From: Candidatus Deferrimicrobiaceae bacterium | Lineage (GTDB): Bacteria; Desulfobacterota; Deferrimicrobia; Deferrimicrobiales; Deferrimicrobiaceae | Reading direction: 5' to 3' | Assembly: GCA_963792415.1 (NCBI GenBank) | Contig: CAWBVY010000006.1 | Span: 718,113 to 782,112, forward strand | DNA length: 64,000 nt | In this document: positions 1 through 64,000 of the stretch, in pieces | Layout: each line of letters opens with the position of its first letter | Numbering within the stretch: position 1 is the stretch's first letter | The notes under the pieces: generated by a model | Told to the model about the DNA's origin: nothing | Database searches by the model: none | Seen by the model: the letters and a program-made list of their open reading frames with translations, nothing else | Position numbers and translations under genes: made by a program

Positions 1-157
1 ACAGAGCGTGCGCGGCGGCGTACCGCTCGCCGACCCGCCGCAGGAGCGCCTCGCCGGCGTTTTCCGCACCCCCCGCACCGCCCACCGTAAGCGGCAACAG
101 GAGAAGCGCGCAGGCGAGGAGGAGAGCACGCGGATTACGGCATGGGTGAAACATCAT
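1..157 (-). CDS. lolA: Outer-membrane lipoprotein carrier LolA, N-terminal 52 codons only (gene runs off window start)
   Basis: Reverse-strand ATGATG at 157-152 preceded by GAGG RBS; encodes MMFHPCRNPRALLLACALLLLPLTVGGAGGAENAGEALLRRV, a signal peptide plus LolA-like mature N-terminus; lolA classically follows ftsK. Not in ORF track because truncated. Confidence 0.4.
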   Translation of the reverse strand, partial: MMFHPCRNPRALLLACALLLLPLTVGGAGGAENAGEALLRRVGERYAAAHAL

Positions 158-229
158 GTTTGCCTCAGGTTTGTGGGTTGTGGGCGATTCTTTGGACGCC
201 CGTTGGGTGGTCGCACCGAAGCGGAGGGG

Positions 230-2389
230 TCATTCTTCTTTCCGCTTCACGTAGACCTCGCGCTGTTTTCCACCCTCGGCAGGTCCGACGATCCCCTGGC
301 GCTCCATCTCCTCGACGATCCGCGCGGCGCGGTTGAACCCGATCTTGAGGCGGCGCTGGAGGAAGGAGACGGAGGCGCGGCCGGCGCGGACGACTTCCTC
401 GACGGCGGCGTCGAACATCTCGTCGCGCGACGGGTCGGGATCCTCCATGGACGGGGGGGCCGTGATCGCGGAGTCGTAGACCGGCGGTCCCTGAGCCTTC
501 AAATGGCCCACGACGCGCTGGATCTCGCCCTCCCCCACGTAGGGGCAGTGCACCCGAACGATCCCGCCTACGCCGGGCTGGAGGAAGAGCATGTCCCCGA
601 ACCCGAGGAGCGTCTCCGCCCCCGATTGATCGAGGATCGTCCGGGAGTCGAACTGGGAGATCACCTTGAAGGAGACGCGGGACGGGAAGTTCGCCTTGAT
701 CACGCCCGTCAGCACGTCGACGGAGGGTCGCTGGGTGGCGAAGATCAAGTGGATCCCCGCCGCCCGCGCCATCTGGGTGAGCTGGGTGATGGAATCCTCC
801 ACCTCCCGCCGGGACGCGGAGGTCATCATCAGGTCCGCCAGTTCGTCGATGAGGATGACGATGTAGGGGAGCTTCACGAGGTCGTCGGCTTCCCCTTCCC
901 CCTTCGGCCTGCCTGCCGAGCGGAGCCGTTTCTCGACGAACTGGTTGAAGGCGTCGATGTGGCGGACGCCGTTTTCCATCATCAGCTGATACCGACCGCG
1001 CATCTCCCCCACCGCCCACTTCAGAACCTGGGCCGCGTCGCGCGGCTGGGTCACGACCGGGTGATACAGGTGCGGGATCCCATCGTAGAGCGACAGCTCG
1101 AGCATCTTCGGGTCGACGAGAATGAGCCGGACCTCGTCGGGCGTCGCGCGGAAGAGGATCGACAGGATCATGGTGTGGAGCGCCACGCTCTTCCCCGACC
1201 CGGTGGCGCCGGCGATCAGGAGGTGGGGCATCTTCCCGAGGTCCCTGACCACCGGATCGCCGAAGATGTCCTTCCCCATCGCCAGCGACAGCGCGGGGAC
1301 GGAGGAGGCGTAGGCGGGGCACCCGAGCAGTTCCCTCAGGACAATCGGGGCCCTGCGGCCGTTGGGGATCTCGAATCCCATGACCCCCTTTCCGGGGATG
1401 TTGGGGACCACGCGCACAGACTCGCACCGCATCGCCAGCGCCAGGTCGTCCGCCATCGCCGAGACCCGGTTCGCCTTGATCCCCGGCGCGGGTCGGAACT
1501 CGTACATGGTGACCAGGGGGCCGGTCCGAATCTCGGTGATCTGGCCGTCGATGCCGTGCTCCGCAAGCTTGGACAGCAGCGCATGGGCGTTCTCCCGCAA
1601 CGTCTCCTCATCGACCCCCTCCTCGACGCCCGTGGAGGGTTCGAGCAGATCGAGCGGCGGCAGGACGAACGCCTTCCCGGCGGTCCGGGGGGGCGCGGTT
1701 TCCTCGGGGACGGGCCTTCGCGCGACGACCCGTGGGGGGGCGGCTTCTTCCGGGACTTCCGGCGCCGGGGGCTCCTCCTCCCACGTCTCGCGCGGGACCA
1801 ACTTCTCCTTGATCCTCTCGCGGACCTTTTCCGGCGACGATTCCTTGCGGAAGAGCGCAGGCAGGCCGCTCAAGGGAAGACCGGTGACCATCATCAGGGA
1901 GAACAGGAGGAGGGCGACCAGCAGGACGAGCCCGCCCGCGGTACCCGCTACCCTCCCGAGGAAATGGACCCCGAGCAGGTCACCGACGACCCCCGGCAGG
2001 AAGACGTCCTGCCCCATGACGGAGACGTGTCCCGTGAAGAAACTGAGGATCCCGAGGACGGAGCAGACTGCCAGGAGTCCCCCCGCGGCACGCCCCCATT
2101 TCCCGAGGATCTCTTCGCCCCGGTACGTCCAGTAGGCGAGAAGAATGCACAGGAGGGGGAATCCGGCGGCGCCGACGCCGAACAGTTGAAGGAGCAGATC
2201 CGAAAGGATCGCCCCGCCCCAGCCGGCCCAGTTCCGCACCTCGGCACCCGGGGAGCCCGCGGTGGAGGTGGAGAGGGAGGGGTCCATCTGGTGAAACGAC
2301 ACCAGCGCGACGGAGAGGACGACCCCCGCGGCGAGGAAAAGGACCGCCACGGTTTCCCGACGGATCTTTCCGATATCGGCCAAGGTCAA
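230..2389 (-). CDS. ftsK: DNA translocase FtsK (4-TM N-domain, proline-rich linker, FtsK/SpoIIIE ATPase, gamma winged-helix)
   Basis: 719 aa ORF; Walker A AGATGSGKS, Walker B VILIDELADLMM, C-terminal gamma domain SFLQRRLKIGFNRAARIVEEMERQGIV. Confidence 0.95.
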   Translation of the reverse strand: MTLADIGKIRRETVAVLFLAAGVVLSVALVSFHQMDPSLSTSTAGSPGAEVRNWAGWGGAILSDLLLQLFGVGAAGFPLLCILLAYWTYRGEEILGKWGRAAGGLLAVCSVLGILSFFTGHVSVMGQDVFLPGVVGDLLGVHFLGRVAGTAGGLVLLVALLLFSLMMVTGLPLSGLPALFRKESSPEKVRERIKEKLVPRETWEEEPPAPEVPEEAAPPRVVARRPVPEETAPPRTAGKAFVLPPLDLLEPSTGVEEGVDEETLRENAHALLSKLAEHGIDGQITEIRTGPLVTMYEFRPAPGIKANRVSAMADDLALAMRCESVRVVPNIPGKGVMGFEIPNGRRAPIVLRELLGCPAYASSVPALSLAMGKDIFGDPVVRDLGKMPHLLIAGATGSGKSVALHTMILSILFRATPDEVRLILVDPKMLELSLYDGIPHLYHPVVTQPRDAAQVLKWAVGEMRGRYQLMMENGVRHIDAFNQFVEKRLRSAGRPKGEGEADDLVKLPYIVILIDELADLMMTSASRREVEDSITQLTQMARAAGIHLIFATQRPSVDVLTGVIKANFPSRVSFKVISQFDSRTILDQSGAETLLGFGDMLFLQPGVGGIVRVHCPYVGEGEIQRVVGHLKAQGPPVYDSAITAPPSMEDPDPSRDEMFDAAVEEVVRAGRASVSFLQRRLKIGFNRAARIVEEMERQGIVGPAEGGKQREVYVKRKEE

Positions 2390-4035
2390 AGCTCCAGGAG
2401 AACGGGAACGATCATCGGTTTCCGATCGATTCGCTTGTTGAAGAAGCGGCGCACCACCCTCCGGATCACGGTCTGCATCTCCGCCGTGTCGGTCCGCGCG
2501 TCGGCCCCGATCTCCCCGATCGCGCGGAGAACCTCGTCCCGCGCCCCCTCGACGAACTCCTCGGAGCCACTTTCCGTCACGACGCCGCGGGTGACGATAT
2601 CGGGACCGTAGAGGAGTTCGCCCGTGGTCGAGGAGAAGGCGAGAACGACCATCACCAGCCCGACCTGGGAGAGGTGGATCCGATCCTTGAGAACGAGACT
2701 TTCGACGTCGCCGATCCCCTTTCCGTCGACGAAGCGGCGCCCGACCTCGATCCGCCCGGCGAGCGACATCTTCCCCCCCGAGAAGGCGAGCACGTCGCCG
2801 TTCCGCAGCATCGCGACGCGCGGCACCCCCAGCTCCCGCGCCAGGTTCCGGTGCCGGACGAGGAGCCTCGGCTCCCCGTGGACGGGGACGAAATTCGCCG
2901 GCCGGACCGCAGCGATCATCGTCCGGAGCTCCTCGACGCTTGCGTGCCCGGACACGTGGATCTCCGATATCTTCTCATAGAGAACATCCGCCCCCGCGAG
3001 AAAAAAACGGTTGATGAGGCCCGCGATCGCCCGCTCGTTGCCGGGGATGAATTTCGAGGAGAGGACGATCGTGTCCCCCGGCCTCACCTTCAGATGCTTG
3101 TGCTCTCCGAGGGCCATCAGCGATAGCGCCGACCTCGGCTCCCCCTGGCTTCCGGTGGTGAGCACCGCCACGGCACGGTCCGGCAGCGAAACCGCCTCCT
3201 CGACGGGGATCAGGATGTCCGGCGACGGAAGCGCGAGGTAACCGAGGTCGATCGCCGTCGCCACGTTCCGCACCATGCTCCTTCCGCACAGGGCCACCCG
3301 CCGGCCGCAGTTGCCGGCCGCCTTGATCACCTCCTGGATCCGGTGGAGGTTCGAGGAGAACATGCCCACCACGACCCTCCCCGTGGCCTGTCCGAAGATC
3401 TCCGAGAGGGCCTCTCCGACGAACTTTTCCGGCGGGCTCACCCCCTCCCGCTCCACGTTCGTGGAATCGGAGAAGAGCGCGGTGACCCCTTCCGCGGAGA
3501 TTTCCCGGAGCCGTTCGATCCCGGTCGGCACGCCGTCGAGTGGATACGGGTCGATCTTGAAATCCCCCGTGTGGACGAAGAGTCCCTCGGGGCAGCGCAG
3601 CACGTATCCCACGGCGTCGGGGATGCTGTGGGAGACGGGGAACGCCTCCACGTCGAAGTTCCCGACGCGGAACCGGTCGTCCCGCGCGATCGGGAAAAGC
3701 CGCGCGGACGCCTCGAGCCCCTGCTCGGCGAGGCGGTGGCGCAGCAGGCCCAGCGTCAGGCGGGTCCCGTAGACCGGTATGTCGAATTCGCGGAGCAGGA
3801 AGGGGACGGCGCCGATGTGATCCTCGTGCCCGTGGGTGAGCAGGAGCGCGCCGAGGTGGGGCGCCGTTTCTCGCAGGACGGAAAAGTCGGGGACGACGTA
3901 GTCGACCCCCAGCATCGTGTCGTCGGGGAACAGGAGACCAGCGTCGATGAGCAGCGCGGAGCCGCCGTCGTCGAACAGCATGCAGTTGAGGCCGATCTCG
4001 CCCAGCCCTCCCATCGGGATCACTCGCAGCGTCAT
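2386..4035 (-). CDS. rnj: Ribonuclease J (metallo-beta-lactamase / beta-CASP RNase)
   Basis: 549 aa; HGHEDHIG MBL motif, beta-CASP region, RNase J C-terminal domain; 4 nt overlap with ftsK start. Confidence 0.9.
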   Translation of the reverse strand: MTLRVIPMGGLGEIGLNCMLFDDGGSALLIDAGLLFPDDTMLGVDYVVPDFSVLRETAPHLGALLLTHGHEDHIGAVPFLLREFDIPVYGTRLTLGLLRHRLAEQGLEASARLFPIARDDRFRVGNFDVEAFPVSHSIPDAVGYVLRCPEGLFVHTGDFKIDPYPLDGVPTGIERLREISAEGVTALFSDSTNVEREGVSPPEKFVGEALSEIFGQATGRVVVGMFSSNLHRIQEVIKAAGNCGRRVALCGRSMVRNVATAIDLGYLALPSPDILIPVEEAVSLPDRAVAVLTTGSQGEPRSALSLMALGEHKHLKVRPGDTIVLSSKFIPGNERAIAGLINRFFLAGADVLYEKISEIHVSGHASVEELRTMIAAVRPANFVPVHGEPRLLVRHRNLARELGVPRVAMLRNGDVLAFSGGKMSLAGRIEVGRRFVDGKGIGDVESLVLKDRIHLSQVGLVMVVLAFSSTTGELLYGPDIVTRGVVTESGSEEFVEGARDEVLRAIGEIGADARTDTAEMQTVIRRVVRRFFNKRIDRKPMIVPVLLEL

Positions 4036-4053
4036 CTCATGCCTTCCTGAAGT

Positions 4054-4767
4054 TCAAGTTATCGCGCGCTCGCTTGCGCGGGCCGCGAGGATCCGCGCCC
4101 GCACAGACTCGGCGATCCGTTCTTTCGATCCCCCCGCCCTTTCACCCGGTGAAAGCGGGGGAAGCACGCGGACGAGGAGATCGGCGGGCCGCACGCGAAA
4201 GCCCCCCTTGGGGATCGCCCGGCACCCGCCGTCGACGTAGACCGGGACGACGGGCGCCCCGGACTTCTGCGCGAGGTAGAAGGCACCCGGCCGGAATTCC
4301 CCGATCGACCCGTCCCCGCTTCGGGTCCCTTCCGGAAAAACGACCACGAGCCCTCCGTCGAGAAGCCGCGCCCCGACATCCCGCATCATCCGGACCGCGT
4401 CTCTCGGGTCCTCCCGGTCGACGAAGAGGTTCCCCGCCGCCGCCATCGCCTTCCCGAACAGGGGGATCTCCCCCAGTTCCCGCTTGGCGAGAAACCGCAC
4501 CGGCCGCGGGAACGCGGACAGGAGCATCGGGATGTCGACGATGCTCTGATGGTTCGCGACCAGAACGGCCCCGCCGGACGGGAGGTTCTCCATCCCCTCG
4601 ACCCGCAGGTTCCACCCGCCCAGACGAACGAAGGAGCGTCCCCACCACCCCATGACGCCGCCGGCCCGGTCCTCGCGTGGAAACAGCCAACCCGCCAGGA
4701 CCGATGCGAGAGAGGACCCGACGGTGAGGAGGAAGAGGAACAAGGACCGAAGTGCGCCCGGCATCAC
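4054..4767 (-). CDS. plsC: 1-acyl-sn-glycerol-3-phosphate acyltransferase (PlsC family)
   Basis: 237 aa; N-terminal TM, NHQSIVD (HX4D) and FPEGTRS acyltransferase motifs. Confidence 0.85.
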   Translation of the reverse strand: MMPGALRSLFLFLLTVGSSLASVLAGWLFPREDRAGGVMGWWGRSFVRLGGWNLRVEGMENLPSGGAVLVANHQSIVDIPMLLSAFPRPVRFLAKRELGEIPLFGKAMAAAGNLFVDREDPRDAVRMMRDVGARLLDGGLVVVFPEGTRSGDGSIGEFRPGAFYLAQKSGAPVVPVYVDGGCRAIPKGGFRVRPADLLVRVLPPLSPGERAGGSKERIAESVRARILAARASERAIT

Positions 4768-5342
4768 CAGTCCCCCTCTTCCCGGAAGCTGAAGAACGCG
4801 CCGTCCCCGAGGATAACATGGTCGACCACCGGGATCCCGAGGATCCCTCCCGCGGACCGGAGCCTCCGCGTCACCTCCCGGTCCTGTCCGCTGGGGGCGG
4901 GATCGCCGCTCGGGTGGTTGTGCAGGAGAAGAACCGCCGCGGCGCGCTCCCGGACCGCCGCGGCGAAGACCTCTCTCGGGTGGATGAGGCTGCCGTCGAG
5001 GATCCCCGCCGACACGCGCTCCTCCCGCAGGGGACGGTGCTTCACGTCGAGGAGCACCACGACGAACACCTCAACGGGCGAATCGGAGAGCAGGAACCTG
5101 TACCGCTCGAACACGTCCCCCGCGGAACGGAACGGCTCGGGGCGTCGACGCGGAATCGCGAGCGCCCTGCGCGCAAGCTCGAGAACCGCCTCCCACCTTC
5201 GATGCCTTCCCGCGTCCGCCGGCCCGCTTCCCGAAGCGGCTAGGCGCATCCCCTCCCCGTCGTCCGGGAACGCCCTCCGGAACAGCTCCGTCTCTTCCAC
5301 ACCTTCCAGGGGCCGCGCATCGCGGCCGGTGACGCCCGGCAT
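4764..5342 (-). CDS. radC: RadC-family JAB/MPN domain protein
   Basis: 192 aa; JAMM motif HNHPSGDPAPSGQD; 4 nt overlap with plsC. Confidence 0.85.
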   Translation of the reverse strand: MPGVTGRDARPLEGVEETELFRRAFPDDGEGMRLAASGSGPADAGRHRRWEAVLELARRALAIPRRRPEPFRSAGDVFERYRFLLSDSPVEVFVVVLLDVKHRPLREERVSAGILDGSLIHPREVFAAAVRERAAAVLLLHNHPSGDPAPSGQDREVTRRLRSAGGILGIPVVDHVILGDGAFFSFREEGDW

Positions 5343-5424
5343 CCCGTCTCCCGAGGGGAAATGCCGGGGACCTATTCAAATACCATTCCGGATTTTTGTC
5401 AAAGCGCCGTCCCGGTGCGAGATA

Positions 5425-6372
5425 ATGTTTGCCATGGAAGGGAAACCGCTCACCGAACTGCTGTCGTCGTTCCGCGCGAACGTCGAAACCGTTCTCCTCG
5501 GGAAACGGGAGTCGGTGGACCTGGCGATCGCCTCCTTCATCGCAGGAGGCCACGTTCTCCTCGAGGACGTCCCGGGCACCGGCAAGACGACGCTGGCGCG
5601 GGCTCTCTCCTCGGGAATCTCGGGGACCTTCCGCCGGATCCAGTTCACGAGCGACCTGCTTCCCCAGGACATCATCGGCATGCACATCCTCGACGCGGAC
5701 CGGAAATCGTTCGTCTTCTCGCCCGGGCCGCTGTTCGCGAACGTCGTCCTCGCAGACGAGATCAACCGGAGCAACCCCAGGGCCCAGAGCGCCCTGCTCG
5801 AAGCGATGAGCGAGCGGCAGGTGACGGTGGACAACCGGACCTACCCTCTTCCCGAGCCTTTCCTCGTCATCGCGACGCAGAACCCGTACGAGCAGCACGG
5901 GACGTACCCTCTCCCGGAATCCCAGCTCGACCGTTTCAACCTCCGTCTGCGCCTCTCCTACCCGGACCGCGATTCGGAACGGCAGCTCATCCGCGAGAAC
6001 AATCTCCTCACGATGCGGGACGGAATCCCGGCGTCGATGCGGCCGGAGCAGATGCGGGCGCTCCGGGCGGAAGTCGACCGGGTGACCGTCCACGACGCGG
6101 TCATCGACTACATACAGCGGCTCGCGGCGGCGACCCGGGCCCACCCCGCCGTCCGCCTGGGCGCCTCCCCCCGCGGGGCGATCGGATTGAAGAGCACCTC
6201 GCAGGCGCTGGCCCTCCTCTCGGGACGTGACCACGTGATCCCCGGAGACGTCCGCAGAGCGGCGGTTCCGGTCCTCTGCCACCGCGTCTTCCCGAAAGGG
6301 GAAGCCGCCGGGTCGGAAGCCGCCCAGACGATCCTCGAGGAGGTCCTCTCGGTGGTGCCGTCGCCGCTGTGA
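5425..6372 (+). CDS. MoxR-family AAA+ ATPase
   Basis: Real start MFAMEGK inside a longer artefactual ORF; Walker A GTGKTT, Walker B VLADEINR, typical ~316 aa MoxR. Confidence 0.9.
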   Translation: MFAMEGKPLTELLSSFRANVETVLLGKRESVDLAIASFIAGGHVLLEDVPGTGKTTLARALSSGISGTFRRIQFTSDLLPQDIIGMHILDADRKSFVFSPGPLFANVVLADEINRSNPRAQSALLEAMSERQVTVDNRTYPLPEPFLVIATQNPYEQHGTYPLPESQLDRFNLRLRLSYPDRDSERQLIRENNLLTMRDGIPASMRPEQMRALRAEVDRVTVHDAVIDYIQRLAAATRAHPAVRLGASPRGAIGLKSTSQALALLSGRDHVIPGDVRRAAVPVLCHRVFPKGEAAGSEAAQTILEEVLSVVPSPL

Positions 6373-7322
6373 AGCCCGTCGCGCGCCGGTTTCGCCTTCC
6401 CCGTCATCTCCGGGTCCCCTTCGCGGGGAAGGTGTTCCTCCTCGTCACCCTCGGGGTCGGCGTCGCCGCCGTCAACACGGGGAACAACCTCCTCTATCTC
6501 GCCTTGAGCCTCAACCTCTCGTTGATCCTCCTGTCGGGCGTCCTGTCCGAGGGAACGCTGCGGCACGTCACGCTGAAGGCCCGGCTCGCCTCGGAGGCGT
6601 TCGCGGGGGGGGAGGCGTTCCTCGCCGTCACCTGTTCGACGGAGGGGAAACGGTTTCCCGGGATCTCACTCGTCGCGATCCTTCGGACCGGAGAAGATCC
6701 TGCGACGGTCCGGTTCCCGGACATCGCCCCCGGGACGACCGTCACCCGCGTAGTCCCGTTCCGACCTTCGCACAGGGGAGAGCTCGATTCGATCCACGCC
6801 TCGCTCTCGACGCGCTTCCCGTTCTCCCTGTTCGAGAAATCGGTCGCGCTTGCCGTTCCCGCGGGCGTCATCGTGTATCCCCGGCCTTCCCCTCCCGAGG
6901 CGCGGTGCGAAGATCTCCCGGTCGCGGCGCCGTCGGGGCGCCCGTTCCTGTCCGGGCGGGTCGGCGCCTTCCCGCGGGGAGTGCGGGAGCACCTCCCCGC
7001 GGACCCCGCGAGGGACATCCACTGGAAGACGACGGCGCGGACGGGACGCTGGATGGTCAAGGAGCGGGAAGGGGAAGCCACGCCGTGGATCGACCTTCGC
7101 GTGGAAGAAGGCGGAACGCCCGAGGCCTTCGAAGCCCGGCTCTCGGAAGCGTGCGGCGCCGTACTCGATCTCGAGCGGCGGACCGTCCCCTTCCGAATCC
7201 GGATCGGAGACCGCCTTTGCGCCGAAGCGCACGATCCGGACCGCAGATCGAAGGCCCTCGAGGCCCTGGCGAAGGCGCGGTTCCATCCCGCCCCCCCGGC
7301 ACCGGCGGTGACGCCGTCATGA
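6369..7322 (+). CDS. DUF58-domain protein (MoxR partner, vWA-like)
   Basis: 317 aa, N-terminal TM helices, DUF58 architecture; ATGA overlap with moxR stop. Confidence 0.8.
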   Translation: MKPVARRFRLPRHLRVPFAGKVFLLVTLGVGVAAVNTGNNLLYLALSLNLSLILLSGVLSEGTLRHVTLKARLASEAFAGGEAFLAVTCSTEGKRFPGISLVAILRTGEDPATVRFPDIAPGTTVTRVVPFRPSHRGELDSIHASLSTRFPFSLFEKSVALAVPAGVIVYPRPSPPEARCEDLPVAAPSGRPFLSGRVGAFPRGVREHLPADPARDIHWKTTARTGRWMVKEREGEATPWIDLRVEEGGTPEAFEARLSEACGAVLDLERRTVPFRIRIGDRLCAEAHDPDRRSKALEALAKARFHPAPPAPAVTPS

Positions 7323-9367
7323 CCCGCCGCCCCCCTGTCCGGGAGTTTCTCTGGTGGTCCCTGCGCGCCCAGTGGGGGCTCGCGCTCGCCCTCCTCGCCC
7401 TCTTCACCGACGCGGCGCAATGGGCCCTCCTGCTCGCCGCCGGCGCGTGGGTCTCCGGCGTGGCGATGGACCGGGCGGACACGCCGCGTGCCGTCCTCTC
7501 CCGGTTCGGATCGCCGTTCGTGGCGCTCTTCCTTGCCGCCGCCGCGGCCGACCTCCTGTTCGGAAGCCGGGACCTCGTCGCCTCCCTTTCGCTGCTCATC
7601 CTCGGGGTGCAATCGGTGAAGTTCCTCCTCCCGAAGGGAAGCAGGGACGGATGGCAGCTGTGCGCCGTCGCCCTCCTCGAATTTCTCGCCGCCGCCGCCG
7701 GAACCGACGCGCTGGCCTTCGCCCTCTTCGCGTTCCTATTTTTCGTCGCCTCCGCCGCCGCGATGGGGGCCCTTCACGACCAGGAGGCGGAGGAGGCGGG
7801 GCGTCCGTCGGGAGGATACGCCGTCCCGGCGCGGGCGGCGGCGGGGGTGCTCCTTGCCGCGGGGGTCGGCGGGTTTCTCGCCTCGGCGGTCCTGTTCGCG
7901 GTCATTCCGCGTCTCGAGTTCCGCCAGATCCTCGAGCGGTTCGGACGACCCAGGGGCGTCGTCGGTTTCTCCGAGACGATGACCCTCCGCGAGGTGACCG
8001 GCATAAAATCGGACACGCGGGTGGTGGCGAGGGTCGAATTCCCGGAATTGCGCCCCGGGCTCCTCCCGGCGAACCTCTACCTTCGGGGCGCAGTGTATTC
8101 GCGGTATCGGGAGGGGGTTTGGCGCCAGGGCGCAGCGACTCCCCTCCCCGTTCCAAGGGCCGGATTCCTCCACTTCGTTGGAGATGCGGCCGTCCCGGAT
8201 TCCACGGCGGACATCACCCTCGAGGCGGCGAACCACCCCGCCCTCTTCACCTACGGGCATCCGACGCAGATCGAGGGCGCGTTCCTCCCCGTTCTCTCGG
8301 ACGGGGAGGGGAACCTCTCCCTTGCGCGCTCGGGGCACCCGACGCTCCGATACCGGGTCCGCTTCGCGGCGGACCTCCCCCGGCGATCCCGGAACGAGCG
8401 CCGGACGAATCCGGAGGATCTCGCTTTCCCCGAGGGGCACGAGGACGTGCGGGCCCTCGCGCGGAAGATCGCCGGCGGCACGGGGACCGTCGACGAACGC
8501 GCGAAACGGATCGTGGGCTTCTTCCTGTCCGGATTCCGCTACACCCTCTCCGATCCCGCCTCGTCGATCCGGGAGTTCCTGTTCCGGAAGCGGGCCGGCT
8601 ACTGCGAGCATTTCGCCGCGGGACTGTCGCTGCTGCTGCGCGGCGCGGGGATTCCTTCCCGCGTCGCCGCCGGCTATCTCGGCGGCGAATGGAACGGGGT
8701 CGGGAAGTACCTGATCGTCCGCCAATCGGATGCGCACGCGTGGGTCGAGGCCTGGATCGACGGGCGCTGGGTGACGCTCGACGCGACCCCGCCCTCCGGG
8801 GCCTCCTCTCCCTTCAGGACGCGAACGGGGACGATCGGGCTCTACGCGGACTGGCTCCGGCAGCGCTGGGACAAATACGTGGTCAACTACTCGATGCGGA
8901 TGCAGGCCGACGCGGTGAAGGAAGGCGTGCGCGCGGTCCGCCGGACCGGCGCGGCCTTCCGTTTCCGGGGATGGGCCGGGATCGGCGGCGCCGCGCGGGA
9001 CGCCGCGGGCTGGGGACTTCTCGCCGCGACCGCGATCTTTCTGCTCTACCGGCATCTGCGGAAGCGGCGGATTTCCGCGGGAGATCGATTCCCGCCCGGA
9101 CGCTCGCCGCTCCCCGGCCCGTACGCCCGCCTCGTCCGGCGCCTCGATCGGAACCGGTTCCGGCGTCACCCGGGGGAGACCCTCGAAGAGACGCTGGCCG
9201 CCGCGGTGCGGTCGCGTCCCGACCTTGTGGAGGACGCCTCCCTCTTCCTCGACCTGTATCACCGGGACCGCTTCGGCCCGGCGCCGCTTCCTCCAAAAGC
9301 GCGGGAGGAGGCATTCCGCCTGGCGAAGCGGCTCGGGCACGGAATATCCGACACCGCGGCAACGTAG
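7319..9367 (+). CDS. Transglutaminase-like domain membrane protein (DUF3488 + TGase core)
   Basis: Start MTRRPPV overlapping DUF58 stop; multiple TM helices then Cys-His-Asp core GYCEHFAAGLSLLLRGAGIPSRVAAGY...DAHAWVE. Confidence 0.85.
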   Translation: MTRRPPVREFLWWSLRAQWGLALALLALFTDAAQWALLLAAGAWVSGVAMDRADTPRAVLSRFGSPFVALFLAAAAADLLFGSRDLVASLSLLILGVQSVKFLLPKGSRDGWQLCAVALLEFLAAAAGTDALAFALFAFLFFVASAAAMGALHDQEAEEAGRPSGGYAVPARAAAGVLLAAGVGGFLASAVLFAVIPRLEFRQILERFGRPRGVVGFSETMTLREVTGIKSDTRVVARVEFPELRPGLLPANLYLRGAVYSRYREGVWRQGAATPLPVPRAGFLHFVGDAAVPDSTADITLEAANHPALFTYGHPTQIEGAFLPVLSDGEGNLSLARSGHPTLRYRVRFAADLPRRSRNERRTNPEDLAFPEGHEDVRALARKIAGGTGTVDERAKRIVGFFLSGFRYTLSDPASSIREFLFRKRAGYCEHFAAGLSLLLRGAGIPSRVAAGYLGGEWNGVGKYLIVRQSDAHAWVEAWIDGRWVTLDATPPSGASSPFRTRTGTIGLYADWLRQRWDKYVVNYSMRMQADAVKEGVRAVRRTGAAFRFRGWAGIGGAARDAAGWGLLAATAIFLLYRHLRKRRISAGDRFPPGRSPLPGPYARLVRRLDRNRFRRHPGETLEETLAAAVRSRPDLVEDASLFLDLYHRDRFGPAPLPPKAREEAFRLAKRLGHGISDTAAT

Positions 9368-9443
9368 CGCACGCCAGCCTCCCCCGGCACACCGGTTGCT
9401 TTCTTCCAGGCAGGATTCCACACCGCCCAGGAGGTCCTCTCCC

Positions 9444-10982
9444 TTGCTCGTTCGCGCCCTGTCCTTCGCCGTTCTCGGGATCGACGCGGTTCCCGTGGAA
9501 GTGGAGGCCGACATCACCCACGGCCTCCCCTCCTACACCGTCGTCGGGCTCCCCGGGGGAGCGGTCCGGGAAAGCGACGACCGGATCCGGGCCGCCGTAC
9601 GCAACTCCGGACTCCCCTTCCCGGGCCGGAAGGTCACCGTCAACCTGGCGCCGGCCGATCTGCGGAAGGACGGTTCGCTCCTCGACCTGCCGATCGCCCT
9701 GTCGGTTCTCTCCGCAGAGGGTGTCCTTCCGGGAGAAGCGCTGGCCGGGTGGATGATCGCGGGGGAACTCTCCCTCGACGGCACGGTCCGTCCGATCCGC
9801 GGGGCCCTCGCCCAGGCGATCCTCGCGCGGAAGCTTCGGATTCCGGGGGTCATCACTCCCTTCGACAACGGGGACGAGGCGCGACTGGTCCCGGGGATCC
9901 GGGTGGCCGCGGTCCGGTCCCTCCGCGAGGCGGCGGCCGTCCTCACGGGCGAGGAGCCTCCCGCCAATGGAACCGACGCCGATCCCCGGGGCGCCAATCC
10001 GAAGGACACCGGCGCTCCCGCTCCGGAGCGCGTCCCCGATCTCTCCGACGTGGTCGGCCAACCGATGGCGCGCCGGGCCCTGGAGATCGCGGCGGCGGGG
10101 TGCCACGCGATGCTCTTCGTCGGACCGCCGGGGTGCGGAAAGACGATGCTGGCGGAACGCCTTCCCGGAATCCTCCCCGACCTGTCGGCGTCGGAAGCCC
10201 TCGACGCAACGCGCATCTACGGAGCGTCCGGGGAACCGCCGTGGCCCCGCCCTCTCCTCCAGCGTCCGTTCCGGGCGCCGAACCCGTCGATCACCGCCGC
10301 CGGTCTTCTGGGCGGTGGAAACCCGCCCCGGCCGGGCGAGATCTCCTTCGCCCACTGCGGCGTGCTGTTCCTCGACGAATTCTCCGAATTCCACGCCGAG
10401 GTCCGGGAGGCGCTGCGGCAGCCGGTCGAATCGGGAGAGGTCCGGATCTCGCGATCCGGTCACCGGTACCGGTTCCCGTGCCGGTTCCTGCTGCTGGCGG
10501 CGACCAACCCGTGCCCGTGCGGCAACGCGGGCCACCCCAGGAAAGTCTGCCGGTGCTCCCCGCCGCTCCTCGACCGTTTCTCGAGAAAATTCTCGGGGCC
10601 CCTCCTCGACCGGATCGACCTCGCGGTTTCCGTGCAACCGGTCGCGGTCGAGGCGTGGTCCGGCGAGGCGCGCGGCGAATCGTCCGCGGCGGTCCGGCGT
10701 CGGGTTGAGGCGTGCAGGACGGTTCAGGAAGCGCGGTACGCGGGACGGGCATCCCGGACGAACGGGACCGTCCGCTCCGGGACGGCGGAGCTGCTGCGGG
10801 AGCTCACCCCGGAGGCGGCCGCGTTCCTCACGCGGGCCGCGGAACGGCTCTCCCTCTCGGGGAGGGCGATCGGGAAGGCATGCCGCGTGGCGCGGACGAT
10901 CGCCGATCTCGCCGGCGAGCGCCGGGCGGGACTCCCCCACGCCGCCGAAGCCCTCCAGTACCGCCTGTCGGGATTCGGGTGA
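9444..10982 (+). CDS. yifB: YifB/ComM Mg-chelatase-like AAA+ ATPase
   Basis: TTG start after AGGAGG RBS; Lon-like N-domain, Walker A GPPGCGKTM, ChlI core, C-terminal domain. Confidence 0.85.
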   Translation: MLVRALSFAVLGIDAVPVEVEADITHGLPSYTVVGLPGGAVRESDDRIRAAVRNSGLPFPGRKVTVNLAPADLRKDGSLLDLPIALSVLSAEGVLPGEALAGWMIAGELSLDGTVRPIRGALAQAILARKLRIPGVITPFDNGDEARLVPGIRVAAVRSLREAAAVLTGEEPPANGTDADPRGANPKDTGAPAPERVPDLSDVVGQPMARRALEIAAAGCHAMLFVGPPGCGKTMLAERLPGILPDLSASEALDATRIYGASGEPPWPRPLLQRPFRAPNPSITAAGLLGGGNPPRPGEISFAHCGVLFLDEFSEFHAEVREALRQPVESGEVRISRSGHRYRFPCRFLLLAATNPCPCGNAGHPRKVCRCSPPLLDRFSRKFSGPLLDRIDLAVSVQPVAVEAWSGEARGESSAAVRRRVEACRTVQEARYAGRASRTNGTVRSGTAELLRELTPEAAAFLTRAAERLSLSGRAIGKACRVARTIADLAGERRAGLPHAAEALQYRLSGFG

Positions 10983-10984
10983 GC

Positions 10985-12004
10985 TTACAGCCGGTCGGCG
11001 ATGTCCCAGAACACCTTTTCGACGTAGTTGCGGAAGCCGTGGATGAAGGCGCAGCGGGTGTGGAACATCGCGAGCGATCCGCAGAAGTAGAGGCCCGGGA
11101 CGCTCGACTCCCCGACCGTGGAGATGCGGGGATACCCCTTCTCCCCGACGTCGACCGGGCCGCCCTCGACAGGGATCCAGCGGGGGCGATACCCCGTGGC
11201 GCAGACGATCCAGTCGAACGACTCCCGCGCACCGGAGGCGAATGCCGCCGTCCCGTCCGAAAGGGAGACGACCGGGTCCGCCTCGCGCAGGGAGAGGATC
11301 CCGAAGCGGAACAGCTCCTTCAGGACGCTCTCCGACGTGCCGCGGATATCATGCAGATCCCCGGACTCGCTGAAGTAGCGCAGCGGAGCGCGGGTGCACA
11401 TCGTCGTAAGCGCGGTCCCGGCGAGCTCGATGCACAGTTCCGCGGCGGAGTTCCCGCCGCCGATCACGAGCACCCGCTTCCGGTCGTACGCCATGCAGTT
11501 GAGGAAGTCTCCCGAATGGAGCACCCGCGGGTTCCCGTCGATCCCCGGGATCTCCGGATAGCGGGGCACCGAGGCGCTTCCCGTGGCGATCACGAGGAAC
11601 CGGCAGGGGATCTCGGGGCCGCCGCCCACGGAAACGGCGAACCCCTCCGGCGTCCGCCGGGCGCCGACGACCTCGGTGCGCTCGGCGACCTCGACGCCCA
11701 GATCGCGCGCGAAGGCCTCCACGTAGCAAAGAAAATCCTCCCGGGTCGGGAAGGGGCGCCGCACGCCGGGGAAGGACCAGATGGGACGATCCAGGGTCAG
11801 GGAGGTCCAGTCGGTGCCGGGAACCCCCGGGGAGAGAAGAACCATTCCGGGGCGCATGTCGCGCCACGACTGTACGATCTTCCCCCGCTCGAGGACCTTG
11901 TGACGAATCCCGTGCTCCCGGAAGTGGTGGGCCAGGAGGATCCCGGCCGGCCCACCCCCGACGATGACGACGTCTGTCACGTTGCCCGCCTCTCCCTTCG
12001 ACAT
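10985..12004 (-). CDS. FAD/NAD(P)-binding oxidoreductase (pyridine nucleotide-disulfide / YpdA-like)
   Basis: 339 aa; N-terminal VVIVGGGPAG dinucleotide fold and second VLVIGGGNSAAE Rossmann motif. Confidence 0.75.
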   Translation of the reverse strand: MSKGEAGNVTDVVIVGGGPAGILLAHHFREHGIRHKVLERGKIVQSWRDMRPGMVLLSPGVPGTDWTSLTLDRPIWSFPGVRRPFPTREDFLCYVEAFARDLGVEVAERTEVVGARRTPEGFAVSVGGGPEIPCRFLVIATGSASVPRYPEIPGIDGNPRVLHSGDFLNCMAYDRKRVLVIGGGNSAAELCIELAGTALTTMCTRAPLRYFSESGDLHDIRGTSESVLKELFRFGILSLREADPVVSLSDGTAAFASGARESFDWIVCATGYRPRWIPVEGGPVDVGEKGYPRISTVGESSVPGLYFCGSLAMFHTRCAFIHGFRNYVEKVFWDIADRL

Positions 12005-12092
12005 TCCCCAGCGTCCTGATCCGATGTAGTATATAGGTTCCGACTTCCGGTTGTTCCACGACGCGATCGGTTTCCCGGGGAGGTTTTCGAAG

Positions 12093-12121
12093 TTGACAGG
12101 GGAAACCTCTTTCCCTATAGT
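12093..12121 (+). promoter_or_regulatory. Sigma70-type promoter of the rplU-rpmA-obg operon (TTGACA-N17-TATAGT)
   Basis: TTGACA at 12093-12098, 17 nt spacer, TATAGT at 12116-12121, ~38 nt upstream of rplU ATG with GGAGGG RBS. Confidence 0.5.
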
Positions 12122-12159
12122 GGTTTGTTCTTATCGAACCGCATGGAGGGCACGATCCT

Positions 12160-12474
12160 ATGTACGCAGTTGTCCGCACAGGGGGGAAGCAGCTCCGCGT
12201 CTCCCCGGGCGATGTCGTCAACGTCGAGAAACTTTCGGTCGAGCCCGGCGCGACCGTCGAACTCACGGACGTGCTGATGGTGTCGACCGAGCAGGGAACC
12301 ACCGTGGGGACTCCCACCGTCGAGGGCGCCTCCGTGATCTGCACGGCGGTCAGGGACGGCAAGGGGAAGAAGATCACCATCTACAAGTACAAGAGGCGGA
12401 AGGGCTTCTCGAAGAAACAGGGGCACCGCCAGCCGTTCACCACGCTTTCCGTGACCGAAATCCGGGTCGGTTGA
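12160..12474 (+). CDS. rplU: 50S ribosomal protein L21
   Basis: 104 aa [11 protein letters not shown]... canonical bL21. Confidence 0.95.
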
Positions 12475-12499
12475 CCCGCGGGGAAGGGGCCAGGACACC

Positions 12500-12757
12500 A
12501 TGGCGCATAAAAAAGGCGTCGGCAGTTCGAGAAACGGGCGGGACAGCCAGAGCAAGCGTCTCGGCGTGAAGCGGTTCGGCGGCGAGTCCGTTTCCGCCGG
12601 GAGCATCATCATCCGCCAGCGGGGTACCGCGATCCACCCGGGAGACAACGTCGGGATCGGGAAGGATCACACCCTCTTCGCGCTGATCGACGGCGTGGTC
12701 CAGTTCGCCCGCATGGGAAAAGATCGCAAGAGGGTTTCCGTCCTCTCCGCCTCGTAG
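12500..12757 (+). CDS. rpmA: 50S ribosomal protein L27
   Basis: 85 aa [16 protein letters not shown]... canonical bL27. Confidence 0.95.
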
Positions 12758-12769
12758 CGCCCCCCGTTC

Positions 12770-13777
12770 ATGCACTTCATCGATGAAGCCACGATCACCG
12801 TCCGGTCCGGGGACGGTGGTCGGGGCTGCGTCAGTTTTCGCCGGGAAAAATTCGTTCCCCGCGGCGGCCCCGACGGCGGCGACGGGGGGAACGGCGGGAG
12901 CGTCCTCGTCGAAGTGAGCCCGAACCTCTCCACCCTGCTCGACTTCCGGTACCGGAACCTGTTCAAGGCGGCGCGCGGCCAGCACGGCATGGGAAAGAAC
13001 ATGCACGGGAAGGGGGCGCCCGACCGACGGATCGCCGTGCCCCCAGGGACGATCGTCACCGACGCGGATACCGGCGAGATCCTCGCGGATCTCACGCGAA
13101 CCGGGGAAACGGTCCTGGTCGCGAAGGGGGGGCGCGGGGGCCGGGGCAATTCGGCGTTCACCTCCTCCGTGAACCAGGCCCCGGACCAGGCGGAACCCGG
13201 GCGCCCCGGGCGGGAGCGGCGCCTGCGGCTCGAACTCAAGCTGATCGCGGAGATCGGGCTCATCGGCCTCCCGAACGCCGGGAAATCGACCCTTCTTTCG
13301 CGGATCTCCCGGGCACACCCGAAGATCGCGGATTACCCGTTCACGACCCTCTCCCCCGTCCTCGGAGTGGTTTCCCACCGGGACGAGGAGATCGTCGTCG
13401 CGGACCTGCCGGGCCTGATCGAGGGCGCGCACCGTGGCGTGGGGCTGGGGCACCGGTTCCTGCGGCACGCCGAGCGGACGGAGGGGCTCATCCACCTGCT
13501 CGACGCGTCGCAGGATCCCGACGGGATCGTCGTGGCCTACCGCACCATCCGCGACGAAATGGAGAAGTTCGGTCCCGAACTCGCGGCACGTCCCACCCTG
13601 CTCGCCTTCACCAAGATGGACCTGACGGGGGCCCGGGAAAACGCCGAGCGCGCCCTGGATTCGATCCGCCACCCCGCGGGGGGGATCCATTTCATCTCCG
13701 CGGCCACCGGGGAGGGGATCGCGCCCCTGCTCGACGGGATGCTGGCCTTGAGAAAGAGGGAGACCGATGTCGCCTGA
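12770..13777 (+). CDS. obg: GTPase Obg/CgtA
   Basis: 335 aa; Obg fold N-domain with Gly-rich repeats, G1 GLPNAGKST, G3 DLPG. Confidence 0.95.
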   Translation: MHFIDEATITVRSGDGGRGCVSFRREKFVPRGGPDGGDGGNGGSVLVEVSPNLSTLLDFRYRNLFKAARGQHGMGKNMHGKGAPDRRIAVPPGTIVTDADTGEILADLTRTGETVLVAKGGRGGRGNSAFTSSVNQAPDQAEPGRPGRERRLRLELKLIAEIGLIGLPNAGKSTLLSRISRAHPKIADYPFTTLSPVLGVVSHRDEEIVVADLPGLIEGAHRGVGLGHRFLRHAERTEGLIHLLDASQDPDGIVVAYRTIRDEMEKFGPELAARPTLLAFTKMDLTGARENAERALDSIRHPAGGIHFISAATGEGIAPLLDGMLALRKRETDVA

Positions 13778-14990
13778 GGGGACGGCCGCGAAACGCGGGA
13801 AGGCCGGTTCCCGACTTCCCGGGATCCGGCGGGTCGTGGTCAAGCTGGGAAGCGGCACGGTCACCGATCCGGGGAAGGGGTTGCGGGAGCCGACGATCCG
13901 CGCACTCGCGGCACAACTCTCCTCCGCCTGGACGGAGTTCGGCGTTTCCTTCGTCGTGGTCACCTCCGGGGCGATCGCCGCGGGGAGGAAGAAGCTGGGG
14001 ATGGTCGAGCGCCCCCGGACGGTGGCGCTCAAGCAGGCAGCGGCAGCCGTCGGGCAGACGTCCCTGATGCGCGCCTATGAGCGTGCGTTCGAGAAGCGCG
14101 GTCGCCACGTGGCGCAACTGCTCCTCACCCACGAGGATTTCGAGGATCGGAAGCGGTACGTGAACGCGAGGAACACGCTTTTCACCCTGCTCTCCCGTGG
14201 GATCGTCCCGATCATCAACGAGAACGACACGGTGGCGACCGAGGAGATCCGTCTGGAAGGGGACGGGGGGGGGGCGAACGACCACCTGGCGACGCTGGTG
14301 ACCCAGATGATCGGTGCGGACCTGCTGATCCTGCTCACCGACAGCGACGGGCTCTTCACGAAGGATCCCCACCGGCACCCCGACGCCCGCCGCATCCCGG
14401 TCGTGCGGGACATCGACGACGAGTCGGTCCTTGCAGCCGTCGGCCGGCGCATCTCCGCGGAAGGAACCGGGGGGATGGCGTCGAAGATCCAGGCGGCCAG
14501 GATCCTTTCGGCGTCCGGGGTCCCGGTCGTAATCGCCTCGGGGCTCTCCCGGCGATCGGTCCTCGACGCGTTGGCGGGGAAGGACGCGGGGACGCTCATC
14601 CTGCCGCGGGCCGCCGGGAAGCTTTCGAGCCGCAAGATGTGGATCGCGTACGCCCGCCACTCCCAGGGGACCGTTCTCGTGGACGACGGCGCGCGGAAGG
14701 TGCTCCTGGAGGGAGGGAAGAGCCTCCTGCCCGCGGGAGTGATCGGGACGCAGGGGCGGTTCCTTCCGGGGGACATGGTCTCCATCGCCGATCCCCGGGG
14801 GCGGGTCTTCGCGCGGGGGATCGCCCGGTGGGGCAGCGAACAGGTGGACCTGGGGAAGGGAAAACGCAGCACGGAGGTCCGCATTCTCCTCGGGCCGGAG
14901 ACCCCGTCCGAGGTCGTCCACCGCGACGACCTGACGATCCTGCCGCACTCCGGCACTTCCGAATCGAGGAAGGGAGCCGCACCCAGATGA
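13767..14990 (+). CDS. proB: Glutamate 5-kinase with C-terminal PUA domain
   Basis: 407 aa; amino-acid kinase fold plus PUA; 11 nt overlap with obg. Confidence 0.9.
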
Positions 14991-16255
14991 TCGCGAACGA
15001 GACGACCGAGGCGGTGGTGGAGCGGATCTGCAAGGCGGCGAAGACGGCGGCGCCTCCGCTGGCCCGGGCGGGAACGGCGGCCCGAAACGACGCCCTTCGT
15101 GCCATGGCGCGGGGGATACGAGACCGGGCGGAGTTCCTGAAGGTGGAGAATGCCGGGGATGTGGCGGCCGGAGAGGCCCGGGGTCTTTCGGCCGCGATGA
15201 TCGACCGCCTGCGCCTGACCGACAGGGTGATCGCGCAGATGGCGGACGGGATCGACGAGGTGGCGGCGCTCCCGGATCCCCTCGGCGGGATCGAGCGGCT
15301 TTCGCCCCGCCCGAACGGCCTTCTGGTCGGACGGATGCGGATCCCCCTCGGAGTGATCGCGATCATCTACGAGTCGCGCCCCAACGTCACCGCGGACGCC
15401 GCGGCCCTGTGCGTCAAGTCCGGGAACGCCGTGATCCTGCGCGGGGGGTCGGAGGCGATCCGCTCGAACGTTGCGATCGCGGGGATCCTTCGGGAAGCGC
15501 TTGCCGGGGCCGGACTGCCGGAGGACGCCGTTTCCCTCGTGCCGAGAACCGACCGGGCCGCGATCGACGTCCTGCTTACGAAGGAGGAGTACATCGACCT
15601 GGTCATCCCGCGGGGGGGCGAGGGGCTCATCCGGAGCGTGGCGGAAAAGTCCCGCATCCCGGTGATCAAGCATTACAAGGGGGTCTGCCACGTCTACGTG
15701 GACGAGGGGGCCGAGATCCCGCTCGCGGTGCGGGTCTGCGTGAACGCGAAGGCGCAGCGCCCCGGAGTCTGCAACGCCATGGAAACCCTCCTCGTGCACG
15801 AGGGGATCGCGTCCGAGTTTCTTCCCGAGGCGGCGAGGGCGCTTTCCGCCGCGGGCGTCGCGATCCGCGGCTGCCCGGAGACGGTGCGACTCGTCCCGGC
15901 CGCCGTCCCCGCCCAGGAAAAGGACTGGGGGACCGAATACCTCGACCTCATCCTCGCCGTGCGCGTGGTCCCGTCGATCGACGCGGCGATGGAGCACATC
16001 CGGATGCACGGGTCCCTGCACACCGAGGCGATCCTCACCCGCGACCACGGCCGCGCGATGCGCTTCCTGCGCGAGGTCGACTCGTCGCTCGTGCTGGTGA
16101 ACGCCTCGACCCGCTTCAACGACGGCTACCAGCTCGGGCTGGGGGCGGAGATCGGCATCAGCACGACGAAGATCCACGCCTTCGGGCCGATGGGGCTGTC
16201 CGAGCTCACCACGACAAAATTCGTCGCCTTCGGCGACGGTCAGGTGCGGCAGTAG
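14987..16255 (+). CDS. proA: Gamma-glutamyl phosphate reductase
   Basis: Start MIANETTE (ATGA overlap with proB stop); aldehyde dehydrogenase-type ProA, catalytic Cys in [11 protein letters not shown]. Confidence 0.9.
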
Positions 16256-16929
16256 TGGAAGGAAGGAGTCCCCGGATCGCCATCTTCGGCGGCACCTTCG
16301 ACCCGTTCCACAACGGCCACCTTCGGATGGCCGTGGAGGTAATGGAAGGGCTCCCGCTGACCGCCCTCTTCCTGGTCCCGTCGGCCCGCCCCCCCCACAA
16401 GCCTTCCCGGCCGATGGCCCCCGCGGAGGATCGCCTCGCGATGGCGTCCGCCGCCGTCGCCGGGATCGAGGGGATCTCCGTCCTGGACCTCGAACTTCGC
16501 CGCGAAGGCCCTTCGTACTCCCTTCTCACGGTCCGGGAAGTGTCCGAAGGGAACCCGGGAGCCGACCTCCTGTTCCTGATCGGCGCCGATGCGTTCGCGG
16601 AGATCTCCACATGGCACCGGTACCGCGATCTCCTCGCAGCGTGTGATTTCCTGCTCCTCCCCCGGCCGGGGATTTCTCCCGAGGCGTCGTTCCCTCCCGG
16701 GATCCTCATTGAACCCGATGGGAACCGTTGCTATAATCTTCCCGGGTGTTCCTACCGTCTCCCCGGCGGGCGCCGGCTGCATTGCCCGGTTCTTCCGGTC
16801 CTGGAAATTTCGTCGCGTTCCATCCGGGAAAAGGTTCGGCGGGGGAGATCGCTCCGGGGGCTGGTGCCTCCCGAGGTCGAGCGGCACATCACGGAACACG
16901 GCCTGTACCGTGGGAAAGAAAGAGGGTAG
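16255..16929 (+). CDS. nadD: Nicotinate-nucleotide adenylyltransferase
   Basis: GTG start overlapping proA TAG; N-terminal IAIFGGTFDPFHNGH (H/T)xGH nucleotidyltransferase motif. Confidence 0.8.
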   Translation: MEGRSPRIAIFGGTFDPFHNGHLRMAVEVMEGLPLTALFLVPSARPPHKPSRPMAPAEDRLAMASAAVAGIEGISVLDLELRREGPSYSLLTVREVSEGNPGADLLFLIGADAFAEISTWHRYRDLLAACDFLLLPRPGISPEASFPPGILIEPDGNRCYNLPGCSYRLPGGRRLHCPVLPVLEISSRSIREKVRRGRSLRGLVPPEVERHITEHGLYRGKERG

Positions 16930-17286
16930 CCGGTCATCACCACGCGGGACATACTGCTTCGATGCGCCGGCCTCGCGCGGGAGAAAAAGGGGTTCGACAT
17001 CCTCGCCCTCGACGTCCGGGAGCACGCCGGCTTCACCGACTACTTTCTCCTCTGCTCGGGGAGTTCCGACCGGCAGGTCCAGGCCCTGTCGAATCACATC
17101 GCGGAAACGCTGAAAAAGGAGCAGGGGGTCAAGCCCCTCGGCACCGAAGGGCTTCGCGAAGGGCGTTGGGTGCTCCTCGACTACGGTGATTTCGTGGTGC
17201 ACGTGTTCCAGGACAGCGTGCGTGAGTTCTACAACTTCGACCAGTTGTGGGGGGCGGCGCCCGAGGTGCCGGTTCCACAGGAATAG
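16930..17286 (+). CDS. rsfS: Ribosomal silencing factor RsfS (Iojap/YbeB); no ATG/GTG/TTG start in frame
   Basis: 118 codons in frame directly after nadD TAG; GFDILALDVREHAGFTDYFLLCSGSSDRQVQAL matches the RsfS core; absent from the ORF track because no canonical start exists. Confidence 0.7.
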   Translation, partial: PVITTRDILLRCAGLAREKKGFDILALDVREHAGFTDYFLLCSGSSDRQVQALSNHIAETLKKEQGVKPLGTEGLREGRWVLLDYGDFVVHVFQDSVREFYNFDQLWGAAPEVPVPQE

Positions 17287-17306
17287 GCCCGGAGGGCACG
17301 GCGCCG

Positions 17307-18635
17307 ATGGCGGTTCGCCTTCTTTTTCTCCTCTTTGTCGTCATCCTCGTCGCGTTCTCCTACATTTCCCTGCTGAACGGCCAGCATGTGCCGTTCTACT
17401 ACTCCGCCACACGGCAGTTGGACGTCTCCGTCAGCGAGCTGGCGATCCTCGCCTTCTCCCTCGGGGCGGCGATGGTCATCCTGGGGACGCTGGTCAAGGA
17501 CGTGACCGCGGCGTCACAAAACTGGCGGGAGCGCCGGGAGAAGCAGCGCCGGGATTCCGCGCGGGCACGTGCGGCAAGGGCGGGAGAGATGGTCCAGCGG
17601 GGAATGCTGACCGAGGCGGTCAAGGAGTTGACGCGCAGCCTTGCCGTCAATCCGGACGACCGGGAGGCGCTGGATCTCCTCGCTACCGCGCAGGCGGAGC
17701 TCGGAAATTCCCTCGAGGCGGTGAAAGCCATCACCCGGATGAAGCAGATCGATCCGTCGGACCTCTCGGTGTACTTCCGGCTGGCGCGCCTCTACCGGGA
17801 GATGAACGACCCGGAAGCCGCGCTGGCGACACTCAAAGCCGTCGAGGCGACGGAAGAGGAGAATCCCCGCGCCTGGGAGGCGATCCGGGAGATCCACCTG
17901 GCACGCGGAGAGATGGTCCAGGCGTACAACGAGCAGAAGAAACTCATGAAGCTTCGGGGAAAGGATGCTTCCCGCGCCGAGCAGGCGATGTTCCTCTCCC
18001 TCCGGTACGAGAAAGCCCTTGTCCGCCTCGCACAGGGGAAGGGGGACGACGCCGAGCGGCGGCTTCGGGACGTGATCAAGGACGACCCGTCCTTCTGCGC
18101 GGCCCACATCGCCCTCTCCGAGCAGCTTCGGGCGCGGAGCCTCGACGATGCGACCGAGATCCTTCTGCAGGGGTTCCACGCGACGCGCAATCCCGTCTTC
18201 CTCATCAAGCTCGAGGACCTCTGCGTGGAGACGGAGCGGCCGCAAGCGATGATCCGGATCTACTCCCGGCTGCAGCAGGGGTACCCGTCCGACTACGACG
18301 TCAACCTCTTCATGGGAAAGTTCTTCCTTCGGCTCGAGATGATCGACGAGGGATTGGAACAGTTGTTGAAGGCCGAAACCCTGGACCCGGAGCGCGAGTC
18401 GGTGAACATCCTGCTCGCGGAGGCGTTCCGGCGAAGGGGGCGGTATGAATCGGCGAGTCTCCACTACCAGCGGGCCTTCGGCTACAAGCGGAGATACCTC
18501 ATCCCCTTCCGGTGTTCCTCCTGCGGATCCTCCACCATCAAATGGACCGCACGGTGCCCCTCCTGCGGGATATGGAACGGGTACGCCATCGACCACGGAA
18601 ACCGGGAGTACGCCGCCTCCGCAACCCCCCGCTGA
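17307..18635 (+). CDS. lapB: LapB/YciM-like TPR protein (N-terminal TM, TPR repeats, C-terminal rubredoxin-type zinc ribbon)
   Basis: Start MAVRLLFLLFVVIL after GGAGGG RBS; TPR repeats; C-terminal CSSCGSS...CPSCG. Confidence 0.8.
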   Translation: MAVRLLFLLFVVILVAFSYISLLNGQHVPFYYSATRQLDVSVSELAILAFSLGAAMVILGTLVKDVTAASQNWRERREKQRRDSARARAARAGEMVQRGMLTEAVKELTRSLAVNPDDREALDLLATAQAELGNSLEAVKAITRMKQIDPSDLSVYFRLARLYREMNDPEAALATLKAVEATEEENPRAWEAIREIHLARGEMVQAYNEQKKLMKLRGKDASRAEQAMFLSLRYEKALVRLAQGKGDDAERRLRDVIKDDPSFCAAHIALSEQLRARSLDDATEILLQGFHATRNPVFLIKLEDLCVETERPQAMIRIYSRLQQGYPSDYDVNLFMGKFFLRLEMIDEGLEQLLKAETLDPERESVNILLAEAFRRRGRYESASLHYQRAFGYKRRYLIPFRCSSCGSSTIKWTARCPSCGIWNGYAIDHGNREYAASATPR

Positions 18636-18642
18636 ATCTCCG

Positions 18643-19398
18643 TTGTGCGCCGCGCCATCCCGCGGCGCGCGGAATCGGCCGCGCTTCCGGACCGCGCGAT
18701 GGATCCGGGACTTCTCGGCGCTTCGGGAACTGCTCCCCTTCGGATCCCCCGACCTTTCCCCATCCGCCGTCGCCCGGTGGCCCGCGCACGACTTCGCTGT
18801 ATGCCCCCGGTGCGGCGCATTCGAAGGTTCCGGACCCGGGGTGCCTCCGCCTCCCTGCGGCCTCTGCGCCGGCGCCCCTCCCCCGTTCGACGCCGCGCGC
18901 TCCCTCTTCGCCTACGCGGGGGACGTTCGCGCCGCGATCGTAGCGACGAAATACGCGGGCCGCCCCTACCCTGCCGACGCTGTGGCCCTGCGGATCCACG
19001 AGGCCCTCGTTGGGCGATGGAGGGACCTGATTCCGGACGGGGTCCCTCCTGCCGTGGTTCCGGTACCGGCCCACCCATGGAAATATTTCCGACGGGGGTT
19101 CAACCTCCCCGCGCTGATCGCTTCCCGTCTTTCGAGACGCAGCGGTCTTCCGTTCGACCCGCTGGCGCTTTCGAGAACCCGGGAGCGGTCTCCCCAGGCG
19201 CGCCTTCCCGGGATCCTCCGGCACGGGAATGTCGAGGGGGCTTTCCGCGTGCCGGGACGCCGCGAGGTTCCGTCGACAATCCTTCTGCTCGACGATGTGT
19301 ACACCTCCGGCGCCACGGCGGAAGCGTGCGCCCGCGCCTTGAAAAGCGCCGGCGCGGACTCTATAGTGGTCGTGACGGTAGCGCGCACCGTTTCCTGA
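18643..19398 (+). CDS. comF: ComF-family protein (double-Cys N-terminus + phosphoribosyltransferase-type domain)
   Basis: CPRCG...CGLC zinc-finger-like N-terminus, PRTase motif ILLLDDVYTSGAT; start (TTG at 18643) uncertain. Confidence 0.7.
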   Translation: MCAAPSRGARNRPRFRTARWIRDFSALRELLPFGSPDLSPSAVARWPAHDFAVCPRCGAFEGSGPGVPPPPCGLCAGAPPPFDAARSLFAYAGDVRAAIVATKYAGRPYPADAVALRIHEALVGRWRDLIPDGVPPAVVPVPAHPWKYFRRGFNLPALIASRLSRRSGLPFDPLALSRTRERSPQARLPGILRHGNVEGAFRVPGRREVPSTILLLDDVYTSGATAEACARALKSAGADSIVVVTVARTVS

Positions 19399-19423
19399 TA
19401 TTCATGCGCTGCACGGAGTCCCG

Positions 19424-20230
19424 ATGCCCGTCCCGCCGTTCCTCGCCGCCGCGCTGCAGTTCCGCATCGACGTTGCCGACGTCCCCTCGAACCGGGAGCG
19501 TGCGGTTCGCCTCATCGAGGAAGCCGCGAGGCGGGGCGCACGGCTTTGCGTGCTGCCGGAAATGTGGAGCACGGGCTTCGCGGAGGAGCGCCTTCTCCCG
19601 CTCTCCCGGACGACCCCGGAGGTCCTCCACGAACTTCGGTCGCTTGCCGCACGACTCAAGGTGATCGTCGCGGGATCCCTTCCGGAACGGGTCGGGCGTG
19701 GAGTGTACAACACCCTCTACGTCGTCAACAGTACGGGCGTCGTCACCGGAGAGTACCGGAAGGCGCACCTGTTCTCCCCCTCGGGGGAGGACCGCTGGTT
19801 CCGAAGGGGTGTTTCCTCGGCCGTCGTTCCCACCGACGCCGGAACCGTGGGCCCCCTCATCTGCTACGACCTCCGGTTCCCGGAACTTTCCCGGAAATAC
19901 TTCCTCGACGGTGCGGAAGTACTGTGCGTGTCGTCCCAGTGGCCTTCCGTCCGGCGCGCCCATTGGCGGATTCTCACGGTCGCCCGGGCGGTCGAAAGCC
20001 AGGCGTACGTCGTCGCGGCGAACGCCGTCGGACCGTCGGGCCCGTTCCAATACTCGGGCGACTCGGTGATCGTCTCCCCCGACGGCGAGCGCCTCGCCTC
20101 GGTCGGGGAGGAGGAAGGAATGGCCCTGGCGGCGATCGACCCGGCCGTCGTCCTGGAAAACCGAAGGAGGATCCCATGTCTGGCAGACCGGAACACCCGG
20201 GCATACCGGAAGACCCATCGGCCCGCGTGA
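19424..20230 (+). CDS. Carbon-nitrogen hydrolase family protein (nitrilase/omega-amidase-like)
   Basis: 268 aa; catalytic triad context LCVLPEMW (E), YRKAHLF (K), GPLICYDLRFPE (C). Confidence 0.85.
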   Translation: MPVPPFLAAALQFRIDVADVPSNRERAVRLIEEAARRGARLCVLPEMWSTGFAEERLLPLSRTTPEVLHELRSLAARLKVIVAGSLPERVGRGVYNTLYVVNSTGVVTGEYRKAHLFSPSGEDRWFRRGVSSAVVPTDAGTVGPLICYDLRFPELSRKYFLDGAEVLCVSSQWPSVRRAHWRILTVARAVESQAYVVAANAVGPSGPFQYSGDSVIVSPDGERLASVGEEEGMALAAIDPAVVLENRRRIPCLADRNTRAYRKTHRPA

Positions 20231-20751
20231 TCCCCCGCCGGGGCGTGCGGGCCCTCTGCGCGCGCCTCCGGGACGAGGGGAAGCGGATCGTCTTTACCAA
20301 CGGCTGCTTCGACCTCCTGCACGCCGGGCACGCGCAATATCTTCGGCGCGCGGCGGCGCTGGGCGACGTTCTCCTGGTGGGATTGAACAGCGACGCCTCC
20401 GTCCGCCGACTGAAGGGGGAGGGGCGACCGGTGCAGAGGGCCGCGGACCGGGCGTATCTTCTCGCCTCGCTTTCCTGCGTTTCCTACGTGACGATTTTCC
20501 CGGAGGACACCCCGGCACGGTTGATCGGGGAGGTGGTCCCGCACGTCCTCGTCAAGGGGGGCGACTGGAAGGGAAAGGAGATCGTGGGATCGGACGTGGT
20601 CCGCGCGCACGGCGGCGCCGTGAAGACGATCCGGTTCCTCCCCGGCCGCTCGACGACCTCGATCCTGGCGAGGGCGGCGGTTCTCAGGCGGAAGGGCCGC
20701 GGATCTTCCGGAGGGCGGACAGGAACGTCGCGATCTCCGCGCGCGTCGTGA
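20176..20751 (+). CDS. rfaE: D-glycero-beta-D-manno-heptose 1-phosphate adenylyltransferase (RfaE/HldE domain II, cytidylyltransferase fold)
   Basis: Start MSGRPE after GGAGG RBS; VFTNGCFDLLHAGHAQYL nucleotidyltransferase motif; 3' end overlaps convergent aminotransferase by ~68 bp. Confidence 0.8.
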   Translation: MSGRPEHPGIPEDPSARVIPRRGVRALCARLRDEGKRIVFTNGCFDLLHAGHAQYLRRAAALGDVLLVGLNSDASVRRLKGEGRPVQRAADRAYLLASLSCVSYVTIFPEDTPARLIGEVVPHVLVKGGDWKGKEIVGSDVVRAHGGAVKTIRFLPGRSTTSILARAAVLRRKGRGSSGGRTGTSRSPRAS

Positions 20752-21844
20752 AGGGGCCCGGGCTCACGCGCACGGTCCCGACGGGGAAGGTTCCGATCGC
20801 GCGGTGACCGTTCGGGGAGCAGTGCAATCCCGCCCGCACCAGCACGCGACTCCGCTTCTCAAGACGCACCCCGGCTTCCGCCGGGTCCATCCCCTCCACC
20901 CGGAACGACAACGCCGACCCACGGTGCGCCGGATCCGCAGGACCGTAGACCGTTACCCCGGGGATTCGCGACAACCCATGCAGCAGCTGGTCGACAAGGG
21001 CGACCTCCGCGCGGCGGATCGTCCCGACCCCCTTCCGCAGGAGCCACGCGAGAGAGACGGAAAGCCCGGCCACTCCCACGCTGTTCAACGTCCCGGACTC
21101 GAGGGCATCAGGGAAGAATTCCGGCTGGCGGTCGGACTCGGAGCGGCTCCCCGTCCCCCCCTCGATCAGCGGGACGACCGGAACCCCTTCCCGGACGAAG
21201 AGAAACCCGGTCCCCTGCGGCCCGAGAAGCCCCTTGTGGCCGGAGGCGGCCAGCAGGTCCACCGGCAGGGTGGAAAGGTCGATCGGCATGGCCCCCGCCG
21301 TCTGGGCGGCGTCGATCAGCGTCAGGATCCCGCGCTTTCGCGCTGCCGCGACGACGGCGTCCACCGGTTGCAGCGCCCCCGACACGTTCGAGGCGTGCAC
21401 CATGACGACCAGGCGCGTCTCCTTCCGGAACGCGGCGATCACGTCCCTCGCCTCCGTACCCCCGTCTTTTCCCGCAGGAACGACCGTGACGCGAACACCG
21501 GCCTCTTGCATCCGGCGCAGTGGCCGCATCACCGAGTTGTGCTCCACGGATGTGGTCACCACGTGGTCGCCCGGACGGAGCACCCCCTTGATCGCCTGGT
21601 TCAGCGCGACGGTGGCGTTTTCCGAAAAAACGAAGCGGGAGCTGTCGGCGCACCCGAACAGCTCGGCGAGACGCTCCCGCGCGACGAACAGGTCACGGGC
21701 GGAGCGGATGGAGAGGGCGTGCCCGGAGCGACCGGGGTTCCCGGCCCGCAGGATGGCTTCGCCCACCGCCTTCGCCACACCGGGGGGCTTGGGCAGGGAG
21801 GTCGCCGCGTTGTCGAGGTATATATACGGAACGGAACGGGGCAG
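20684..21844 (-). CDS. Class V aminotransferase, SufS/CsdA-like cysteine desulfurase (5' end uncertain: hypothesised CTG start)
   Basis: PLP-lysine motif SGHKGLLGP, active-site loop RAGLHCSPNG; conserved N-terminal IYLDNAATSLPKPPGV lies upstream of the first ATG (21778) with no ATG/GTG/TTG in frame before it. Confidence 0.75.
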   Translation of the reverse strand: MPRSVPYIYLDNAATSLPKPPGVAKAVGEAILRAGNPGRSGHALSIRSARDLFVARERLAELFGCADSSRFVFSENATVALNQAIKGVLRPGDHVVTTSVEHNSVMRPLRRMQEAGVRVTVVPAGKDGGTEARDVIAAFRKETRLVVMVHASNVSGALQPVDAVVAAARKRGILTLIDAAQTAGAMPIDLSTLPVDLLAASGHKGLLGPQGTGFLFVREGVPVVPLIEGGTGSRSESDRQPEFFPDALESGTLNSVGVAGLSVSLAWLLRKGVGTIRRAEVALVDQLLHGLSRIPGVTVYGPADPAHRGSALSFRVEGMDPAEAGVRLEKRSRVLVRAGLHCSPNGHRAIGTFPVGTVRVSPGPFTTRAEIATFLSALRKIRGPSA

Positions 21845-21845
21845 G

Positions 21846-23801
21846 TCAGGACTCCAGCGGGATGACGAGAACGAGGCCCGGATGGATCCGTTGGCTTTTC
21901 TTCAGCCGGTTCCGATCCGCGAGACTGTCGACCGTGACGCCGTAAACGCCCGCGATCTGGGTAAGGGTGTCCCCCTTGTTCACCTTGTAGCGCGTGGTCC
22001 GCTTCCGGACGCCCCGCGCCGCACCGTCGGAGGTAGACGAGTCCGCCGCCGATGCCTTCGGGACCGCCGTTTGCGCCGTGTGCGATCCCCCTGCTCCTGC
22101 TGTCCCGGGAAGGACGAGGTGCGTGCCGACCTTCAGTATCGACGTCGGCTTCAGTCCGTTCGCGCTCGCGAGATCCTTCATCCGGACCCCGTTCCTCTTC
22201 GCGATGCGCCCCAGCGTGTCCCCCTTCCGGACGATTACGGCATCCCCGGGATCGGGACGCCGCGCTCGCTTGACGCGCGACCTTCGGCCTCTATCATCCA
22301 CCCGCATGTGCGCCATCGTGAGGTGGTCCGGCGAAATCTCGGTCCCGGGAACCGTTTCCATCTCCATCAACCCGGTCACGGGGATGACGAGGCGGGCGGT
22401 GCGCCTGAGGGAATCCCGCTTCAGTCCGTTCAACTCCTTGAGGACCGGGACGGTGGTCTTGTACCGGTCGGCCAACGCCTGCAGCGTTTCCCCCCTGCGA
22501 ACGTTGTGCTGGAGAAAGGTGATCTTCGTCTGGGTTCGGAGCTCCTCCATCCGCTCCTCGGCGACCCGCGCCGCGTCGACGGAGAGCCGAAGATCGTAAT
22601 GCTCACGGTTCGGCGGTGTGCAGAACCGCCGAAGTTCCGGGTTCCAGTCGCGGACCGCCTCCACCGGGACCTCGAGAAGATTGGCCACCGCCGCCAGGTC
22701 GGTCCCTCCCGGCACCGTCACGGTGCGCAGATCCAGCGGCGCCTCGTAGGCGACATCGCCGAATCCGTATTTGTCGGGATCCTTGGCGATGGTCAGTGCC
22801 GCCAGCATCTTGGGGACGTAATCCTTCGTCTCCTGCTTCAAATAGCGGTGCCGGATGAGCTCGGAAAAATCATCGGACTTGTACCGGGCAACCGCCTTCT
22901 GGATCTTCCCCTCGCCGGCATTGTACGCGGCGGTCGCAAGCGGCCACGACTCGAACATCCCGTAGAGATCGCGAAGGTAGGAAGCGGCGGCGTGCGTCGA
23001 CTTCTCGGGGTCCCTCCGCTCGTCGGCCCACCAGTCGATGCGGAGACCGTACCTGCGCCCGGTTCCCGAGATGAACTGCCAGGGACCCGCCGCCCTCGCG
23101 ACGGAGTACGCCTTGGGGGAGAACCCGCTTTCGATCAGCGCGACATAGACGAGGTCCTCGGGGAGCCCGTACCGGACGAGGATCTTCTGCATCATGCCGG
23201 CGTATTTCCCTGAGCGGGACAGGTACAGTTCGAACTTCTCGCGTCCCCGGGTCTGGAAGTAGTGGATGAACTTATCGATCGGCCGGGTGATCCCGGAGAA
23301 GGCCCCCTCCTCCCCTTTCTCAAGCTCCATCGACGCGGTGGAGAAGAACTCTTCCCCCATCCCCTCCACCTCTTCCGGAACGTCCTCGAGGTTCTTCGTC
23401 ACCTGGAGGTCGACCTCGCGGGGGGAGAGGACCCGATCGGGAACTTTATCGGAAGGGGGCGCGACGAAAGAGGCCGCGGGGATGGGCGGGAGGCGGTACG
23501 GGACGGCAACGCGGACGGGGACCGCCCGGGCAGCTGGAATCCGCGCGGGAACCGGGGGAACCCAGGGCTCGGGAGCGACCGAAACGGCCACCGGGGCGCC
23601 CTGCGCGGACACCGAAAGGGGAACGGCCGTGGAGGCAGGCACGGTGCCCGGAGAACCTCCGCCCCTCGCGCCATCGGAAGGAGCCCCTGTTCCCGCCGCC
23701 GGCGGAATCGTTTCCGCAGTCTCCCCAAAAGACGGGATCGACGCGAACAGGAGAAGGAATCCCGCCGCCACGAAAACGCTCCTCACGACCCAGCCCCTCA
23801 A
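21846..23801 (-). CDS. mltD: Membrane-bound lytic murein transglycosylase D-like (SLT domain + 3 LysM repeats), secreted
   Basis: TTG start after GGAGGA RBS giving signal peptide MRGWVVRSVFVAAGFLLLFASIPSFG; SLT motif ESGFSPKAYSVARAAGPWQF; three LysM motifs. Confidence 0.8.
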   Translation of the reverse strand: MRGWVVRSVFVAAGFLLLFASIPSFGETAETIPPAAGTGAPSDGARGGGSPGTVPASTAVPLSVSAQGAPVAVSVAPEPWVPPVPARIPAARAVPVRVAVPYRLPPIPAASFVAPPSDKVPDRVLSPREVDLQVTKNLEDVPEEVEGMGEEFFSTASMELEKGEEGAFSGITRPIDKFIHYFQTRGREKFELYLSRSGKYAGMMQKILVRYGLPEDLVYVALIESGFSPKAYSVARAAGPWQFISGTGRRYGLRIDWWADERRDPEKSTHAAASYLRDLYGMFESWPLATAAYNAGEGKIQKAVARYKSDDFSELIRHRYLKQETKDYVPKMLAALTIAKDPDKYGFGDVAYEAPLDLRTVTVPGGTDLAAVANLLEVPVEAVRDWNPELRRFCTPPNREHYDLRLSVDAARVAEERMEELRTQTKITFLQHNVRRGETLQALADRYKTTVPVLKELNGLKRDSLRRTARLVIPVTGLMEMETVPGTEISPDHLTMAHMRVDDRGRRSRVKRARRPDPGDAVIVRKGDTLGRIAKRNGVRMKDLASANGLKPTSILKVGTHLVLPGTAGAGGSHTAQTAVPKASAADSSTSDGAARGVRKRTTRYKVNKGDTLTQIAGVYGVTVDSLADRNRLKKSQRIHPGLVLVIPLES

Positions 23802-23983
23802 TAAAATCCTCCCCCAAACAATATAACTGCCTATTCTGCTTGATGAATTCCTGCCTGTCAAGGCCTGTATCCGAGGCCTGACTCCGAAGAATCCGGCAAT
23901 CGGCCCCGGGGCGCCGCGATCCTGCCGGCCCTGTCGCATCTTATCGGCCGAGCAGGGGGAAAAATTCACTGCCGCCGAGATCC

Positions 23984-24245
23984 TCAGAGGGATACGATGT
24001 CGTACTCCCCGCCTGCGCGGGGGAGGTGGGCGGACAGCGGGAGCAACCGCGCCCGTGAAAGGATGCCCCGGGCACGGTCGCGATGATCGACGGGGATCCG
24101 GATCGCAAGCCCGCAATCGGAAGTGAGGCGACGGGGAACCGGGATCAGGCGCAACGGCACGCCACCCCCCTTCAACCGCTTCTCGGCCGACAGGACCTGG
24201 TGGGTGCCCCGGAAGATGAGGATCAGGACCGGATCCGGCGCGCGG
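23984..24245 (-). CDS. DUF3343-domain protein (putative Se/S carrier-like)
   Basis: C-terminal part of a longer track ORF; LILIFRGTHQVLSAEKRLKGGGVPLRLIPVPRRLTSDCGLAIRI matches the DUF3343 signature; start (TTG 24245) uncertain. Confidence 0.6.
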
Positions 24246-24504
24246 GTCAATGGCACCCCCTGGCTTCCGCAGATGATCGTGGCGCATCCCCCGCACACAG
24301 GCCGCAGAGGGATCTTCGCAGCGGAGTGTACGGCAGGAGAAAGTCCCTGTAAAGCGGGGGCGCTTTCAGGGACATCCCCGGCGGAAACCCGGGATGCGGG
24401 GAAAATGTTTCCCCTGGCCACAGCACGCAAACCGCGTCGTCGGCCGGTCGATACGGGCACGCGCACCGTCGCTTCATTTCCCGGAACCCGGTTATAATCA
24501 AAGG

Positions 24505-24792
24505 ATGACCAGCCCGGCCTTCTCCCTCCTGGCACAGACGCCATGGACCCTGATGGCTATCATCGGGGGCGCCGCGCTCACCGTGAACATCCCCCTGGGG
24601 TACGCCCGGGAGGGGTTCCGGAAATTCTCGTTCGGCTGGTTCGTCTGCGTCCACCTCTCCGTCCCTCTCATCGCCTGGCTTCGGCTCTCAAACCACGTGA
24701 GCGCGTGGGGGATCCCCGCCTTCGTCGCGTGCGCCGTGCTGGGGCAGATCGCGGGGGGAAAGGTCCGCCGGATCGCTCGGGGGCGGCCGTGA
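24505..24792 (+). CDS. Small membrane protein (about 3 TM helices, 95 aa), uncharacterised
   Basis: MTSPAFSLLAQTPWTLMAIIGGAALTV... hydrophobic helices; TATAAT hexamer 5 nt upstream of the ATG; alternative in-frame ATG at 24394. Confidence 0.5.
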   Translation: MTSPAFSLLAQTPWTLMAIIGGAALTVNIPLGYAREGFRKFSFGWFVCVHLSVPLIAWLRLSNHVSAWGIPAFVACAVLGQIAGGKVRRIARGRP

Positions 24793-25259
24793 GACGGAAA
24801 GACGCGGCGCCCCTGTCGTCGATCCTCGATGCGTTCCTCGAGTCGCTGCAGATCCCGCATGTCGCCTTCCTCGTATCGCTGCGGAAAAGGTGGCCGGAAA
24901 TCGCCGGCCCGCTGGTCTCGCGGAATGCCAGCCCTCTGTCGCTGCGGAACGGCGTCCTCACGGTCGTCGTGCGGAACCATGCGTGGGCGCAGGAGCTGCG
25001 GATGAGCAAGATCCCGATGATCGGGAGGATCCGGGAGACGGTGGGAGAAAGGATCCCGGTGAGCGACCTCCGGTTCACCGTGGGCCCCATCGCTTCGGTC
25101 GAAGAGGAGGAGGTGGCCGCGCCGGGCGAGGTGTCGCCGCACCCCCCCGGCCCCGATCCGGAAGGACTGTCCGCCGTCGCGGACCCGGAGACGCGCGAGA
25201 GCCTGCGCGCCCTCCACCGCCGTTCCCGCTCCCCAAAGGAAATTCCCTCGAAGTCGTAA
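24789..25259 (+). CDS. dciA: DUF721 / DciA-like protein
   Basis: GTG start overlapping upstream stop (GTGA); WPEIAGPLVSRNASPLSLRNGVLTVVVRNHAWAQELRMSK...DLRFTVGP matches DUF721. Confidence 0.65.
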   Translation: MRRKDAAPLSSILDAFLESLQIPHVAFLVSLRKRWPEIAGPLVSRNASPLSLRNGVLTVVVRNHAWAQELRMSKIPMIGRIRETVGERIPVSDLRFTVGPIASVEEEEVAAPGEVSPHPPGPDPEGLSAVADPETRESLRALHRRSRSPKEIPSKS

Positions 25260-25345
25260 CGCGGGTTCCTCGTGCCCTTTTGGAATTTCCCCGTCGGGGG
25301 TACCCACCGGCGCGACGCTCGTTGTGGGGAAGGAGTGGTGAAGCC

Positions 25346-26089
25346 CTACCCCGCGCGAAAGAGGCGGCAGATCCGCTCCACCTCCGGGCAATATTTCTCC
25401 TTCTCGCCATGCAGGAACAGCGGAGGCAGGAGACGGGGAATTCCGCTGCCGCCCCGGACCGCGCAGCAGAGTCCCCGGGACGGAGGCTCGCCGTCCCGGG
25501 GGTGCACCACCCGCAGGAACTCGACGCGCAACCCCTCCTTCGCGGCGCACGGTTCGATCTCGGAGAGGCGAGGATACGGCAAAATGAAGGCGAACCGGCC
25601 GGCCGCGGAAAGGAACCGGGACGCCGCCGCGAAGAGCTCCGGAAGCGCGCAGGTCACCTCGTGCCGCGCCGTCTCCTTCCCCGGATCCGGGTTTCGACGC
25701 CCGTGTCCCGCCCGGCCGTACGGAGGGTTCGACACGACCAGGTCGAACGAACCGGGTTCGACCCCGGGAATTGCCCCCCGAAAATCCCCGGGCACGGCGA
25801 CCAGGCGCCCGTCCGGGCAATTGTCGCGGAAATTCCGGCGCGCGAAATCGAGCAGATCTTCCTGGAGATCGACGCCGGTGCCGGCAAGCATCGCGGGGGC
25901 GAGGCGGGACAGGAGCAGCAGCAGAACCCCGCACCCCGTCCCAAGGTCGAGGACGGCGCCGCGGCAGAGGGGGGCGGCGAACCCCGCGAGAACCACGGAG
26001 TCGATCGAGAAGCGGTACCCCCGCTCCGGCTGCCGGATGATCAACCGGGGGAAATCGGTACCGGACAGCCCGCCGGGGTCATCGTTCAT
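25346..26089 (-). CDS. trmN6: tRNA1(Val) (adenine37-N6)-methyltransferase-like (TrmN6/YfiC family, NPPY amino-methyltransferase)
   Basis: 247 aa; SAM-binding LDLGTGCG, NPPY motif VVSNPPYG, overall YfiC-like layout. Confidence 0.75.
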   Translation of the reverse strand: MNDDPGGLSGTDFPRLIIRQPERGYRFSIDSVVLAGFAAPLCRGAVLDLGTGCGVLLLLLSRLAPAMLAGTGVDLQEDLLDFARRNFRDNCPDGRLVAVPGDFRGAIPGVEPGSFDLVVSNPPYGRAGHGRRNPDPGKETARHEVTCALPELFAAASRFLSAAGRFAFILPYPRLSEIEPCAAKEGLRVEFLRVVHPRDGEPPSRGLCCAVRGGSGIPRLLPPLFLHGEKEKYCPEVERICRLFRAG

Positions 26090-26101
26090 GAATCACGTTT
26101 C

Positions 26102-27430
26102 TTACCCCGGTACCCGGTCGTCGGCCCCCACGGGGAAGATGAGCAGGCCCGTTCCGATCTTCGGATAGAAGAAGGTCGACTTCTGCGGGAGGACGTGCCC
26201 GGAGAGGGAAACGTCGCGGAACTCGGGGATCGTCACCGCGTTCATGAAGAAGGCGGCCTGGAGCGCGCCGGCCGAAAGATCCTTCGCAACCTTGGCGGGC
26301 TCCTTGTAATACTTCACGAACTGCCCCGCCGTCACGGCCTCGGGGGAGATCCCGAGCAGCTGCTCCAGAAGGAACCCGTGGAGAAGGACGACGTCGAGCG
26401 GCCGCAGCTGCGGCGGGAACTTCGAAAGGAACTTGTCGCAGAATGCAGGCAGGTCCGGGAAGGTGGCCACGTGGTACCGGTTCCCGCCCGCGCTCCATGC
26501 GATCGCCTTCCCCGTCCGCCCCGCCTCCTCCACGGCGCGCATCGCCTCCTCCGGCGAACCGTCCCGGCTCTCCACCGGGAGGTGGGCGCGCACCTTCGCG
26601 AGAAAACCGTCCGCCGAGAAGCCCTCCACGGAGTGGATCCCGCGGTGCGTCGGCAGGATCACGATCCCTTCGTCGTCCATATTGCACAGGAACATCAGCA
26701 CGTGCTCATACGCGGCGTCCGGGCTCGCGCCGTGCTTCTTCCGCATCTCGTCCCGGAACGCCAGCGCGGTCTCGTACCGGTGGTGCCCGTCCGCGATGAA
26801 GACCCCCTTCCCCTTCATCCCCTCGACCGCCCCCAGGAGCGCCTTGGGGGTCGAAACGGTCCAGACCCGGTGTTTGACGCCCAGGTCGTCGACGGCGTCC
26901 ATGTCGGGCGCCGCGGCCATCGCGGAGCGCAGGCTCCTCAGAACCTCGTCCTTCGGGTCGGAGTAGAGCGCGAAGATCGGGCTCATATGGACGTCGGTCG
27001 CGCGCATCAGGGCGAGCCGGTCCTCCTTCGGCTTGGAGTGCGTCCGCTCGTGGGGGAACACCTCCCCTTCCCCGAACGCCGACAGCTTCAGGGCCCCGAG
27101 GAACCCCTTCCGCACAAAGGTCCTCTTCCCGGGGATCGGGAACTCCTGTTCGTAGTAGTAGAGGGACGGGAGGGTGTCGCGGACCAGGGTCCCCTCGGCG
27201 AGCCATTCCCGAAACCACGCGGCGGCGCGGGTGTATTTGTTACCGCCCGGGCCGTCGCCCTCCTTCGACATCCCGAAGTCGACCCAGGTGATGTTTTTCG
27301 GGTGGCGCCGGTGCAGTTCCTCCTGCTCCTCCGGAGAAATGACGTCGTACGGCGGCGCCACCACGCGGGTCAGGTCTCCCACGCGCTTCACGTCGTAATG
27401 GATCCCCCGGAACGGTTTTACTACGGCCAT
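26102..27430 (-). CDS. DUF1015-domain protein (uncharacterised conserved family)
   Basis: 442 aa, MAVVKPFRGIHYD... typical DUF1015 N-terminus; tightly packed between tsaC and trmN6. Confidence 0.8.
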   Translation of the reverse strand: MAVVKPFRGIHYDVKRVGDLTRVVAPPYDVISPEEQEELHRRHPKNITWVDFGMSKEGDGPGGNKYTRAAAWFREWLAEGTLVRDTLPSLYYYEQEFPIPGKRTFVRKGFLGALKLSAFGEGEVFPHERTHSKPKEDRLALMRATDVHMSPIFALYSDPKDEVLRSLRSAMAAAPDMDAVDDLGVKHRVWTVSTPKALLGAVEGMKGKGVFIADGHHRYETALAFRDEMRKKHGASPDAAYEHVLMFLCNMDDEGIVILPTHRGIHSVEGFSADGFLAKVRAHLPVESRDGSPEEAMRAVEEAGRTGKAIAWSAGGNRYHVATFPDLPAFCDKFLSKFPPQLRPLDVVLLHGFLLEQLLGISPEAVTAGQFVKYYKEPAKVAKDLSAGALQAAFFMNAVTIPEFRDVSLSGHVLPQKSTFFYPKIGTGLLIFPVGADDRVPG

Positions 27431-27434
27431 GGCG

Positions 27435-28124
27435 TCACCCTCTCTGAAGGAATTCGACGATGTCGTGAAACGGGAGAACCCCCTCCCTCAACAGGACCGG
27501 CAGGTCGTCGATCATCCGCACCACGGTGGACCCGGGGGAGTTCCCGGCGCCCTCCCGGCGCGCGTCACCGGACGGGGCTTTGCCCCCCCATAAGACCCAG
27601 TCGACCGCCCCGGTGAATTCCCGGACGATCTCCTCGGCGGACCCCCAGGCGCCGGGATTCCCGGACCGGTTGGCCGACGTCCCCGTGACCGCGCCGGAAA
27701 GCAGGGCCGCCAGCGCGCGCGGGACAGGGTGGTCCGGAACGCGCAGCCCCACCGTGTCCCCCCCGCCGGTCACGGCCGGGTGGACGCCCGGGCCCGCGGG
27801 AAGCACCAGCGTGAGAGCCCCGGGCCAGAACCGGCCCATGAGGCGGGCGGCGGCGGGCGGAACATGCCGCGCCCAGCGGTCGACCTGCTCCACCCCCGAC
27901 AGGAGCAGCGGGATCGGTTTCCCCCGGTCCCGCCCCTTGGCGGCGAGCAACCGGTTGAGCCCCGTTTCCGAACGCGGGTCGACGCCGAGTCCGTACAAGG
28001 TGTCGGTCGGAAAGATCGCCGCCCCCCCGGCGCGCAGCGAAGCGATCATCTCATCGGGGAAGGACGGCTTCGGAGCCGTCGGCCCGTTGGCACGATCGGC
28101 GTCCAGGAGGATCAGGCGCGTCAT
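27435..28124 (-). CDS. tsaC: L-threonylcarbamoyladenylate synthase (TsaC/YrdC)
   Basis: 229 aa; YrdC-domain motif AAIFPTDTLYGLGVD. Confidence 0.85.
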   Translation of the reverse strand: MTRLILLDADRANGPTAPKPSFPDEMIASLRAGGAAIFPTDTLYGLGVDPRSETGLNRLLAAKGRDRGKPIPLLLSGVEQVDRWARHVPPAAARLMGRFWPGALTLVLPAGPGVHPAVTGGGDTVGLRVPDHPVPRALAALLSGAVTGTSANRSGNPGAWGSAEEIVREFTGAVDWVLWGGKAPSGDARREGAGNSPGSTVVRMIDDLPVLLREGVLPFHDIVEFLQRG

Positions 28125-28149
28125 TCAGGGCATCCCCCGGGCCTGTGGA

Positions 28150-28641
28150 TCATGGAAGCTGCTTCGCCGCCTTCTCGACGGCGTCCGCCATCGCCTTCCG
28201 GCCGGCCCGGATCTTCGCCAGGATCTTCGGGGACGAAAGGGAAAGGATCTGCGCCGCGAGGTGCCCCGCGTTCTGCGCCCCCGCCTTTCCCACGGCCATG
28301 GTCGCCACCGGGACACCGGCGGGCATCTGAACGGTCGAGAGCAGGGCGTCGAACCCGCCAAGGGCCGACCCGGCCAGCGGCACCCCGATCACCGGGAGCA
28401 CCGTCTCGGCGGCGACGCACCCGGCGAGGTGCGCCGCGGCCCCCGCCCCGGCGATGATCACCGAGAACCCTTCCTTCTCCGCCCGGCGGGCCAGCGCCTG
28501 GGTCCGGCCCGGCGAGCGATGCGCGGAGGCGACGGTCATCTCGCACGGGATCCCGTAGCCCGACAGCACCTCCGCCGCCGCCCGCATCGTCTCCGCGTCG
28601 GAGGCGCTTCCCATGAGGATCAGGACCTTCCCGGCCATCAT
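28150..28641 (-). CDS. purE: N5-carboxyaminoimidazole ribonucleotide mutase
   Basis: Real start MMAGKVLILMGSASD inside a 632 aa artefactual ORF; 163 aa PurE; ATGA overlap with purD stop. Confidence 0.9.
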   Translation of the reverse strand: MMAGKVLILMGSASDAETMRAAAEVLSGYGIPCEMTVASAHRSPGRTQALARRAEKEGFSVIIAGAGAAAHLAGCVAAETVLPVIGVPLAGSALGGFDALLSTVQMPAGVPVATMAVGKAGAQNAGHLAAQILSLSSPKILAKIRAGRKAMADAVEKAAKQLP

Positions 28642-29924
28642 CCGTTCCCCCGTGCGAGCGCCTTTCGCCCGATGTCGGTGCGCCAGTAGGCGCCTTCCCA
28701 ATGGATCCTGTCCACGGCGCGGTATGCGCGGGCGATCGCCTCCTTCAGCGTGTCGCCGATCGCGGTGACGCCGAGAACACGTCCCCCGTGGTTCACCAGG
28801 CGACCTTCCTTCATCGCCGTGCCGGCGTGGAACACCACCACGCCCTCCTCCTTCTCCGCCTCCTCGATTCCCCCGATGGCGCGCCCCACCTCGTACTTCC
28901 CCGGGTAGCCGCCGGACGACATCACGACGCAGACCGTCGGCCTCGGGTCGATCTCCATCTTCGCGTCCGTGATCTTCCCCCGCGCGCACTGCAGGAGCAG
29001 GGGGACGAGATCGCTTTTCAGGCGAAGGAAGAGCGGCTGCGCCTCGGGGTCTCCGAAGCGGACGTTGAACTCGAGGACCCGGGGGACTCCCCGTTCGATC
29101 ATGAGACCCGCGTAGAGGATGCCGCGGAAGACGATCCCCTCGGCACGAAGGCCCGCCAGCAGCGGCTCGAAGATCTCCCGGTGCACCCGCGCCTCGACGT
29201 CGGGCGTCACGACCGGCGCGGGGGAGTATGCCCCCATCCCGCCGGTATTGGGTCCGGCATCGTTGTCCCCGATCCTCTTGTGGTCCTGCGAGGATGGGAG
29301 CGGGACAAACTTGTCCCCGTCGGTGAAGACGATGTACGACGCCTCCTCGCCCGGCAGGCACTCCTCGATCACGACGCGCTCCCCCGCGGGGCCGAACACC
29401 CGGCGCTGCATCACGTCCTTCAGGAACGCGATCCCCTCCTCGAACGTCTGCGCGACGGCGACGCCCTTCCCCGCCGCGAGTCCGTCCGCCTTGACCACCA
29501 CCGGCAGCCGGTGGGTAAGCAGATATTGCTCCGCCTCGTCGTACTCTCCGAACACCTTGAAGGAGGCCGTCGGGATCCCGTACTTCCCGAGGATGGTCTT
29601 CATGAAGACCTTGGACCCCTCCATCTGCGCTCCCGCACGGTCCGGGCCGCAGACGAGGAGGCCCTCCTTCGTGAGCAGGTCGGTCAACCCAGCCGCCAGC
29701 GGGGCCTCGGGGCCGACCACGGTGAGGTCGATCCTCTTCGACACCGCGAATTTCCGCAACCCGTCGAGGTCGTCCATCGCCAGGGGAGCGCACTCCGCGT
29801 ACCGCGCGACCCCGGGGTTGCCGGGCGCGGCGTAGATCCTGGACACGAGGGGGCTCTTCGCGATCTTCCAGGCCAGGGCGTGCTCGCGACCGCCGCCGCC
29901 GACGATGAGGACGGAGATTCCCAT
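28638..29924 (-). CDS. purD: Phosphoribosylamine--glycine ligase
   Basis: 428 aa MGISVLIVGGGGREHALAW... ATP-grasp PurD. Confidence 0.95.
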   Translation of the reverse strand: MGISVLIVGGGGREHALAWKIAKSPLVSRIYAAPGNPGVARYAECAPLAMDDLDGLRKFAVSKRIDLTVVGPEAPLAAGLTDLLTKEGLLVCGPDRAGAQMEGSKVFMKTILGKYGIPTASFKVFGEYDEAEQYLLTHRLPVVVKADGLAAGKGVAVAQTFEEGIAFLKDVMQRRVFGPAGERVVIEECLPGEEASYIVFTDGDKFVPLPSSQDHKRIGDNDAGPNTGGMGAYSPAPVVTPDVEARVHREIFEPLLAGLRAEGIVFRGILYAGLMIERGVPRVLEFNVRFGDPEAQPLFLRLKSDLVPLLLQCARGKITDAKMEIDPRPTVCVVMSSGGYPGKYEVGRAIGGIEEAEKEEGVVVFHAGTAMKEGRLVNHGGRVLGVTAIGDTLKEAIARAYRAVDRIHWEGAYWRTDIGRKALARGNG

Positions 29925-29951
29925 TCCATCTTCCTCCGCTTTGAAGTGCTA

Positions 29952-30115
29952 AGTGTAGCGTCTCGCAAATATCCTGGCATTCGAACGCCGCTGCATCCGC
30001 TCCAGCTTCGTTGCGCCAGTTCGACGTACTCTCCCGGTACGCCTTCACTGCCGCGCCTTGCTGGCGCGGCGCATCGACGCTCTCGATGCTCAGGCTATTT
30101 GCGAGACGCTACACT
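29952..30115. repeat. Structured intergenic repeat, copy A: 20 bp perfect terminal inverted repeats flanking a ~125 bp core
   Basis: AGTGTAGCGTCTCGCAAATA at 29952-29971 and its reverse complement at 30096-30115; core contains a local hairpin GCCGCGCC..GGCGCGGC; homologous to copy B at 50658-50803. Confidence 0.65.
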
Positions 30116-31676
30116 AGTGCCGGAAGTGCCGCACTCCGGTGAACACCATCGCCATCCCGTGCTCGTCGGCCGCGGCGATCACTTCCGCGTCCCGGACCGA
30201 CCCGCCCGGCTGGATCACCGCCGTGGCCCCCGCCCCGGCGGCCACGTCGAGACCGTCGCGGAACGGGAAGAAGGCGTCGGAGGCGACGACCGTCCCCTTC
30301 GTCGGGTGCTGCGCCTTCATCACCGCGATTTTCGCCGAGTCGACCCGGCTCATCTGCCCCGCCCCCACACCGACGGTGCGGTCCTTCATCGCGTAGACGA
30401 TCGCGTTCGATTTTACGTGCTTGCACACCTTCCACGCGAACAGCATCGCCTCGAGCTCGTCCGCGGTGGGCTTCCGCTTCGTCACCACCTTCAGGTCCTT
30501 CGGGTCGAGCACGTGCCGGTCGCCCGTCTGCAGGAGGAGCCCGCCGCTCACCCGCTTCATCTCGAACGTCCTGGCTTCCGACCACCGGAACGCGCCGCCC
30601 GTGGCCAGGACGCGGAGGTTCTTCTTCGCCGAGAGGATCTTCCGCGCCCCCTTGTCGTAGGAAGGGGCGATGACCGCCTCGAAGAAGGTGTTGGCGATCT
30701 CCCGGGCCGTCTCGGAGTTCACGGGCCGGTTGAATCCGATCACGCCGCCGTAGGCGGAGACGGGGTCGCAACTGCGCGCCTTCTTGAAGGCATCCAGGAG
30801 ACGGCGCTTCGAGACACCCACGCCGGAAGGGTTCGTGTGCTTGATGACGACCGCGGCGGGGATGGCGAATTCGAGAGCGAGCTGCAGCGCGGCGTCGATG
30901 TCGACGATGTTGTTGTAGGAGAGCTCCTTCCCCTGCAACTGCTGCGCGCCTCCCAGCGTCGGCTCGTCGGGCAGCGTGGCGTCGACGTAGAACGACGAGG
31001 CCTGGTGCGGGTTCTCGCCGTACCGGAGCCCCTGGAGTTGACGCCACTGGGCCGTGAAGGTCACGGGGAACGCCTCCACCCCTCCCTGCCCCGCGCCGAG
31101 GTAGTTCGAGATCGCCGCATCGTACCGTGCCGTCATTGCGAATGCCTTCCGCCCGAGTTCCTTCATGGTCTCCTCGTCGAGATTTCCGGCGTTCTTCTTC
31201 AGCTGCGCGAGGACCAGGGGGTAGTCGGCGGGGTCGCATACCACCGCGACCGACTGGGAGTTTTTCGCGGCGGACCGGAGCATCGAAGGTCCGCCGATGT
31301 CGATGTTTTCGATCGCCTCCTCCCGGGTGCAGCCGGGGCGGGCAACCGTGGCCTCGAAAGGATAGAGGTTCCCGATCAGCATGTCGAACGGGACGATCCC
31401 GTGCTCCGCGATCGTCTTCATGTGCGCCGCGTTCCCGCGCAGGGCGAGAAGCCCCCCGTGGATCTTCGGGTTCAAGGTTTTCACCCGCCCGTCCAGCATC
31501 TCGGGGAACCCCGTGTACTCCTCGATGAGGCGCACCGGGACCTTCTTCTCCCGAAGCAGTTTCGCCGTTCCTCCCGAGGCGTACAGCTCGACGCCGAGCC
31601 GGGAGAGCGCGGCGCAGAACTGCGCCACGCCGGTCTTGTCGGATACGCTGACGATCGCCCGATGGATTCTCGCCAT
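30114..31676 (-). CDS. purH: Bifunctional AICAR transformylase / IMP cyclohydrolase
   Basis: 520 aa [16 protein letters not shown]... MGS-like + AICARFT domains. Confidence 0.95.
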
Positions 31677-31732
31677 GATCTGGGATCCTTCCTTGGTGTC
31701 GTGATGCGGTATGTGCCGATCGGAGCGCGTCG

Positions 31733-33268
31733 TTACGGCTTGTAGGGAACGGCCCCGATCACGGTCTTCAGGTCGTCGTCGGGGAACTTGATCCCGAACC
31801 CGAGAAAGAAGGTCCGGTACTGCGAAAACTCGCTCAGCAAATCGTCCGCCCCGGCCGTGATGAAAAGGTTTTTGAAAATATCATAGTTGCCGTACAGCTT
31901 CAAATGCGCGCGGTTGTCGGGCCGGTTGAAGTCGAAGATGTCCGCCCCGACGCTGAGCCGGTCCTTCACCACATCGTACTCCAGCCCCAATCCCCCCGCG
32001 GACTCCATGATGCCGCCCCGGACCGTGACCCGGGAGAACCGCTTCGCCAGCAGGGCGTTGAACTTCCACTTGTCCTCGTAGCTCACCACTTTCGTCTCGA
32101 CAGGAGGATTCCCGCCGACGCTGACGAAGGTACTGCTGTCCGTGCGTTTCCCCCTCGGGTCGTTTACGACACCGACAAGATAATACTTGTCCGCCGTGGG
32201 CTGGATCTTCAGGTTCAGGTAATACTTCCAGTCGGAGGTGCCGGTCTGGAACTCGACCCACGGGACCAGCGTCATGTGCAGCGCATCATACTTACGGACG
32301 TACCGGTTGACCCCTTCGAGGGTCTCGGTGAGGGAGGTGTGAGCCGTATTGTCGTTGACGAGCTTCCCGAGGGTCCCCTCGCCGCGGTCGATCTTCGCCA
32401 TCACCCTCCCGGCGGAGTCGAGCGTGTTGTCGAGGCGCGCGGAGGCGGTCTTCAGGTTGGCGATGCTCTCCTTCAGGTTCTCCCGGTTGTCCCCCGCGAT
32501 GTTGCTCACCCGCTCGCTCATCTCCTCGAGCTTGCGCACCAGCTCCGGCGTTTCGCTCTTCAGCGTGTCGGAAAAAGCCCGGAAATTCGCGATCGTCGCG
32601 CGGACGTCCTGCTTGTTGCTCGCCGAGATGTCGGAGAGATCCGCGGACAGCCGGTCGATGTTCGCCAGGATCCGCTCGAAACGATCTTCGTTCCCCTGCA
32701 CGACGGTCCGCAGGGAGGCGGTGGTGGCCCGGACATCGCGGAGGATGTCCGCGAGCGCCTGTTTCCCCTCCTCGGTCCCGAAAGTCGAGGAGAGCGCTTC
32801 GGTGAACTTCTTGACGTCGTCCCCGATCGCCGACAGCTTTCTCACCATCTCGTCAAGATTCGTGGGGGTCAGGGTGTTGGTGACCTGTCCCCCCGCCGGC
32901 AAGTTGCGCTGCACGTCCTTCCCCGGGAGGATCTCGACATATTTCTCGCCGAGAAGGCCCTGGGTCTGGATGGAAGCGACCGAGTCGATCGGGATCCGGA
33001 TCCCCTGTCGAACGCGAAGGACGAGGCGGGCGCGGTTTCCCACAAGCTCGATCCCCTCGACCTTCCCGATCGGAACCCCGGCCATCTTCACGTCCGACTT
33101 GGGCTCCAGACCCGCCGCCGTGTCGAAGTCCACCGTGAGCCTGTACCCCTTCTCCGCGATCAATCCCCACTTGCTCACGCGGAACGTGAAGAACGTGAGG
33201 ACGATCAGCCCCAGAAGGACGAAAATCCCGACGCGGGCCTCCCTGGACATCGACGATGCTACCCCCAT
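31733..33268 (-). CDS. mlaD: MCE-domain protein (MlaD-like with long coiled-coil C-terminus)
   Basis: 511 aa; N-terminal TM, MCE domain, long helical region; follows mlaE-mlaF. Confidence 0.8.
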   Translation of the reverse strand: MGVASSMSREARVGIFVLLGLIVLTFFTFRVSKWGLIAEKGYRLTVDFDTAAGLEPKSDVKMAGVPIGKVEGIELVGNRARLVLRVRQGIRIPIDSVASIQTQGLLGEKYVEILPGKDVQRNLPAGGQVTNTLTPTNLDEMVRKLSAIGDDVKKFTEALSSTFGTEEGKQALADILRDVRATTASLRTVVQGNEDRFERILANIDRLSADLSDISASNKQDVRATIANFRAFSDTLKSETPELVRKLEEMSERVSNIAGDNRENLKESIANLKTASARLDNTLDSAGRVMAKIDRGEGTLGKLVNDNTAHTSLTETLEGVNRYVRKYDALHMTLVPWVEFQTGTSDWKYYLNLKIQPTADKYYLVGVVNDPRGKRTDSSTFVSVGGNPPVETKVVSYEDKWKFNALLAKRFSRVTVRGGIMESAGGLGLEYDVVKDRLSVGADIFDFNRPDNRAHLKLYGNYDIFKNLFITAGADDLLSEFSQYRTFFLGFGIKFPDDDLKTVIGAVPYKP

Positions 33269-33331
33269 GCATGCGGCCCGACCGGACCTCCCCGGCCGGA
33301 CTCCTCACCCCGAAATATCGGGGATACTATA

Positions 33332-34108
33332 TCATCGGCTGACGAAGCGGACGAACTCCTCGCTCTCGTCCGTGATGGGACCGTGCGCGCGGCCCTGAAC
33401 GAACTGCGCGACCACCGGGTTCGACGTCGTCCGGATCTCCTCCGGGGTCCCCACCTCGATGATCTTTCCCTTGTACAGCATCGCGATCTGATCCGCGATC
33501 TTGTAGGCGGAGGCCATGTCGTGGGTGATCGTGATCGAGGTCACCCCGAGCGTCTCCCGCAGCGAGATGATCAGGTCGTTGATGACGTCGGCCATGATCG
33601 GATCCAGGCCCGTCGTGGGCTCGTCGTACAACAGGATGTCGGGCTCGGAGGCGATCGCCCGGGCGAGCCCCACGCGTTTCTTCATGCCGCCCGACAGCTC
33701 CGCGGGCATCAGGCGCTGGATGTCGCGCAGCCCGACCATCGAGAGTTTCTCCTCCACCACCTCCCGGATCTGGCCCTCCGGGTACATTTTCAGCCGCCGC
33801 AATACGAACGCCACGTTCTCCCCCACGTCCATCGAGTCGAACAGGGCCGCCCCCTGGAAGAGCATCCCGAACCGGCGGCGGACCCGGACCAGTTCCCGCT
33901 CGTCCATCCGGGTGATGTCGTGGCCGTCGATCCGGATCTCCCCCGCGTCCGGGTGAAGCAGCCCCACCGCGCACTTGATGAGGACCGACTTGCCTGTGCC
34001 GCTTCCGCCGATGACGACGGTGTTCTTCCCCCTCGGCACGGTCAGCTTGAGGCCGTCGAGGACAACCTTCTTCCCGAAAGCCTTGCTCAAATCCTGGATC
34101 GCGATCAC
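33332..34108 (-). CDS. mlaF: ABC transporter ATP-binding protein MlaF
   Basis: 258 aa; Walker A GGSGTGKS, signature LSGGMKKRV, Walker B ILLYDEP. Confidence 0.9.
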   Translation of the reverse strand: MIAIQDLSKAFGKKVVLDGLKLTVPRGKNTVVIGGSGTGKSVLIKCAVGLLHPDAGEIRIDGHDITRMDERELVRVRRRFGMLFQGAALFDSMDVGENVAFVLRRLKMYPEGQIREVVEEKLSMVGLRDIQRLMPAELSGGMKKRVGLARAIASEPDILLYDEPTTGLDPIMADVINDLIISLRETLGVTSITITHDMASAYKIADQIAMLYKGKIIEVGTPEEIRTTSNPVVAQFVQGRAHGPITDESEEFVRFVSR

Positions 34109-34129
34109 GCCGGTTTCGGCCCTTTCCCG

Positions 34130-34930
34130 TCAGAACATGAAGGACGTCATGAAGTAGTCCGAGATGAGCACCATCATGGAGGACGCCACGACCGCCCGCG
34201 TGGTGGCCCGGCCGACCCCCTCCGCGCCCCCCTCCGCAACGAAACCGTGATGGCACGAGATGAGGGCGATCAGCATCCCGAAGACCGAGGCCTTGACCAG
34301 CCCCGTGTAGATGTCCTTGAACTCGAGGTACTGGTACGTCTTTGCCATGTACACGTACGGGTTGGCGCCCATCAGATGGACGGAGACGAAGTAGCCCCCG
34401 ACGATCCCCAGCAGGTCCGCGAACACGACGAGCACCGGGAGGACGAGCGTAGCGGCCACCACGCGCGGAACGACGAGGTACTTGACCGGGTTGGTGGCGA
34501 GAGTGACCAGGGCGTCGATCTGCTCCGTCACCTTCATCGTCCCCAATTCCGCGGCCATCGAGGCGCCGACGCGGCCGGAGACCATGAGCCCGGCGAACAC
34601 CGGCCCCAGTTCCCGGGTGATGGAAAGGGCGACGACCGACCCGACGAAGCTGGTCGCGCCGAACCGCTGGAACCCGGAGTAGCTCTGCAGCGCGAGGACC
34701 ATGCCGGTGAAGGTGGCGGTGACGAGCACGACCGGCATCGACCGGACCCCGACCTCTTCCATCTGCTTGACGATGTTGCGGATCTCCGACGGCGGCCGCA
34801 CCACCCAGGAGACGACCTGGAGGAACAGGGTGAAGATCGCCCCCAGGTCCTGCACCATGGCGTAGACCCGCTTCCCGAGGAGCTCCGCGACCCGGGCGGC
34901 GCCGTTCTTTTTCCCGGTGGCGTCAGTCAA
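34130..34930 (-). CDS. mlaE: ABC transporter permease MlaE
   Basis: 266 aa MlaE/YrbE-type permease. Confidence 0.9.
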   Translation of the reverse strand: MTDATGKKNGAARVAELLGKRVYAMVQDLGAIFTLFLQVVSWVVRPPSEIRNIVKQMEEVGVRSMPVVLVTATFTGMVLALQSYSGFQRFGATSFVGSVVALSITRELGPVFAGLMVSGRVGASMAAELGTMKVTEQIDALVTLATNPVKYLVVPRVVAATLVLPVLVVFADLLGIVGGYFVSVHLMGANPYVYMAKTYQYLEFKDIYTGLVKASVFGMLIALISCHHGFVAEGGAEGVGRATTRAVVASSMMVLISDYFMTSFMF

Positions 34931-36038
34931 TGGTCACCCGGGGGATCCTCGGGCCGACCTGGACCAGGATCTCGTACGGGATGGTCCCGCAGACGCGCGC
35001 CATCTCCTCCGCGCCCATCGACGCCTCCCCCATCACCTCGACGTCCGTCCCGATCTCCACGCCCGGCATCCCGGTGACGTCGATCATCGTGTGGTCCATG
35101 CACACCGTTCCGACGACGGGGACGGGATGGCCGGCGACCGACATCCGGGCACGGCAGGTCAACGCGCGGCGATAGCCGTCGGCGTACCCGATGGGGACGA
35201 CGGCGATCCGGCGGGCGCCGTCGCAGCAGTACCGGCGGTTGTAGCTCACCGCGTGTCCCGCCGGGAGCTCCTTCAGGGACAACACCTTCGAAATGACCCG
35301 CATCACGGGGCGAAGGTCCTGCGACGCCTCGCCGGGGGGGAGAGGGGAGCAGCCGTACAGGGAGATGCCGGGCCGGACGAGGTCGAACGGCTCCTCGCCG
35401 AACCGGAGGATTCCCGCGCTGTTCAGCGCATGGACCGCCACGGAGGCCCCGAACGCCTTCCGCACGGCGGGGAGCATCTCCCGGAAGGTGGCCAACTGCG
35501 CCGCCGTGTACTCCCGGTCCTCCACCGCCGACCCGTCCGCCGAAGACAGGTGCGTCATCCACCCTTCCAGCCGCAGAGCGGGGATTGAAGCAATCTGCCC
35601 CGCCGCCTCCATGGCCTCCCGCGGGGGCAGTCCGAGCCGCCCCATCCCCGTGTCGACCTTGACGTGCACCGGGAAGGGACGCCCCGCCGCCTCCGCCGCG
35701 CGGGCCAGGTAGCCGATCTGCCTCCGGTCGAACAGTATTGCCGAAAGGCCGTGGGCGTGGGCCTCCGCCGCCTGCGGCGGGTCGATGCCCCCCAGTACGA
35801 CTACCGGGAGGCGGATCCCCCCCTCGCGCAGTTCCACCCCTTCTTCCACCGTGGCCACGCCCAGCATCCGCGCCCCGTCCGCCTCGAGGGCGCGCGCCAC
35901 GGGAAGCGCGCCGTGCCCGTAGGCGTTCGCCTTCACGATGCCGAGAAGGCCGACGCCTTGCGGGAGCAGCGCGCGAATCACTTGAACGTTGTGCCGGAGG
36001 GCCGAGAGGCGGATCTCCGCCACCGTGGGCCGGGCCAA
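34923..36038 (-). CDS. alr: Alanine racemase
   Basis: 371 aa; PLP-lysine motif IVKANAYGHG. Confidence 0.9.
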   Translation of the reverse strand: MARPTVAEIRLSALRHNVQVIRALLPQGVGLLGIVKANAYGHGALPVARALEADGARMLGVATVEEGVELREGGIRLPVVVLGGIDPPQAAEAHAHGLSAILFDRRQIGYLARAAEAAGRPFPVHVKVDTGMGRLGLPPREAMEAAGQIASIPALRLEGWMTHLSSADGSAVEDREYTAAQLATFREMLPAVRKAFGASVAVHALNSAGILRFGEEPFDLVRPGISLYGCSPLPPGEASQDLRPVMRVISKVLSLKELPAGHAVSYNRRYCCDGARRIAVVPIGYADGYRRALTCRARMSVAGHPVPVVGTVCMDHTMIDVTGMPGVEIGTDVEVMGEASMGAEEMARVCGTIPYEILVQVGPRIPRVTID

Positions 36039-36123
36039 GCCTGGACCTCCCGGGGAAGCGAGATGAGCGATGGGGAAAGTTTACCCCACCCCCTCCGGGC
36101 AAGTAAAGGACACGGACCCACCC

Positions 36124-36153
36124 TTGACACCCCCGATCCCACGGCCGTATTAT
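36124..36153 (+). promoter_or_regulatory. Sigma70-type promoter upstream of the TPP riboswitch (TTGACA-N18-TATTAT)
   Basis: TTGACA 36124-36129, TATTAT 36148-36153, about 10 nt before the riboswitch aptamer. Confidence 0.5.
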
Positions 36154-36162
36154 TAAAAGTAA

Positions 36163-36320
36163 CCGCCAGGGGTGCATTTCGCTGAGAGCCTCAGGGGGGG
36201 GCGCACCGCGTGAGCCTTCCCCTTTGGGCAACCCGTCGAACCTGACCCGGGTAATACCGGCGCAGGGAGCGTGGTCCTCTTCGAGCCGTGCCGTTTCCCC
36301 CTGGCGCGGCTTTTCATTTT
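36163..36320 (+). promoter_or_regulatory. TPP (THI-box) riboswitch with intrinsic terminator expression platform
   Basis: CCAGGGGTGC...GCTGAGAG...ACCCGTCGAACCTGACCCGGGTAATACCGGCGCAGGGA matches the THI element consensus; followed by hairpin GCCGTGCC-loop-GGCGCGGC and TTTTCATTTT; sits immediately 5' of thiC. Confidence 0.85.
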
Positions 36321-36343
36321 CCGAACGGAAAGGAAGGTACACC

Positions 36344-37633
36344 ATGACGTTGATGCATCGCGCGCGGCAGGGGGAGATCCCTCCGGCGATCGCCCTTGCG
36401 GCGCAATCGGAACATATGGACCCCGAGACGCTTCGGGATCGGATCGCCGCAGGGAGAGTCGTCATTCCCCGCAACCGGAAACGCCGCGAGATCCGCCCCG
36501 TCGCCGTCGGCGAAGGCCTCACCATCAAGGTGAACGCGAACGTCGGCTCCTCCCGCGACCACGCCGACATCGCGCTGGAGATGGAGAAGATGCGCGCCGC
36601 CGTGGCGGCCGGGGCCGACGCGGTGATGGACCTGTCCACGGGAGGACCGATCGACGAGATCCGACAGGCGATCCTCGCCGAGTGCCCCGTACCGGTCGGG
36701 ACCGTCCCCCTGTACCAGATCGCGGCCGACGGCAACCTGCGTGGAAAATCGTGGGTCGAACTCACGGCGGACGACTTCTTCGCCGGGATCGAGAAACAGG
36801 CCTTCGAGGGGGTCGACTTCATGACGGTCCACTGCGGCGTGACCCGCGGATCGGTCGAGCGCCTGGTCCGGGAGGGTCGCCGCCTCGACATCGTCAGCCG
36901 CGGCGGGTCTCTCCTGGCGGAGTGGATGGATTTCAACGGTCAGGAAAACCCGTTCTACGAACAGTACGACCGTCTCCTTGCGATCTGCCGGGAGTACGAC
37001 GTCACGATCTCCCTGGGCGACGGCCTGCGCCCCGGGTGCCTGGCGGACGCCACGGATCGCGCGCAGGTCCACGAATTGATGACGCTGGGCGAACTCACCG
37101 AGCGCGCCTGGGAGAAAGACGTGCAGGTGATGGTCGAAGGCCCCGGCCACGTCCCGATGCACCAGATCGCCGCCAACATGGTGCTCCAGAAGCGGCTGTG
37201 CCACGGCGCGCCGTTCTACGTCCTCGGCCCCCTGGTGACCGACATCGCCCCGGGGTACGACCACATCACTTCGGCCATCGGCGGCGCGATCGCCGGTTGG
37301 AGCGGCGCGGATTTCCTGTGCTACGTTACGCCGTCGGAGCACCTCCGGCTGCCGCCGGTGGAGGACGTGCGCGAAGGGGTGATCGCGACCCGGATCGCCG
37401 CGCATGCCGCGGATATCGCCCGCGGGCTCCCCGGGGCGATGGACCGGGACAACAAGATGGCGGATGCGCGCGGCGCGCTGGACTGGAAGGCGCAGATCGA
37501 ACTGTCCATCGACCCGGAACGGGCGAGCGCCTGGCGGGGGGGATCCCTTCCCAGCGCGGACGAGGCGGCCTGCACGATGTGCGCGGACCTGTGCGCCATC
37601 AAGACGTCGCGGAAGGCGATCCGGAAAGGGTAG
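36344..37633 (+). CDS. thiC: Phosphomethylpyrimidine synthase
   Basis: Start MTLMHRA after AAGGAAGG RBS; 429 aa ThiC radical SAM family with C-terminal Cys cluster CTMCADLC. Confidence 0.95.
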   Translation: MTLMHRARQGEIPPAIALAAQSEHMDPETLRDRIAAGRVVIPRNRKRREIRPVAVGEGLTIKVNANVGSSRDHADIALEMEKMRAAVAAGADAVMDLSTGGPIDEIRQAILAECPVPVGTVPLYQIAADGNLRGKSWVELTADDFFAGIEKQAFEGVDFMTVHCGVTRGSVERLVREGRRLDIVSRGGSLLAEWMDFNGQENPFYEQYDRLLAICREYDVTISLGDGLRPGCLADATDRAQVHELMTLGELTERAWEKDVQVMVEGPGHVPMHQIAANMVLQKRLCHGAPFYVLGPLVTDIAPGYDHITSAIGGAIAGWSGADFLCYVTPSEHLRLPPVEDVREGVIATRIAAHAADIARGLPGAMDRDNKMADARGALDWKAQIELSIDPERASAWRGGSLPSADEAACTMCADLCAIKTSRKAIRKG

Positions 37634-37651
37634 CTCCCGGCGAACCCGCCG

Positions 37652-38158
37652 CTATTTCGCGGGGACCACCGACCGCACCTTTTCCCGGAACGGTTCCGCG
37701 AACCGATCAGGGAAGACGGCCGCGAGCCGCTTTCCCGCGGCCATGGCCGTGGGTGCCGCCTTCGACTCGCGCAGCAGCCGGGCGTCCCGCGGCAGCAGGA
37801 TCACCAGCAGGAACACGACCAGTATCGAGAACAGCGCGCCTTTCACCAGGCCCACCGCCATCCCCGCGAGCCGGTCCGTCCCCGACAGCGTGGACTTCCG
37901 TACCCACCCCTCGATCAGCCCCCCGATCAGCCGGACCGCGAGATACGCGGCGAGGAAGACGACCGCATACCCGACCACCTCGGCGTACTGGAAGGAGAGG
38001 CCGAGCCTCGCCTGCGCGAAGCCGTACCACCGGACCCCTGCCAGGTGTCCTGCGATCAACCCCCCGAGGGAGAAGAGCTGCCGGACCAGGCCCCGGACGA
38101 TTCCGGAGACGGCGAACCAGACGATCAGTAATGCAAGGATCAGATCGAGGAGGTTCAT
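37652..38158 (-). CDS. cvpA: CvpA-family membrane protein (colicin V production protein)
   Basis: 168 aa, 4 TM helices, CvpA-like. Confidence 0.8.
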   Translation of the reverse strand: MNLLDLILALLIVWFAVSGIVRGLVRQLFSLGGLIAGHLAGVRWYGFAQARLGLSFQYAEVVGYAVVFLAAYLAVRLIGGLIEGWVRKSTLSGTDRLAGMAVGLVKGALFSILVVFLLVILLPRDARLLRESKAAPTAMAAGKRLAAVFPDRFAEPFREKVRSVVPAK

Positions 38159-38303
38159 GCCCCCATTATGGCGTCACCGGAACGTCCCTTCAACAGAAAC
38201 ACCCGGCCGGTAATGGACTTTTTTCGGGATCCCTTCCGAAGGGTTGGAAACGGCGCGGGAAGCGGTGTATAAAGAATGTCCGGGGAAAGCCTCCCGGTAT
38301 GGC

Positions 38304-38390
38304 GCCGGAGTGGTGGAACTGGCAGACGCGCGGGACTCAAAATCCCGTGTCCGCGAGGACGTGAGGGTTCAAGTCCCTCCTCCGGCACCA
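38304..38390 (+). tRNA. tRNA-Leu (anticodon CAA), class II with long variable arm, encoded CCA
   Basis: Acceptor GCCGGAG/CTCCGGC; D-arm GTGGTGGAACTGGCAGACGC; anticodon stem CGGGA/TCCCG with loop CTCAAAA; long variable arm; T-loop TTCAAGT; 3' ACCA; promoter-like TTGGAA..TATAAA upstream. Confidence 0.9.
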
Positions 38391-38594
38391 CCTCAAATCA
38401 AGCAGTTACGCTCGACGCTGTGCCTCCGTTGATAGCACAGCCCTGCTTTCGCCGGGGCGTCTCCATCACCAAGACCACAATTGCGGGGGCGGGGGGAAAA
38501 TAATAGTGATTTTTTCCATCGGACTTGCCGATATTCCCTACGAGACAGAATTGTATCGATATTTCCCAGCCTTGGCTAAAAAAGGAGGGATTTG

Positions 38595-39161
38595 ATGAAA
38601 AGAACCGCCCTTTTATCGGTCTTGTTGTTGCTGGTCACCGTCCCGGCGTTCGCGGAAAACCCACCCAAAAACCCACCCAACTATGCAACCTTGAAACTTG
38701 GTGCGTATCTCCCACAGGCCGACGATATGGATAACTTCAACGACGGGTTCAACGTGGAAGTGGCGGTTGGCCAATATTTCAATCCGTATGCGGCTGTTGA
38801 TTTAAGCATCGGATATCTTAAGGCCAACGGCAGCGCTTCGGGAGTAAGTGGGCAGGTAAGAGCATACCCGGTCCTCCTGAGCATTAAGGGGGTGGTCCCG
38901 CTGTCCATTGTCGAACTGTATGGCCTTGTTGGGGGTGGGGTGTATTTTACTGACGCCCAAGTAAGCGGATTTGGGATTACTGATAGCGAGAGCGACATTA
39001 CAAGTGGATTCCAGGCAGGGGTGGGGGCAAACTTCAACTTGTCCGGGAACGTGTTCTTGGGAGTAGAAGGAAAATATTTTTGGGCATTTCCCGAGTTTGA
39101 CTCAGTCAAAGTCCATATCGACGGCATCCAAGCCACGGCAAATATCGGCTATCGTTTTTAG
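38595..39161 (+). CDS. Outer-membrane beta-barrel protein (OmpW/OmpA-like small porin family), low-GC
   Basis: 189 aa; signal peptide MKRTALLSVLLLLVTVPAFA; alternating amphipathic beta strands; C-terminal GYRF; about 50 % GC against about 70 % elsewhere; AAAGGAGGG RBS. Confidence 0.8.
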   Translation: MKRTALLSVLLLLVTVPAFAENPPKNPPNYATLKLGAYLPQADDMDNFNDGFNVEVAVGQYFNPYAAVDLSIGYLKANGSASGVSGQVRAYPVLLSIKGVVPLSIVELYGLVGGGVYFTDAQVSGFGITDSESDITSGFQAGVGANFNLSGNVFLGVEGKYFWAFPEFDSVKVHIDGIQATANIGYRF

Positions 39162-39216
39162 ATACCACCCGGTTTATGGTACATCGGGGGAGGGCCTCCG
39201 GTACCAAGGCAATCCG

Positions 39217-39254
39217 AAGGGCTGGCAATGATCCGTTGTCAGCCCTTTTTCATT
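39217..39254 (+). terminator. Rho-independent terminator downstream of the OMP gene
   Basis: AAGGGCTGGCAA-loop-TTGTCAGCCCTT stem followed by TTTTCATT. Confidence 0.5.
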
Positions 39255-39283
39255 GCGTGGGTGCTCGAAGGGGGTCCCCCGGG

Positions 39284-40264
39284 TCAGGCTTCCGGCAATA
39301 GGACGATTTTACCCCTTACCTGACGGTTGACCAGCCGCTTCATCGCGGCGGCGGCTTCGCTCAGAGGCACCCGTTCGCTGATGGATGGCCTCACCTTGCC
39401 GGCCGCGAACCATTCCATCAATTGCTTCACATTGCGCAGGTGGCCTTCGGGGTCGCGCTTGACCGATTCCCCCCAATAGACGCCGACGATGGAGCGTTCC
39501 TGGAGGAGAGCGAGGTTGATCGGAATCTTCGGGATGTCCCCGGCGGCGAACCCGATCACCAGGAGGCGCCCACCCCAGGCCGTGGCGCGCAGGGCGCTCT
39601 CGGTGTAGGGGCCGCCAACGGGATCGCAGACCACGTCCACTCCTTTGCCTCCCGTCAGCTCCTTGACGCGATCGCGCAGGTTTCCGGAGGCGTAGTTGAT
39701 GGTCTCATCGGCGCCCGCTTTCCGGCACAGGGAAAGTTTCTCCTCGCTGGAGGCGGCCGCGAGAACACGGGCGCCCATCACCTTGCCGATTTCGACGGCC
39801 GCAAGGCCGACGCCGCCCGCGGCTCCCAGCACCAGCAAGGTTTCGCCGGCACCGAGACGGCCCCTGTCCCGCAGTGCGTGGAGGGAGGTTCCATAGGTGA
39901 AGAAGAACGCGGCGCCGGTTTCGAAGTCCATCTCCCCGGGCAGCGTCGTCACCCGTCCGGCGTCCACCGCGCACTCCTCGGCGAAACCACCCCAGCCGGC
40001 GATGGCGCTGACCCTGTCGCCCGCATGGAAACCCCGCACATCCGCTCCGACCTCGACGATCACGCCAGCGATTTCCGTACCGGGCGAAAAGGGAAGGGGC
40101 GGCTTCACCTGGTAGAGACCCTGCGCCATCAAGGCATCGGGGAAGTTGAGCGAAGCGGCCTTTACATCGATCAGGACCTGGTGGGGACCGGGGCGCGGAG
40201 ATTCGATCTCCCGCATCGCGAGATGTTCCAGCGGACCGAAGGCGGTGCACAGCAGCGCTTTCAT
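39284..40264 (-). CDS. qor: NADPH:quinone oxidoreductase (zinc-type ADH/MDR family)
   Basis: 326 aa; LVLGAAGGVGLAAVEIGK cofactor motif. Confidence 0.85.
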   Translation of the reverse strand: MKALLCTAFGPLEHLAMREIESPRPGPHQVLIDVKAASLNFPDALMAQGLYQVKPPLPFSPGTEIAGVIVEVGADVRGFHAGDRVSAIAGWGGFAEECAVDAGRVTTLPGEMDFETGAAFFFTYGTSLHALRDRGRLGAGETLLVLGAAGGVGLAAVEIGKVMGARVLAAASSEEKLSLCRKAGADETINYASGNLRDRVKELTGGKGVDVVCDPVGGPYTESALRATAWGGRLLVIGFAAGDIPKIPINLALLQERSIVGVYWGESVKRDPEGHLRNVKQLMEWFAAGKVRPSISERVPLSEAAAAMKRLVNRQVRGKIVLLPEA

Positions 40265-40370
40265 GCCTTCCTCACGGGGTCACCATTTCCGAAGCGGTCC
40301 CCTTCCCCGAAAGGTGCCCTGCCACCGCGTCCCCGGGTTCGAGATACGCGAATCCATCCAAGGTACGCCG

Positions 40371-41447
40371 CTACTTTCCCGAGACCTCCGCGACGGCTTT
40401 CATGATGTTGTCCGAGGAGATCTCCAAAATGCCGTACAAGGTCTTTGTCTTCCCGGTGCGCGAATCGAGCACGGCCACGGAAGGGGTGCCCGGTACCTTG
40501 AACTTCTTGACGAGGGCGCTGAAGTACTGCATGCCGGCCATGACGTCCACGTAATTCAACGGGACATACTTCACGCCGAGGGGGGAAACCGCCGCCTGGA
40601 CATCCTCCGGCGTCGGTTCCTTTGTTCTCTTCGCAAGGGCCGCCATGGCTTCCCGGATCTCGAGATATTTCGCCTTCTCACGGACGATGAAGGACAAATT
40701 GTACGGAATGAAGTTGAAGGTTTCCGGGTGGACCGGGTAATCCACGAAAACCACCTTCGCCTTCCGCATGGCTTTTCGGGCACCCTTCAGGATCTCCGGC
40801 TCGGCGACGCGGCACGCGGGGCAGAACCAGTCCGTGATCATGTAGACCTCCGTACTGCTTTCCTCATCCCCGAAGGCGAGGGACTTCACCGGCAGACCGG
40901 CCGCAAACGCGTCGGGTTTCGAAAGACCCATCGCGGTTACGCCCATGCCGGCGAGGAACGCGAAAAGAATCAAAGCCGTCTTGCCCGCGAGCCGTTTCAT
41001 CTCCATGTTCCTTTCTCCGCCACGAATTCGGATTCCAACCCCGGGCAATCGCTCCAGGGCGATCAGGACGCACGCCGTTACGACCGAGAGGGCGATTCCG
41101 ACGCAGAGCGGGCACCACCTTCCAATAACATACTTCTGATACCAGACGAGTACGAATTCTGAGCCGAGTGCCCCGGAGAGCAGAACGGGGACCAGAAAAC
41201 CGGAGAACCGGAATCGGTTCCTTGTGAGAAAAGCGAGGCCGCACAATGTGAAATATCCGACGCCGAGGGGGGAAAGCGGGAGTCCGAAAATCCGGTACAG
41301 GTGCGTTTCCTCGCAACCACCGGAGCAGATCCCGAGCCAGGACAGGACGGAAAGGATCCACGCCGCGGCAAACGGCACCGCGATCCAATACCCGCGGTGC
41401 GATTTCCACAGACCGGCCGAAGCGGTTGTCTCCAGTGCAGCGCCCAT
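40371..41447 (-). CDS. Vitamin K epoxide reductase (VKOR) fused to a thioredoxin-like (DsbA-type) domain
   Basis: Internal start MGAALETT (ATG 41447); VKOR TM core with CSGGC and WCPLC; C-terminal thioredoxin fold with WFCPAC. Confidence 0.8.
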   Translation of the reverse strand: MGAALETTASAGLWKSHRGYWIAVPFAAAWILSVLSWLGICSGGCEETHLYRIFGLPLSPLGVGYFTLCGLAFLTRNRFRFSGFLVPVLLSGALGSEFVLVWYQKYVIGRWCPLCVGIALSVVTACVLIALERLPGVGIRIRGGERNMEMKRLAGKTALILFAFLAGMGVTAMGLSKPDAFAAGLPVKSLAFGDEESSTEVYMITDWFCPACRVAEPEILKGARKAMRKAKVVFVDYPVHPETFNFIPYNLSFIVREKAKYLEIREAMAALAKRTKEPTPEDVQAAVSPLGVKYVPLNYVDVMAGMQYFSALVKKFKVPGTPSVAVLDSRTGKTKTLYGILEISSDNIMKAVAEVSGK

Positions 41448-41475
41448 GCGTGAATCCTTTCCTTTTGATGATATC

Positions 41476-41493
41476 CGATTTCCCGGGAAATCG
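41476..41493. promoter_or_regulatory. 18 bp perfect palindrome CGATTTCCCGGGAAATCG, 29 bp upstream of the VKOR-Trx start codon (candidate operator)
   Basis: Exact reverse-complement symmetry read from the sequence; lies in a 318 bp non-coding gap. Confidence 0.4.
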
Positions 41494-41765
41494 CCGATCC
41501 CGAAAGCCTGGTGCACGCTGTGTCCCGCGTTCTTCTCGCTCAAGCCCTCAGTGTCTGGAAGCAGGCGTTGGGTCGGCGTTCCGCCGCCGGGGCGAATCGG
41601 TTCGCGGAGAAGATCTGCAGCGAGTTCCCCATGATGTTCCGGCGCGTCTCCCTGCCTTCTTTCCGGACCAGAGGAATTCCTCCCCAAGGCACGGTTTCAC
41701 GGCATCCTTCAGCCGCACCATCGAGGGTTTCGGAGAACCGATGATCCCCGGCAGATTCATCACCC

Positions 41766-42302
41766 TCACCGATCCCCCTGCGGTGGAGGCGGGACGGCAT
41801 GGTCCGAAAAATACCGTTTCCACGGTCCGCTGCCTTCGATGAACGGCTGCAGGATCGCCCTTTCGCCCTGGACCGTGTGCATCAGGTCGTGCCCTGCCCA
41901 CTGGTGGATCAACTCCCCGAGGGTGACCATTCCCAGCTCCTGGTGCCGCGCCGTGCGGCTCAAATCGTCGCCCCCGACCTTCGACAACACCACCATGCTC
42001 TCCGCCCGAAGCCGAACGAAATCGCCGGCCAATTCGACCGGGGTCGGATTTCCGCCCGGCCCCTTTCCCTCTTCCCCCGGCTGATACGCCGGAAAATCCT
42101 CGCCGCGTAACAGATACCCCACACGCGCCGGGAACACCGACCTCTCGGTGTCGACGATGTGCCGTAAACATTCGTACGCCGACCACTCCTTCGGCGCCGG
42201 CTTCCATTGAAACAGCTCCGGCGACAGCATCGATGCCAACTGGAGCCACCGTTGCGGCGTCGCCTCGAGCACCGGAAGGACCAACCGGAATATGGGCAGC
42301 AT
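41766..42302 (-). CDS. DinB_2/YfiT-like metal-dependent hydrolase superfamily protein
   Basis: 178 aa; WSAYECLRHIVDTE and HQWAGHDLMH His-motifs typical of the DinB_2 four-helix bundle. Confidence 0.7.
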   Translation of the reverse strand: MLPIFRLVLPVLEATPQRWLQLASMLSPELFQWKPAPKEWSAYECLRHIVDTERSVFPARVGYLLRGEDFPAYQPGEEGKGPGGNPTPVELAGDFVRLRAESMVVLSKVGGDDLSRTARHQELGMVTLGELIHQWAGHDLMHTVQGERAILQPFIEGSGPWKRYFSDHAVPPPPQGDR

Positions 42303-42430
42303 GCTTCCTCCTGGGAATCCGGGTCTTCGACCGGATCGGCAGACCCGATAGAAATCGACGGGTCATAATTGATACGCGATGCCCTTGCCCTGTTAACCAG
42401 AAACCGTGCCGCGGGGATGCCGGGGGGACT

Positions 42431-43630
42431 TCATACGCGCACCTCCGGGGGCGCCTTGACCGTCGCGACCATTACGGCGGCGGCCGCCGCGAGGAGGGCC
42501 GCGATGCGGAACGCCGAGGCGTAACCGTGGGTGGTGTCGAAGATCCATCCCCCCGCCAACGGGCCGATCATCCCGGCAACCCCCCATGCCGTCAATAGGA
42601 GGCCGTAGTTGTTCCCGAGGTTCCGCATCCCGAAATAATCGGCGGTCGTCGACGGGAAGACGGCGAGCTGCGAACCGTAGCAGTATCCGATGAGGAAGAC
42701 GGCGGCGAAGAGCATCGGCACGGTGGAAACCCCGGGGGCGAGGAAGAGGAGCAGTGCCGTCGCGCCCATCACCAGGGTGAGCGTGCGTACGCGTCCGAAG
42801 TGATCCGACATCCACCCCGAGGCGATCCGCCCGCACCCGTTCCCCACCGAAAGCATCCCCACGGAGAGGGCGGAATCGCGGGCGGAGAACCCCGCCCCCA
42901 GCGCGAAGGCGGCGAGATGCCCGATCACCATCAGTCCCGCCGCGGTGCCGAAGGCGTACGCGACCCACATCCGGCGGAAGGCGCCGGTACCCACCATCTC
43001 CCGCGGGAGGAAATCCCGGCCGCCCCGCGCCGCCCCCTTCCCCGCCGCCGGAGGACTCCATCCCGGAGGGCGCCACCCTTCCGGCGGGTTCCGCAGGAAC
43101 ATCGACCCGGCGACCGTCACCGCCAGAAACCCCGCGCCGAGGATGCCGAAGGTGTCGCGCCACCCGAAGCGGTCGATCATGTATCCGGCCAGCGGGGCGA
43201 TCACCGCGCCCCCCGCGCCGTATCCCATCACCATCATTCCCGTGACCAGCCCCCGCCGCTCGGGGAACCATTTCATCCCGACGGAGAGGGGGCACGTGTA
43301 GCCGATACCGCTGCCCAGCCCCACGACGACGCCGTAGCAGCCGTATAACCATGCCAGGGAGTCCGTGTACCGGGAAAGGAAGATCCCCGCGGAGAAGAGA
43401 AGCGCGCCGACGAGGGAGACGGCCGCGGGACCCCGGCGGTCCTGCCACCGCCCCCCGACCAGCACACCGACGGCGATGAAGGCGATCGAGAGGGTGAACG
43501 CGATGGAGAGCTCCGAGCGCGTCCAGCCGAATTCGCGCTGGAGGGGGGTGAGAAACACGCTGTAGACGTACGCGGCGCCGAGGCAAAGGTTCAAGCTCAC
43601 GCCGCCGGCGACGCGGAACCACCGGTTCAC
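42431..43630 (-). CDS. MFS transporter, oxalate/formate antiporter (OFA) family
   Basis: 399 aa, 12 TM; OFA-like N-terminus MNRWFRVAGGVSLNLCLGAAYVYSVF. Confidence 0.85.
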   Translation of the reverse strand: MNRWFRVAGGVSLNLCLGAAYVYSVFLTPLQREFGWTRSELSIAFTLSIAFIAVGVLVGGRWQDRRGPAAVSLVGALLFSAGIFLSRYTDSLAWLYGCYGVVVGLGSGIGYTCPLSVGMKWFPERRGLVTGMMVMGYGAGGAVIAPLAGYMIDRFGWRDTFGILGAGFLAVTVAGSMFLRNPPEGWRPPGWSPPAAGKGAARGGRDFLPREMVGTGAFRRMWVAYAFGTAAGLMVIGHLAAFALGAGFSARDSALSVGMLSVGNGCGRIASGWMSDHFGRVRTLTLVMGATALLLFLAPGVSTVPMLFAAVFLIGYCYGSQLAVFPSTTADYFGMRNLGNNYGLLLTAWGVAGMIGPLAGGWIFDTTHGYASAFRIAALLAAAAAVMVATVKAPPEVRV

Positions 43631-43658
43631 GCCGCCCCCCTCCCGCGGTGGAACAGGG

Positions 43659-44351
43659 TCACTTGACCGAGATCAGCTCCACCTCGAAGATCAGCGTGGC
43701 GTTCGGACCGATGTCGCGGCCCGCCCCCCTCTCGCCGTACGCGAGATTCGGAGGGATGAAGAGCTGCCACTTCGCCCCTTCCTTCATCAGCTGGAGCGCC
43801 TCGGTCCAACCGGCGATCACGCCCGAGACGGGGAACGTCGCCGGCTCGCCGCGCTTGTAGGAACTGTCGAACTCCGTCCCGTCGATCAGCGTCCCCTTGT
43901 AGTGGGTCGTCACCGTGTCGGTCGCCTTCGGGCTTTTCCCCGTGCCGGGGGTGATCACCTTGTACTGGAGTCCGCTCGGGAGGGACTTCACCCCCTCCTT
44001 CTTCGCGTTCTCCGCGAGGAACTTCTCCCCTTCCACCTTGTTCTTCTCCGAGAGTTTCTGCATCGCCTCCGCCTTCTTCGCCATCAGCGTCTTCTGGAAG
44101 CCCTCTATCGCCTGGCGCGCCTGGTCCTCGGTGAGGAGGGTTTTCCCCCCGCCGTAGCTGTCCTTCAACCCTTTTGCCAGAATGTCCGGGTCCACCTCGA
44201 CGGCTCCCCGCTTCAGGTTTCCCCCGATGTCCATCCCGATGCTGTAGCTGATCTTCTCCTTGTCGCTTTTCAATTCCGGCCCATCCGCCGCAAACGACAC
44301 CCCCGAAAAGGCAACCATGGCGCACAACGCCACCGCAAGCCGTCTCCTCAT
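43659..44351 (-). CDS. fkpA: FKBP-type peptidyl-prolyl cis-trans isomerase (FkpA/Mip-like), periplasmic
   Basis: 230 aa; signal peptide, dimerisation helix, FKBP domain [15 protein letters not shown]...GWTEAL. Confidence 0.85.
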
Positions 44352-44547
44352 CCTTGCCGCTCCTTTCCGTCGAAAACCGGATCTGTCGTTCCGTTCCGTA
44401 ATTTTACACGCCGGCCCGCCGAACCGGAAGCGGATTCCCCTGCACCGGAGCGTCTTTCCGGAACGGGAGGTTTGCGGTATAAATGATCTTCGCGCGCGGG
44501 TCTTTCCACGCGGGCCGAGGGGAACGCTGCCCGGGAGAGGGCGGGAA

Positions 44548-45631
44548 GGGAGAGGGGATGCAGATCAAAGTGACGCAGGCGCCGGATAACCGCAGGAGGC
44601 AGAGGCCGAAAAGCGGCGAGAAGCTCGGGTTCGGAAACCTTTTCTCGGACCACATGTTCCTGATGGACTACACGTCGGGAAAGGGATGGGAAAACGCCCG
44701 CATCGTCCCGTACGGGCCGATCTCGCTCGACCCTTCCGCGATGGTGCTGCACTACGGGCAGGAGATCTTCGAGGGGATGAAGGCCTACTACGCGCGGGAC
44801 GGCGCCGTCTGCCTCTTCCGTCCCGACCGGAACGCGGAGCGTATGAACCGCTCGGCGGCGCGGATGTGTTTGCCGGAGATCCCGGTCGAAGACCAGTTGG
44901 CCGCCATCCGTTCCCTGGTGCGGCTCGACCGGGAGTGGATCCCGAGGGACGAGGGGGCCTCCCTGTACATCCGTCCGACGATGATCGCAACCGAGGCGGG
45001 GCTCGGCGTCCGCCCGTCGGCGGAGGTTCTCTATTTCATCATCACCGGACCGGTGGGGGCGTACTACCCCCGGGGATTCGACCCCGTCCGCATCCTCGTC
45101 GAGGAGCGGTACGTGCGCGCCGCCAAAGGGGGGGTGGGAGAGGCGAAGACGGGCGGAAATTACGCGGCGAGTCTCCTCGCGGCGAAGAACGCGAAGGCGC
45201 TGGGTTTCGACCAGGTCCTCTGGCTCGACGCCGGGCAGCGGAACTTCGTGGAAGAGGTGGGGACGATGAACATCTTCTTCGTGCTCCGCGGCGAACTGGT
45301 CACCCCCCCGCTCTCCGGGTCGATCCTGTCCGGGGTAACACGGGACACCGTCCTCACGCTCGCGCGGGAGTGGAAGATCCCGGTGGCGGAGCGCCCCGTG
45401 GAGATCGACGAGGTCCTGAAGGGGGCCGCGGACGGAACGCTATCGGAGGCGTTCGGCTCCGGGACGGCGGCGGTCATCTCCCCGGTCGGTTCCTTCTCCT
45501 GCCGCGGGAAGGAGGTCGCCGTGAACGGGGGGAAGGCGGGAGACCTCGCCGTTCGCCTCTTCCGGGAGATCACCGGGATCCAGTACGGGGAGATCGAGGA
45601 CCGCCACCGGTGGATCCACCGGGTGGAGTGA
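44548..45631 (+). CDS. ilvE: Branched-chain amino acid aminotransferase (fold type IV)
   Basis: Start MQIKVT after GGAGAGGGG RBS; 361 aa IlvE. Confidence 0.9.
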
Positions 45632-45920
45632 GGGGGGCCTGCAAACCGAGTGCGGCCATCAAGGCCTCGCGGGTGACGCCGGCAACGCGGACAATCTTGC
45701 TCCGACCCCTCTCCCCCGTGACCAGCGTGATGCGGCTCCTGGGAACCCCCACGGCCTTCGCGAGGAAGCGGACGAGGGCGTCGTTGGCCTTCCCCTCGAC
45801 CGGGGGGGCGTTGAGTCGGATCCGCACGACGCCGCCCTCGAACCCCGCGACCCCCTCCTTCGAGGAGCGCGGTACCACGCGGACCGACACGGTGGCGGAG
45901 GGGTCGTCCGCGAGGCTCAC
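45570..45920 (-). CDS. yggU: DUF167/YggU-family protein
   Basis: GTG start overlapping yggT stop (GTGA); VSVRVVPRSSKEGVAGFEGGVVRIRLNAPPVEGKANDALVRFLAK matches DUF167; 3' end overlaps convergent ilvE by ~62 bp. Confidence 0.7.
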   Translation of the reverse strand: MSLADDPSATVSVRVVPRSSKEGVAGFEGGVVRIRLNAPPVEGKANDALVRFLAKAVGVPRSRITLVTGERGRSKIVRVAGVTREALMAALGLQAPLTPPGGSTGGGPRSPRTGSR

Positions 45921-46216
45921 GGCATCCGGAGGGCGAGGTCGACCAGCGTCCGCACGATGAACCGCTGCAGGAAGATGATGACGAGGATCGCGACCATCGG
46001 CGCGAAGTCGATCGAGCCGGCGAACAGCGGGAGTTTCCGGCGCAGGCGGGAGAGGACCGGTTCGGTCACCGCATAGAGGCCGCGAACGATCGGATTGTAC
46101 GGATCGGGGCTGACCCACGACAGCACGGCCCGAAGGATGAACGCCCACATGTAGGCCCACAGAACATAATCGACGATGGTCGCCAGCGCCTGGAGCAGGT
46201 TCCTCGCCACGAACAT
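45917..46216 (-). CDS. yggT: YggT-family membrane protein
   Basis: 99 aa, two TM helices, YggT/Ycf19 layout. Confidence 0.8.
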   Translation of the reverse strand: MFVARNLLQALATIVDYVLWAYMWAFILRAVLSWVSPDPYNPIVRGLYAVTEPVLSRLRRKLPLFAGSIDFAPMVAILVIIFLQRFIVRTLVDLALRMP

Positions 46217-46232
46217 TCCTTTCCTCCCCCTT

Positions 46233-47036
46233 TCAGCCCGAAAGCTCGCGGCATCGCTGCCACGCGGAAAGCACCGCGTCCATCACCGTTGCCCGGAAGG
46301 CCCCGCGCTCCAGCGCGGCCACCCCGGCGGCCGTCGTACCCCCGGGCGACATCACCATGTCCTTGAGCTCGGCGGGGTGCTTCCCCGTCTCGCGGACCAT
46401 CCGCGCCGCTCCCTCGAGGGTCGAGGCCGCGAGGAGCGAGGCCTCGGCCCGCCCCATCCCGGCCCGCACCGCGCCGTCCGCCAGCGCCTCGAGGAAGAGG
46501 AACGCGTAGGCGGGGCCGGAACCGGAAAGCGCGGTCACCGCGTCGAGCAGCTCCTCGCGGGGCATCTCGGCCACCGTTCCGAAGGAGGAGAACATGGCGA
46601 GGACCTCATGCCGGGTCGCCGCGTCGACGACGGGCGGAAAGTAGATCCCGGTGCTCCCCATGCCGACCTGCGCCGGTGTGTTGGGCATCGTCCGCACGAT
46701 CTTCGCCCCTTCCCCGAGCGCCTTCTCGAAGAGGGCGATCTTCGCGCCCGCCACGATGGAGACGAACGTCTTCCCCCGCGCCGCGTCCCGGGAGATCCCG
46801 GACAGGACCGATGAAAGGACCTGCGGCTTCACGGCGACCACCACCGTGTCGCAGGAGCGCAGCAGGTCCTCGACGGAACGGGCGACGACGACCCCGAAAC
46901 GGTGGCGCAGCTCCTCACCTCGACCCGGGGCCACGTCGTACACCATCACCTGCTCCGGCGAGCGCAGTTTCGCGGAGAGCAGGCCGCGGATCACCGCCTC
47001 CCCCATGTTTCCCGCACCGAGAAATCCGAGCGCCAT
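46233..47036 (-). CDS. proC: Pyrroline-5-carboxylate reductase
   Basis: 267 aa; N-terminal LGFLGAGNMG NADP fold. Confidence 0.9.
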   Translation of the reverse strand: MALGFLGAGNMGEAVIRGLLSAKLRSPEQVMVYDVAPGRGEELRHRFGVVVARSVEDLLRSCDTVVVAVKPQVLSSVLSGISRDAARGKTFVSIVAGAKIALFEKALGEGAKIVRTMPNTPAQVGMGSTGIYFPPVVDAATRHEVLAMFSSFGTVAEMPREELLDAVTALSGSGPAYAFLFLEALADGAVRAGMGRAEASLLAASTLEGAARMVRETGKHPAELKDMVMSPGGTTAAGVAALERGAFRATVMDAVLSAWQRCRELSG

Positions 47037-47040
47037 GATA

Positions 47041-47763
47041 TCAGCCCCTCCCCTGCCGGCTTCCGAAGATCGCGGTCCCCACGCGGACCATCGTCGCCCC
47101 TTCCCCGATCGCCTGTTCGAAATCGTTGGACATTCCCATGGACAACTCCCCGAGCGCGGCGCCGGGGATCTCCCGTGCCAGCGCGTCCCGCAGCTCCCGC
47201 AGCCGCGCGAAGTGAGGCCGGCTCCCCTCGGGGTCGGCGGAAAACGGCGGGATCGCCATGAAACCCTCCACCCGCACTCCGGGGAGTCCGGCGGACTCGC
47301 GGAGAATCGCGCGCAGATCGGCGGGGTCGGCTCCCGCCTTGCTCCCCTCGCCGCCGAGATTGACCTCGATCAGTACCCGTGACGTCTTTCCGGATTCCGC
47401 GGCACAACGCGAGATCTCGCGGAGCCGCCTGGCGGAATCCGCCGTCTGGATCCAGGAGAACAGGGCGACCGCCCTGCGGACCTTGTTCCCCTGCAGACGC
47501 CCGATCATGTGCCATTCGGCGCCCGGAAGCGCCGGGGTCTTCTCCTCCGCCTCCTGGACGTAATTTTCGCCGAACACCGACAACCCCGCCGCGTGCGCCT
47601 CGAGGACCCGCGCGAGCGGCTGGGTCTTCGAAACCGCGATCAGCTTCACGGAACCGGCCGGCCTCCCCGACCGTCGCACGGCGTCCGCGATCCGTTCCCG
47701 CACCCACGCCGCACGCTCCCCGAGCGGCGCACCCTCGCCCGGAGGCGATCCGGGAGGACTCAT
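47041..47763 (-). CDS. yggS: PLP homeostasis protein YggS (alanine racemase N-domain family)
   Basis: Internal start MSPPGSPPGE of an 830 aa artefactual ORF; LIAVSKTQP PLP-lysine motif; ATGA overlap with maf. Confidence 0.85.
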   Translation of the reverse strand: MSPPGSPPGEGAPLGERAAWVRERIADAVRRSGRPAGSVKLIAVSKTQPLARVLEAHAAGLSVFGENYVQEAEEKTPALPGAEWHMIGRLQGNKVRRAVALFSWIQTADSARRLREISRCAAESGKTSRVLIEVNLGGEGSKAGADPADLRAILRESAGLPGVRVEGFMAIPPFSADPEGSRPHFARLRELRDALAREIPGAALGELSMGMSNDFEQAIGEGATMVRVGTAIFGSRQGRG

Positions 47764-48389
47764 CGCGCCCTGCCCGCGAAGGCGTACCAGGCCGGGCCGC
47801 TGCGCGTGACACGGATCAGCCGCGCCCGCGCGAGCATCTCCATGACGCGGGTCATCGGAAGGCCCACCACGTTCGAGAACGACCCCGCGACCCGGTCGAT
47901 GAGGAGCATCCCCGCCCCCTGCGCCGCGTACGCCCCCGCCTTGTCGTCGCACTCCCCCGTGCGGGCATAGGCTGCGATCTCCGCCGCCGTGAGGGGGCGA
48001 AATCGCACCCGGGTCACCTCCGTGCCGAGATCCCGGTAGCCGCGCTCCTGGCACAGGAGGCAGATCGCCGTGTGCACCCGGTGCTCGCGGCCGGCGAGGC
48101 GGGAGAGCATCCTCCTCGCCTCCGCGCGGTCCCGTGGCTTCCCGAGGATCCGCCCGTCCGAGATCACGATCGTGTCCGCCGACAGGACGAAGGACGACGG
48201 GTGAAGCAAAGCCACCGCCTCCCCCTTTTCGAGAGCGGCCCTGCGGACGAACCCGGAAGGAGACTCGCCGGCTCGCGGACTTTCGTCGACCCCCGACGGG
48301 ACCACGCGGAACGGAACACCGACGGCGGCGAGAAGCTCCCGACGGCGGGGTGACTCGGAGGCGAGGATCATGCGGGCCGACGGGACCAT
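47760..48389 (-). CDS. maf: Maf-like nucleoside triphosphate pyrophosphatase (septum formation protein Maf)
   Basis: 209 aa; ILASESPRRRELL and SADTIV Maf motifs. Confidence 0.85.
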   Translation of the reverse strand: MVPSARMILASESPRRRELLAAVGVPFRVVPSGVDESPRAGESPSGFVRRAALEKGEAVALLHPSSFVLSADTIVISDGRILGKPRDRAEARRMLSRLAGREHRVHTAICLLCQERGYRDLGTEVTRVRFRPLTAAEIAAYARTGECDDKAGAYAAQGAGMLLIDRVAGSFSNVVGLPMTRVMEMLARARLIRVTRSGPAWYAFAGRAR

Positions 48390-48508
48390 CGGGTTGCATT
48401 ATATGGGAATCCCGCCTGTCACGGCAAACGTTCCCGCGCCTCGCTTGCCCTCCGGGGGCGCCCCGTGGTAAGAAGATAGCAACTTCAGGATCGGGGTGGA
48501 GTTCCGAC

Positions 48509-48910
48509 ATGGCGTTCAAGACGATCACCGTGAAAACCGAAAACGCGCAGCAACTGGTCGACATCACCCAGCAGGTCCGCCTCGTGGTGCGGGAGAGCGG
48601 CGTGAAAAGCGGCGTCTGCCGGGTTTTCATCCCCCATACCACGGCGGCGGTCACCATCAACGAGAACGCCGACCCGAACGTCCGGCGGGACATCCTGGAC
48701 CGCCTCGAACAGGTCGCCCCTTCCGACGGGACGTACCACCACACCGAGGGGAATTCCCACGCCCACATCAAGTCCAGCCTCTTGGGATCGAGCGTTTCCG
48801 TGTTCGTCGAGGCCGGCCAGCTGGTGCTCGGGACCTGGCAGTCGGTCTTCCTGTGCGACTTCGACGGTCCCCGCACCCGGAACGTGATGGTGCGGATCAC
48901 GGCGGGGTGA
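48509..48910 (+). CDS. yjbQ: YjbQ/UPF0047 family protein
   Basis: 133 aa MAFKTITVKTENAQQLVDIT... typical YjbQ. Confidence 0.8.
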   Translation: MAFKTITVKTENAQQLVDITQQVRLVVRESGVKSGVCRVFIPHTTAAVTINENADPNVRRDILDRLEQVAPSDGTYHHTEGNSHAHIKSSLLGSSVSVFVEAGQLVLGTWQSVFLCDFDGPRTRNVMVRITAG

Positions 48911-48917
48911 CGACCCG

Positions 48918-50642
48918 CTACCGGAAGAAGGCTTCGTAGCGGGCGCGCAGCGCGTTTCTTCTCAGGCCCCCGTCGATCACCCCCCAGGGGAAAAACTCCC
49001 CGCCGCCTTTCTCCCGGAAGACGACAGACGACAGCGCCCCGGCCAACCCGGGCGCGGAGCGCAGGAGCTTTCCGGGAGGTGCCGTCCGAAGGCTCGCGGA
49101 CACCCGGCGGTCCGAGAGCCCGAGGTACCCCTGCACGACCGCGTCCCACGGGGTCGAAGCGGAGACCCGGACGTTGGGGACCGCTCGTACGATGGCACTC
49201 ACGCCCTTCCCTCGCGACTTCAGCTCCTCCTCCGGGATCATCGAAGCCCATTGCAGCGGAGTGAACGGCTTGGGAACGAAGGGAGAGAGCACCGCCGTCA
49301 CGACGCCCATCCGGCCGACCCCGCGCGCGACCTCGAGAACGCGCTCCCGGAAGGTCCCGAGGAACCGCGCGATCCCCCCGACCTCCTCCTCCCAAAGCGC
49401 CCCGGGAAGGCCAAGCAGGAAATACAGCTTGAACGAGACGATTCCCGAACGGGCCAGGACCTCCGCGGCGGCGAAGAACACCTCGTCCGGCACCCGCTTC
49501 CCGACGCGCGCGCGCAGCCGGGCATCGCCGCATTCCGGCGCCAGCGCCACCGTGCGGTGTCCGCTCCGTGCGAGGATCTCCGCGATTTCCTCGTCGACGA
49601 GGTCCGCGCGGACGGAGGCCGGCGAAACCGTCCCGCCGCGCTCGAGGATCTCACGCGCCAGCTCCCGGAACGGACGCCAGTCGAGGACCGCGGCGCCGAT
49701 GAGACCCACCTTTCTGCGGTGCGGCCACGCCGCGTCGACGGCCGCGCGCACGCGGTCGATGGGAAACTCCCGGAAGGAGGGGCAGGCGTGGGCCGCTGCG
49801 CAGAACCCGCACATCCCCGGGCAGCCGCGGGAAGTCTCGACGAGGGACATTCTGCCCAACTCCGTCTCCTCCGACAGGATGACGGGCGGAGCCGGAGACA
49901 GGGAGCGAAGATCGAGGACCTCGCGCGCGACGCGGGCGGGGAACCCCGGGAACGGTTCGATCGCCCGAAGCACGGGAAGCCGGCCGGAGGTCCGCTCCGC
50001 CGGGGACGACTCCCCGTATTCCGGCCGATATCCCCCGGGGACATACACGCCCGGAATCGCGGAGAGTTCCCTTCGGTATCCGGAATCCCCCGCAGGCCCG
50101 GGTCCATGGTCCAGGAGGAGGTCCACCGCGCGCTCCCCGTCGCCCACGACCACGGCATCGGCGAAGACCCCGACCGGCTCCGGATTGAGCGACGCGGCGA
50201 ACCCGCCGGCGACAACGAGGGGGTACCGGGCGCCGGAGGCGGCACGATCCTCCCGGAATGGGGGAATCCCGCCCGCGGCGAGGATCGCGGGGACGTTCAG
50301 AAGATCGTTCTCGTAGGAGAGGGAGATCGCGACGACGTCGAACGAGGAAAGGGGACGCCCGCTCTCGAGCGTCCTCCCCTCGGTGGGCGAATTTACGGAA
50401 CCGGCCCCCGAGCCCCGCGGCGGGGCACGCCGACGCCCGTCCCCCGACAGGAAGACCCGCTCGCAAAGGGCGTCCGGACGCGCGTTGATCCGGGCGTAGA
50501 TCAGGAGGAACCCGAGGTTCGACATCCCCGCCGCGTACCGGTTGGGGTAGACGAGCGCGACGCGGATTCCGACTCCCCAATCCTTGCGCGCGGCGAAGAT
50601 CTCTTTTTCGGGCGCGGAACCCCCGCGGTGCGGCCTTCCCAC
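48918..50642 (-). CDS. B12-binding-domain radical SAM protein (TIGR03960-like), start uncertain
   Basis: N-terminal IRVALVYPNRYAAGMSNLGFLLIY, radical SAM Cys cluster CPGMCGFCAAAHAC; first plausible start is GTG at 50642 (the track ORF extends over repeat B). Confidence 0.75.
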   Translation of the reverse strand: MGRPHRGGSAPEKEIFAARKDWGVGIRVALVYPNRYAAGMSNLGFLLIYARINARPDALCERVFLSGDGRRRAPPRGSGAGSVNSPTEGRTLESGRPLSSFDVVAISLSYENDLLNVPAILAAGGIPPFREDRAASGARYPLVVAGGFAASLNPEPVGVFADAVVVGDGERAVDLLLDHGPGPAGDSGYRRELSAIPGVYVPGGYRPEYGESSPAERTSGRLPVLRAIEPFPGFPARVAREVLDLRSLSPAPPVILSEETELGRMSLVETSRGCPGMCGFCAAAHACPSFREFPIDRVRAAVDAAWPHRRKVGLIGAAVLDWRPFRELAREILERGGTVSPASVRADLVDEEIAEILARSGHRTVALAPECGDARLRARVGKRVPDEVFFAAAEVLARSGIVSFKLYFLLGLPGALWEEEVGGIARFLGTFRERVLEVARGVGRMGVVTAVLSPFVPKPFTPLQWASMIPEEELKSRGKGVSAIVRAVPNVRVSASTPWDAVVQGYLGLSDRRVSASLRTAPPGKLLRSAPGLAGALSSVVFREKGGGEFFPWGVIDGGLRRNALRARYEAFFR

Positions 50643-50657
50643 GGCTAAGTGTTGCGC

Positions 50658-50803
50658 TTCATGGATACGGTGTCGCACCGAGAGGGTCGATGCGCCGCAT
50701 CCGGCAAGGCGTCGTGACCGAGGCGTACTTGACAAGTACGGTGAGGGAGCGCAACGCAGCCGGGGCGGATGCAGCGGCACTCGAATGCAACCGTATCCAT
50801 GAA
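50658..50803. repeat. Structured intergenic repeat, copy B: 14 bp terminal inverted repeats, nested palindromes, inverted orientation relative to copy A
   Basis: TTCATGGATACGGT at 50658-50671 and its reverse complement at 50790-50803; central palindrome CGTACTTGACAAGTACG; about 75 % identity to copy A over ~140 nt. Confidence 0.65.
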
Positions 50804-50826
50804 ACGCAGCACTAAAGTTCCGACGG

Positions 50827-51993
50827 CTACTCCACCCGCCGACGAAGGAACGTCGGAATCTCGAACTCGTCGAGCGACTCGATCTCCGCCTCCTTGTCGA
50901 TCAGGGGAAGGTCCTCCAGGCGCTCCTCGAGCGTCTTCGGCGCGGCGGCCCGCAGGAACGCGGGGGTCTGCAGATCGTCGGCCCGGCTTACAAGCTTGAT
51001 CCCCTTCCGCGGATTCCTCCACGCCCCCTCCGCGATGCCCGGCTCGAATCCTGTCGCGACCACCGTGACCTTCAGTTCGTCCCCCATCGTTTCGTCGACC
51101 ACCGTACCGAAGATGATGTTCGCCTCGTCGGAAGCCTCCTCGCGGACCAGGCTCGCCGCGTCGTTCACCTCGCTCAGGGACAGGGACGTCCCGGCCGTGA
51201 TGTTGATGAGGACACCCCGGGCTCCGCGGATCGAGACGTCCTCGAGGAGCGGGCTCGAGATCGCCTTCTCCGCAGCGGCGACCGCCCGGTTCTGGCCGGA
51301 CGCCGCTCCCGTCCCCATCAACGCCACGCCCATCCCCGACATGATCGTCTTCACGTCGGCGAAATCGAGGTTGATGTAGCCGGGCCTCGTGACCAGCTCG
51401 GAGATCCCCCGGACCGCCTGGAAAAGAACGTCGTCCACCTTCCGGAACGCCTCGACGAAGCGCATGTCCTTCCCGGCGATCAGGAGCAGCTTCTCGTTCG
51501 GGATGATGATGATCGTGTCCACGAGGCTCCGAAGCTCCTTCGTGCCGCCGTCCGCCTGCCGTTTCCTGGTGAGTCCCTCGAAGGGGAACGGCCGCGTCAC
51601 GACCGCCACCGTGAGCGCCCCGACCTCCCTCGCCACCTCGGCGACCACCGGCCCCGCGCCGGTCCCCGTCCCGCCGCCGAGGCCCGCCGTGATGAATACC
51701 ATGTCCGCGCCGGTGAGGGCCTCCCGGATCAGGTCCCGGTCCTCGAGGGCGGCCTGACGGCCGATGTCGGGATTGGCGCCCGCGCCGAGCCCCTTCGTCA
51801 GCCGGGCCCCCAGTTGGAGCTTGAGAGGCGCCAGGCTCCGCGACAGCGCCTGGGCGTCGGTGTTCGCGGTGATGAACTCCACGCCCTGCAACCCTTCCTC
51901 GATCATGGTGTTGATGGCGTTCCCGCCGCCGCCGCCCACGCCGAACACCTTGATGACGGCGTGACAGCGGTTCTCCTCGACGATCGTGAACAT
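50827..51993 (-). CDS. ftsZ: Cell division protein FtsZ
   Basis: Start [23 protein letters not shown] (alternative upstream ATG at 52029); tubulin signature GGGTGTG; conserved C-terminal peptide. Confidence 0.9.
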
Positions 51994-52058
51994 CCGGTTC
52001 CCCCTTGCCTCCTTCTCAGTTCTGGCCATCCGATCCTCCTTTATCCCGGGATTCCGTA

Positions 52059-53291
52059 TTAGAAAAATTCCGACAGGTACTGCTTCAACCGGTCGATCAC
52101 CCTGCCGCCCACCGGGGCCTCCGCCGACCGATAGACCCTTTCCGACGCGCCCGCGCCGTACTGGACCAACCCGACCGATGTGGCGAACGCGGGTCCGTTC
52201 ACGACTTCGACCAACCCTCCGATCCCGATCGGGTTCCCCCTCCGGAACGGGAGCTTGAACACCCGCTCCCCGAGGTCGGTGAGACCCTCCAGCCTCGACC
52301 CGCCGCCGGTGAGCACCACTCCTGCCCCGAGGTTTTCCTCGTAGCCGGACCGGAGAATCTCCTTCCTCAGAAGGGTGAAGATCTCTTCCGCCCGCGGCTC
52401 GATGATCTCGCTGAGGTACTGCCGGCGGATCGGACGGGGAAGCCGCCCGCCCACTCCCGGCAACTCCACCAGTTCGTCCCGGCGCACCTTCTGGATCATC
52501 GCGCATCCCGAGGAGATCTTCAGGATCTCCGCGTCCGAATGGGGAAGCTTCAGCCCGATCGCGATGTCGGAGGTGATGCTGCTCCCTCCGAGGGGCAGGA
52601 CGTACGTGTGCCGGAGGGAACCGTTGAAGAAGATCACGATCTCCACGGTCCCGCCGCCGAAGTCCATCAACGCCACGCCGACCTCGCGCTCCTCCGGGGT
52701 GAGCACCGCCTCCGCCGACGCCAGGGGGGAGAGAACGAAGCTTTCCACCTCGAGGCCCGCCTTCTCCACGCACCGGGCCAGGTTTCGCGCCCCCGGGACG
52801 TCGTTGGTCACGACGTGCACGCGCGCATCGAGACGGATGCCGGTCATTCCCCGGGGGTCCTTGATCCCGGCCATGTCGTCGACGATGAACTCCTGCGTGA
52901 GGACGTGGAGGATCTCCCGGTCGTTGGGGAGCTCCACCGTGCGGGCGATCTCGAGGACCCGCGTGAAGTCGGCGTCGGTGACCTCATGCTCGTTCTTCAC
53001 CGAGATGGCCGCGTGGCTGTTGAACGACTTGATGAGCGGTCCGGAGATCCCGACAAAGACCGATTCCACGGTCAGCCCGGTCATCCGCTCCGCCTCCGTG
53101 ACGCTCTGCCGGATCGACTTCACCGTGGCGTCGACGTTCACCACGGCCCCCTTCCGCATCCCCTCCGTGGGGCACTCCCCCATCCCGAGGATCTCCACGC
53201 CGTCCGGCGTCTTTCTTCCGAGGACCGTGGTCACCTGGCTCGACCCGACGTCCAAACCCGCGATCACCTGGTCATTCATTTTCGTGTCCAT
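52059..53291 (-). CDS. ftsA: Cell division protein FtsA
   Basis: 410 aa actin-like ATPase with the FtsA domain layout. Confidence 0.9.
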
Positions 53292-54137
53292 TCACTCCCC
53301 CGGCCGCATGAAGACGCGGCCCTCTGTCTTGAGATCGGCGATCCCGGAAGACCGTGGCATCCCCGAAATCCTGGGCATGGCCGTCTCGATCCGGCGAATC
53401 GCCTCCTTGACGTCCATCGTTCCGACCTTTAACTGCAACCCGGTGTCCCGGGTCACCACCGTGTAGCCGTCCTGTGCGTCGAAATGGACCTCGGACACGT
53501 TCTGGCGAAGCGAGCCCGCCTCGACGCCCCGCAGAAGGTCGAGCGTCTTCTGGAGATTCCGCGCCGTGACCGGGTCCTTCCGGAGGAGTTCCTCCCGCGA
53601 AAATCCCGTGACGATGGCGAGGTTCTTCGGGTCGTACGCGGTCAACCGCTTGAACGGGCGACCCTCCTCGTCAAGGTAGTGGAGGGCGTCCAGATTCACC
53701 ATGGCGACCGGCGTGCGCTCCTGGATCCGCACCACCAGGCGGTCCGGAAAGGACTTTCTGACCGAGACGGAGCGGACCCATGGGTGCCCGGACAGGCGCC
53801 GCGCGATCTCTTTCGACGGAACGGACCAGAGGATGCCCGACCCGTCCCCGCGGACAATCGCCCACACCTCCTCGAGAGAGACGTTCGCGCAACGGTTCAT
53901 GTCGACCGTGCGCACCGTGAAGAGCGGCGACCGCGTGAGCCACGAGCAGGCGGAGGCGAACGCCACTCCGGTGAACCCTACGGCGAGCAGGCCGGCGCCG
54001 ATCCACAGGATCAGGCGCAGGCGTCTCCGCGACGTCTTCGTCTCCCCGCCCCGGGCCTTGTCCTTCTTCCGCACGGCCCGCCCGGCGCCCCCCAGCTTTC
54101 CGCGGCGGGTCTTGTGGTATGCGCGGTACTCGATCAT
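53292..54137 (-). CDS. ftsQ: Cell division protein FtsQ (POTRA domain)
   Basis: 281 aa; N-terminal basic cytoplasmic tail, single TM, POTRA and beta domains. Confidence 0.8.
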   Translation of the reverse strand: MIEYRAYHKTRRGKLGGAGRAVRKKDKARGGETKTSRRRLRLILWIGAGLLAVGFTGVAFASACSWLTRSPLFTVRTVDMNRCANVSLEEVWAIVRGDGSGILWSVPSKEIARRLSGHPWVRSVSVRKSFPDRLVVRIQERTPVAMVNLDALHYLDEEGRPFKRLTAYDPKNLAIVTGFSREELLRKDPVTARNLQKTLDLLRGVEAGSLRQNVSEVHFDAQDGYTVVTRDTGLQLKVGTMDVKEAIRRIETAMPRISGMPRSSGIADLKTEGRVFMRPGE

Positions 54138-55067
54138 CTATTTTCCGAGCCCCGCGTCGGAAAGGATGGCGGCAACGAGATCGTCGAACGACAGACCGTC
54201 GAACTTCGCCGCCTTGGGGAGGAGGCTCGTCTCGGTCATGCCCGGGATCGTATTCGCCTCGAGGAAGAAGACGTTCCCCGCCGGATCCACGCGATAATCG
54301 AGCCGCGCCGCCCCCCGCAGCCCCATCGCCGCGGCGGCGCGCCGCGTGTACTCTGCGGCACGGAGGAGGATGTCCCGGTCCATCGGAACCGGGATCACAT
54401 ACTCCGTCCGCCCCGCGGTGTACTTGGACTGGTAGTCGTAGAAGCCGGACTTCGGAACGATCTCGATCGCGGGGAGGACCTTCCCGTTCAGGATCCCGAC
54501 GGTGATCTCCCGTCCGGGGATGAATCCCTCCGCCAGCACGCGGCTGTCGTGCTTCGCCGCCTCGGCAAGCGCCGCATCCCACTGGTCCGGGCCGCGGACG
54601 ATCGTGATGCCGACGGTGGACCCTTCCCGGTCGGGCTTCACCACGAGAGGGAAGCCGAAACCGGGCGGTTTCGCCCCCGGGCGATCCGCCCCCTCGTAGA
54701 CCTCATCGGGCGGGCACGGCACGCCCGCCGAAGCGGCGACCCGCTTCCCGAGGACCTTGCTCATCGCGACGGCCGAGGCGGCGACCCCGGACCCCGTGTA
54801 CGGAAGCCGGGCGAGTTCGCACGCGGCCTGGATGCAGCCGTCCTCCCCGAACCTCCCGTGAAGGGCGAGGAACGCGGCGTCGACCCCCGCGCCCCGGACC
54901 GCCCCCAGCCAGTCCTCCCGGATGTCGATCTCGCGGACGTCGCACCCGAGTCTCCGAAGCGCCGCGGCGGCCGCCGCCCCCGTCCGGAGGGAGACCTCCC
55001 GCTCGGCGGAAACCCCGCCCAGGAACACGCCCACTTTCCTCCCTGAGAATGCGAACCGTTCAGTCAT
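54138..55067 (-). CDS. ddl: D-alanine--D-alanine ligase
   Basis: 309 aa ATP-grasp Ddl. Confidence 0.9.
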   Translation of the reverse strand: MTERFAFSGRKVGVFLGGVSAEREVSLRTGAAAAAALRRLGCDVREIDIREDWLGAVRGAGVDAAFLALHGRFGEDGCIQAACELARLPYTGSGVAASAVAMSKVLGKRVAASAGVPCPPDEVYEGADRPGAKPPGFGFPLVVKPDREGSTVGITIVRGPDQWDAALAEAAKHDSRVLAEGFIPGREITVGILNGKVLPAIEIVPKSGFYDYQSKYTAGRTEYVIPVPMDRDILLRAAEYTRRAAAAMGLRGAARLDYRVDPAGNVFFLEANTIPGMTETSLLPKAAKFDGLSFDDLVAAILSDAGLGK

Positions 55068-56016
55068 CGAACTCCCCCCACATTTTCACCTCGGGCAGGA
55101 GCAGGACGCCGCAGGATACCCGCACCGCGCTCTGGCCGCGGGACAGGAGCCGGCGGGCATCCGCCGCGGTGGCGCGTCCCCGGTTCACGAGGAAGTTGGC
55201 GTGCTTCTCGGAGAAGCAGGCGTCCCCTTCCCGCTCCCCCTTCATTCCCGCCCGCTCGAGCAGTTGCCCGGCGCTCTCCGCGCCCCCGGGAGGATTCCGA
55301 AACGCGGACCCGAAGGTCTTCTCCCCCCACGGCTGGACGCTGCGACGCTTCTCGTTCATCTGCCGCATCCGCTCGAACACGCTCTCCCGCGTCCCGGGAC
55401 CGAAACGGAATCCGGCCCGCACCACGATCCCCTGGACGGGGTATTTCGCCTCCCGGTACCCGAACCGGATCGCCCGCCCCTCGACCCGGACAGTCTTCCC
55501 CTCGGCGTCGACCACCTCCACCCACTCCGTCAACTCTCCGATGCTCTGGCCGTACGCCCCGGCGTTCATCGACAGCGCGCCGCCCACCGTTCCCGGGATC
55601 CCGGAGAGCGGCTCCATCCCGGAAAGTCCGGAGAGAGCGCAGAGCACGGCCAGCCGGGGGAGCATCACTCCCGCCTCGGCGACCACCGACCCGTCGGAGA
55701 GGAACACCACCTTGGAGAGGTGCCTCTTCGTGCACAGCACGGTCGCCGACACGCCGCCGTCCGCCACCAGGAGGTTGGATCCCGCACCGAGGACCTGCAC
55801 GGGGCGACCCGAACGGCCCTCCGCCACGACGACCTCCCGGACCTGCGCCGCCGACCGCGGAAACACCAGCCGATCGGCGGCGCCCCCGATCCCGATGGTG
55901 GTGTACTCCCGCAGCTTCACCTGGAACGCGACCTCGATGTTCCGCACGACCACCCCGGCCTCCCTGCTTCTCCCGCCGCTACCGCGCGAGAAGACTTTCG
56001 CCCAGTTTCCAGACAT
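55060..56016 (-). CDS. murB: UDP-N-acetylenolpyruvoylglucosamine reductase
   Basis: 318 aa FAD-binding PCMH domain + MurB C-terminal domain. Confidence 0.9.
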
Positions 56017-57346
56017 CGCCGGCCCCCATCGTCAGAAAGATGTCCCCCGGCTGCAGGGTGGCGCGAACCGCCTCCCCCGCTCCCGCGGATTTGCCCAGAT
56101 ACCGGGCCTCCCGGTGTCCGTGATCCCGGACCGCGGAGCACAACGCTTCGCCGGTGGCGCCCTCGATCGGCTCCTCCCCCGCGGAGTACACCTCGAACAC
56201 GACCAGCACGTCCGCGTCCTGGAACGCCGAAAGGAACTCCTTGAACAGCGCACGTGTGCGCGAGTACCGGTGCGGCTGAAATCCGACGATGATGCGCCGG
56301 TCGGGCCAGACCTCCCGCGCCGCGGCAAGCGTCGCCCGGACCTCCACGGGGTGGTGGCCGTAATCGTCCACCACCGTGACGCCGTCGATCTCTCCCTTCA
56401 CCTGGAAGCGCCGCCCGACCCCGGCGTACGCGTACAGCCCCTCCCGCACCTGGTCGAACGTGATCCCGATTTCGAGTGCGACCGCCGCCGCCGCCAGGGC
56501 GTTGCTGACGTTGTGGCGCCCGGGCGCCCGGAGGAGGACCTCGCCGAGCCGCTCCCCCTTCGCGAATACGGCAAACCGGTTCGTCATACCGGTCGCGACC
56601 ACCTCTTCCGCACGGTAGTCCGCGGAACGGGAGAACCCGTAGGTGACGAAGGTCTTTTCCACGGAGGGGATCAACTCCTGGACATTGGGGTGGTCGATGC
56701 ACAGGACCGAGAACCCGTAGAAGGGGACCTTGTTGATGAAGTGGAGGAACGTCTCCTTGATCTGCCCGATCCCGGAGTAGAAATCGAGGTGCTCCGGGTC
56801 GATGTTGGTGACCACCGCCACGGTGGGAGAGAGTTTCAGGAACGAGCCGTCGCTCTCGTCCGCCTCCGCGACAAGGAACTCCCCTTGACCCAGCTTCGCA
56901 TTGGATCCGAGGTTGTTCAGCTTTCCACCCACGACCGCCGTCGGATCCCAGCCGGCCGTCGCGAGCACCGTCGCGACCATCGAGGTCGTCGTCGTCTTTC
57001 CGTGCGTTCCGGCGATCGCAATTCCGTACTTCATCCGCATCAATTCCGCCAGCATTTCGGCGCGCGGGATCACGGGAATCTTCCGGCGGTGCGCCTCGAG
57101 GACCTCGGGGTTGTCGGACCGGACCGCCGAGGAGATGACGACAACGTGGCCGCCGGGGGGGATGTTCGAGGCGGAGTGTCCCGTCCGCACCTCCGCCCCG
57201 AGCCGCGCGAGCCGCTCCGTCGTGTCGGAGCAGCGCAGGTCGGACCCGGACACCCGGTACCCGAGGTTCATGAGCAGTTCCGCGATCCCGCTCATCCCGA
57301 TGCCGCCGATCCCGACGAAGTGGATGGGGAGTCCCTTCCTATACAT
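55979..57346 (-). CDS. murC: UDP-N-acetylmuramate--L-alanine ligase
   Basis: Internal start [23 protein letters not shown] of a 556 aa track ORF; Mur ligase motifs GTHGKTTT. Confidence 0.9.
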
Positions 57347-58466
57347 CCGGTGATCCCTCCTCCCCGGAATCGTTCCCGGACAGCCGCAGCGCCGCGCGGA
57401 CCGCCTCGACGGCCGCGCCGGGGCGGGAGAAGGAAACCGCCGCCGCTCCAGCACGCTCCCGCGCGGCCCGATCGCCGCCGAGGCTCCACAGCGCCGACCA
57501 GAGCGCCTCCTCGGTCGCTTCGCTCTCCGGCAGCCACGCTCCGGCGCCGGAAGCGCAGAACTCCCTCGCGTTCCCCGTCTGGTGGTCGTCCGCCGCGAAC
57601 GGGTACGGAACGAGCACGCACGGACGTCCGAAGAGCGCCGCCTCCGCAATGGAGAGGGCTCCGGCCCGCATCAGCACGGCGTGGCAACGCGGGAACCAAT
57701 CCCCGATCCGGTCCGTGAACGAAAACGACTCCACCGGGAGGGCCTCCTCCCGCGCCGATCGCGTCACCGCCTCGTGCTCGCGCGTCCCCGTCTGCAGCAG
57801 AAACCGGATCGACGTCCCCTCCCGCTTCGCTCTCCGGGCCATCCCGAGCACCCGGGTGTTGATCGCCCTCGCCCCCTGCGAGCCTCCCAGCGCCAGCACG
57901 GTGAACGGCGTCTCCGGCGCTCCCTCCCGTTCGCACGCTCGCGCCGCCGCGACGATCTCCGCGCGGACCGGGTTCCCCGTGACCTCCGCCCGGCCCGGCG
58001 GAAAGAAGGGGACCGCGCCCGAAAAGCCCGCGAACACCCGGACCGCGCGCCGCGCGAGAAAGCGGTTCGAACGCCCGGGCACGCTGTTCTGCTCCTGCAG
58101 GAACAGCGGGATGCCCAGGAGCGCGGCGGATAGCGCGACCGGCACCGAGGCGTATCCCCCCACGCCGAAGACCAGGTCCGGGCGGCGGCGCCTCAAGACC
58201 GCCATCGCCGCGGGAAATCCGAGCGCCATCCGGAGGGCGCCCGGGAGAGCCCCGATCCCCTTCCCTCGAACCTGGCCGGAGGGGACGAAGTCGATCGGGA
58301 ACCCCCTGGCCGGAACGGCCCGCGCCTCAAGACCTTCCCTTGTCCCGACGAAAGAGACGGTGCCGTCGGGACAGAGGGAGAGAAACGCATCAGCGAGGGC
58401 GATCCCCGGAAAGACGTGCCCACCGGTCCCTCCCCCGGCTACGATCATCCGCAGTGGCAAGGCCAT
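57339..58466 (-). CDS. murG: UDP-GlcNAc:lipid I N-acetylglucosaminyltransferase MurG
   Basis: 375 aa; N-terminal [10 protein letters not shown] glycosyltransferase GT28 motif. Confidence 0.9.
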
Positions 58467-59571
58467 CCGCCCCCTTCAGGGATATGTTCATCAGCACGCC
58501 GACCGCCGCCAGATGCACAATCAGGGAACTCCCCCCGTAGCTAAGGAACGGAAGCACCATCCCCTTCGGGGGGAGCATCGAAAGCCCCACCATCATGTTC
58601 ATCAGCGCCTGGATTCCGATCACGGAGGAAACCCCCATGGCGAGGTACATGCCGAACGGGTCCCGCGCCCGGCGAGCGATCCGGTACCCCACCCACACCA
58701 TGATGACGAAGCACGCGCCGACCAGCACCACGCCCGCGAACCCGAGTTCCTCCCCGATCACCGAGAAGATGTAGTCGGTGTGTATCTCCGGCAGGTAGAA
58801 GAGCTTCTGCTTCCCCCCGCCGACGCCCGTCCCGAGGAGACCCCCGTTGGAAAAGGCAATCAGGGACTGCACGACCTGGTACCCTGCCGTCTGTGCCTGC
58901 GAGATCGGGTCGAGGAACGCCTGGATCCGCGCTACCCTGTACGGCTTGGCCAGGATGAGGAGAGCGGCGCCCCCGACGCCCACGGCGCCGAAGGCGGCCA
59001 GGAGTTTCCAGGGGAACCCGGCGATGAACACGATCACGAGGAAGGACGCGATGATCACGACGGCCATCCCGAAGTCCGGCTCCTTCAGGATCATCGCGAC
59101 GAACATCCCCATCACCGCAAACATGGGGAGGAACGCGCGGTACCCCTGCTTCGGTTTCTCCCCGTTCCTGTCGATGGCCCAGGCGGCGAAGGCGAGCAGG
59201 GCGAACTTCGCGAACTCGGAGGGCTGGAAGGTGAAGAGGCGCAGGTTGATCCACCGGGAAGCGCCGTTCGCCCTGTGCCTGACCCCGGGAACGTACACCA
59301 GCAGCAGAAGCAGGAAGGCCGCCCCGACGATCCACACGATCCGCCGGCGGTAGAAGTCGTGGTCGAGGCGGGACAGGCCCATGGCGAACGCGATCCCGAT
59401 CGCCAGGAACAGGATCTGGCGCTTGAAGAAGTACGCCGGGTCGAACCCGTACCGGGCCGACGAACCCGCCATGACGTTCGTCGCGCTGTAGATCATGGTC
59501 ATGCCGAGAACCGTGAGCGACAGGGCGCACAGAGTGAGGATCAGGTTCTCGTGGCGTTTCCCGAGGATCAT
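58390..59571 (-). CDS. ftsW: Peptidoglycan glycosyltransferase FtsW (SEDS family)
   Basis: Start MILGKRHENL (ATGA overlap with murD stop); 10 TM SEDS protein. Confidence 0.85.
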   Translation of the reverse strand: MILGKRHENLILTLCALSLTVLGMTMIYSATNVMAGSSARYGFDPAYFFKRQILFLAIGIAFAMGLSRLDHDFYRRRIVWIVGAAFLLLLLVYVPGVRHRANGASRWINLRLFTFQPSEFAKFALLAFAAWAIDRNGEKPKQGYRAFLPMFAVMGMFVAMILKEPDFGMAVVIIASFLVIVFIAGFPWKLLAAFGAVGVGGAALLILAKPYRVARIQAFLDPISQAQTAGYQVVQSLIAFSNGGLLGTGVGGGKQKLFYLPEIHTDYIFSVIGEELGFAGVVLVGACFVIMVWVGYRIARRARDPFGMYLAMGVSSVIGIQALMNMMVGLSMLPPKGMVLPFLSYGGSSLIVHLAAVGVLMNISLKGADGLATADDRSRGRDRWARLSGDRPR

Positions 59572-60914
59572 CCGGGCAACCCCTCCACGGCCTTGCGGAA
59601 CGCCTCTCCGCGCTCCTCGAAGTTCCGGAACATGTCGAAGCTCGAGCACGCCGGCGAGAAGACGACCACGTCCCCCGTCCGGGCGGCTTCGGCCGCGGCC
59701 CGCACTGCCTGGGCGAGCGTGCCGGACACGGTGACCGGCGCCGCCCCCGCCAGCTCCCTCGCCATCCTCTCCCTGGCCTCACCGAGAAGCACGACGGCCC
59801 GGGCTTTTCTCCCGAGGGCGGACCGAAGGGGCCGGAAATCCACTCCCTTGTCCTTGCCTCCCGCGATCAGCACCACCGGTTCGGGGAATCCGTCGAGGGC
59901 GGCGAGGACGGCGCCGACGTTCGTCCCCTTGGAATCGTTGTAATACGAAACTCCCGCGACCGATCGGACAAACTCCACCCGGTGCGGCAGTCCCGGGAAC
60001 CGCGCGAGCTCCGCCAGCACGGCCGGCGGGGGGATCCCCATTGAGCGGGCGACGGCGATCGCCGCGAGGGCGTTCTCCACGTTCTGCAGACCGGGAATCT
60101 TAAGGACCGCCCGGGGATAGCGCTCCTCTCCCGAGGCCGTCCGGAGCACCATCTCTCCGCCGGACAGGAAGGCGCCCTCCCCCAAGGCCCGCGACACGGA
60201 GAACGGGAGGAGCCGCGCCCGGATCGGGCCCAGGCGCGCGGTCACCTCGGGGTCGTCGGCATTGACGACCGCGGTGTCGGAGGGACCCTGGTTCCGGAAG
60301 ACAGCCATCTTGACATCGAAATACGCCTCCTTCGCCGGATACCGGTCACGATGGTCCTCGGTAAGGTTCAGGAGCGCCGCCACCCGGGGCCGGAAACTCG
60401 CGATCGACTCAAGCTGAAAGCTGGAGACTTCCACCACGCCCCAGTCGCAGGGTGCCCCCGCGGCGGCGACGAACGGCGTCCCGAGATTCCCCCCGACGAA
60501 CACGTTCGGGAAGGCCCCGGAAGCCATCCCCCCGACGAGGGTGGTCACCGTCGACTTCCCGTTGGTACCCGTGATCGCCGCCACCTTTCCCCGAAACCTC
60601 CGGAACCCGAGCTCGAGCTCCCCCCATACCGGGACACCCGCCGCGGCGAGGGCCGAAAGGGGGAGCCTCTCCCGGGGGACGCCGGGCGACACGACGAGCA
60701 AGGCGCTCCCCCGAACCTCCCCTTCCCCGGGCATCCCGCGCAGGAAGGCGATCCCGGGGGGGATCGGCTCGCGCAGCGACGCCTCGACGTCCGCGCGCGG
60801 GCGGTCGTCCCGCAACGTGACCCGGGCTCCCTCCCCGGCCAGCAGGCGCGCCGCGAGGAGCCCTGACCGCCCGGCCCCCGCCACGATCACGGGTTTCTCC
60901 GCGAAGGTTTCCAT
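59568..60914 (-). CDS. murD: UDP-N-acetylmuramoylalanine--D-glutamate ligase
   Basis: Start METFAEKPVIVAGAGRSG; Mur ligase GTNGKST. Confidence 0.9.
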   Translation of the reverse strand: METFAEKPVIVAGAGRSGLLAARLLAGEGARVTLRDDRPRADVEASLREPIPPGIAFLRGMPGEGEVRGSALLVVSPGVPRERLPLSALAAAGVPVWGELELGFRRFRGKVAAITGTNGKSTVTTLVGGMASGAFPNVFVGGNLGTPFVAAAGAPCDWGVVEVSSFQLESIASFRPRVAALLNLTEDHRDRYPAKEAYFDVKMAVFRNQGPSDTAVVNADDPEVTARLGPIRARLLPFSVSRALGEGAFLSGGEMVLRTASGEERYPRAVLKIPGLQNVENALAAIAVARSMGIPPPAVLAELARFPGLPHRVEFVRSVAGVSYYNDSKGTNVGAVLAALDGFPEPVVLIAGGKDKGVDFRPLRSALGRKARAVVLLGEARERMARELAGAAPVTVSGTLAQAVRAAAEAARTGDVVVFSPACSSFDMFRNFEERGEAFRKAVEGLPG

Positions 60915-60916
60915 GA

Positions 60917-61993
60917 TCACCGGATCTTCAGCGTGCTGATCGCCAGCAGCGCGAGGATGATCGAGATGATCCAGAACCGGACAATGATCTTCGGCTCGGC
61001 CCACCCCTGCAGCTCGAAGTGGTGGTGGATCGGCGCCATCCGGAAGATCCGCTTCCTCCGGGTCTTGTAGGAGGTCACCTGGAAGATCACCGAGAGGGCC
61101 TCCACCACGAAGACCCCCCCCACCAGCACGAGGACGAGTTCCTGCTTCACCATCACCGCCACTGTCCCCATCGCGCCCCCCAGGGCAAGGGAGCCCGTGT
61201 CCCCCATGAACAGCTGTGCGGGGTAGGCGTTGAACCAGAGGAACCCGAGCCCCGCCCCCGCGAGGGCGCCGCAGAAGATCGTCAGCTCACCGACGCCCGG
61301 GACGTACTGGATCTGGAGGTAGTTCGCGATCTTGACGTTGCCGGTGAGGTAAGCGAAGAGCATGTACGTCCCGGCGGCGATGATGGAGGGGCCGATCGCC
61401 AGACCGTCCAGCCCGTCGGTCAGGTTCACCGCGTTGGAGGCCCCCACGATCACGAGGACGGTGAACGGGATGTAGAAAATCCCGAGGGAGGGGCGGACGT
61501 TCTTGAGGAAGGGGATGATCACCGTGTCCTTGATGCCGACATCCATGTAGATGAGCCCTGCGGCGGCGGCGGCAAGGACGACCTGGGCGATCAGTTTCCT
61601 GCGCGGGCTCAGCCCCTTCGTGTCCTTCCGGATGACCTTCCTGTAGTCGTCGACGAAACCGATCGTGCCGAATCCGAGCGTCACGAACACGGCGATCCAG
61701 ATGTAATGGCTCCCGAGGTTCGCCCACAACAGCGTAGGGATGACCGTCGCAAGGACGATGAGCAACCCCCCCATCGTCGGAGTCCCTTCCTTGGTGAGAT
61801 GGCTCTCCGGGCCGTCCTGCCGGATGGTCTGCCCGATCTGGTGACTCCGGAGAACACGGATCATCCAGGGGCCGAGGAGAAAGGAGATCAGAAGCGCGGT
61901 GATCGCGGCGTAGATCGTCCGGAACGTGATGTATCGGAACACGTTGAAGAACGAATAGCTCTCGTGGAGCGGGAATAGGAGGTGATAAAGCAT
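60917..61993 (-). CDS. mraY: Phospho-N-acetylmuramoyl-pentapeptide transferase
   Basis: 358 aa, 10 TM, MraY motifs including the HHH segment [12 protein letters not shown]. Confidence 0.95.
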
Positions 61994-61997
61994 TCTC

Positions 61998-63395
61998 TTA
62001 CGCCATGACCTCCATGAGATCCGCCGCCACCTCGTCGAGGCGCATCCCCCGCGATCCCTTCACCAGGACGACGTCCCCTTCCCGGACGAATCCGCGGACC
62101 GCCTCCCGGAGCCTCGCGCGGTCGGTCGTGTGATCGATCGCGGCGTCCCTCATCCCCCCCTCCTTCGCCCCGCGCGCGGCATGGGCCGCGTCGGCGCCGA
62201 ACGCGAAGAGCCGGTCCACGGAGAGAGCGGCGATCAGGTGTCCGAGGCGGAAATGCGACGCGGGAGAGTTCTCTCCGAGTTCCAGCATGTCGCCGAACAC
62301 GACGACGGTGCGCCGACCCCGGGCCAGCGACGCGAGGGAGCGCAACGCGGCCTCGGTGGATGCGGGATTGGCGTTGTAGCTGTCGTCCAGCAGGAGCCCG
62401 CCTCCCCGAAGCGGCACGGCGTGAAACCGGCCAGGCACGGAGACGAAGCCAGCGAACCCCTCTTCCATCTCTTCGGGGCGCATCCCGAGGGTGAAGGCAG
62501 CGGCCGTCGCCGCGAGGGCGTTCATCAGGTGGTGCTCCCCGGCGACCCCGACGAAGGAAGAGAACTCGCCCGCCGGCGTTTGAACGACGATCCGCATCCC
62601 CGCGTCGGACATCGAGACGATCCGTCCGGAGAAGTCGTTCAGCGCGACGCCGTAGTGGACCTTTTCCGCGCGGCAACGTCCCGCCTCGCGGACGACGCGG
62701 AGGTCGGTCGCGTTGACCACGGCGGTGCCGCTGCCGCCAAGGGCCCGGAAGAGGTCCCCCTTCTCGCGCGCGATTCCTTCCATGGTGCCGAACCCTTCGA
62801 GGTGCGCGGGGGCGATGTTGGTGATCACCGCGATGTCGGGGCAGGCGATGTCGGCCAGCCGGGCGATCTCCCCCGGGGCGTTGGATCCCATCTCGAGGAT
62901 CGCCGCGTCATGCTCCCCGGACAGTTCGAGCAGCGCCAGGGGCATCCCGATCAGGTTGTTCCGGTTTCCGGGATTTCGCAGCACGCGGCGGGACCGCGAG
63001 AGGAGACAGGACAGCATCTCCTTCGTGGTCGTCTTCCCGGAACTCCCGGTGATTCCCACCAGGGGGATGTCCCGGTGCCGATGCCGGTGGGCCCGCGCCA
63101 TGTCGCCGAGGGCTTCCACCGGGTCCCGGACGACGAAGACCGGCTTCGTCCCGGCCAGTCCGCCCGGCACCTTCCGCGCGCCCGCCTCCGAGACGATCGC
63201 GGCGAGCGCGCCTTTACCGAACGCCTCGGCGACGAAGTCCGCGCCGTCGGCACGCTCCCCCGGGAGGGCGATGAAGACGGAACCCGGCCCTATGTTCCGG
63301 CTGTCGGCGGTGACCGCCCCGATCGGTTCCGACGGGGAGATCCCCCCCGCCTCCCGCAACGGGTGGATCGCCCCGATCACTTCGGGGAGCGTCAT
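61998..63395 (-). CDS. murF: UDP-N-acetylmuramoyl-tripeptide--D-alanyl-D-alanine ligase
   Basis: Internal start [13 protein letters not shown] of a 534 aa track ORF; Mur ligase [11 protein letters not shown]. Confidence 0.9.
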
Positions 63396-63396
63396 C

Positions 63397-64000
63397 CTAC
63401 TTCCCCGCTGCAAGCACGTCCCGGACCGCTTGCCGGTCGTCGAACGGCAGGCGCCGGTCTCCGATGATCTGGACATCCTCGTGTCCTTTCCCGACGATCG
63501 CCACAGTGTCCCCCGGCTCCGCGAGAGAGAGGGCGAGAGCGATCGCCGCTTTCCTGTCGGCCTCCACACGGAAGAATCCCTCCCGCCAGGCGGCCGGTCC
63601 ATGCGCCTCCATGAGCCCCTCCGACATCAACCCGGGGACGATCTCCGCGAGGATCGCCGCGGGGTCCTCGTCCCGCGGGTTGTCGGAGGTCACCACGACG
63701 ATGTCGGACCGCAACGCCGCCACCCGGCCCATCGCGGGGCGCTTCCCGCGGTCGCGGTTTCCCCCGCAGCCGAACACGGTGATGAGCCGTCCCTCCGTCA
63801 ACCCCCGCAGGGTCGAAAGAATCCGGTCCATTCCGTCCGGGCTGTGGGCGTAGTCCACGAATACATGGAACCCCCTCGTGTTCGCCACCGGCTCCAGTCG
63901 ACCCGGGATCGTCCCGGCGGCGGCGATACCGGCGGCAATCGTCGCGGGAGAAACGGAGAGGAGGAGACCTCCCGCGACGGCCGCCATCACGTTCGACACG
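63397..64000 (-). CDS. murE: UDP-N-acetylmuramoyl-L-alanyl-D-glutamate--2,6-diaminopimelate ligase, C-terminal part (gene runs off window end)
   Basis: C-terminal Mur ligase domain with DYAHSPDGM and DNPR (meso-DAP specificity) motifs. Confidence 0.85.
   Translation of the reverse strand, partial: VSNVMAAVAGGLLLSVSPATIAAGIAAAGTIPGRLEPVANTRGFHVFVDYAHSPDGMDRILSTLRGLTEGRLITVFGCGGNRDRGKRPAMGRVAALRSDIVVVTSDNPRDEDPAAILAEIVPGLMSEGLMEAHGPAAWREGFFRVEADRKAAIALALSLAEPGDTVAIVGKGHEDVQIIGDRRLPFDDRQAVRDVLAAGK

Follow-up and report, generated by a model that had tools for sequence, protein, structure and literature searches.

A 164-nt hairpin between purH and purD of a Deferrimicrobiaceae genome, probably a TA-targeting MITE of a previously undescribed family

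The window analysed here, that is, the whole stretch of 64,000 nucleotides from a Candidatus Deferrimicrobiaceae bacterium, carries between purH and purD a 164-nt element, referred to below as copy A, which is most probably (about 0.7) a MITE of a previously undescribed family that targets TA and is moved in trans by a transposase. The two parts of this reading do not have the same strength: that copy A is a mobile non-autonomous repeat is very likely, and that its mover is a TA-targeting DDE enzyme has about an even chance. The element is ordinary in kind and new as a family, and what is unusual about it is that its hairpin has been conserved on one strand.

Bacterial MITEs are by definition small (under about 200 bp, or a little more); they carry terminal repeats, a TA at the ends, and duplications, their transcripts form long stem-loops, and A+T-richness is a trait of “most” of them (PMC2229807). 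Measured against this description, the family is small and non-coding, has terminal repeats, dispersed copies, and both filled and empty sites, and has direct TA, TTA, or TAA flanks that fit a 2–3-nt duplication, the TA being lost in one derived arm class; a long stem-loop transcript is predicted, and the element is not A+T-rich.

Regarding the layout of copy A, the preliminary description had given it as a 164-bp element bounded by perfect 20-bp inverted repeats, with the right arm sharing 2 nt with the purH stop codon, and both statements are correct: the first 20 nt, AGTGTAGCGTCTCGCAAATA (29952–29971), return as their exact reverse complement at 30096–30115, and the TAG stop lies at 30114–30116. 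When taken to 25 nt, the inverted repeat matches at 24 of 25 positions, with one mismatch and 114 nt between the arms. The distance from the left arm to the purD ATG, previously put at 28 bp, is 27 nt. The features of the locus are as follows.

29952–30115, minus strand: copy A, 164 nt, AGTG...CACT (nhmmer 153.8 bits, E = 1.5e-45)
29952–29976, no strand assigned: left terminal inverted repeat of copy A, 25 nt, 96% complementary to 30091–30115
30091–30115, no strand assigned: right terminal inverted repeat of copy A, partner of 29952–29976
29977–30090, minus strand: family core of copy A, the self-pairing inner part of the hairpin
30115–30116, no strand assigned: TA flank on the purH side, which with the terminal G of copy A makes the purH TAG stop (30114–30116, minus)
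29950–29951, no strand assigned: TA flank on the purD side, a putative target-site duplication, giving a second TAG after copy A in gene sense
29922–29937, minus strand: purD ribosome-binding site (GGAGGA) and ATG, read directly from the sequence and outside the hairpin

The left arm type of copy A is common to many other family copies, and the minus strand of copy A is the better-folding, or model, strand, which is also the sense of the purH-purD transcript. With 61–62% G+C, the element lies below the 67.5% of the window, and the arms alone (48–52%) are relatively A+T-rich. Of the six reading frames of copy A, four are interrupted by stop codons, and family copies vary by 1-nt indels. An element identical to copy A is present in a separate JGI assembly, which excludes an assembly artefact.

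The element sits in a compact minus-strand operon, where purH spans 30114–31676 (AICARFT/IMPCHase domains), purD 28638–29924 with its ATG at 29922–29924, and purE 28150–28641, the G+C content by codon position having decided against an overlapping open reading frame at 28121–28546. Copy A had been singled out as the only sizeable non-coding insert of this operon, and the spacing agrees: the purD-purH gap measures 189 nt, as against 25 nt between tsaC and purE, a 4-nt overlap of purE and purD, and 56 nt between purH and an mlaD-like gene. As the purD ribosome-binding site and ATG lie outside the hairpin, purD retains its own translation start.

A homologous copy had been reported at 50658–50803; the copy exists, and its true span is slightly longer.

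50648–50813, plus strand: copy B, 166 nt, AGTG...CACT (nhmmer 146.8 bits)

Copy B occupies a 17-nt spacer between ftsZ and a radical-SAM gene, antisense to both, and is flanked by a direct repeat, TAA...TAA on the plus strand (TTA...TTA in gene sense). It has the opposite orientation to copy A and is 82% identical to it over the alignment; the core is conserved, and the arms have diverged from those of copy A through paired changes. Chance alone would give 0.02 occurrences of the core motif in the window, where it is present twice, and a profile search of the window returned only copies A and B. A candidate third copy at 62334 was discarded as a chance match within coding sequence.

Beyond the window, copies were sought with an exact 19-base core pattern in the contigs of a one-genome-per-species collection, and the core proved to be multi-copy: at least 119 stretches match, from more than 30 MAGs. 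A family profile (nhmmer) built from 57 simple copies identified 85 full-length copies among the matches listed, where the most heavily occupied MAG has at least 10 loci. Large paralogous families aside, the neighbouring genes are unrelated to each other. Simple copies are 156–187 nt long, typically about 165 nt, and all aligned copies have terminal inverted repeats of 20–30 nt. Truncated, chimeric, and internally deleted copies also occur; two half-copies (L002 and L095) were considered as ends of an insertion sequence and rejected, being truncated copies that abut ordinary genes.

The hosts are for the most part MAGs that bear the name Candidatus Deferrimicrobiaceae, Deferrimicrobium, or “Deltaproteobacteria bacterium” (phylum Candidatus Deferrimicrobiota), and diverged subfamilies are present in MAGs with the labels Acidobacteriota, Gemmatimonadota, Actinomycetota, Nitrospirota, and Anaerolineales, labels that in some cases may reflect mis-binned short contigs. 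Many MAG contigs terminate within the element, which suggests that it breaks short-read assemblies. Every genome locus was fetched through the exact 19-base core pattern, which biases both the invariance of a 21-nt core block and how far the family seems to extend. No meaningful BLAST match was found in the plasmids of PLSDB, either for the element or for the end of a sister family; blastn (word size 11, E <= 0.01) gave no match to the element in 5,426 complete E. coli genomes; viral contigs yielded no instance of the core or of the terminal repeat; and a full-text literature search returned no description of these sequences or of repeats in Deferrimicrobia.

The evidence that the copies are insertions comes from the comparison of orthologous sites. 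Between purH and purD the site is empty in two relatives whose PurD is 87–88% identical (L120 and L121) and in a third at 82% (L122), where the end of purH (...RHFRH followed by TGA, TAA, or TAG) is separated by 12–22 nt from the purD ATG. The filled site of the window reads, with a slash at each edge of the element, CAC TAG/TG, then the element, then CAC/T TAG, a 24-nt spacer with GGAGGA, and ATG, and PurH has the same C-terminus, ...RHFRH*, in the window and in the relatives with an empty site. A 94% relative (L123) retains a 21-nt remnant, GTGTAGCG/AGACGCTACAC, whose interior deletion is bounded by GCG microhomologies. At the ftsZ/radical-SAM site, two relatives with FtsZ 89–90% identical are empty (L179 and L180, with a 17-nt spacer in L179) and two others are filled (L178, at 93%, and L087), with lengths that fit a duplication of TTA (or of T plus TA). 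Further filled/empty pairs are L009/L036, L021/L103, and L057/window, and the lengths at L057/window, at copy B/L179, and at L009/L036 fit a 2–3-nt duplication.

Both window copies are thus insertions. Copy A entered the lineage of the window at the TA of the purH stop, in a C-TAG context, and the stop was regenerated from the target TA and the first G of the element, with a second TA(G) left distally. The notion of a locus-specific terminator or chance palindrome belonging to no family, which has the hairpin itself in its favour and nothing else, is refuted by the at least 119 matching stretches, by the 85 full-length copies among those listed, and by the empty site of the relatives.

The ends of the copies point to TA as the target. 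In the better-folding orientation, they follow the form Y-TA/GTG...CAC/TA-R with direct TA, TTA, or TAA flanks, the commonest form being C-TA-GTG...CAC-TA-G and the others TTA...TTA or TAA...TAA. In the TTA and TAA flanks, the middle base is repeated directly, and not as its complement, in about 9 of 10 informative copies, and this indicates a target duplication instead of a longer palindrome. The tips A/GTG and CAC/T are 80–92% conserved, so the exact boundary of the element is ambiguous, and the same strings arise from a TA duplication plus a variable base, from a 3-bp TWA duplication, or from insertion between the T and the A of CTAG. The C-TA/GTG...CAC/TA-G copies fit the TA rule; the TTA...TTA and TAA...TAA copies require an extra base or a 3-bp duplication, and some copies are best read as a 3-nt duplication of TTA or TAA. 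One derived arm class, CCGGCCTCCAGRGG...CCYCTGGAGGCCGG, can be aligned with the CTAGTGG... arms, although its terminal TA is gone; arms beginning with CCGGCCTCCAGRGG are found at several different loci.

The terminal repeat is also used outside this family. When metagenome contigs were scanned for the type-1 terminal repeat (19 nt) without the family core downstream, 53 loci came up, and in soil metagenomes the repeat, flanked by YTA...TAG, encloses elements of about 160, 273, and 341 nt whose interiors are unrelated. One locus (L141) is a 54-nt perfect palindrome made of two terminal repeats alone, and at another (L075:2843-3051) a different arm type surrounds a different core. The terminal repeat therefore looks like a putative transposase-binding end common to several non-autonomous elements.

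The gene for such a transposase was sought in several ways. In about 1.14 Mb of fetched sequence no transposase gene is bounded by the terminal repeats; a pattern search for solo terminal repeats returned only a half element (L112) and the other-core element (L075); an all-versus-all clustering of 1,056 open reading frames from the loci contained no recurrent mobile gene, the largest cluster being histidine-kinase-like; and a scan of the same 1.14 Mb for inverted repeats of 18 nt or more lying 0.7–3.5 kb apart detected only pairs of adjacent small elements. The solo repeats on three long contigs (L144, L128, and L149) have ordinary genes alongside, and the metagenome loci consist of other MITE-like families and of solo repeats by ordinary genes, with no transposase. 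In the same clustering, no Y1 transposase or RAYT gene was seen near the copies.

As for structure, copy A folds into one imperfect hairpin of about 80 bp, whose minimum free energy is -108.8 kcal/mol (z = -11.0) for the minus strand, the sense of the mRNA, and -91.7 kcal/mol (z = -9.5) for the plus strand; none of 200 shuffles folds as well. Covariation, which the preliminary description had suggested testing, was assessed on the aligned copies against shuffles, and the arms of the element covary: standard pairs fill 97.6% of the pair cells, against 86.9% in shuffles, and 36 of 59 pairs have double compensatory changes, a number equalled by none of 500 shuffles. In the outer stem, this holds for 22 of 23 pairs, and a single position may have as many as five types of pair. 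Two near-invariant G.U pairs persist in the core, together with an A.G mismatch, a bulged A, and an internal loop of CCGA/GAA. The G+C-rich inner hairpin already reported, GCCGCGCC-TTGCT-GGCGCGGC at 30052–30072, is present in copy A but is not conserved across the family: over 57 copies it shows no covariation, only 70% of its cells are paired, and copy A alone has the two outer pairs.

The two strands do not behave alike. The better-folding strand is the same in 84 of the 85 copies listed, with a mean of -98.8 versus -82.7 kcal/mol, and, outside the search-pattern block, mismatch states present in at least two copies are G:T on the model strand in 20 cases versus A:C in 4 (p = 0.0015). Mismatch states private to a single copy are evenly divided, 15 G:T versus 15 A:C. 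The symmetry of the private mismatches indicates neutral decay of resident copies, and the shared states being asymmetric where the private ones are symmetric points to selection on propagation and not on resident copies. The lineages that multiplied thus retained a foldable hairpin on one particular strand. Transcription-linked deamination as the source of the G:T excess was rejected by reasoning, because the mild antisense bias described below would favour A:C on the model strand.

These observations bring in the main rival, namely an element that depends on its hairpin and moves through single-stranded DNA of one strand, recognised by structure, in the manner of REPIN/RAYT (Y1/HUH) or IS200/IS605-derived palindromic elements; its TA flanks would then reflect the choice of target or cleavage site, with no staggered cut. 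Much of the structural evidence speaks for it: the whole element is one hairpin, whose pairing and compensatory changes exceed those of all the shuffles; the arms drift even at their tips while the pairing is kept; one strand folds better in nearly all copies; and the G:T excess is inherited but absent from private states. The flanks are also unequal, with T after CAC in 69 of 75 copies and TA before GTG in only 33 of 75. A similar hairpin with compensatory changes is found in REPINs, whose proposed intermediate is single-stranded (PMC3116915). The arms are not conserved as a fixed binding site, which counts against a MITE recognised by its sequence; the upkeep of the hairpin exceeds the need of two binding sites; and double-stranded cut-and-paste fails to predict a tolerance of G:T on one strand only, a tolerance that hints at a single-stranded step.

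Other evidence opposes this rival. The arms are not REP-like palindromes (20–40 nt), as they pair with each other and not with themselves, and the ends are AGTG and CACT, not tagged with GTAG or CGTC as REPs are (PMC3733652). The direct flanks and the lengths of the empty sites fit a duplication, whereas HUH elements produce none, and the exact 19-nt terminal repeat is common to elements with unrelated cores, as expected of a sequence-specific binding site. The window copies lie 20 kb apart in one uniformly skewed stretch and have opposite orientations, and the orientation bias of the family is only 48:27; on these grounds, the strict strand orientation of IS608-like elements was rejected. The clustering of open reading frames, as stated above, gave no Y1 transposase gene near the copies. 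Given the lack of a REP doublet and of a GTAG or CGTC tag, and given the flanking duplications, the element falls outside the definition of a REPIN, and a hairpin-dependent mechanism is kept as the main rival, although we regard it as improbable. The broader proposal, that of a mobile hairpin propagating only by the folding of one strand, whether as single-stranded DNA (REPIN/HUH-like or by another enzyme) or as RNA, is also unlikely, if marginally less so. Should it be true, the core of about 115–120 nt would be a selected payload carried on freely covarying arms in MAGs labelled as at least five phyla.

The MITE reading also has to account for the position of the copies relative to genes. 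Adjacency to stop codons had been named as a point to check, and among the 85 copies listed, 61 have a well-supported open reading frame that enters at one or both ends and stops within 60 nt; in about 37 of these (roughly 40% of all copies), the stop codon of the neighbouring gene lies within the terminal TAG or TAA. Copies are also found between convergent genes, and some truncate coding ends. Between co-directional genes, 11 copies are sense and 17 antisense, and relative to incoming genes 28 are sense and 43 antisense; in the window, copy A runs in the sense of its operon and copy B is antisense to its own. With the flanks read in the better-folding orientation, their mean GC skew is -0.016; it is positive at 27 loci and negative at 48 (p = 1.6e-4). 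The orientation bias of the family is mild and in the direction of the weaker RNA hairpin.

This pattern bears on a third possibility, a structured RNA serving the host (an mRNA stabiliser, an RNase III site, or an attenuator) that spread for its use in operons and here uncouples purH from purD. A very stable hairpin that fills precisely the interval from a stop codon to the following ribosome-binding site would suit such a role, as would the conserved non-canonical features typical of RNA (the G.U pairs, A.G mismatch, bulged A, and CCGA/GAA loop) and the tolerance of G.U on one strand only; moreover, Correia and ERIC elements have been reported to influence flanking mRNA via RNase E or RNase III (PMC2229807, PMC2649163). 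Against it, Rfam 15, run as the preliminary description had advised, recognised only a tRNA in the whole window at gathering thresholds and no family in 29850–30220 even at E <= 10. There are 0 terminator-like sites in 29600–30500, no promoter-like site at copy A, and no U-tract, and the sequence 3' of the copy A hairpin, UUAGCACUUCAAAG, has no U-run. Copies occur in both orientations, as the two of the window do, and transcription in sense is, if anything, rarer for the better-folding strand; at both sites close relatives lack the element, and one of them has deleted it; private mutations are symmetric between the strands; and copies lie between convergent genes or truncate coding ends. We consider this possibility very unlikely. 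The preliminary description had left a choice between a REP/MITE-like mobile repeat and a structured RNA (terminator, attenuator, or stabiliser): the dispersed copies, terminal repeats, TA/TWA flanks, and filled and empty sites support the first, and the missing U-tract, the absence of an Rfam family, the opposite orientations, and the symmetric private mutations speak against the second as the raison d'être of the element.

Under the preferred reading, that of a TA-targeting MITE, a transposase acting in trans would recognise the terminal repeat GTGYASCGTCTCGCAAATA and cut at TA. The mechanism would be most like the cut-and-paste of IS630/Tc1-mariner elements, for which TA insertion with TA duplication is established (PMC2170065), the alternative being an IS5/PIF-like 3-bp TWA duplication. 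In a genome of 67% G+C, TA targets would be concentrated in stop codons and short spacers, where insertion would be harmless; copies would thus accumulate at gene ends, and target preference combined with survivorship is the simplest reading of their distribution. Copy A itself would be a co-transcribed passenger of the pur operon, its RNA forming an imperfect duplex of about 80 bp from the purH stop to the purD ribosome-binding site. By analogy with other such elements, the hairpin may have an incidental effect on pur mRNA, where the duplex may form an RNase III site or a barrier to exonucleases, which would not be the reason for its presence.

Several known systems resemble the family in part. 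Correia or NEMIS elements, a MITE of Neisseria, are non-coding, about 100–155 bp long, and present in many copies, with terminal repeats of about 24–26 bp and TA flanks (PMC2229807, PMC2649163), and they share with the present family a long stem-loop transcript, no known cognate transposase, and sites at gene ends in operons (PMC2229807, PMC2649163). They differ from it in phylum and from its 61% G+C, the comparison having been made by description; in the present family the arms vary by compensatory change and the core is the conserved part, and no end promoters or IHF site were identified at copy A. The tip of Correia, TA/TAGTGG..., resembles the TA/GTGG... tip of one subfamily.

ERIC (IRU, or RU-1) and YPAL (RU-2) are imperfect palindromes of 127–168 bp with target duplications in transcribed intergenic regions, and orientation-dependent effects on mRNA have been reported for them (PMC2229807, PMC2759123). 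The present elements are likewise imperfect palindromes with target duplications in transcribed intergenic regions. Unlike ERIC, for which 7 bp of contiguous pairs are listed, they have terminal repeats of 20–30 nt, and they have no match in E. coli genomes, so that the similarity in sequence that characterises ERIC is lacking; unlike YPAL, they have a terminal TA. ERIC also has larger variants, formed through insertions at fixed internal positions, which we count as a likeness to the present family.

The mechanistic model that we favour is RUP of Streptococcus pneumoniae, a TA-target MITE for which mobilisation in trans has been proposed by the IS630-Spn1 transposase, whose element has the same terminal repeats (PMC2229807). 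The parent insertion sequence is known for RUP, whereas none was found here in about 1.14 Mb. With REPIN-RAYT systems, the family has in common that it is non-autonomous and multi-copy and forms one long hairpin with compensatory changes, and its strand asymmetry would fit them; it differs in not being made of two inverted REP palindromes, in having no GTAG or CGTC tag, in its flanking duplications, and in that no RAYT gene was seen.

For annotation, the insert between purH and purD is to be described as a mobile repeat and not as a regulatory RNA of purine synthesis, and the family probably accounts for many contig breaks in Deferrimicrobiaceae MAGs. Its filled, empty, and remnant sites, all from uncultured lineages, make up a large, datable collection. 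Although the terminal repeat is a module that also serves other cores and occurs even as the bare 54-nt palindrome, the arms covary, with G:T tolerated on one strand only; if this asymmetry reflects transposition, the family would lend itself well to the old question of how orphan MITEs such as Correia and ERIC move, and whether structure or sequence is recognised. The elements also supply or replace the stop codons of their neighbours: in one relative (L057), a family member in the same operon lies four codons inside the 3' end of purE, so that these four codons are trimmed and the element provides the TAA stop.

In copy A, the 164-nt family member between purH and purD, the core (window 29977-30090) retains a set of conserved non-canonical features (columns 39-42/151-153, 51/142, 137, 48:145 and 55:138 of alignment A2, the alignment of family copies), in a region that was partly fixed by the search pattern used for fetching the loci. 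One is a 4x3 internal loop, CCGA/GAA, which adjoins a GAG/CUC helix and possibly forms tandem G.A pairs; the core further has an A.G mismatch and a bulged A, and two of its G.U pairs are near-invariant.

Some copies are composite: these are 218-304 nt long and have one or two additional modules, of about 78 and 59 nt, whose internal positions are fixed and which occur on differing arm types. These modules are almost never found outside the element in a sample that is biased, as its loci were fetched by the exact core pattern. Their carriers are as follows.

Composite copies
Module A: L012, L014, L019, L031, L032, L046, L051, L055, L106, L117
Module B: L009, L029, L032, L046, L097

The arms also vary. 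One derived class can be aligned to the CTAGTGG... arms, yet reads CCAGRGG/CCYCTGG and extends outward by about 8 bp (CCGGCC); it lacks the terminal TA, but is present at several distinct loci. Moreover, L070:6611-6772 is a chimeric copy: its left arm belongs to the CCGGCCTCCAG class and its right arm to the GTGTACCG...AAATA class, which leaves the outer stem unable to pair. Recombination between family members probably gave rise to it. In soil metagenomes, the same terminal repeat of 19-31 nt as in this family also bounds several further families of small elements, and one locus (L141:3775-3828) is a 54-nt perfect palindrome made of two terminal repeats and nothing else.

Derived CCAGRGG/CCYCTGG arms and other elements with the common terminal repeat
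Derived arm class: L034:254-410, L093:2343-2494, L008:2049-2198, L101:4732-4880
Other elements, 273 nt: L152, L159, L172, L173, L176
Other elements, 341 nt: L131, L175
Other elements, about 160 nt: L170, L174

The operon that holds copy A was a target in a related MAG as well, where another family member (L057:6088-6272) is inserted in purE, four codons from the gene end, with loss of ...KQLP and with a TAA stop provided by the element; the empty counterpart of this insertion lies at about window 28164. In a relative whose PurD is 94% identical, the purH/purD site (L123:286-310) holds just a 21-nt mini-hairpin, GTGTAGCG|AGACGCTACAC. This resembles what would remain of copy A after loss of its interior between GCG microhomologies, either through palindrome-stimulated deletion or as an excision scar. 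At copy B, in the ftsZ/radical-SAM spacer, the insertion has left the likely GTG start of the radical-SAM gene just 6 nt past the element (window 50627-50632), and any ribosome-binding site of this gene must now be within the element's terminal arm.

Regarding strand, GC skew was taken for 75 loci flanked by 3 kb or more of sequence and for window 1-64000. In the better-folding orientation the flank skew is negative at 48 of the 75 loci (mean -0.016, p = 1.6e-4), and thus the strand with the stable hairpin tends to be the C-rich, gene-antisense one. This bias could stem from selection acting against highly stable hairpins, whether in mRNA or on the lagging-strand template.

Pairs of copies also lie close together, in tandem in L047 (5449-5612 and 5700-5866, separated by 88 nt) and inverted in L058 (2027-2191 and 3295-3460, 1.1 kb apart). 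Numerous MAG contigs start or stop within the element (L005, L017, L022, L037, L041, L044, L052, L064, L073, L079, L089, L099), which apparently fragmented the short-read assemblies of these genomes. The sole Rfam match within the window is a tRNA gene at 38304-38387.

Follow-up and report, generated by a model that had tools for sequence, protein, structure and literature searches.

A previously undescribed family of palindromic, probably mobile repeats at TA sites and stop codons in Deferrimicrobiaceae operons

Results

Two related palindromes lie in operon spacers of the window

In the 64-kb window (the whole stretch of DNA analysed here, 64,000 nucleotides), two spacers between minus-strand genes each hold a long palindromic element. 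The first, which we call copy B, lies between ftsZ, whose TAG stop codon is at 50827..50829 on the minus strand, and a radical SAM gene with a probable GTG start at 50640..50642 on the same strand. Copy B proper is a 164-bp imperfect palindrome that runs from GTG to CAC at 50649..50812 on the minus strand (nhmmer E = 9e-44), 14 nt past the ftsZ stop and 6 nt before the presumed start codon of the radical SAM gene. It is bordered on one side by a TAA direct repeat at 50646..50648 (TAA on the plus strand, TTA on the gene strand) and on the other by its partner at 50813..50815, together a putative 3-bp target-site duplication. The initial annotation had given the element an extent of 146 bp and a terminal stem of 14 bp. 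The 14-bp arms TTCATGGATACGGT/ACCGTATCCATGAA and the perfect palindrome CGTACTTGACAAGTACG that it described are all present in the sequence, the palindrome forming the apex at 50724-50740 as a variant specific to the ftsZ-site copy; the element itself is larger, comprising the GTG...CAC span (50649-50812) with TAA repeats outside it, and the terminal stem reaches ~23 bp with 2 mismatches, the arm GTGTTGCGCTTCATGGATACGGT at 50649..50671 pairing with the arm at 50790..50812. Within these terminal arms lie the two arms of a conserved core, both read on the minus strand: the left arm GCATTCGAGTGCCGCTGCATCCGC at 50765..50788, which is the stretch used as the search pattern, and the right arm CGCCTTGCCGGATGCGGCGCATCGACCCTCTCGGTGC at 50675..50711, which falls outside the search pattern and in which, among the matches listed, conservation is 85% or more in most columns of the family alignment and 95% or more in many. 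The family reference ('pattern') strand is the minus strand in copy B, which is the mRNA sense of ftsZ and of the radical SAM gene.

Copy A proper occupies 162 bp between purD and purH (29953..30114, plus strand; nhmmer E = 6e-45) and is antisense to the majority orientation of the family. Its terminal base (30114) and the flanking TA (30115-30116) together form the TAG stop codon of purH (30114..30116, minus strand). A search of the whole 64-kb window with nhmmer returned only these two copies, each in a non-coding position between annotated genes. As the initial annotation had stated, A and B are inverted relative to each other with respect to their minus-strand genes, and both follow a stop codon, A by overlapping the purH TAG and B with its flanking repeat beginning 11 nt past the ftsZ stop.

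The reverse complement of B had been proposed to match A, and we found the two to be homologous: it aligns across 29951-30116 with a mean column identity of 80% (MAFFT, with flanks), and a Smith-Waterman alignment gives 117/167 identities. The local alignment score of 59 compares with 10.3 ± 1.7 (maximum 18) for 1000 dinucleotide-preserving shuffles, and because the resulting z is 28.8, the likeness of A and B cannot be put down to chance matching of GC-rich sequence. Folding gives a single long, imperfect hairpin for each copy (z of -7.4 to -12 against shuffles). Their terminal stems, earlier said to differ completely in sequence, have in common an outer GTGYWGCG and the family template GTG-N5-TyTCryAAATA. 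The TA/TNA flanks, the stop-codon overlap, these conserved outer termini, the orientation bias, the lack of terminator features and the near-invariance of B among diverged relatives had escaped the first reading of the sequence.

The copies belong to a dispersed family with a covarying hairpin

Scanning a genome collection, we found at least 119 loci in at least 48 assemblies, mostly from Ca. Deferrimicrobiaceae (MBNT15), with the number of loci per assembly reaching at least 10, which upholds the proposal that A and B belong to a repeat family. This family is previously undescribed, and its hosts are Deferrimicrobiaceae and other GC-rich bacteria. Full-length matches measure 164-169 bp among the loci listed (nhmmer), and nested variants 225-300 bp. 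Terminal inverted repeats are present, with arms of 23-27 bp, and the internal core is more conserved than they are; it persists in subfamilies labelled as other phyla. The stems of the subfamilies co-vary. Other repeat families, with different cores, carry the same terminal repeat.

The hairpin is maintained by paired changes. Across 81 copies among the matches listed, 97.7% of pair positions stay paired and compensatory changes occur at 31 of 58 pairs, with 470 cells showing a double change, values reached by 0 of 500 shuffles; in helix 1 of the same copies, 97.2% of positions are paired and 20 of 23 pairs have compensatory changes. This overwhelming covariation bears out the earlier suggestion that the element is constrained in structure. 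The two strands are not equivalent: of 85 copies among the matches listed, 84 fold better as the complement of the reference strand, which has conserved G-U pairs, and the advantage averages 16.6 kcal/mol.

The ends read (C)TA/GTG...CAC/TA(G), the slashes marking the element boundaries, or are enclosed by TAA/TTA direct repeats. Among 97 copies in the matches listed, position -1 on the left is A in 87, position -2 on the left is T in 65, and position +1 on the right is T in 73. Direct repeats of 3 bp (TAA/TTA) were seen 11 times among the family copies listed, against 3.4 expected under permuted pairing (p = 0.0002). The left TA is kept better than the right among listed copies in which no stop codon uses the left TA (26/33 vs 17/33). 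Assigning stop codons by a local frame test, we found one within a few nucleotides of an element end in 58 of these 97 copies, in agreement with the proposed position at gene 3' ends. Of the 46 left-abutting cases among the matches listed, 27 have an upstream stop that overlaps the boundary TA, and in 18 left-abutting cases the stop lies at offset +3, 16 of these being TAG. Orientation relative to the genes is biased 42:12 among the matches listed, so the element is not orientation-neutral, contrary to the earlier suggestion of an orientation-independent hairpin.

Orthologous sites are found filled and empty

The possibility of mobility had been raised, and comparison of loci by flank anchoring revealed insertion polymorphism at nine orthologous sites, comprising both window copies and seven others. 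In four pairs (L008/L032, L041/L046, L119/L005 and L051/window), the filled allele exceeds the empty one by the element length plus 2-3 nt. For L008/L032, an empty GTAA corresponds to a filled CTA[..]TAG; in the last pair it is the window that carries the empty allele (28147..28170, minus strand), reading GCGAAGC against GCTAA[element]TAAGC in L051, with TAA duplicated. Some empty alleles have no TA at the insertion point, namely those at the ftsZ site, with the Shine-Dalgarno-like AAGAG or GGGAG, and that of L035, with TCGG.

Copy A, which is specific to its lineage, is a young insertion and a dispensable one. It is present in the window and in L120, has decayed by internal deletion in L126 (PurD 94% identical), where TAGTGTAGCG joined to AGACGCTACACTTAG remains, and is absent from four sequenced loci of three lineages with PurD 82-88% identical. 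At least 13 lineages carry copy B, whose distribution within its own clade is patchy: it is missing from L127 (ftsZ 1.8% diverged from that of the window) and L144-149, and three outgroups lack it as well. At one TA site, L052 and L035 have different subfamilies. Nested insertions are tolerated in the apex of the element, and the copies of L002 and L084 that consist of the left half only are truncated remnants beside ordinary genes, not the ends of insertion sequences.

The copy at ftsZ is nearly invariant

Across seven lineages, copy B varies at 2 of 168 columns, against differences of 12-26% at ftsZ third codon positions and 6-12% in the 300-nt flanks of B; the module nested inside B diverges by 2-29%. 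The right-hand host part of the element, which is not forced by the search pattern, shows 0-3 differences in 103 nt, and the nested modX at the same locus 2-26 in ~90 nt. Comparing L011 with L095, we counted 0 changes in the 167 nt of the host element and 8 in the 78 nt of the nested module. The ftsZ-site copy has evolved at least 10x slower than ftsZ third positions and ~7-10x slower than the nested module, an apparent conservation that assemblers may exaggerate by collapsing the common core of the repeat. The B variant is confined to the ftsZ site (12/12 metagenome matches). Copy B is probably an old insertion, and since it is almost invariant in several lineages, its constraint was probably gained in place.

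Searches for known signals and for a source of mobility

The element is neither an intrinsic terminator nor a promoter nor a known RNA family. A terminator scan gave 0 sites at both copies, whose stems are followed by TTAGCCGTGG and TTAGCACTTC with no U-tract, and no sigma-70-like promoter was found at either copy. Searching Rfam 15 at the gathering score across the whole window, we found that tRNA alone reached threshold; at E <= 10 on both copies, the best sub-threshold E was at least 0.5, and neither the nested modules nor the second repeat family had an Rfam match. An integron attC site was rejected: the ends are GTG/CAC, the sole GTTGCGC is interior and unpaired with any RYYYAAC, and the genomic context is purH-purD and ftsZ. 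Comparison by eye with the consensus also disposed of a sigma-54 promoter in the core, where the spacing of TGGCA...TGCA is wrong, and of a kink-turn, attC-like R boxes and a tRNA-like T-arm. Viral contigs yielded 0 matches, plasmids (PLSDB) none, and blastn with word size 11 none in 20,395 records of 5,426 E. coli genomes.

We looked for an autonomous element or transposase with matching terminal repeats and found none in the window, in ~800 kb of loci (8-kb blocks around matches) or among multi-copy ORFs. Terminal-repeat-only matches outside known copies numbered 5, all of them other small palindromic repeats or degenerate; among inverted-repeat pairs 0.6-3.5 kb apart, the only case was two copies of the element flanking host DNA in L052. 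When 601 ORFs were clustered to find multi-copy genes, just ordinary paralogues such as ABC ATPases emerged, and Pfam identified no transposase among the window ORFs at 38-50 kb.

Discussion

Copies A and B are, we think it likely, members of a ~165-bp non-autonomous family of palindromic mobile elements, MITE-like and with ERIC/Correia-like anatomy. Bacterial MITEs typically have 5'-TA-3' termini, form long stem-loops and are co-transcribed; RNase III cleaves Correia, and an RNase E effect of ERIC depends on orientation (PMC2229807, PMC3184786, PMC10969869). The element described here would insert at TA or TNA, preferably in CTAG or CTNAG, and duplicate its target, and in a genome of ~68% GC the usable TA sites would largely be TAA/TAG stop codons and short operon spacers. 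Whichever way round it lies, the element starts with G, so that a copy landing in the TA of a stop codon would restore TAG and the upstream gene would therefore remain intact. The likely mover would be a DDE transposase acting in trans, putatively IS630/Tc1-like (TA) or IS5/Harbinger-like (TNA). Once inside an operon, the element is predicted to be co-transcribed as a hairpin of roughly 58-60 base pairs, which could act as an RNase/exonuclease determinant or merely keep the flanking stop and start signals close.

The features of the MITE class can be set beside those of the family. The element is small (<300 bp), has terminal inverted repeats and occurs as dispersed polymorphic copies, and a target-site duplication is seen, with the caveat that some empty alleles are without TA. 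Several observations speak against a MITE. No autonomous partner turned up in the window, in the loci or among multi-copy ORFs; the core is better conserved than the ends, which is the reverse of a classical MITE; the change in orthologous copies is far too slow for a decaying selfish insertion; the 42:12 orientation bias is unexpected under neutral insertion; and the left and right TA are unequally kept, with several empty sites having no TA.

Some credit goes to a less likely account, in which the element is a cis-acting RNA or DNA module kept by selection for a host function, such as an mRNA processing or stability signal, a means of keeping translation coupled from one side of the insertion to the other, or a site for protein binding, with transposition ancient or secondary and copies now moving mainly by recombination. 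The near-invariance of B favours this account (2/168 columns against 12-26% at ftsZ third positions and 6-12% in flanks; 0-3/103 nt in the host part against 2-26/~90 in modX; 0/167 against 8/78 in L011/L095), although collapse of the common core during assembly may inflate such conservation, and so do the restriction of the B variant to the ftsZ site, the 42:12 bias, the persistence of the core in subfamilies labelled as other phyla and the better fold of the complementary strand in 84 of the 85 listed copies, with its conserved G-U pairs. Set against it are the lineage-specific copy A, mostly deleted in a close relative without visible consequence, the absence of B within its own clade (L127, L144-149), the occurrence of both orientations in many unrelated operons, the tolerance of nested insertions in the apex, and the lack of any Rfam, promoter or terminator match. 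A related and rather doubtful idea is that of a sequence-constrained module with a ~110-nt conserved core, freely co-varying basal stems and phylum-specific subfamilies, whose copies are held near-invariant by host use or by dedicated machinery. Were this so, the element would be an operon-internal device that keeps stop and start codons in proximity or sets mRNA processing, or alternatively the recognition site of a mobilisation or homing system of a non-classical kind, one reading the core and not the ends.

Two other modes of movement fit the data poorly. A REP/REPIN, that is, two inverted REP units moved by a RAYT (TnpA-REP, Y1 HUH) acting on single-stranded hairpins, would share with the family its long hairpin, high copy number, intergenic position at gene 3' ends and strand-asymmetric fold (16.6 kcal/mol), and the core contains GCCGGATGCGGCG, which matches E. 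coli REP. We consider it very unlikely, however, given that a conserved 5' GTAG head is lacking and the ends are GTG/CAC with TA/TNA direct repeats, that one 165-bp palindrome, bounded by terminal inverted repeats, makes up the unit in place of two 20-40-nt REPs and a spacer, that blastn found no match among 5,426 genomes of E. coli, in which REP and ERIC abound, and that the loci (8-kb blocks around matches) contain no RAYT-like multi-copy ORF. More improbable still is a non-autonomous element of IS200/IS605 type (PATE) or an omega-RNA-like scaffold, which would insert, with no duplication, on the 3' side of a short target motif and be maintained by RNA-guided homing. The better conservation of (C/T)TA on the left flank than on the right would suit this scheme, as would an identical element with sharp boundaries in diverged flanks and, at the ftsZ site, adjoining nucleotides that differ between filled and empty alleles in the manner of a co-conversion tract. 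But the terminal inverted repeats are clear and the TAA/TTA direct repeats match, the left/right asymmetry is insufficient, insertion 3' of CTA within CTAG does not give the T found on the right flank in 73 of the 97 listed copies, Rfam shows no match to HEARO or IS605-related RNAs, and neither tnpA nor tnpB was seen nearby. Lastly, a GC-rich hairpin starting 11 nt past a stop codon might suggest that ftsZ is followed by an intrinsic terminator, or by no more than a fortuitous GC-rich inverted repeat; this reading is refuted by the missing T-run after the stem and the 0 terminator sites at both copies, by the A/B alignment (z = 28.8) and by homologous copies at no fewer than 119 loci, and we give it practically no weight.

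Under the preferred MITE-like interpretation, the family adds a new and abundant repeat to the genomes of the poorly known, uncultured MBNT15/Deferrimicrobiaceae and has relatives in genomes labelled as several other GC-rich phyla. It has practical consequences. The element breaks metagenome assemblies, as many contigs stop within it, which is what typically marks a repeat of this kind; it misleads gene callers, with ORFs running into the element and the downstream start and Shine-Dalgarno sequence displaced; and its presence or absence can be used as a strain marker. Ends that regenerate a stop codon show how a TA-targeting element colonises the operons of a 68% GC genome with genes unharmed. 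At the ftsZ site, a frozen host element and a diverging nested module share one locus, a clean natural experiment that bears on an old puzzle from ERIC, the strong conservation of some MITE-like palindromes.

ERIC/IRU (~127 bp) resembles the family in being an imperfect palindrome over its whole length with 5'-TA-3' at both termini (PMC3184786, PMC2229807). It also lies between genes in transcribed regions, in many cases at a gene 3' end, and occurs in both orientations, with orientation mattering for its effect. ERIC is reported (Wilson & Sharp 2006; Hulton 1991) to have longer variants produced by internal insertions at fixed sites, and a sequence conservation that is puzzlingly high. The two differ in that they have no sequence similarity (blastn, 5,426 E. 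coli genomes) and in their hosts, here MBNT15/Deferrimicrobiaceae and other GC-rich soil and groundwater phyla; the present element is longer (~165 bp) and GC-rich, has much longer terminal stems (~23-27 bp) and ends that regenerate a stop codon, and falls into subfamilies with co-varying stems. REP/BIME elements likewise are GC-rich palindromes that lie dispersed at gene 3' ends, form module mosaics and are candidates for mRNA stabilisation or protein binding, whereas REP units are 20-40 nt long, have a GTAG head, are mobilised by RAYT and have neither terminal inverted repeats nor a target-site duplication, defining traits that the present family does not show.

Correia/NEMIS of Neisseria parallels the family in its ~24-26-bp terminal inverted repeats, TA duplication, length of 100-160 bp and internal-block variants, and in co-transcribed long hairpins, predicted for the element here and known as RNase III substrates for Correia (PMC2229807, PMC10969869). 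There is no sequence homology between the two. Correia carries promoters and an IHF site, whereas the present element has no promoter-like site and a core more conserved than its terminal repeats. Chunjie, a MITE found in Geobacter uraniireducens, comes from a related environmental lineage, is of similar size (~180-235 bp), has many partial copies and is inserted inside an operon without disrupting it (PMC10969869). Compared by description, it is set apart from our family by a recognised parent IS, and it is not reported to be associated with stop codons or to form a palindrome over its whole length, with a core that crosses phyla.

The two window copies belong to a widespread family

Direct re-reading of 50658-50803 recovered the palindromic sequence 3' of ftsZ as described in the initial annotation, within a larger feature: copy B proper runs from GTG to CAC at 50649-50812 (+ strand) and is flanked by TAA at 50646-50648 and 50813-50815, and its terminal stem, given as 14 bp, is actually 23 bp with two mismatches. 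The reverse complement of copy B aligns over its full length with 29951-30116 in the purD-purH spacer (copy A), with a local alignment score of 59 compared with 10.3 +/- 1.7 in 1000 dinucleotide-preserving shuffles (z = 28.8), upholding the homology proposed for the two copies. Contrary to the description, their terminal stems do not differ completely: the outer 8-9 bp are common to both. Each copy forms one long imperfect hairpin (z -7.4 to -12), and a family nhmmer profile matched only these two copies in the 64-kb window. All four neighboring genes (purH, purD, ftsZ, and the radical SAM gene) are minus-strand genes, so copies A and B are indeed opposite in orientation relative to transcription.

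Scanning one representative genome per species with the core GCATTCGANNGCCGCTGCATCCGC, we found at least 119 matching loci, and the matches listed cover at least 48 assemblies, as many as ten loci (a lower bound) falling in a single assembly, bearing out the proposed repeat family. Most loci listed are from Candidatus Deferrimicrobiaceae or "Deltaproteobacteria CSP1-8 / GWA2_65_63"-type metagenome-assembled genomes, a group corresponding to candidate phylum MBNT15 (PMC9386147); among them, locus L078 (CAVXQW010000011.1) is the orthologue of the window ftsZ locus. Divergent subfamilies occur in genomes assigned, by record label alone, to Acidobacteriota/Thermoanaerobaculales (loci L001, L070, and L102), Actinomycetota (L068, L097, and L110), Gemmatimonadota (L044), Nitrospirota, and Chloroflexota. 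In many cases a contig breaks off within the element, as is typical of an assembly-breaking repeat. Searches of viral contigs, plasmids, and E. coli genomes gave no matches to the element, and no Rfam family matches it.

Alignment of 82 simple copies over ~165 nt defined conserved outer ends, (C)TA followed by GTG and CAC followed by TA(G); a terminal stem of ~23-27 bp with the template GTG-N5-TyTCryAAATA, whose variable positions mark subfamilies and are always matched by the partner arm; a highly conserved core, whose two arms are GCATTCGAGCGCCGCTGCATCCGC and CGCCTTGCCGGCGCGGCGCATCGACGCTCTCGGTGC, the latter lying outside the search pattern; and an apex formed by a variable hairpin at the tip. 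RNAalifold on 81 copies placed 58 pairs, 31 of them with compensatory double changes. By an independent count, 97.7% of cells were paired compared with 88.4% in shuffles, and 470 cells were changed on both sides compared with 147, with none of 500 shuffles reaching the observed values; structures shifted by 1-3 columns were paired in just 24-42% of cells. These counts show the compensatory pattern suggested initially to be real at the scale of the family. The complement of the reference strand (the reference is the minus strand at copy B) is the more stable strand in 84 of 85 copies, with mean folding energies of -101 and -84 kcal/mol, respectively. Across 81-85 copies, reference-strand mismatches are mostly between two pyrimidines, equivalent to purine-purine (G-A) on the complement, which also holds the conserved G-U pairs and folds ~17 kcal/mol better.

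TA flanks and overlap with stop codons

The bases next to the element are far from random across 97 copies: on the left, A occupies position -1 in 87 and T occupies -2 in 65; on the right, T occupies +1 in 73 and A occupies +2 in 48. Flanks with the same three bases on both sides (TAA/TAA or TTA/TTA) were observed 11 times, compared with 3.4 expected from random re-pairing of left and right flanks (p = 0.0002). The location at gene 3' ends also holds family-wide, with a stop codon (frame-aware) -15 to +25 nt from an element end in 58 of the 97 copies. Among 46 left-abutting stops, 27 overlap the boundary TA, 18 of these at offset +3 (TA plus the first G of the element), and 16 of the 18 are TAG. 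The symmetric termini mean that, whichever way round the element enters the TA of a TAA or TAG stop, a TAG codon is restored. Both window copies lie beside stop codons, as annotated: the purH stop at 30114-30116 is a TAG made of TA plus the terminal base of copy A, at that copy's other end, directly after the native ...FRH C terminus, and a perfect TTA duplication flanks copy B on the gene strand, starting 11 nt past the ftsZ stop. Abutting stops are at the left end of the element in 42 copies and at the right in 12 (p = 5e-5), the favored orientation placing the less stable reference strand in the mRNA, and the left TA is kept better than the right, even where no stop codon uses it.

Filled and empty alleles

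By comparing loci with one another, we identified orthologous sites with and without the element (filled and empty alleles), the gain in each pair being the element plus 2-3 nt. The empty and filled alleles read GTAA and CTA[..]TAG for L008/L032, and ATAG and ATAA[..]TAG for L119/L005; the empty allele of L041/L046 reads CTAA, and further pairs are L052/L035, L018/L092, and L011 and L095 versus L067. At 28147-28170 (minus strand), the window is empty (GCGAAGC) and L051, from a related genome, reads GCTAA[..]TAAGC, with a TAA duplication; in L051 the upstream gene has lost its last 4 codons and has 5 element-encoded codons instead. Window GCG AAG versus L051 GCT AAG is a synonymous change that makes a CTAAG target.

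The 3' regions of purH and ftsZ both have filled and empty alleles, in agreement with the mobility that had been considered. The purH-purD site is filled in the window and in L120, a contig with identical PurD, and empty at four sequenced loci from three lineages (PurD 82-88% identical; 12-22-nt spacers); the spacer is 31 nt in a fifth contig, represented only by its gene calls. At L126:288-333 (PurD 94% identical), a remnant of copy A retains the outer stem only, TAGTGTAGCG joined to AGACGCTACACTTAG, with ~140 internal nt deleted between GCG microhomologies and a short hairpin left. This presence and absence, together with the remnant, argue that copy A is a young insertion and that the family decays through hairpin-mediated deletion. 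L052 and L035 have different subfamilies (76% identity) in one TA site at the same position and orientation, which indicates that scarce targets are re-used. That site (L052:3295-3460, L035:6893-7060) lies at a stop codon, and its flanks are 86-92% identical between these two related genomes. The L052 copies at 2027-2191 and 3295-3460 are inverted around ~1.1 kb of host DNA in a composite-like arrangement, and the left copy is missing in L035.

Nested modules and a second repeat family

At least 14 copies contain modX, a module of ~78-90 nt at one fixed internal position within the conserved GTTGCGC motif (L011, L013, L016, L027, L028, L035, L095, L112, and the ftsZ-site copies L133-L141), which is also found alone (L055 5910-5991, L017 430-532). 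Between lineages modX diverges by 2-29% and the host element is nearly identical; the 8 differences between L011 and L095 are all inside modX, leaving their 167-nt host element identical. The apex can be replaced by a second hairpin module. A second palindromic family, fam2 (~210 bp; L067:2843-3051, minus strand; related copies at L092, L024, L060, L062, L083, L030, L005, L098, and L113), has similar terminal repeats (GTGCGGCGTTTCATAAATACGG) and an unrelated palindromic core. The occurrence of the same ends on different cores argues that the ends are what a transposase would recognize. Copies of fam2 sometimes adjoin main-family copies.

Conservation and patchiness at the ftsZ site

The ftsZ site is filled by the simple form in the window, L078, L128/L142, L132, L136, L137, and L143, filled with nested modules in L133-L135 and L138-L141, and empty in L127, L144-L149, and three outgroups. 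The variant here, with the stem TTTCATGGATACGG and the apex CTTGTCAAG, was seen nowhere else (12 of 12 metagenome matches and L078 are at this site). Just 2 of 168 columns vary among simple-form copies from seven lineages that differ by 12-26% at ftsZ third codon positions and by 6-12% in the 300-nt flanks, and divergence returns within ~10 nt of the element. The 103-nt right half, outside the search pattern, has 0-3 differences at this site, compared with 2-26 per ~90 nt for modX in the same copies. Presence does not track the ftsZ tree: L127 is empty although its ftsZ differs from that of the window by just 1.8% over 900 nt. The empty L127 and L144-L149 alleles fall within the filled clade. 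Exactly at the insertion point, empty alleles have AAGAG or GGGAG (L127:2404-2440; L144-L149:2104-2140), a likely Shine-Dalgarno sequence for the GTG start of the radical SAM gene; in filled alleles it is replaced by TTTA[..]TTAG, apparently leaving that gene without an obvious ribosome-binding site.

Judged from sequence, the near-invariance, the patchiness, and the ribosome-binding site at the insertion point, together with the orientation bias and flank asymmetry, point either to purifying selection acting on the element at its site or to non-vertical, precise spread. Assembler collapse of the shared core could inflate apparent conservation, but it cannot explain the invariance of variant-unique parts, nor the same invariance in the 494,800-bp long-contig bin containing L078. 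Speculatively, the tightly folded hairpin might hold the downstream start as near to the ftsZ stop as it is in the empty allele.

Other features of the window

A tRNA gene (38304-38387, 52.7 bits) lies at the edge of a lower-GC stretch at 38000-42000 (GC 0.56-0.63 versus ~0.68 elsewhere) that encodes an outer-membrane beta-barrel protein, a zinc-dependent dehydrogenase, and a VKOR/thioredoxin-like protein and may be an acquired island. For three consecutive ORFs at 41548-44325, minus strand (272, 409, and 232 aa), Pfam gave no match at E <= 0.001. An 830-aa mechanical ORF at 47041-49533, minus strand, overlaps the end of the radical SAM ORF (48918-50645) and has a Pfam match only at residues 619-826 (Ala_racemase_N, YggS-like); the real gene within it is probably much shorter.

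Identity of the element

Target duplications are TA, often within CTAG, for IS630/Tc1 elements and TNA for the IS5-IS1031/IS427 groups and for Harbinger. Non-autonomous elements with a duplicated TA/TNA target are the best-supported reading of the family, and we infer that a DDE transposase supplied in trans would move them; no transposase partner was found in the window, in ~800 kb of loci, or among multi-copy ORFs. The orientation bias, the flank asymmetry, the near-invariance, the patchiness, and the ribosome-binding site at the insertion point are unexplained by this MITE reading. An intrinsic terminator and a sigma-70 promoter were rejected, as scans gave no such sites at the copies; REP/REPIN, PATE, and attC were rejected on their defining features, which the element lacks, and an ERIC homologue on the absence of matches in E. 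coli genomes.

Since both window copies lie inside operons without promoter or terminator signals, they are presumably co-transcribed. Correia elements undergo RNase III cleavage and ERIC has an orientation-dependent RNase E effect (PMC2229807, PMC3184786, PMC10969869); by analogy, such effects are likely RNA-level consequences here as well. The family, its covariation, and its filled and empty sites support the initial view of a structured, possibly mobile repeat. Two features merit pursuit: ends that let insertion coexist with stop codons, and an old copy at the ftsZ 3' end that is unusually strongly conserved. Together, these results describe a new family of a known, MITE-like kind, close in anatomy to ERIC and Correia.
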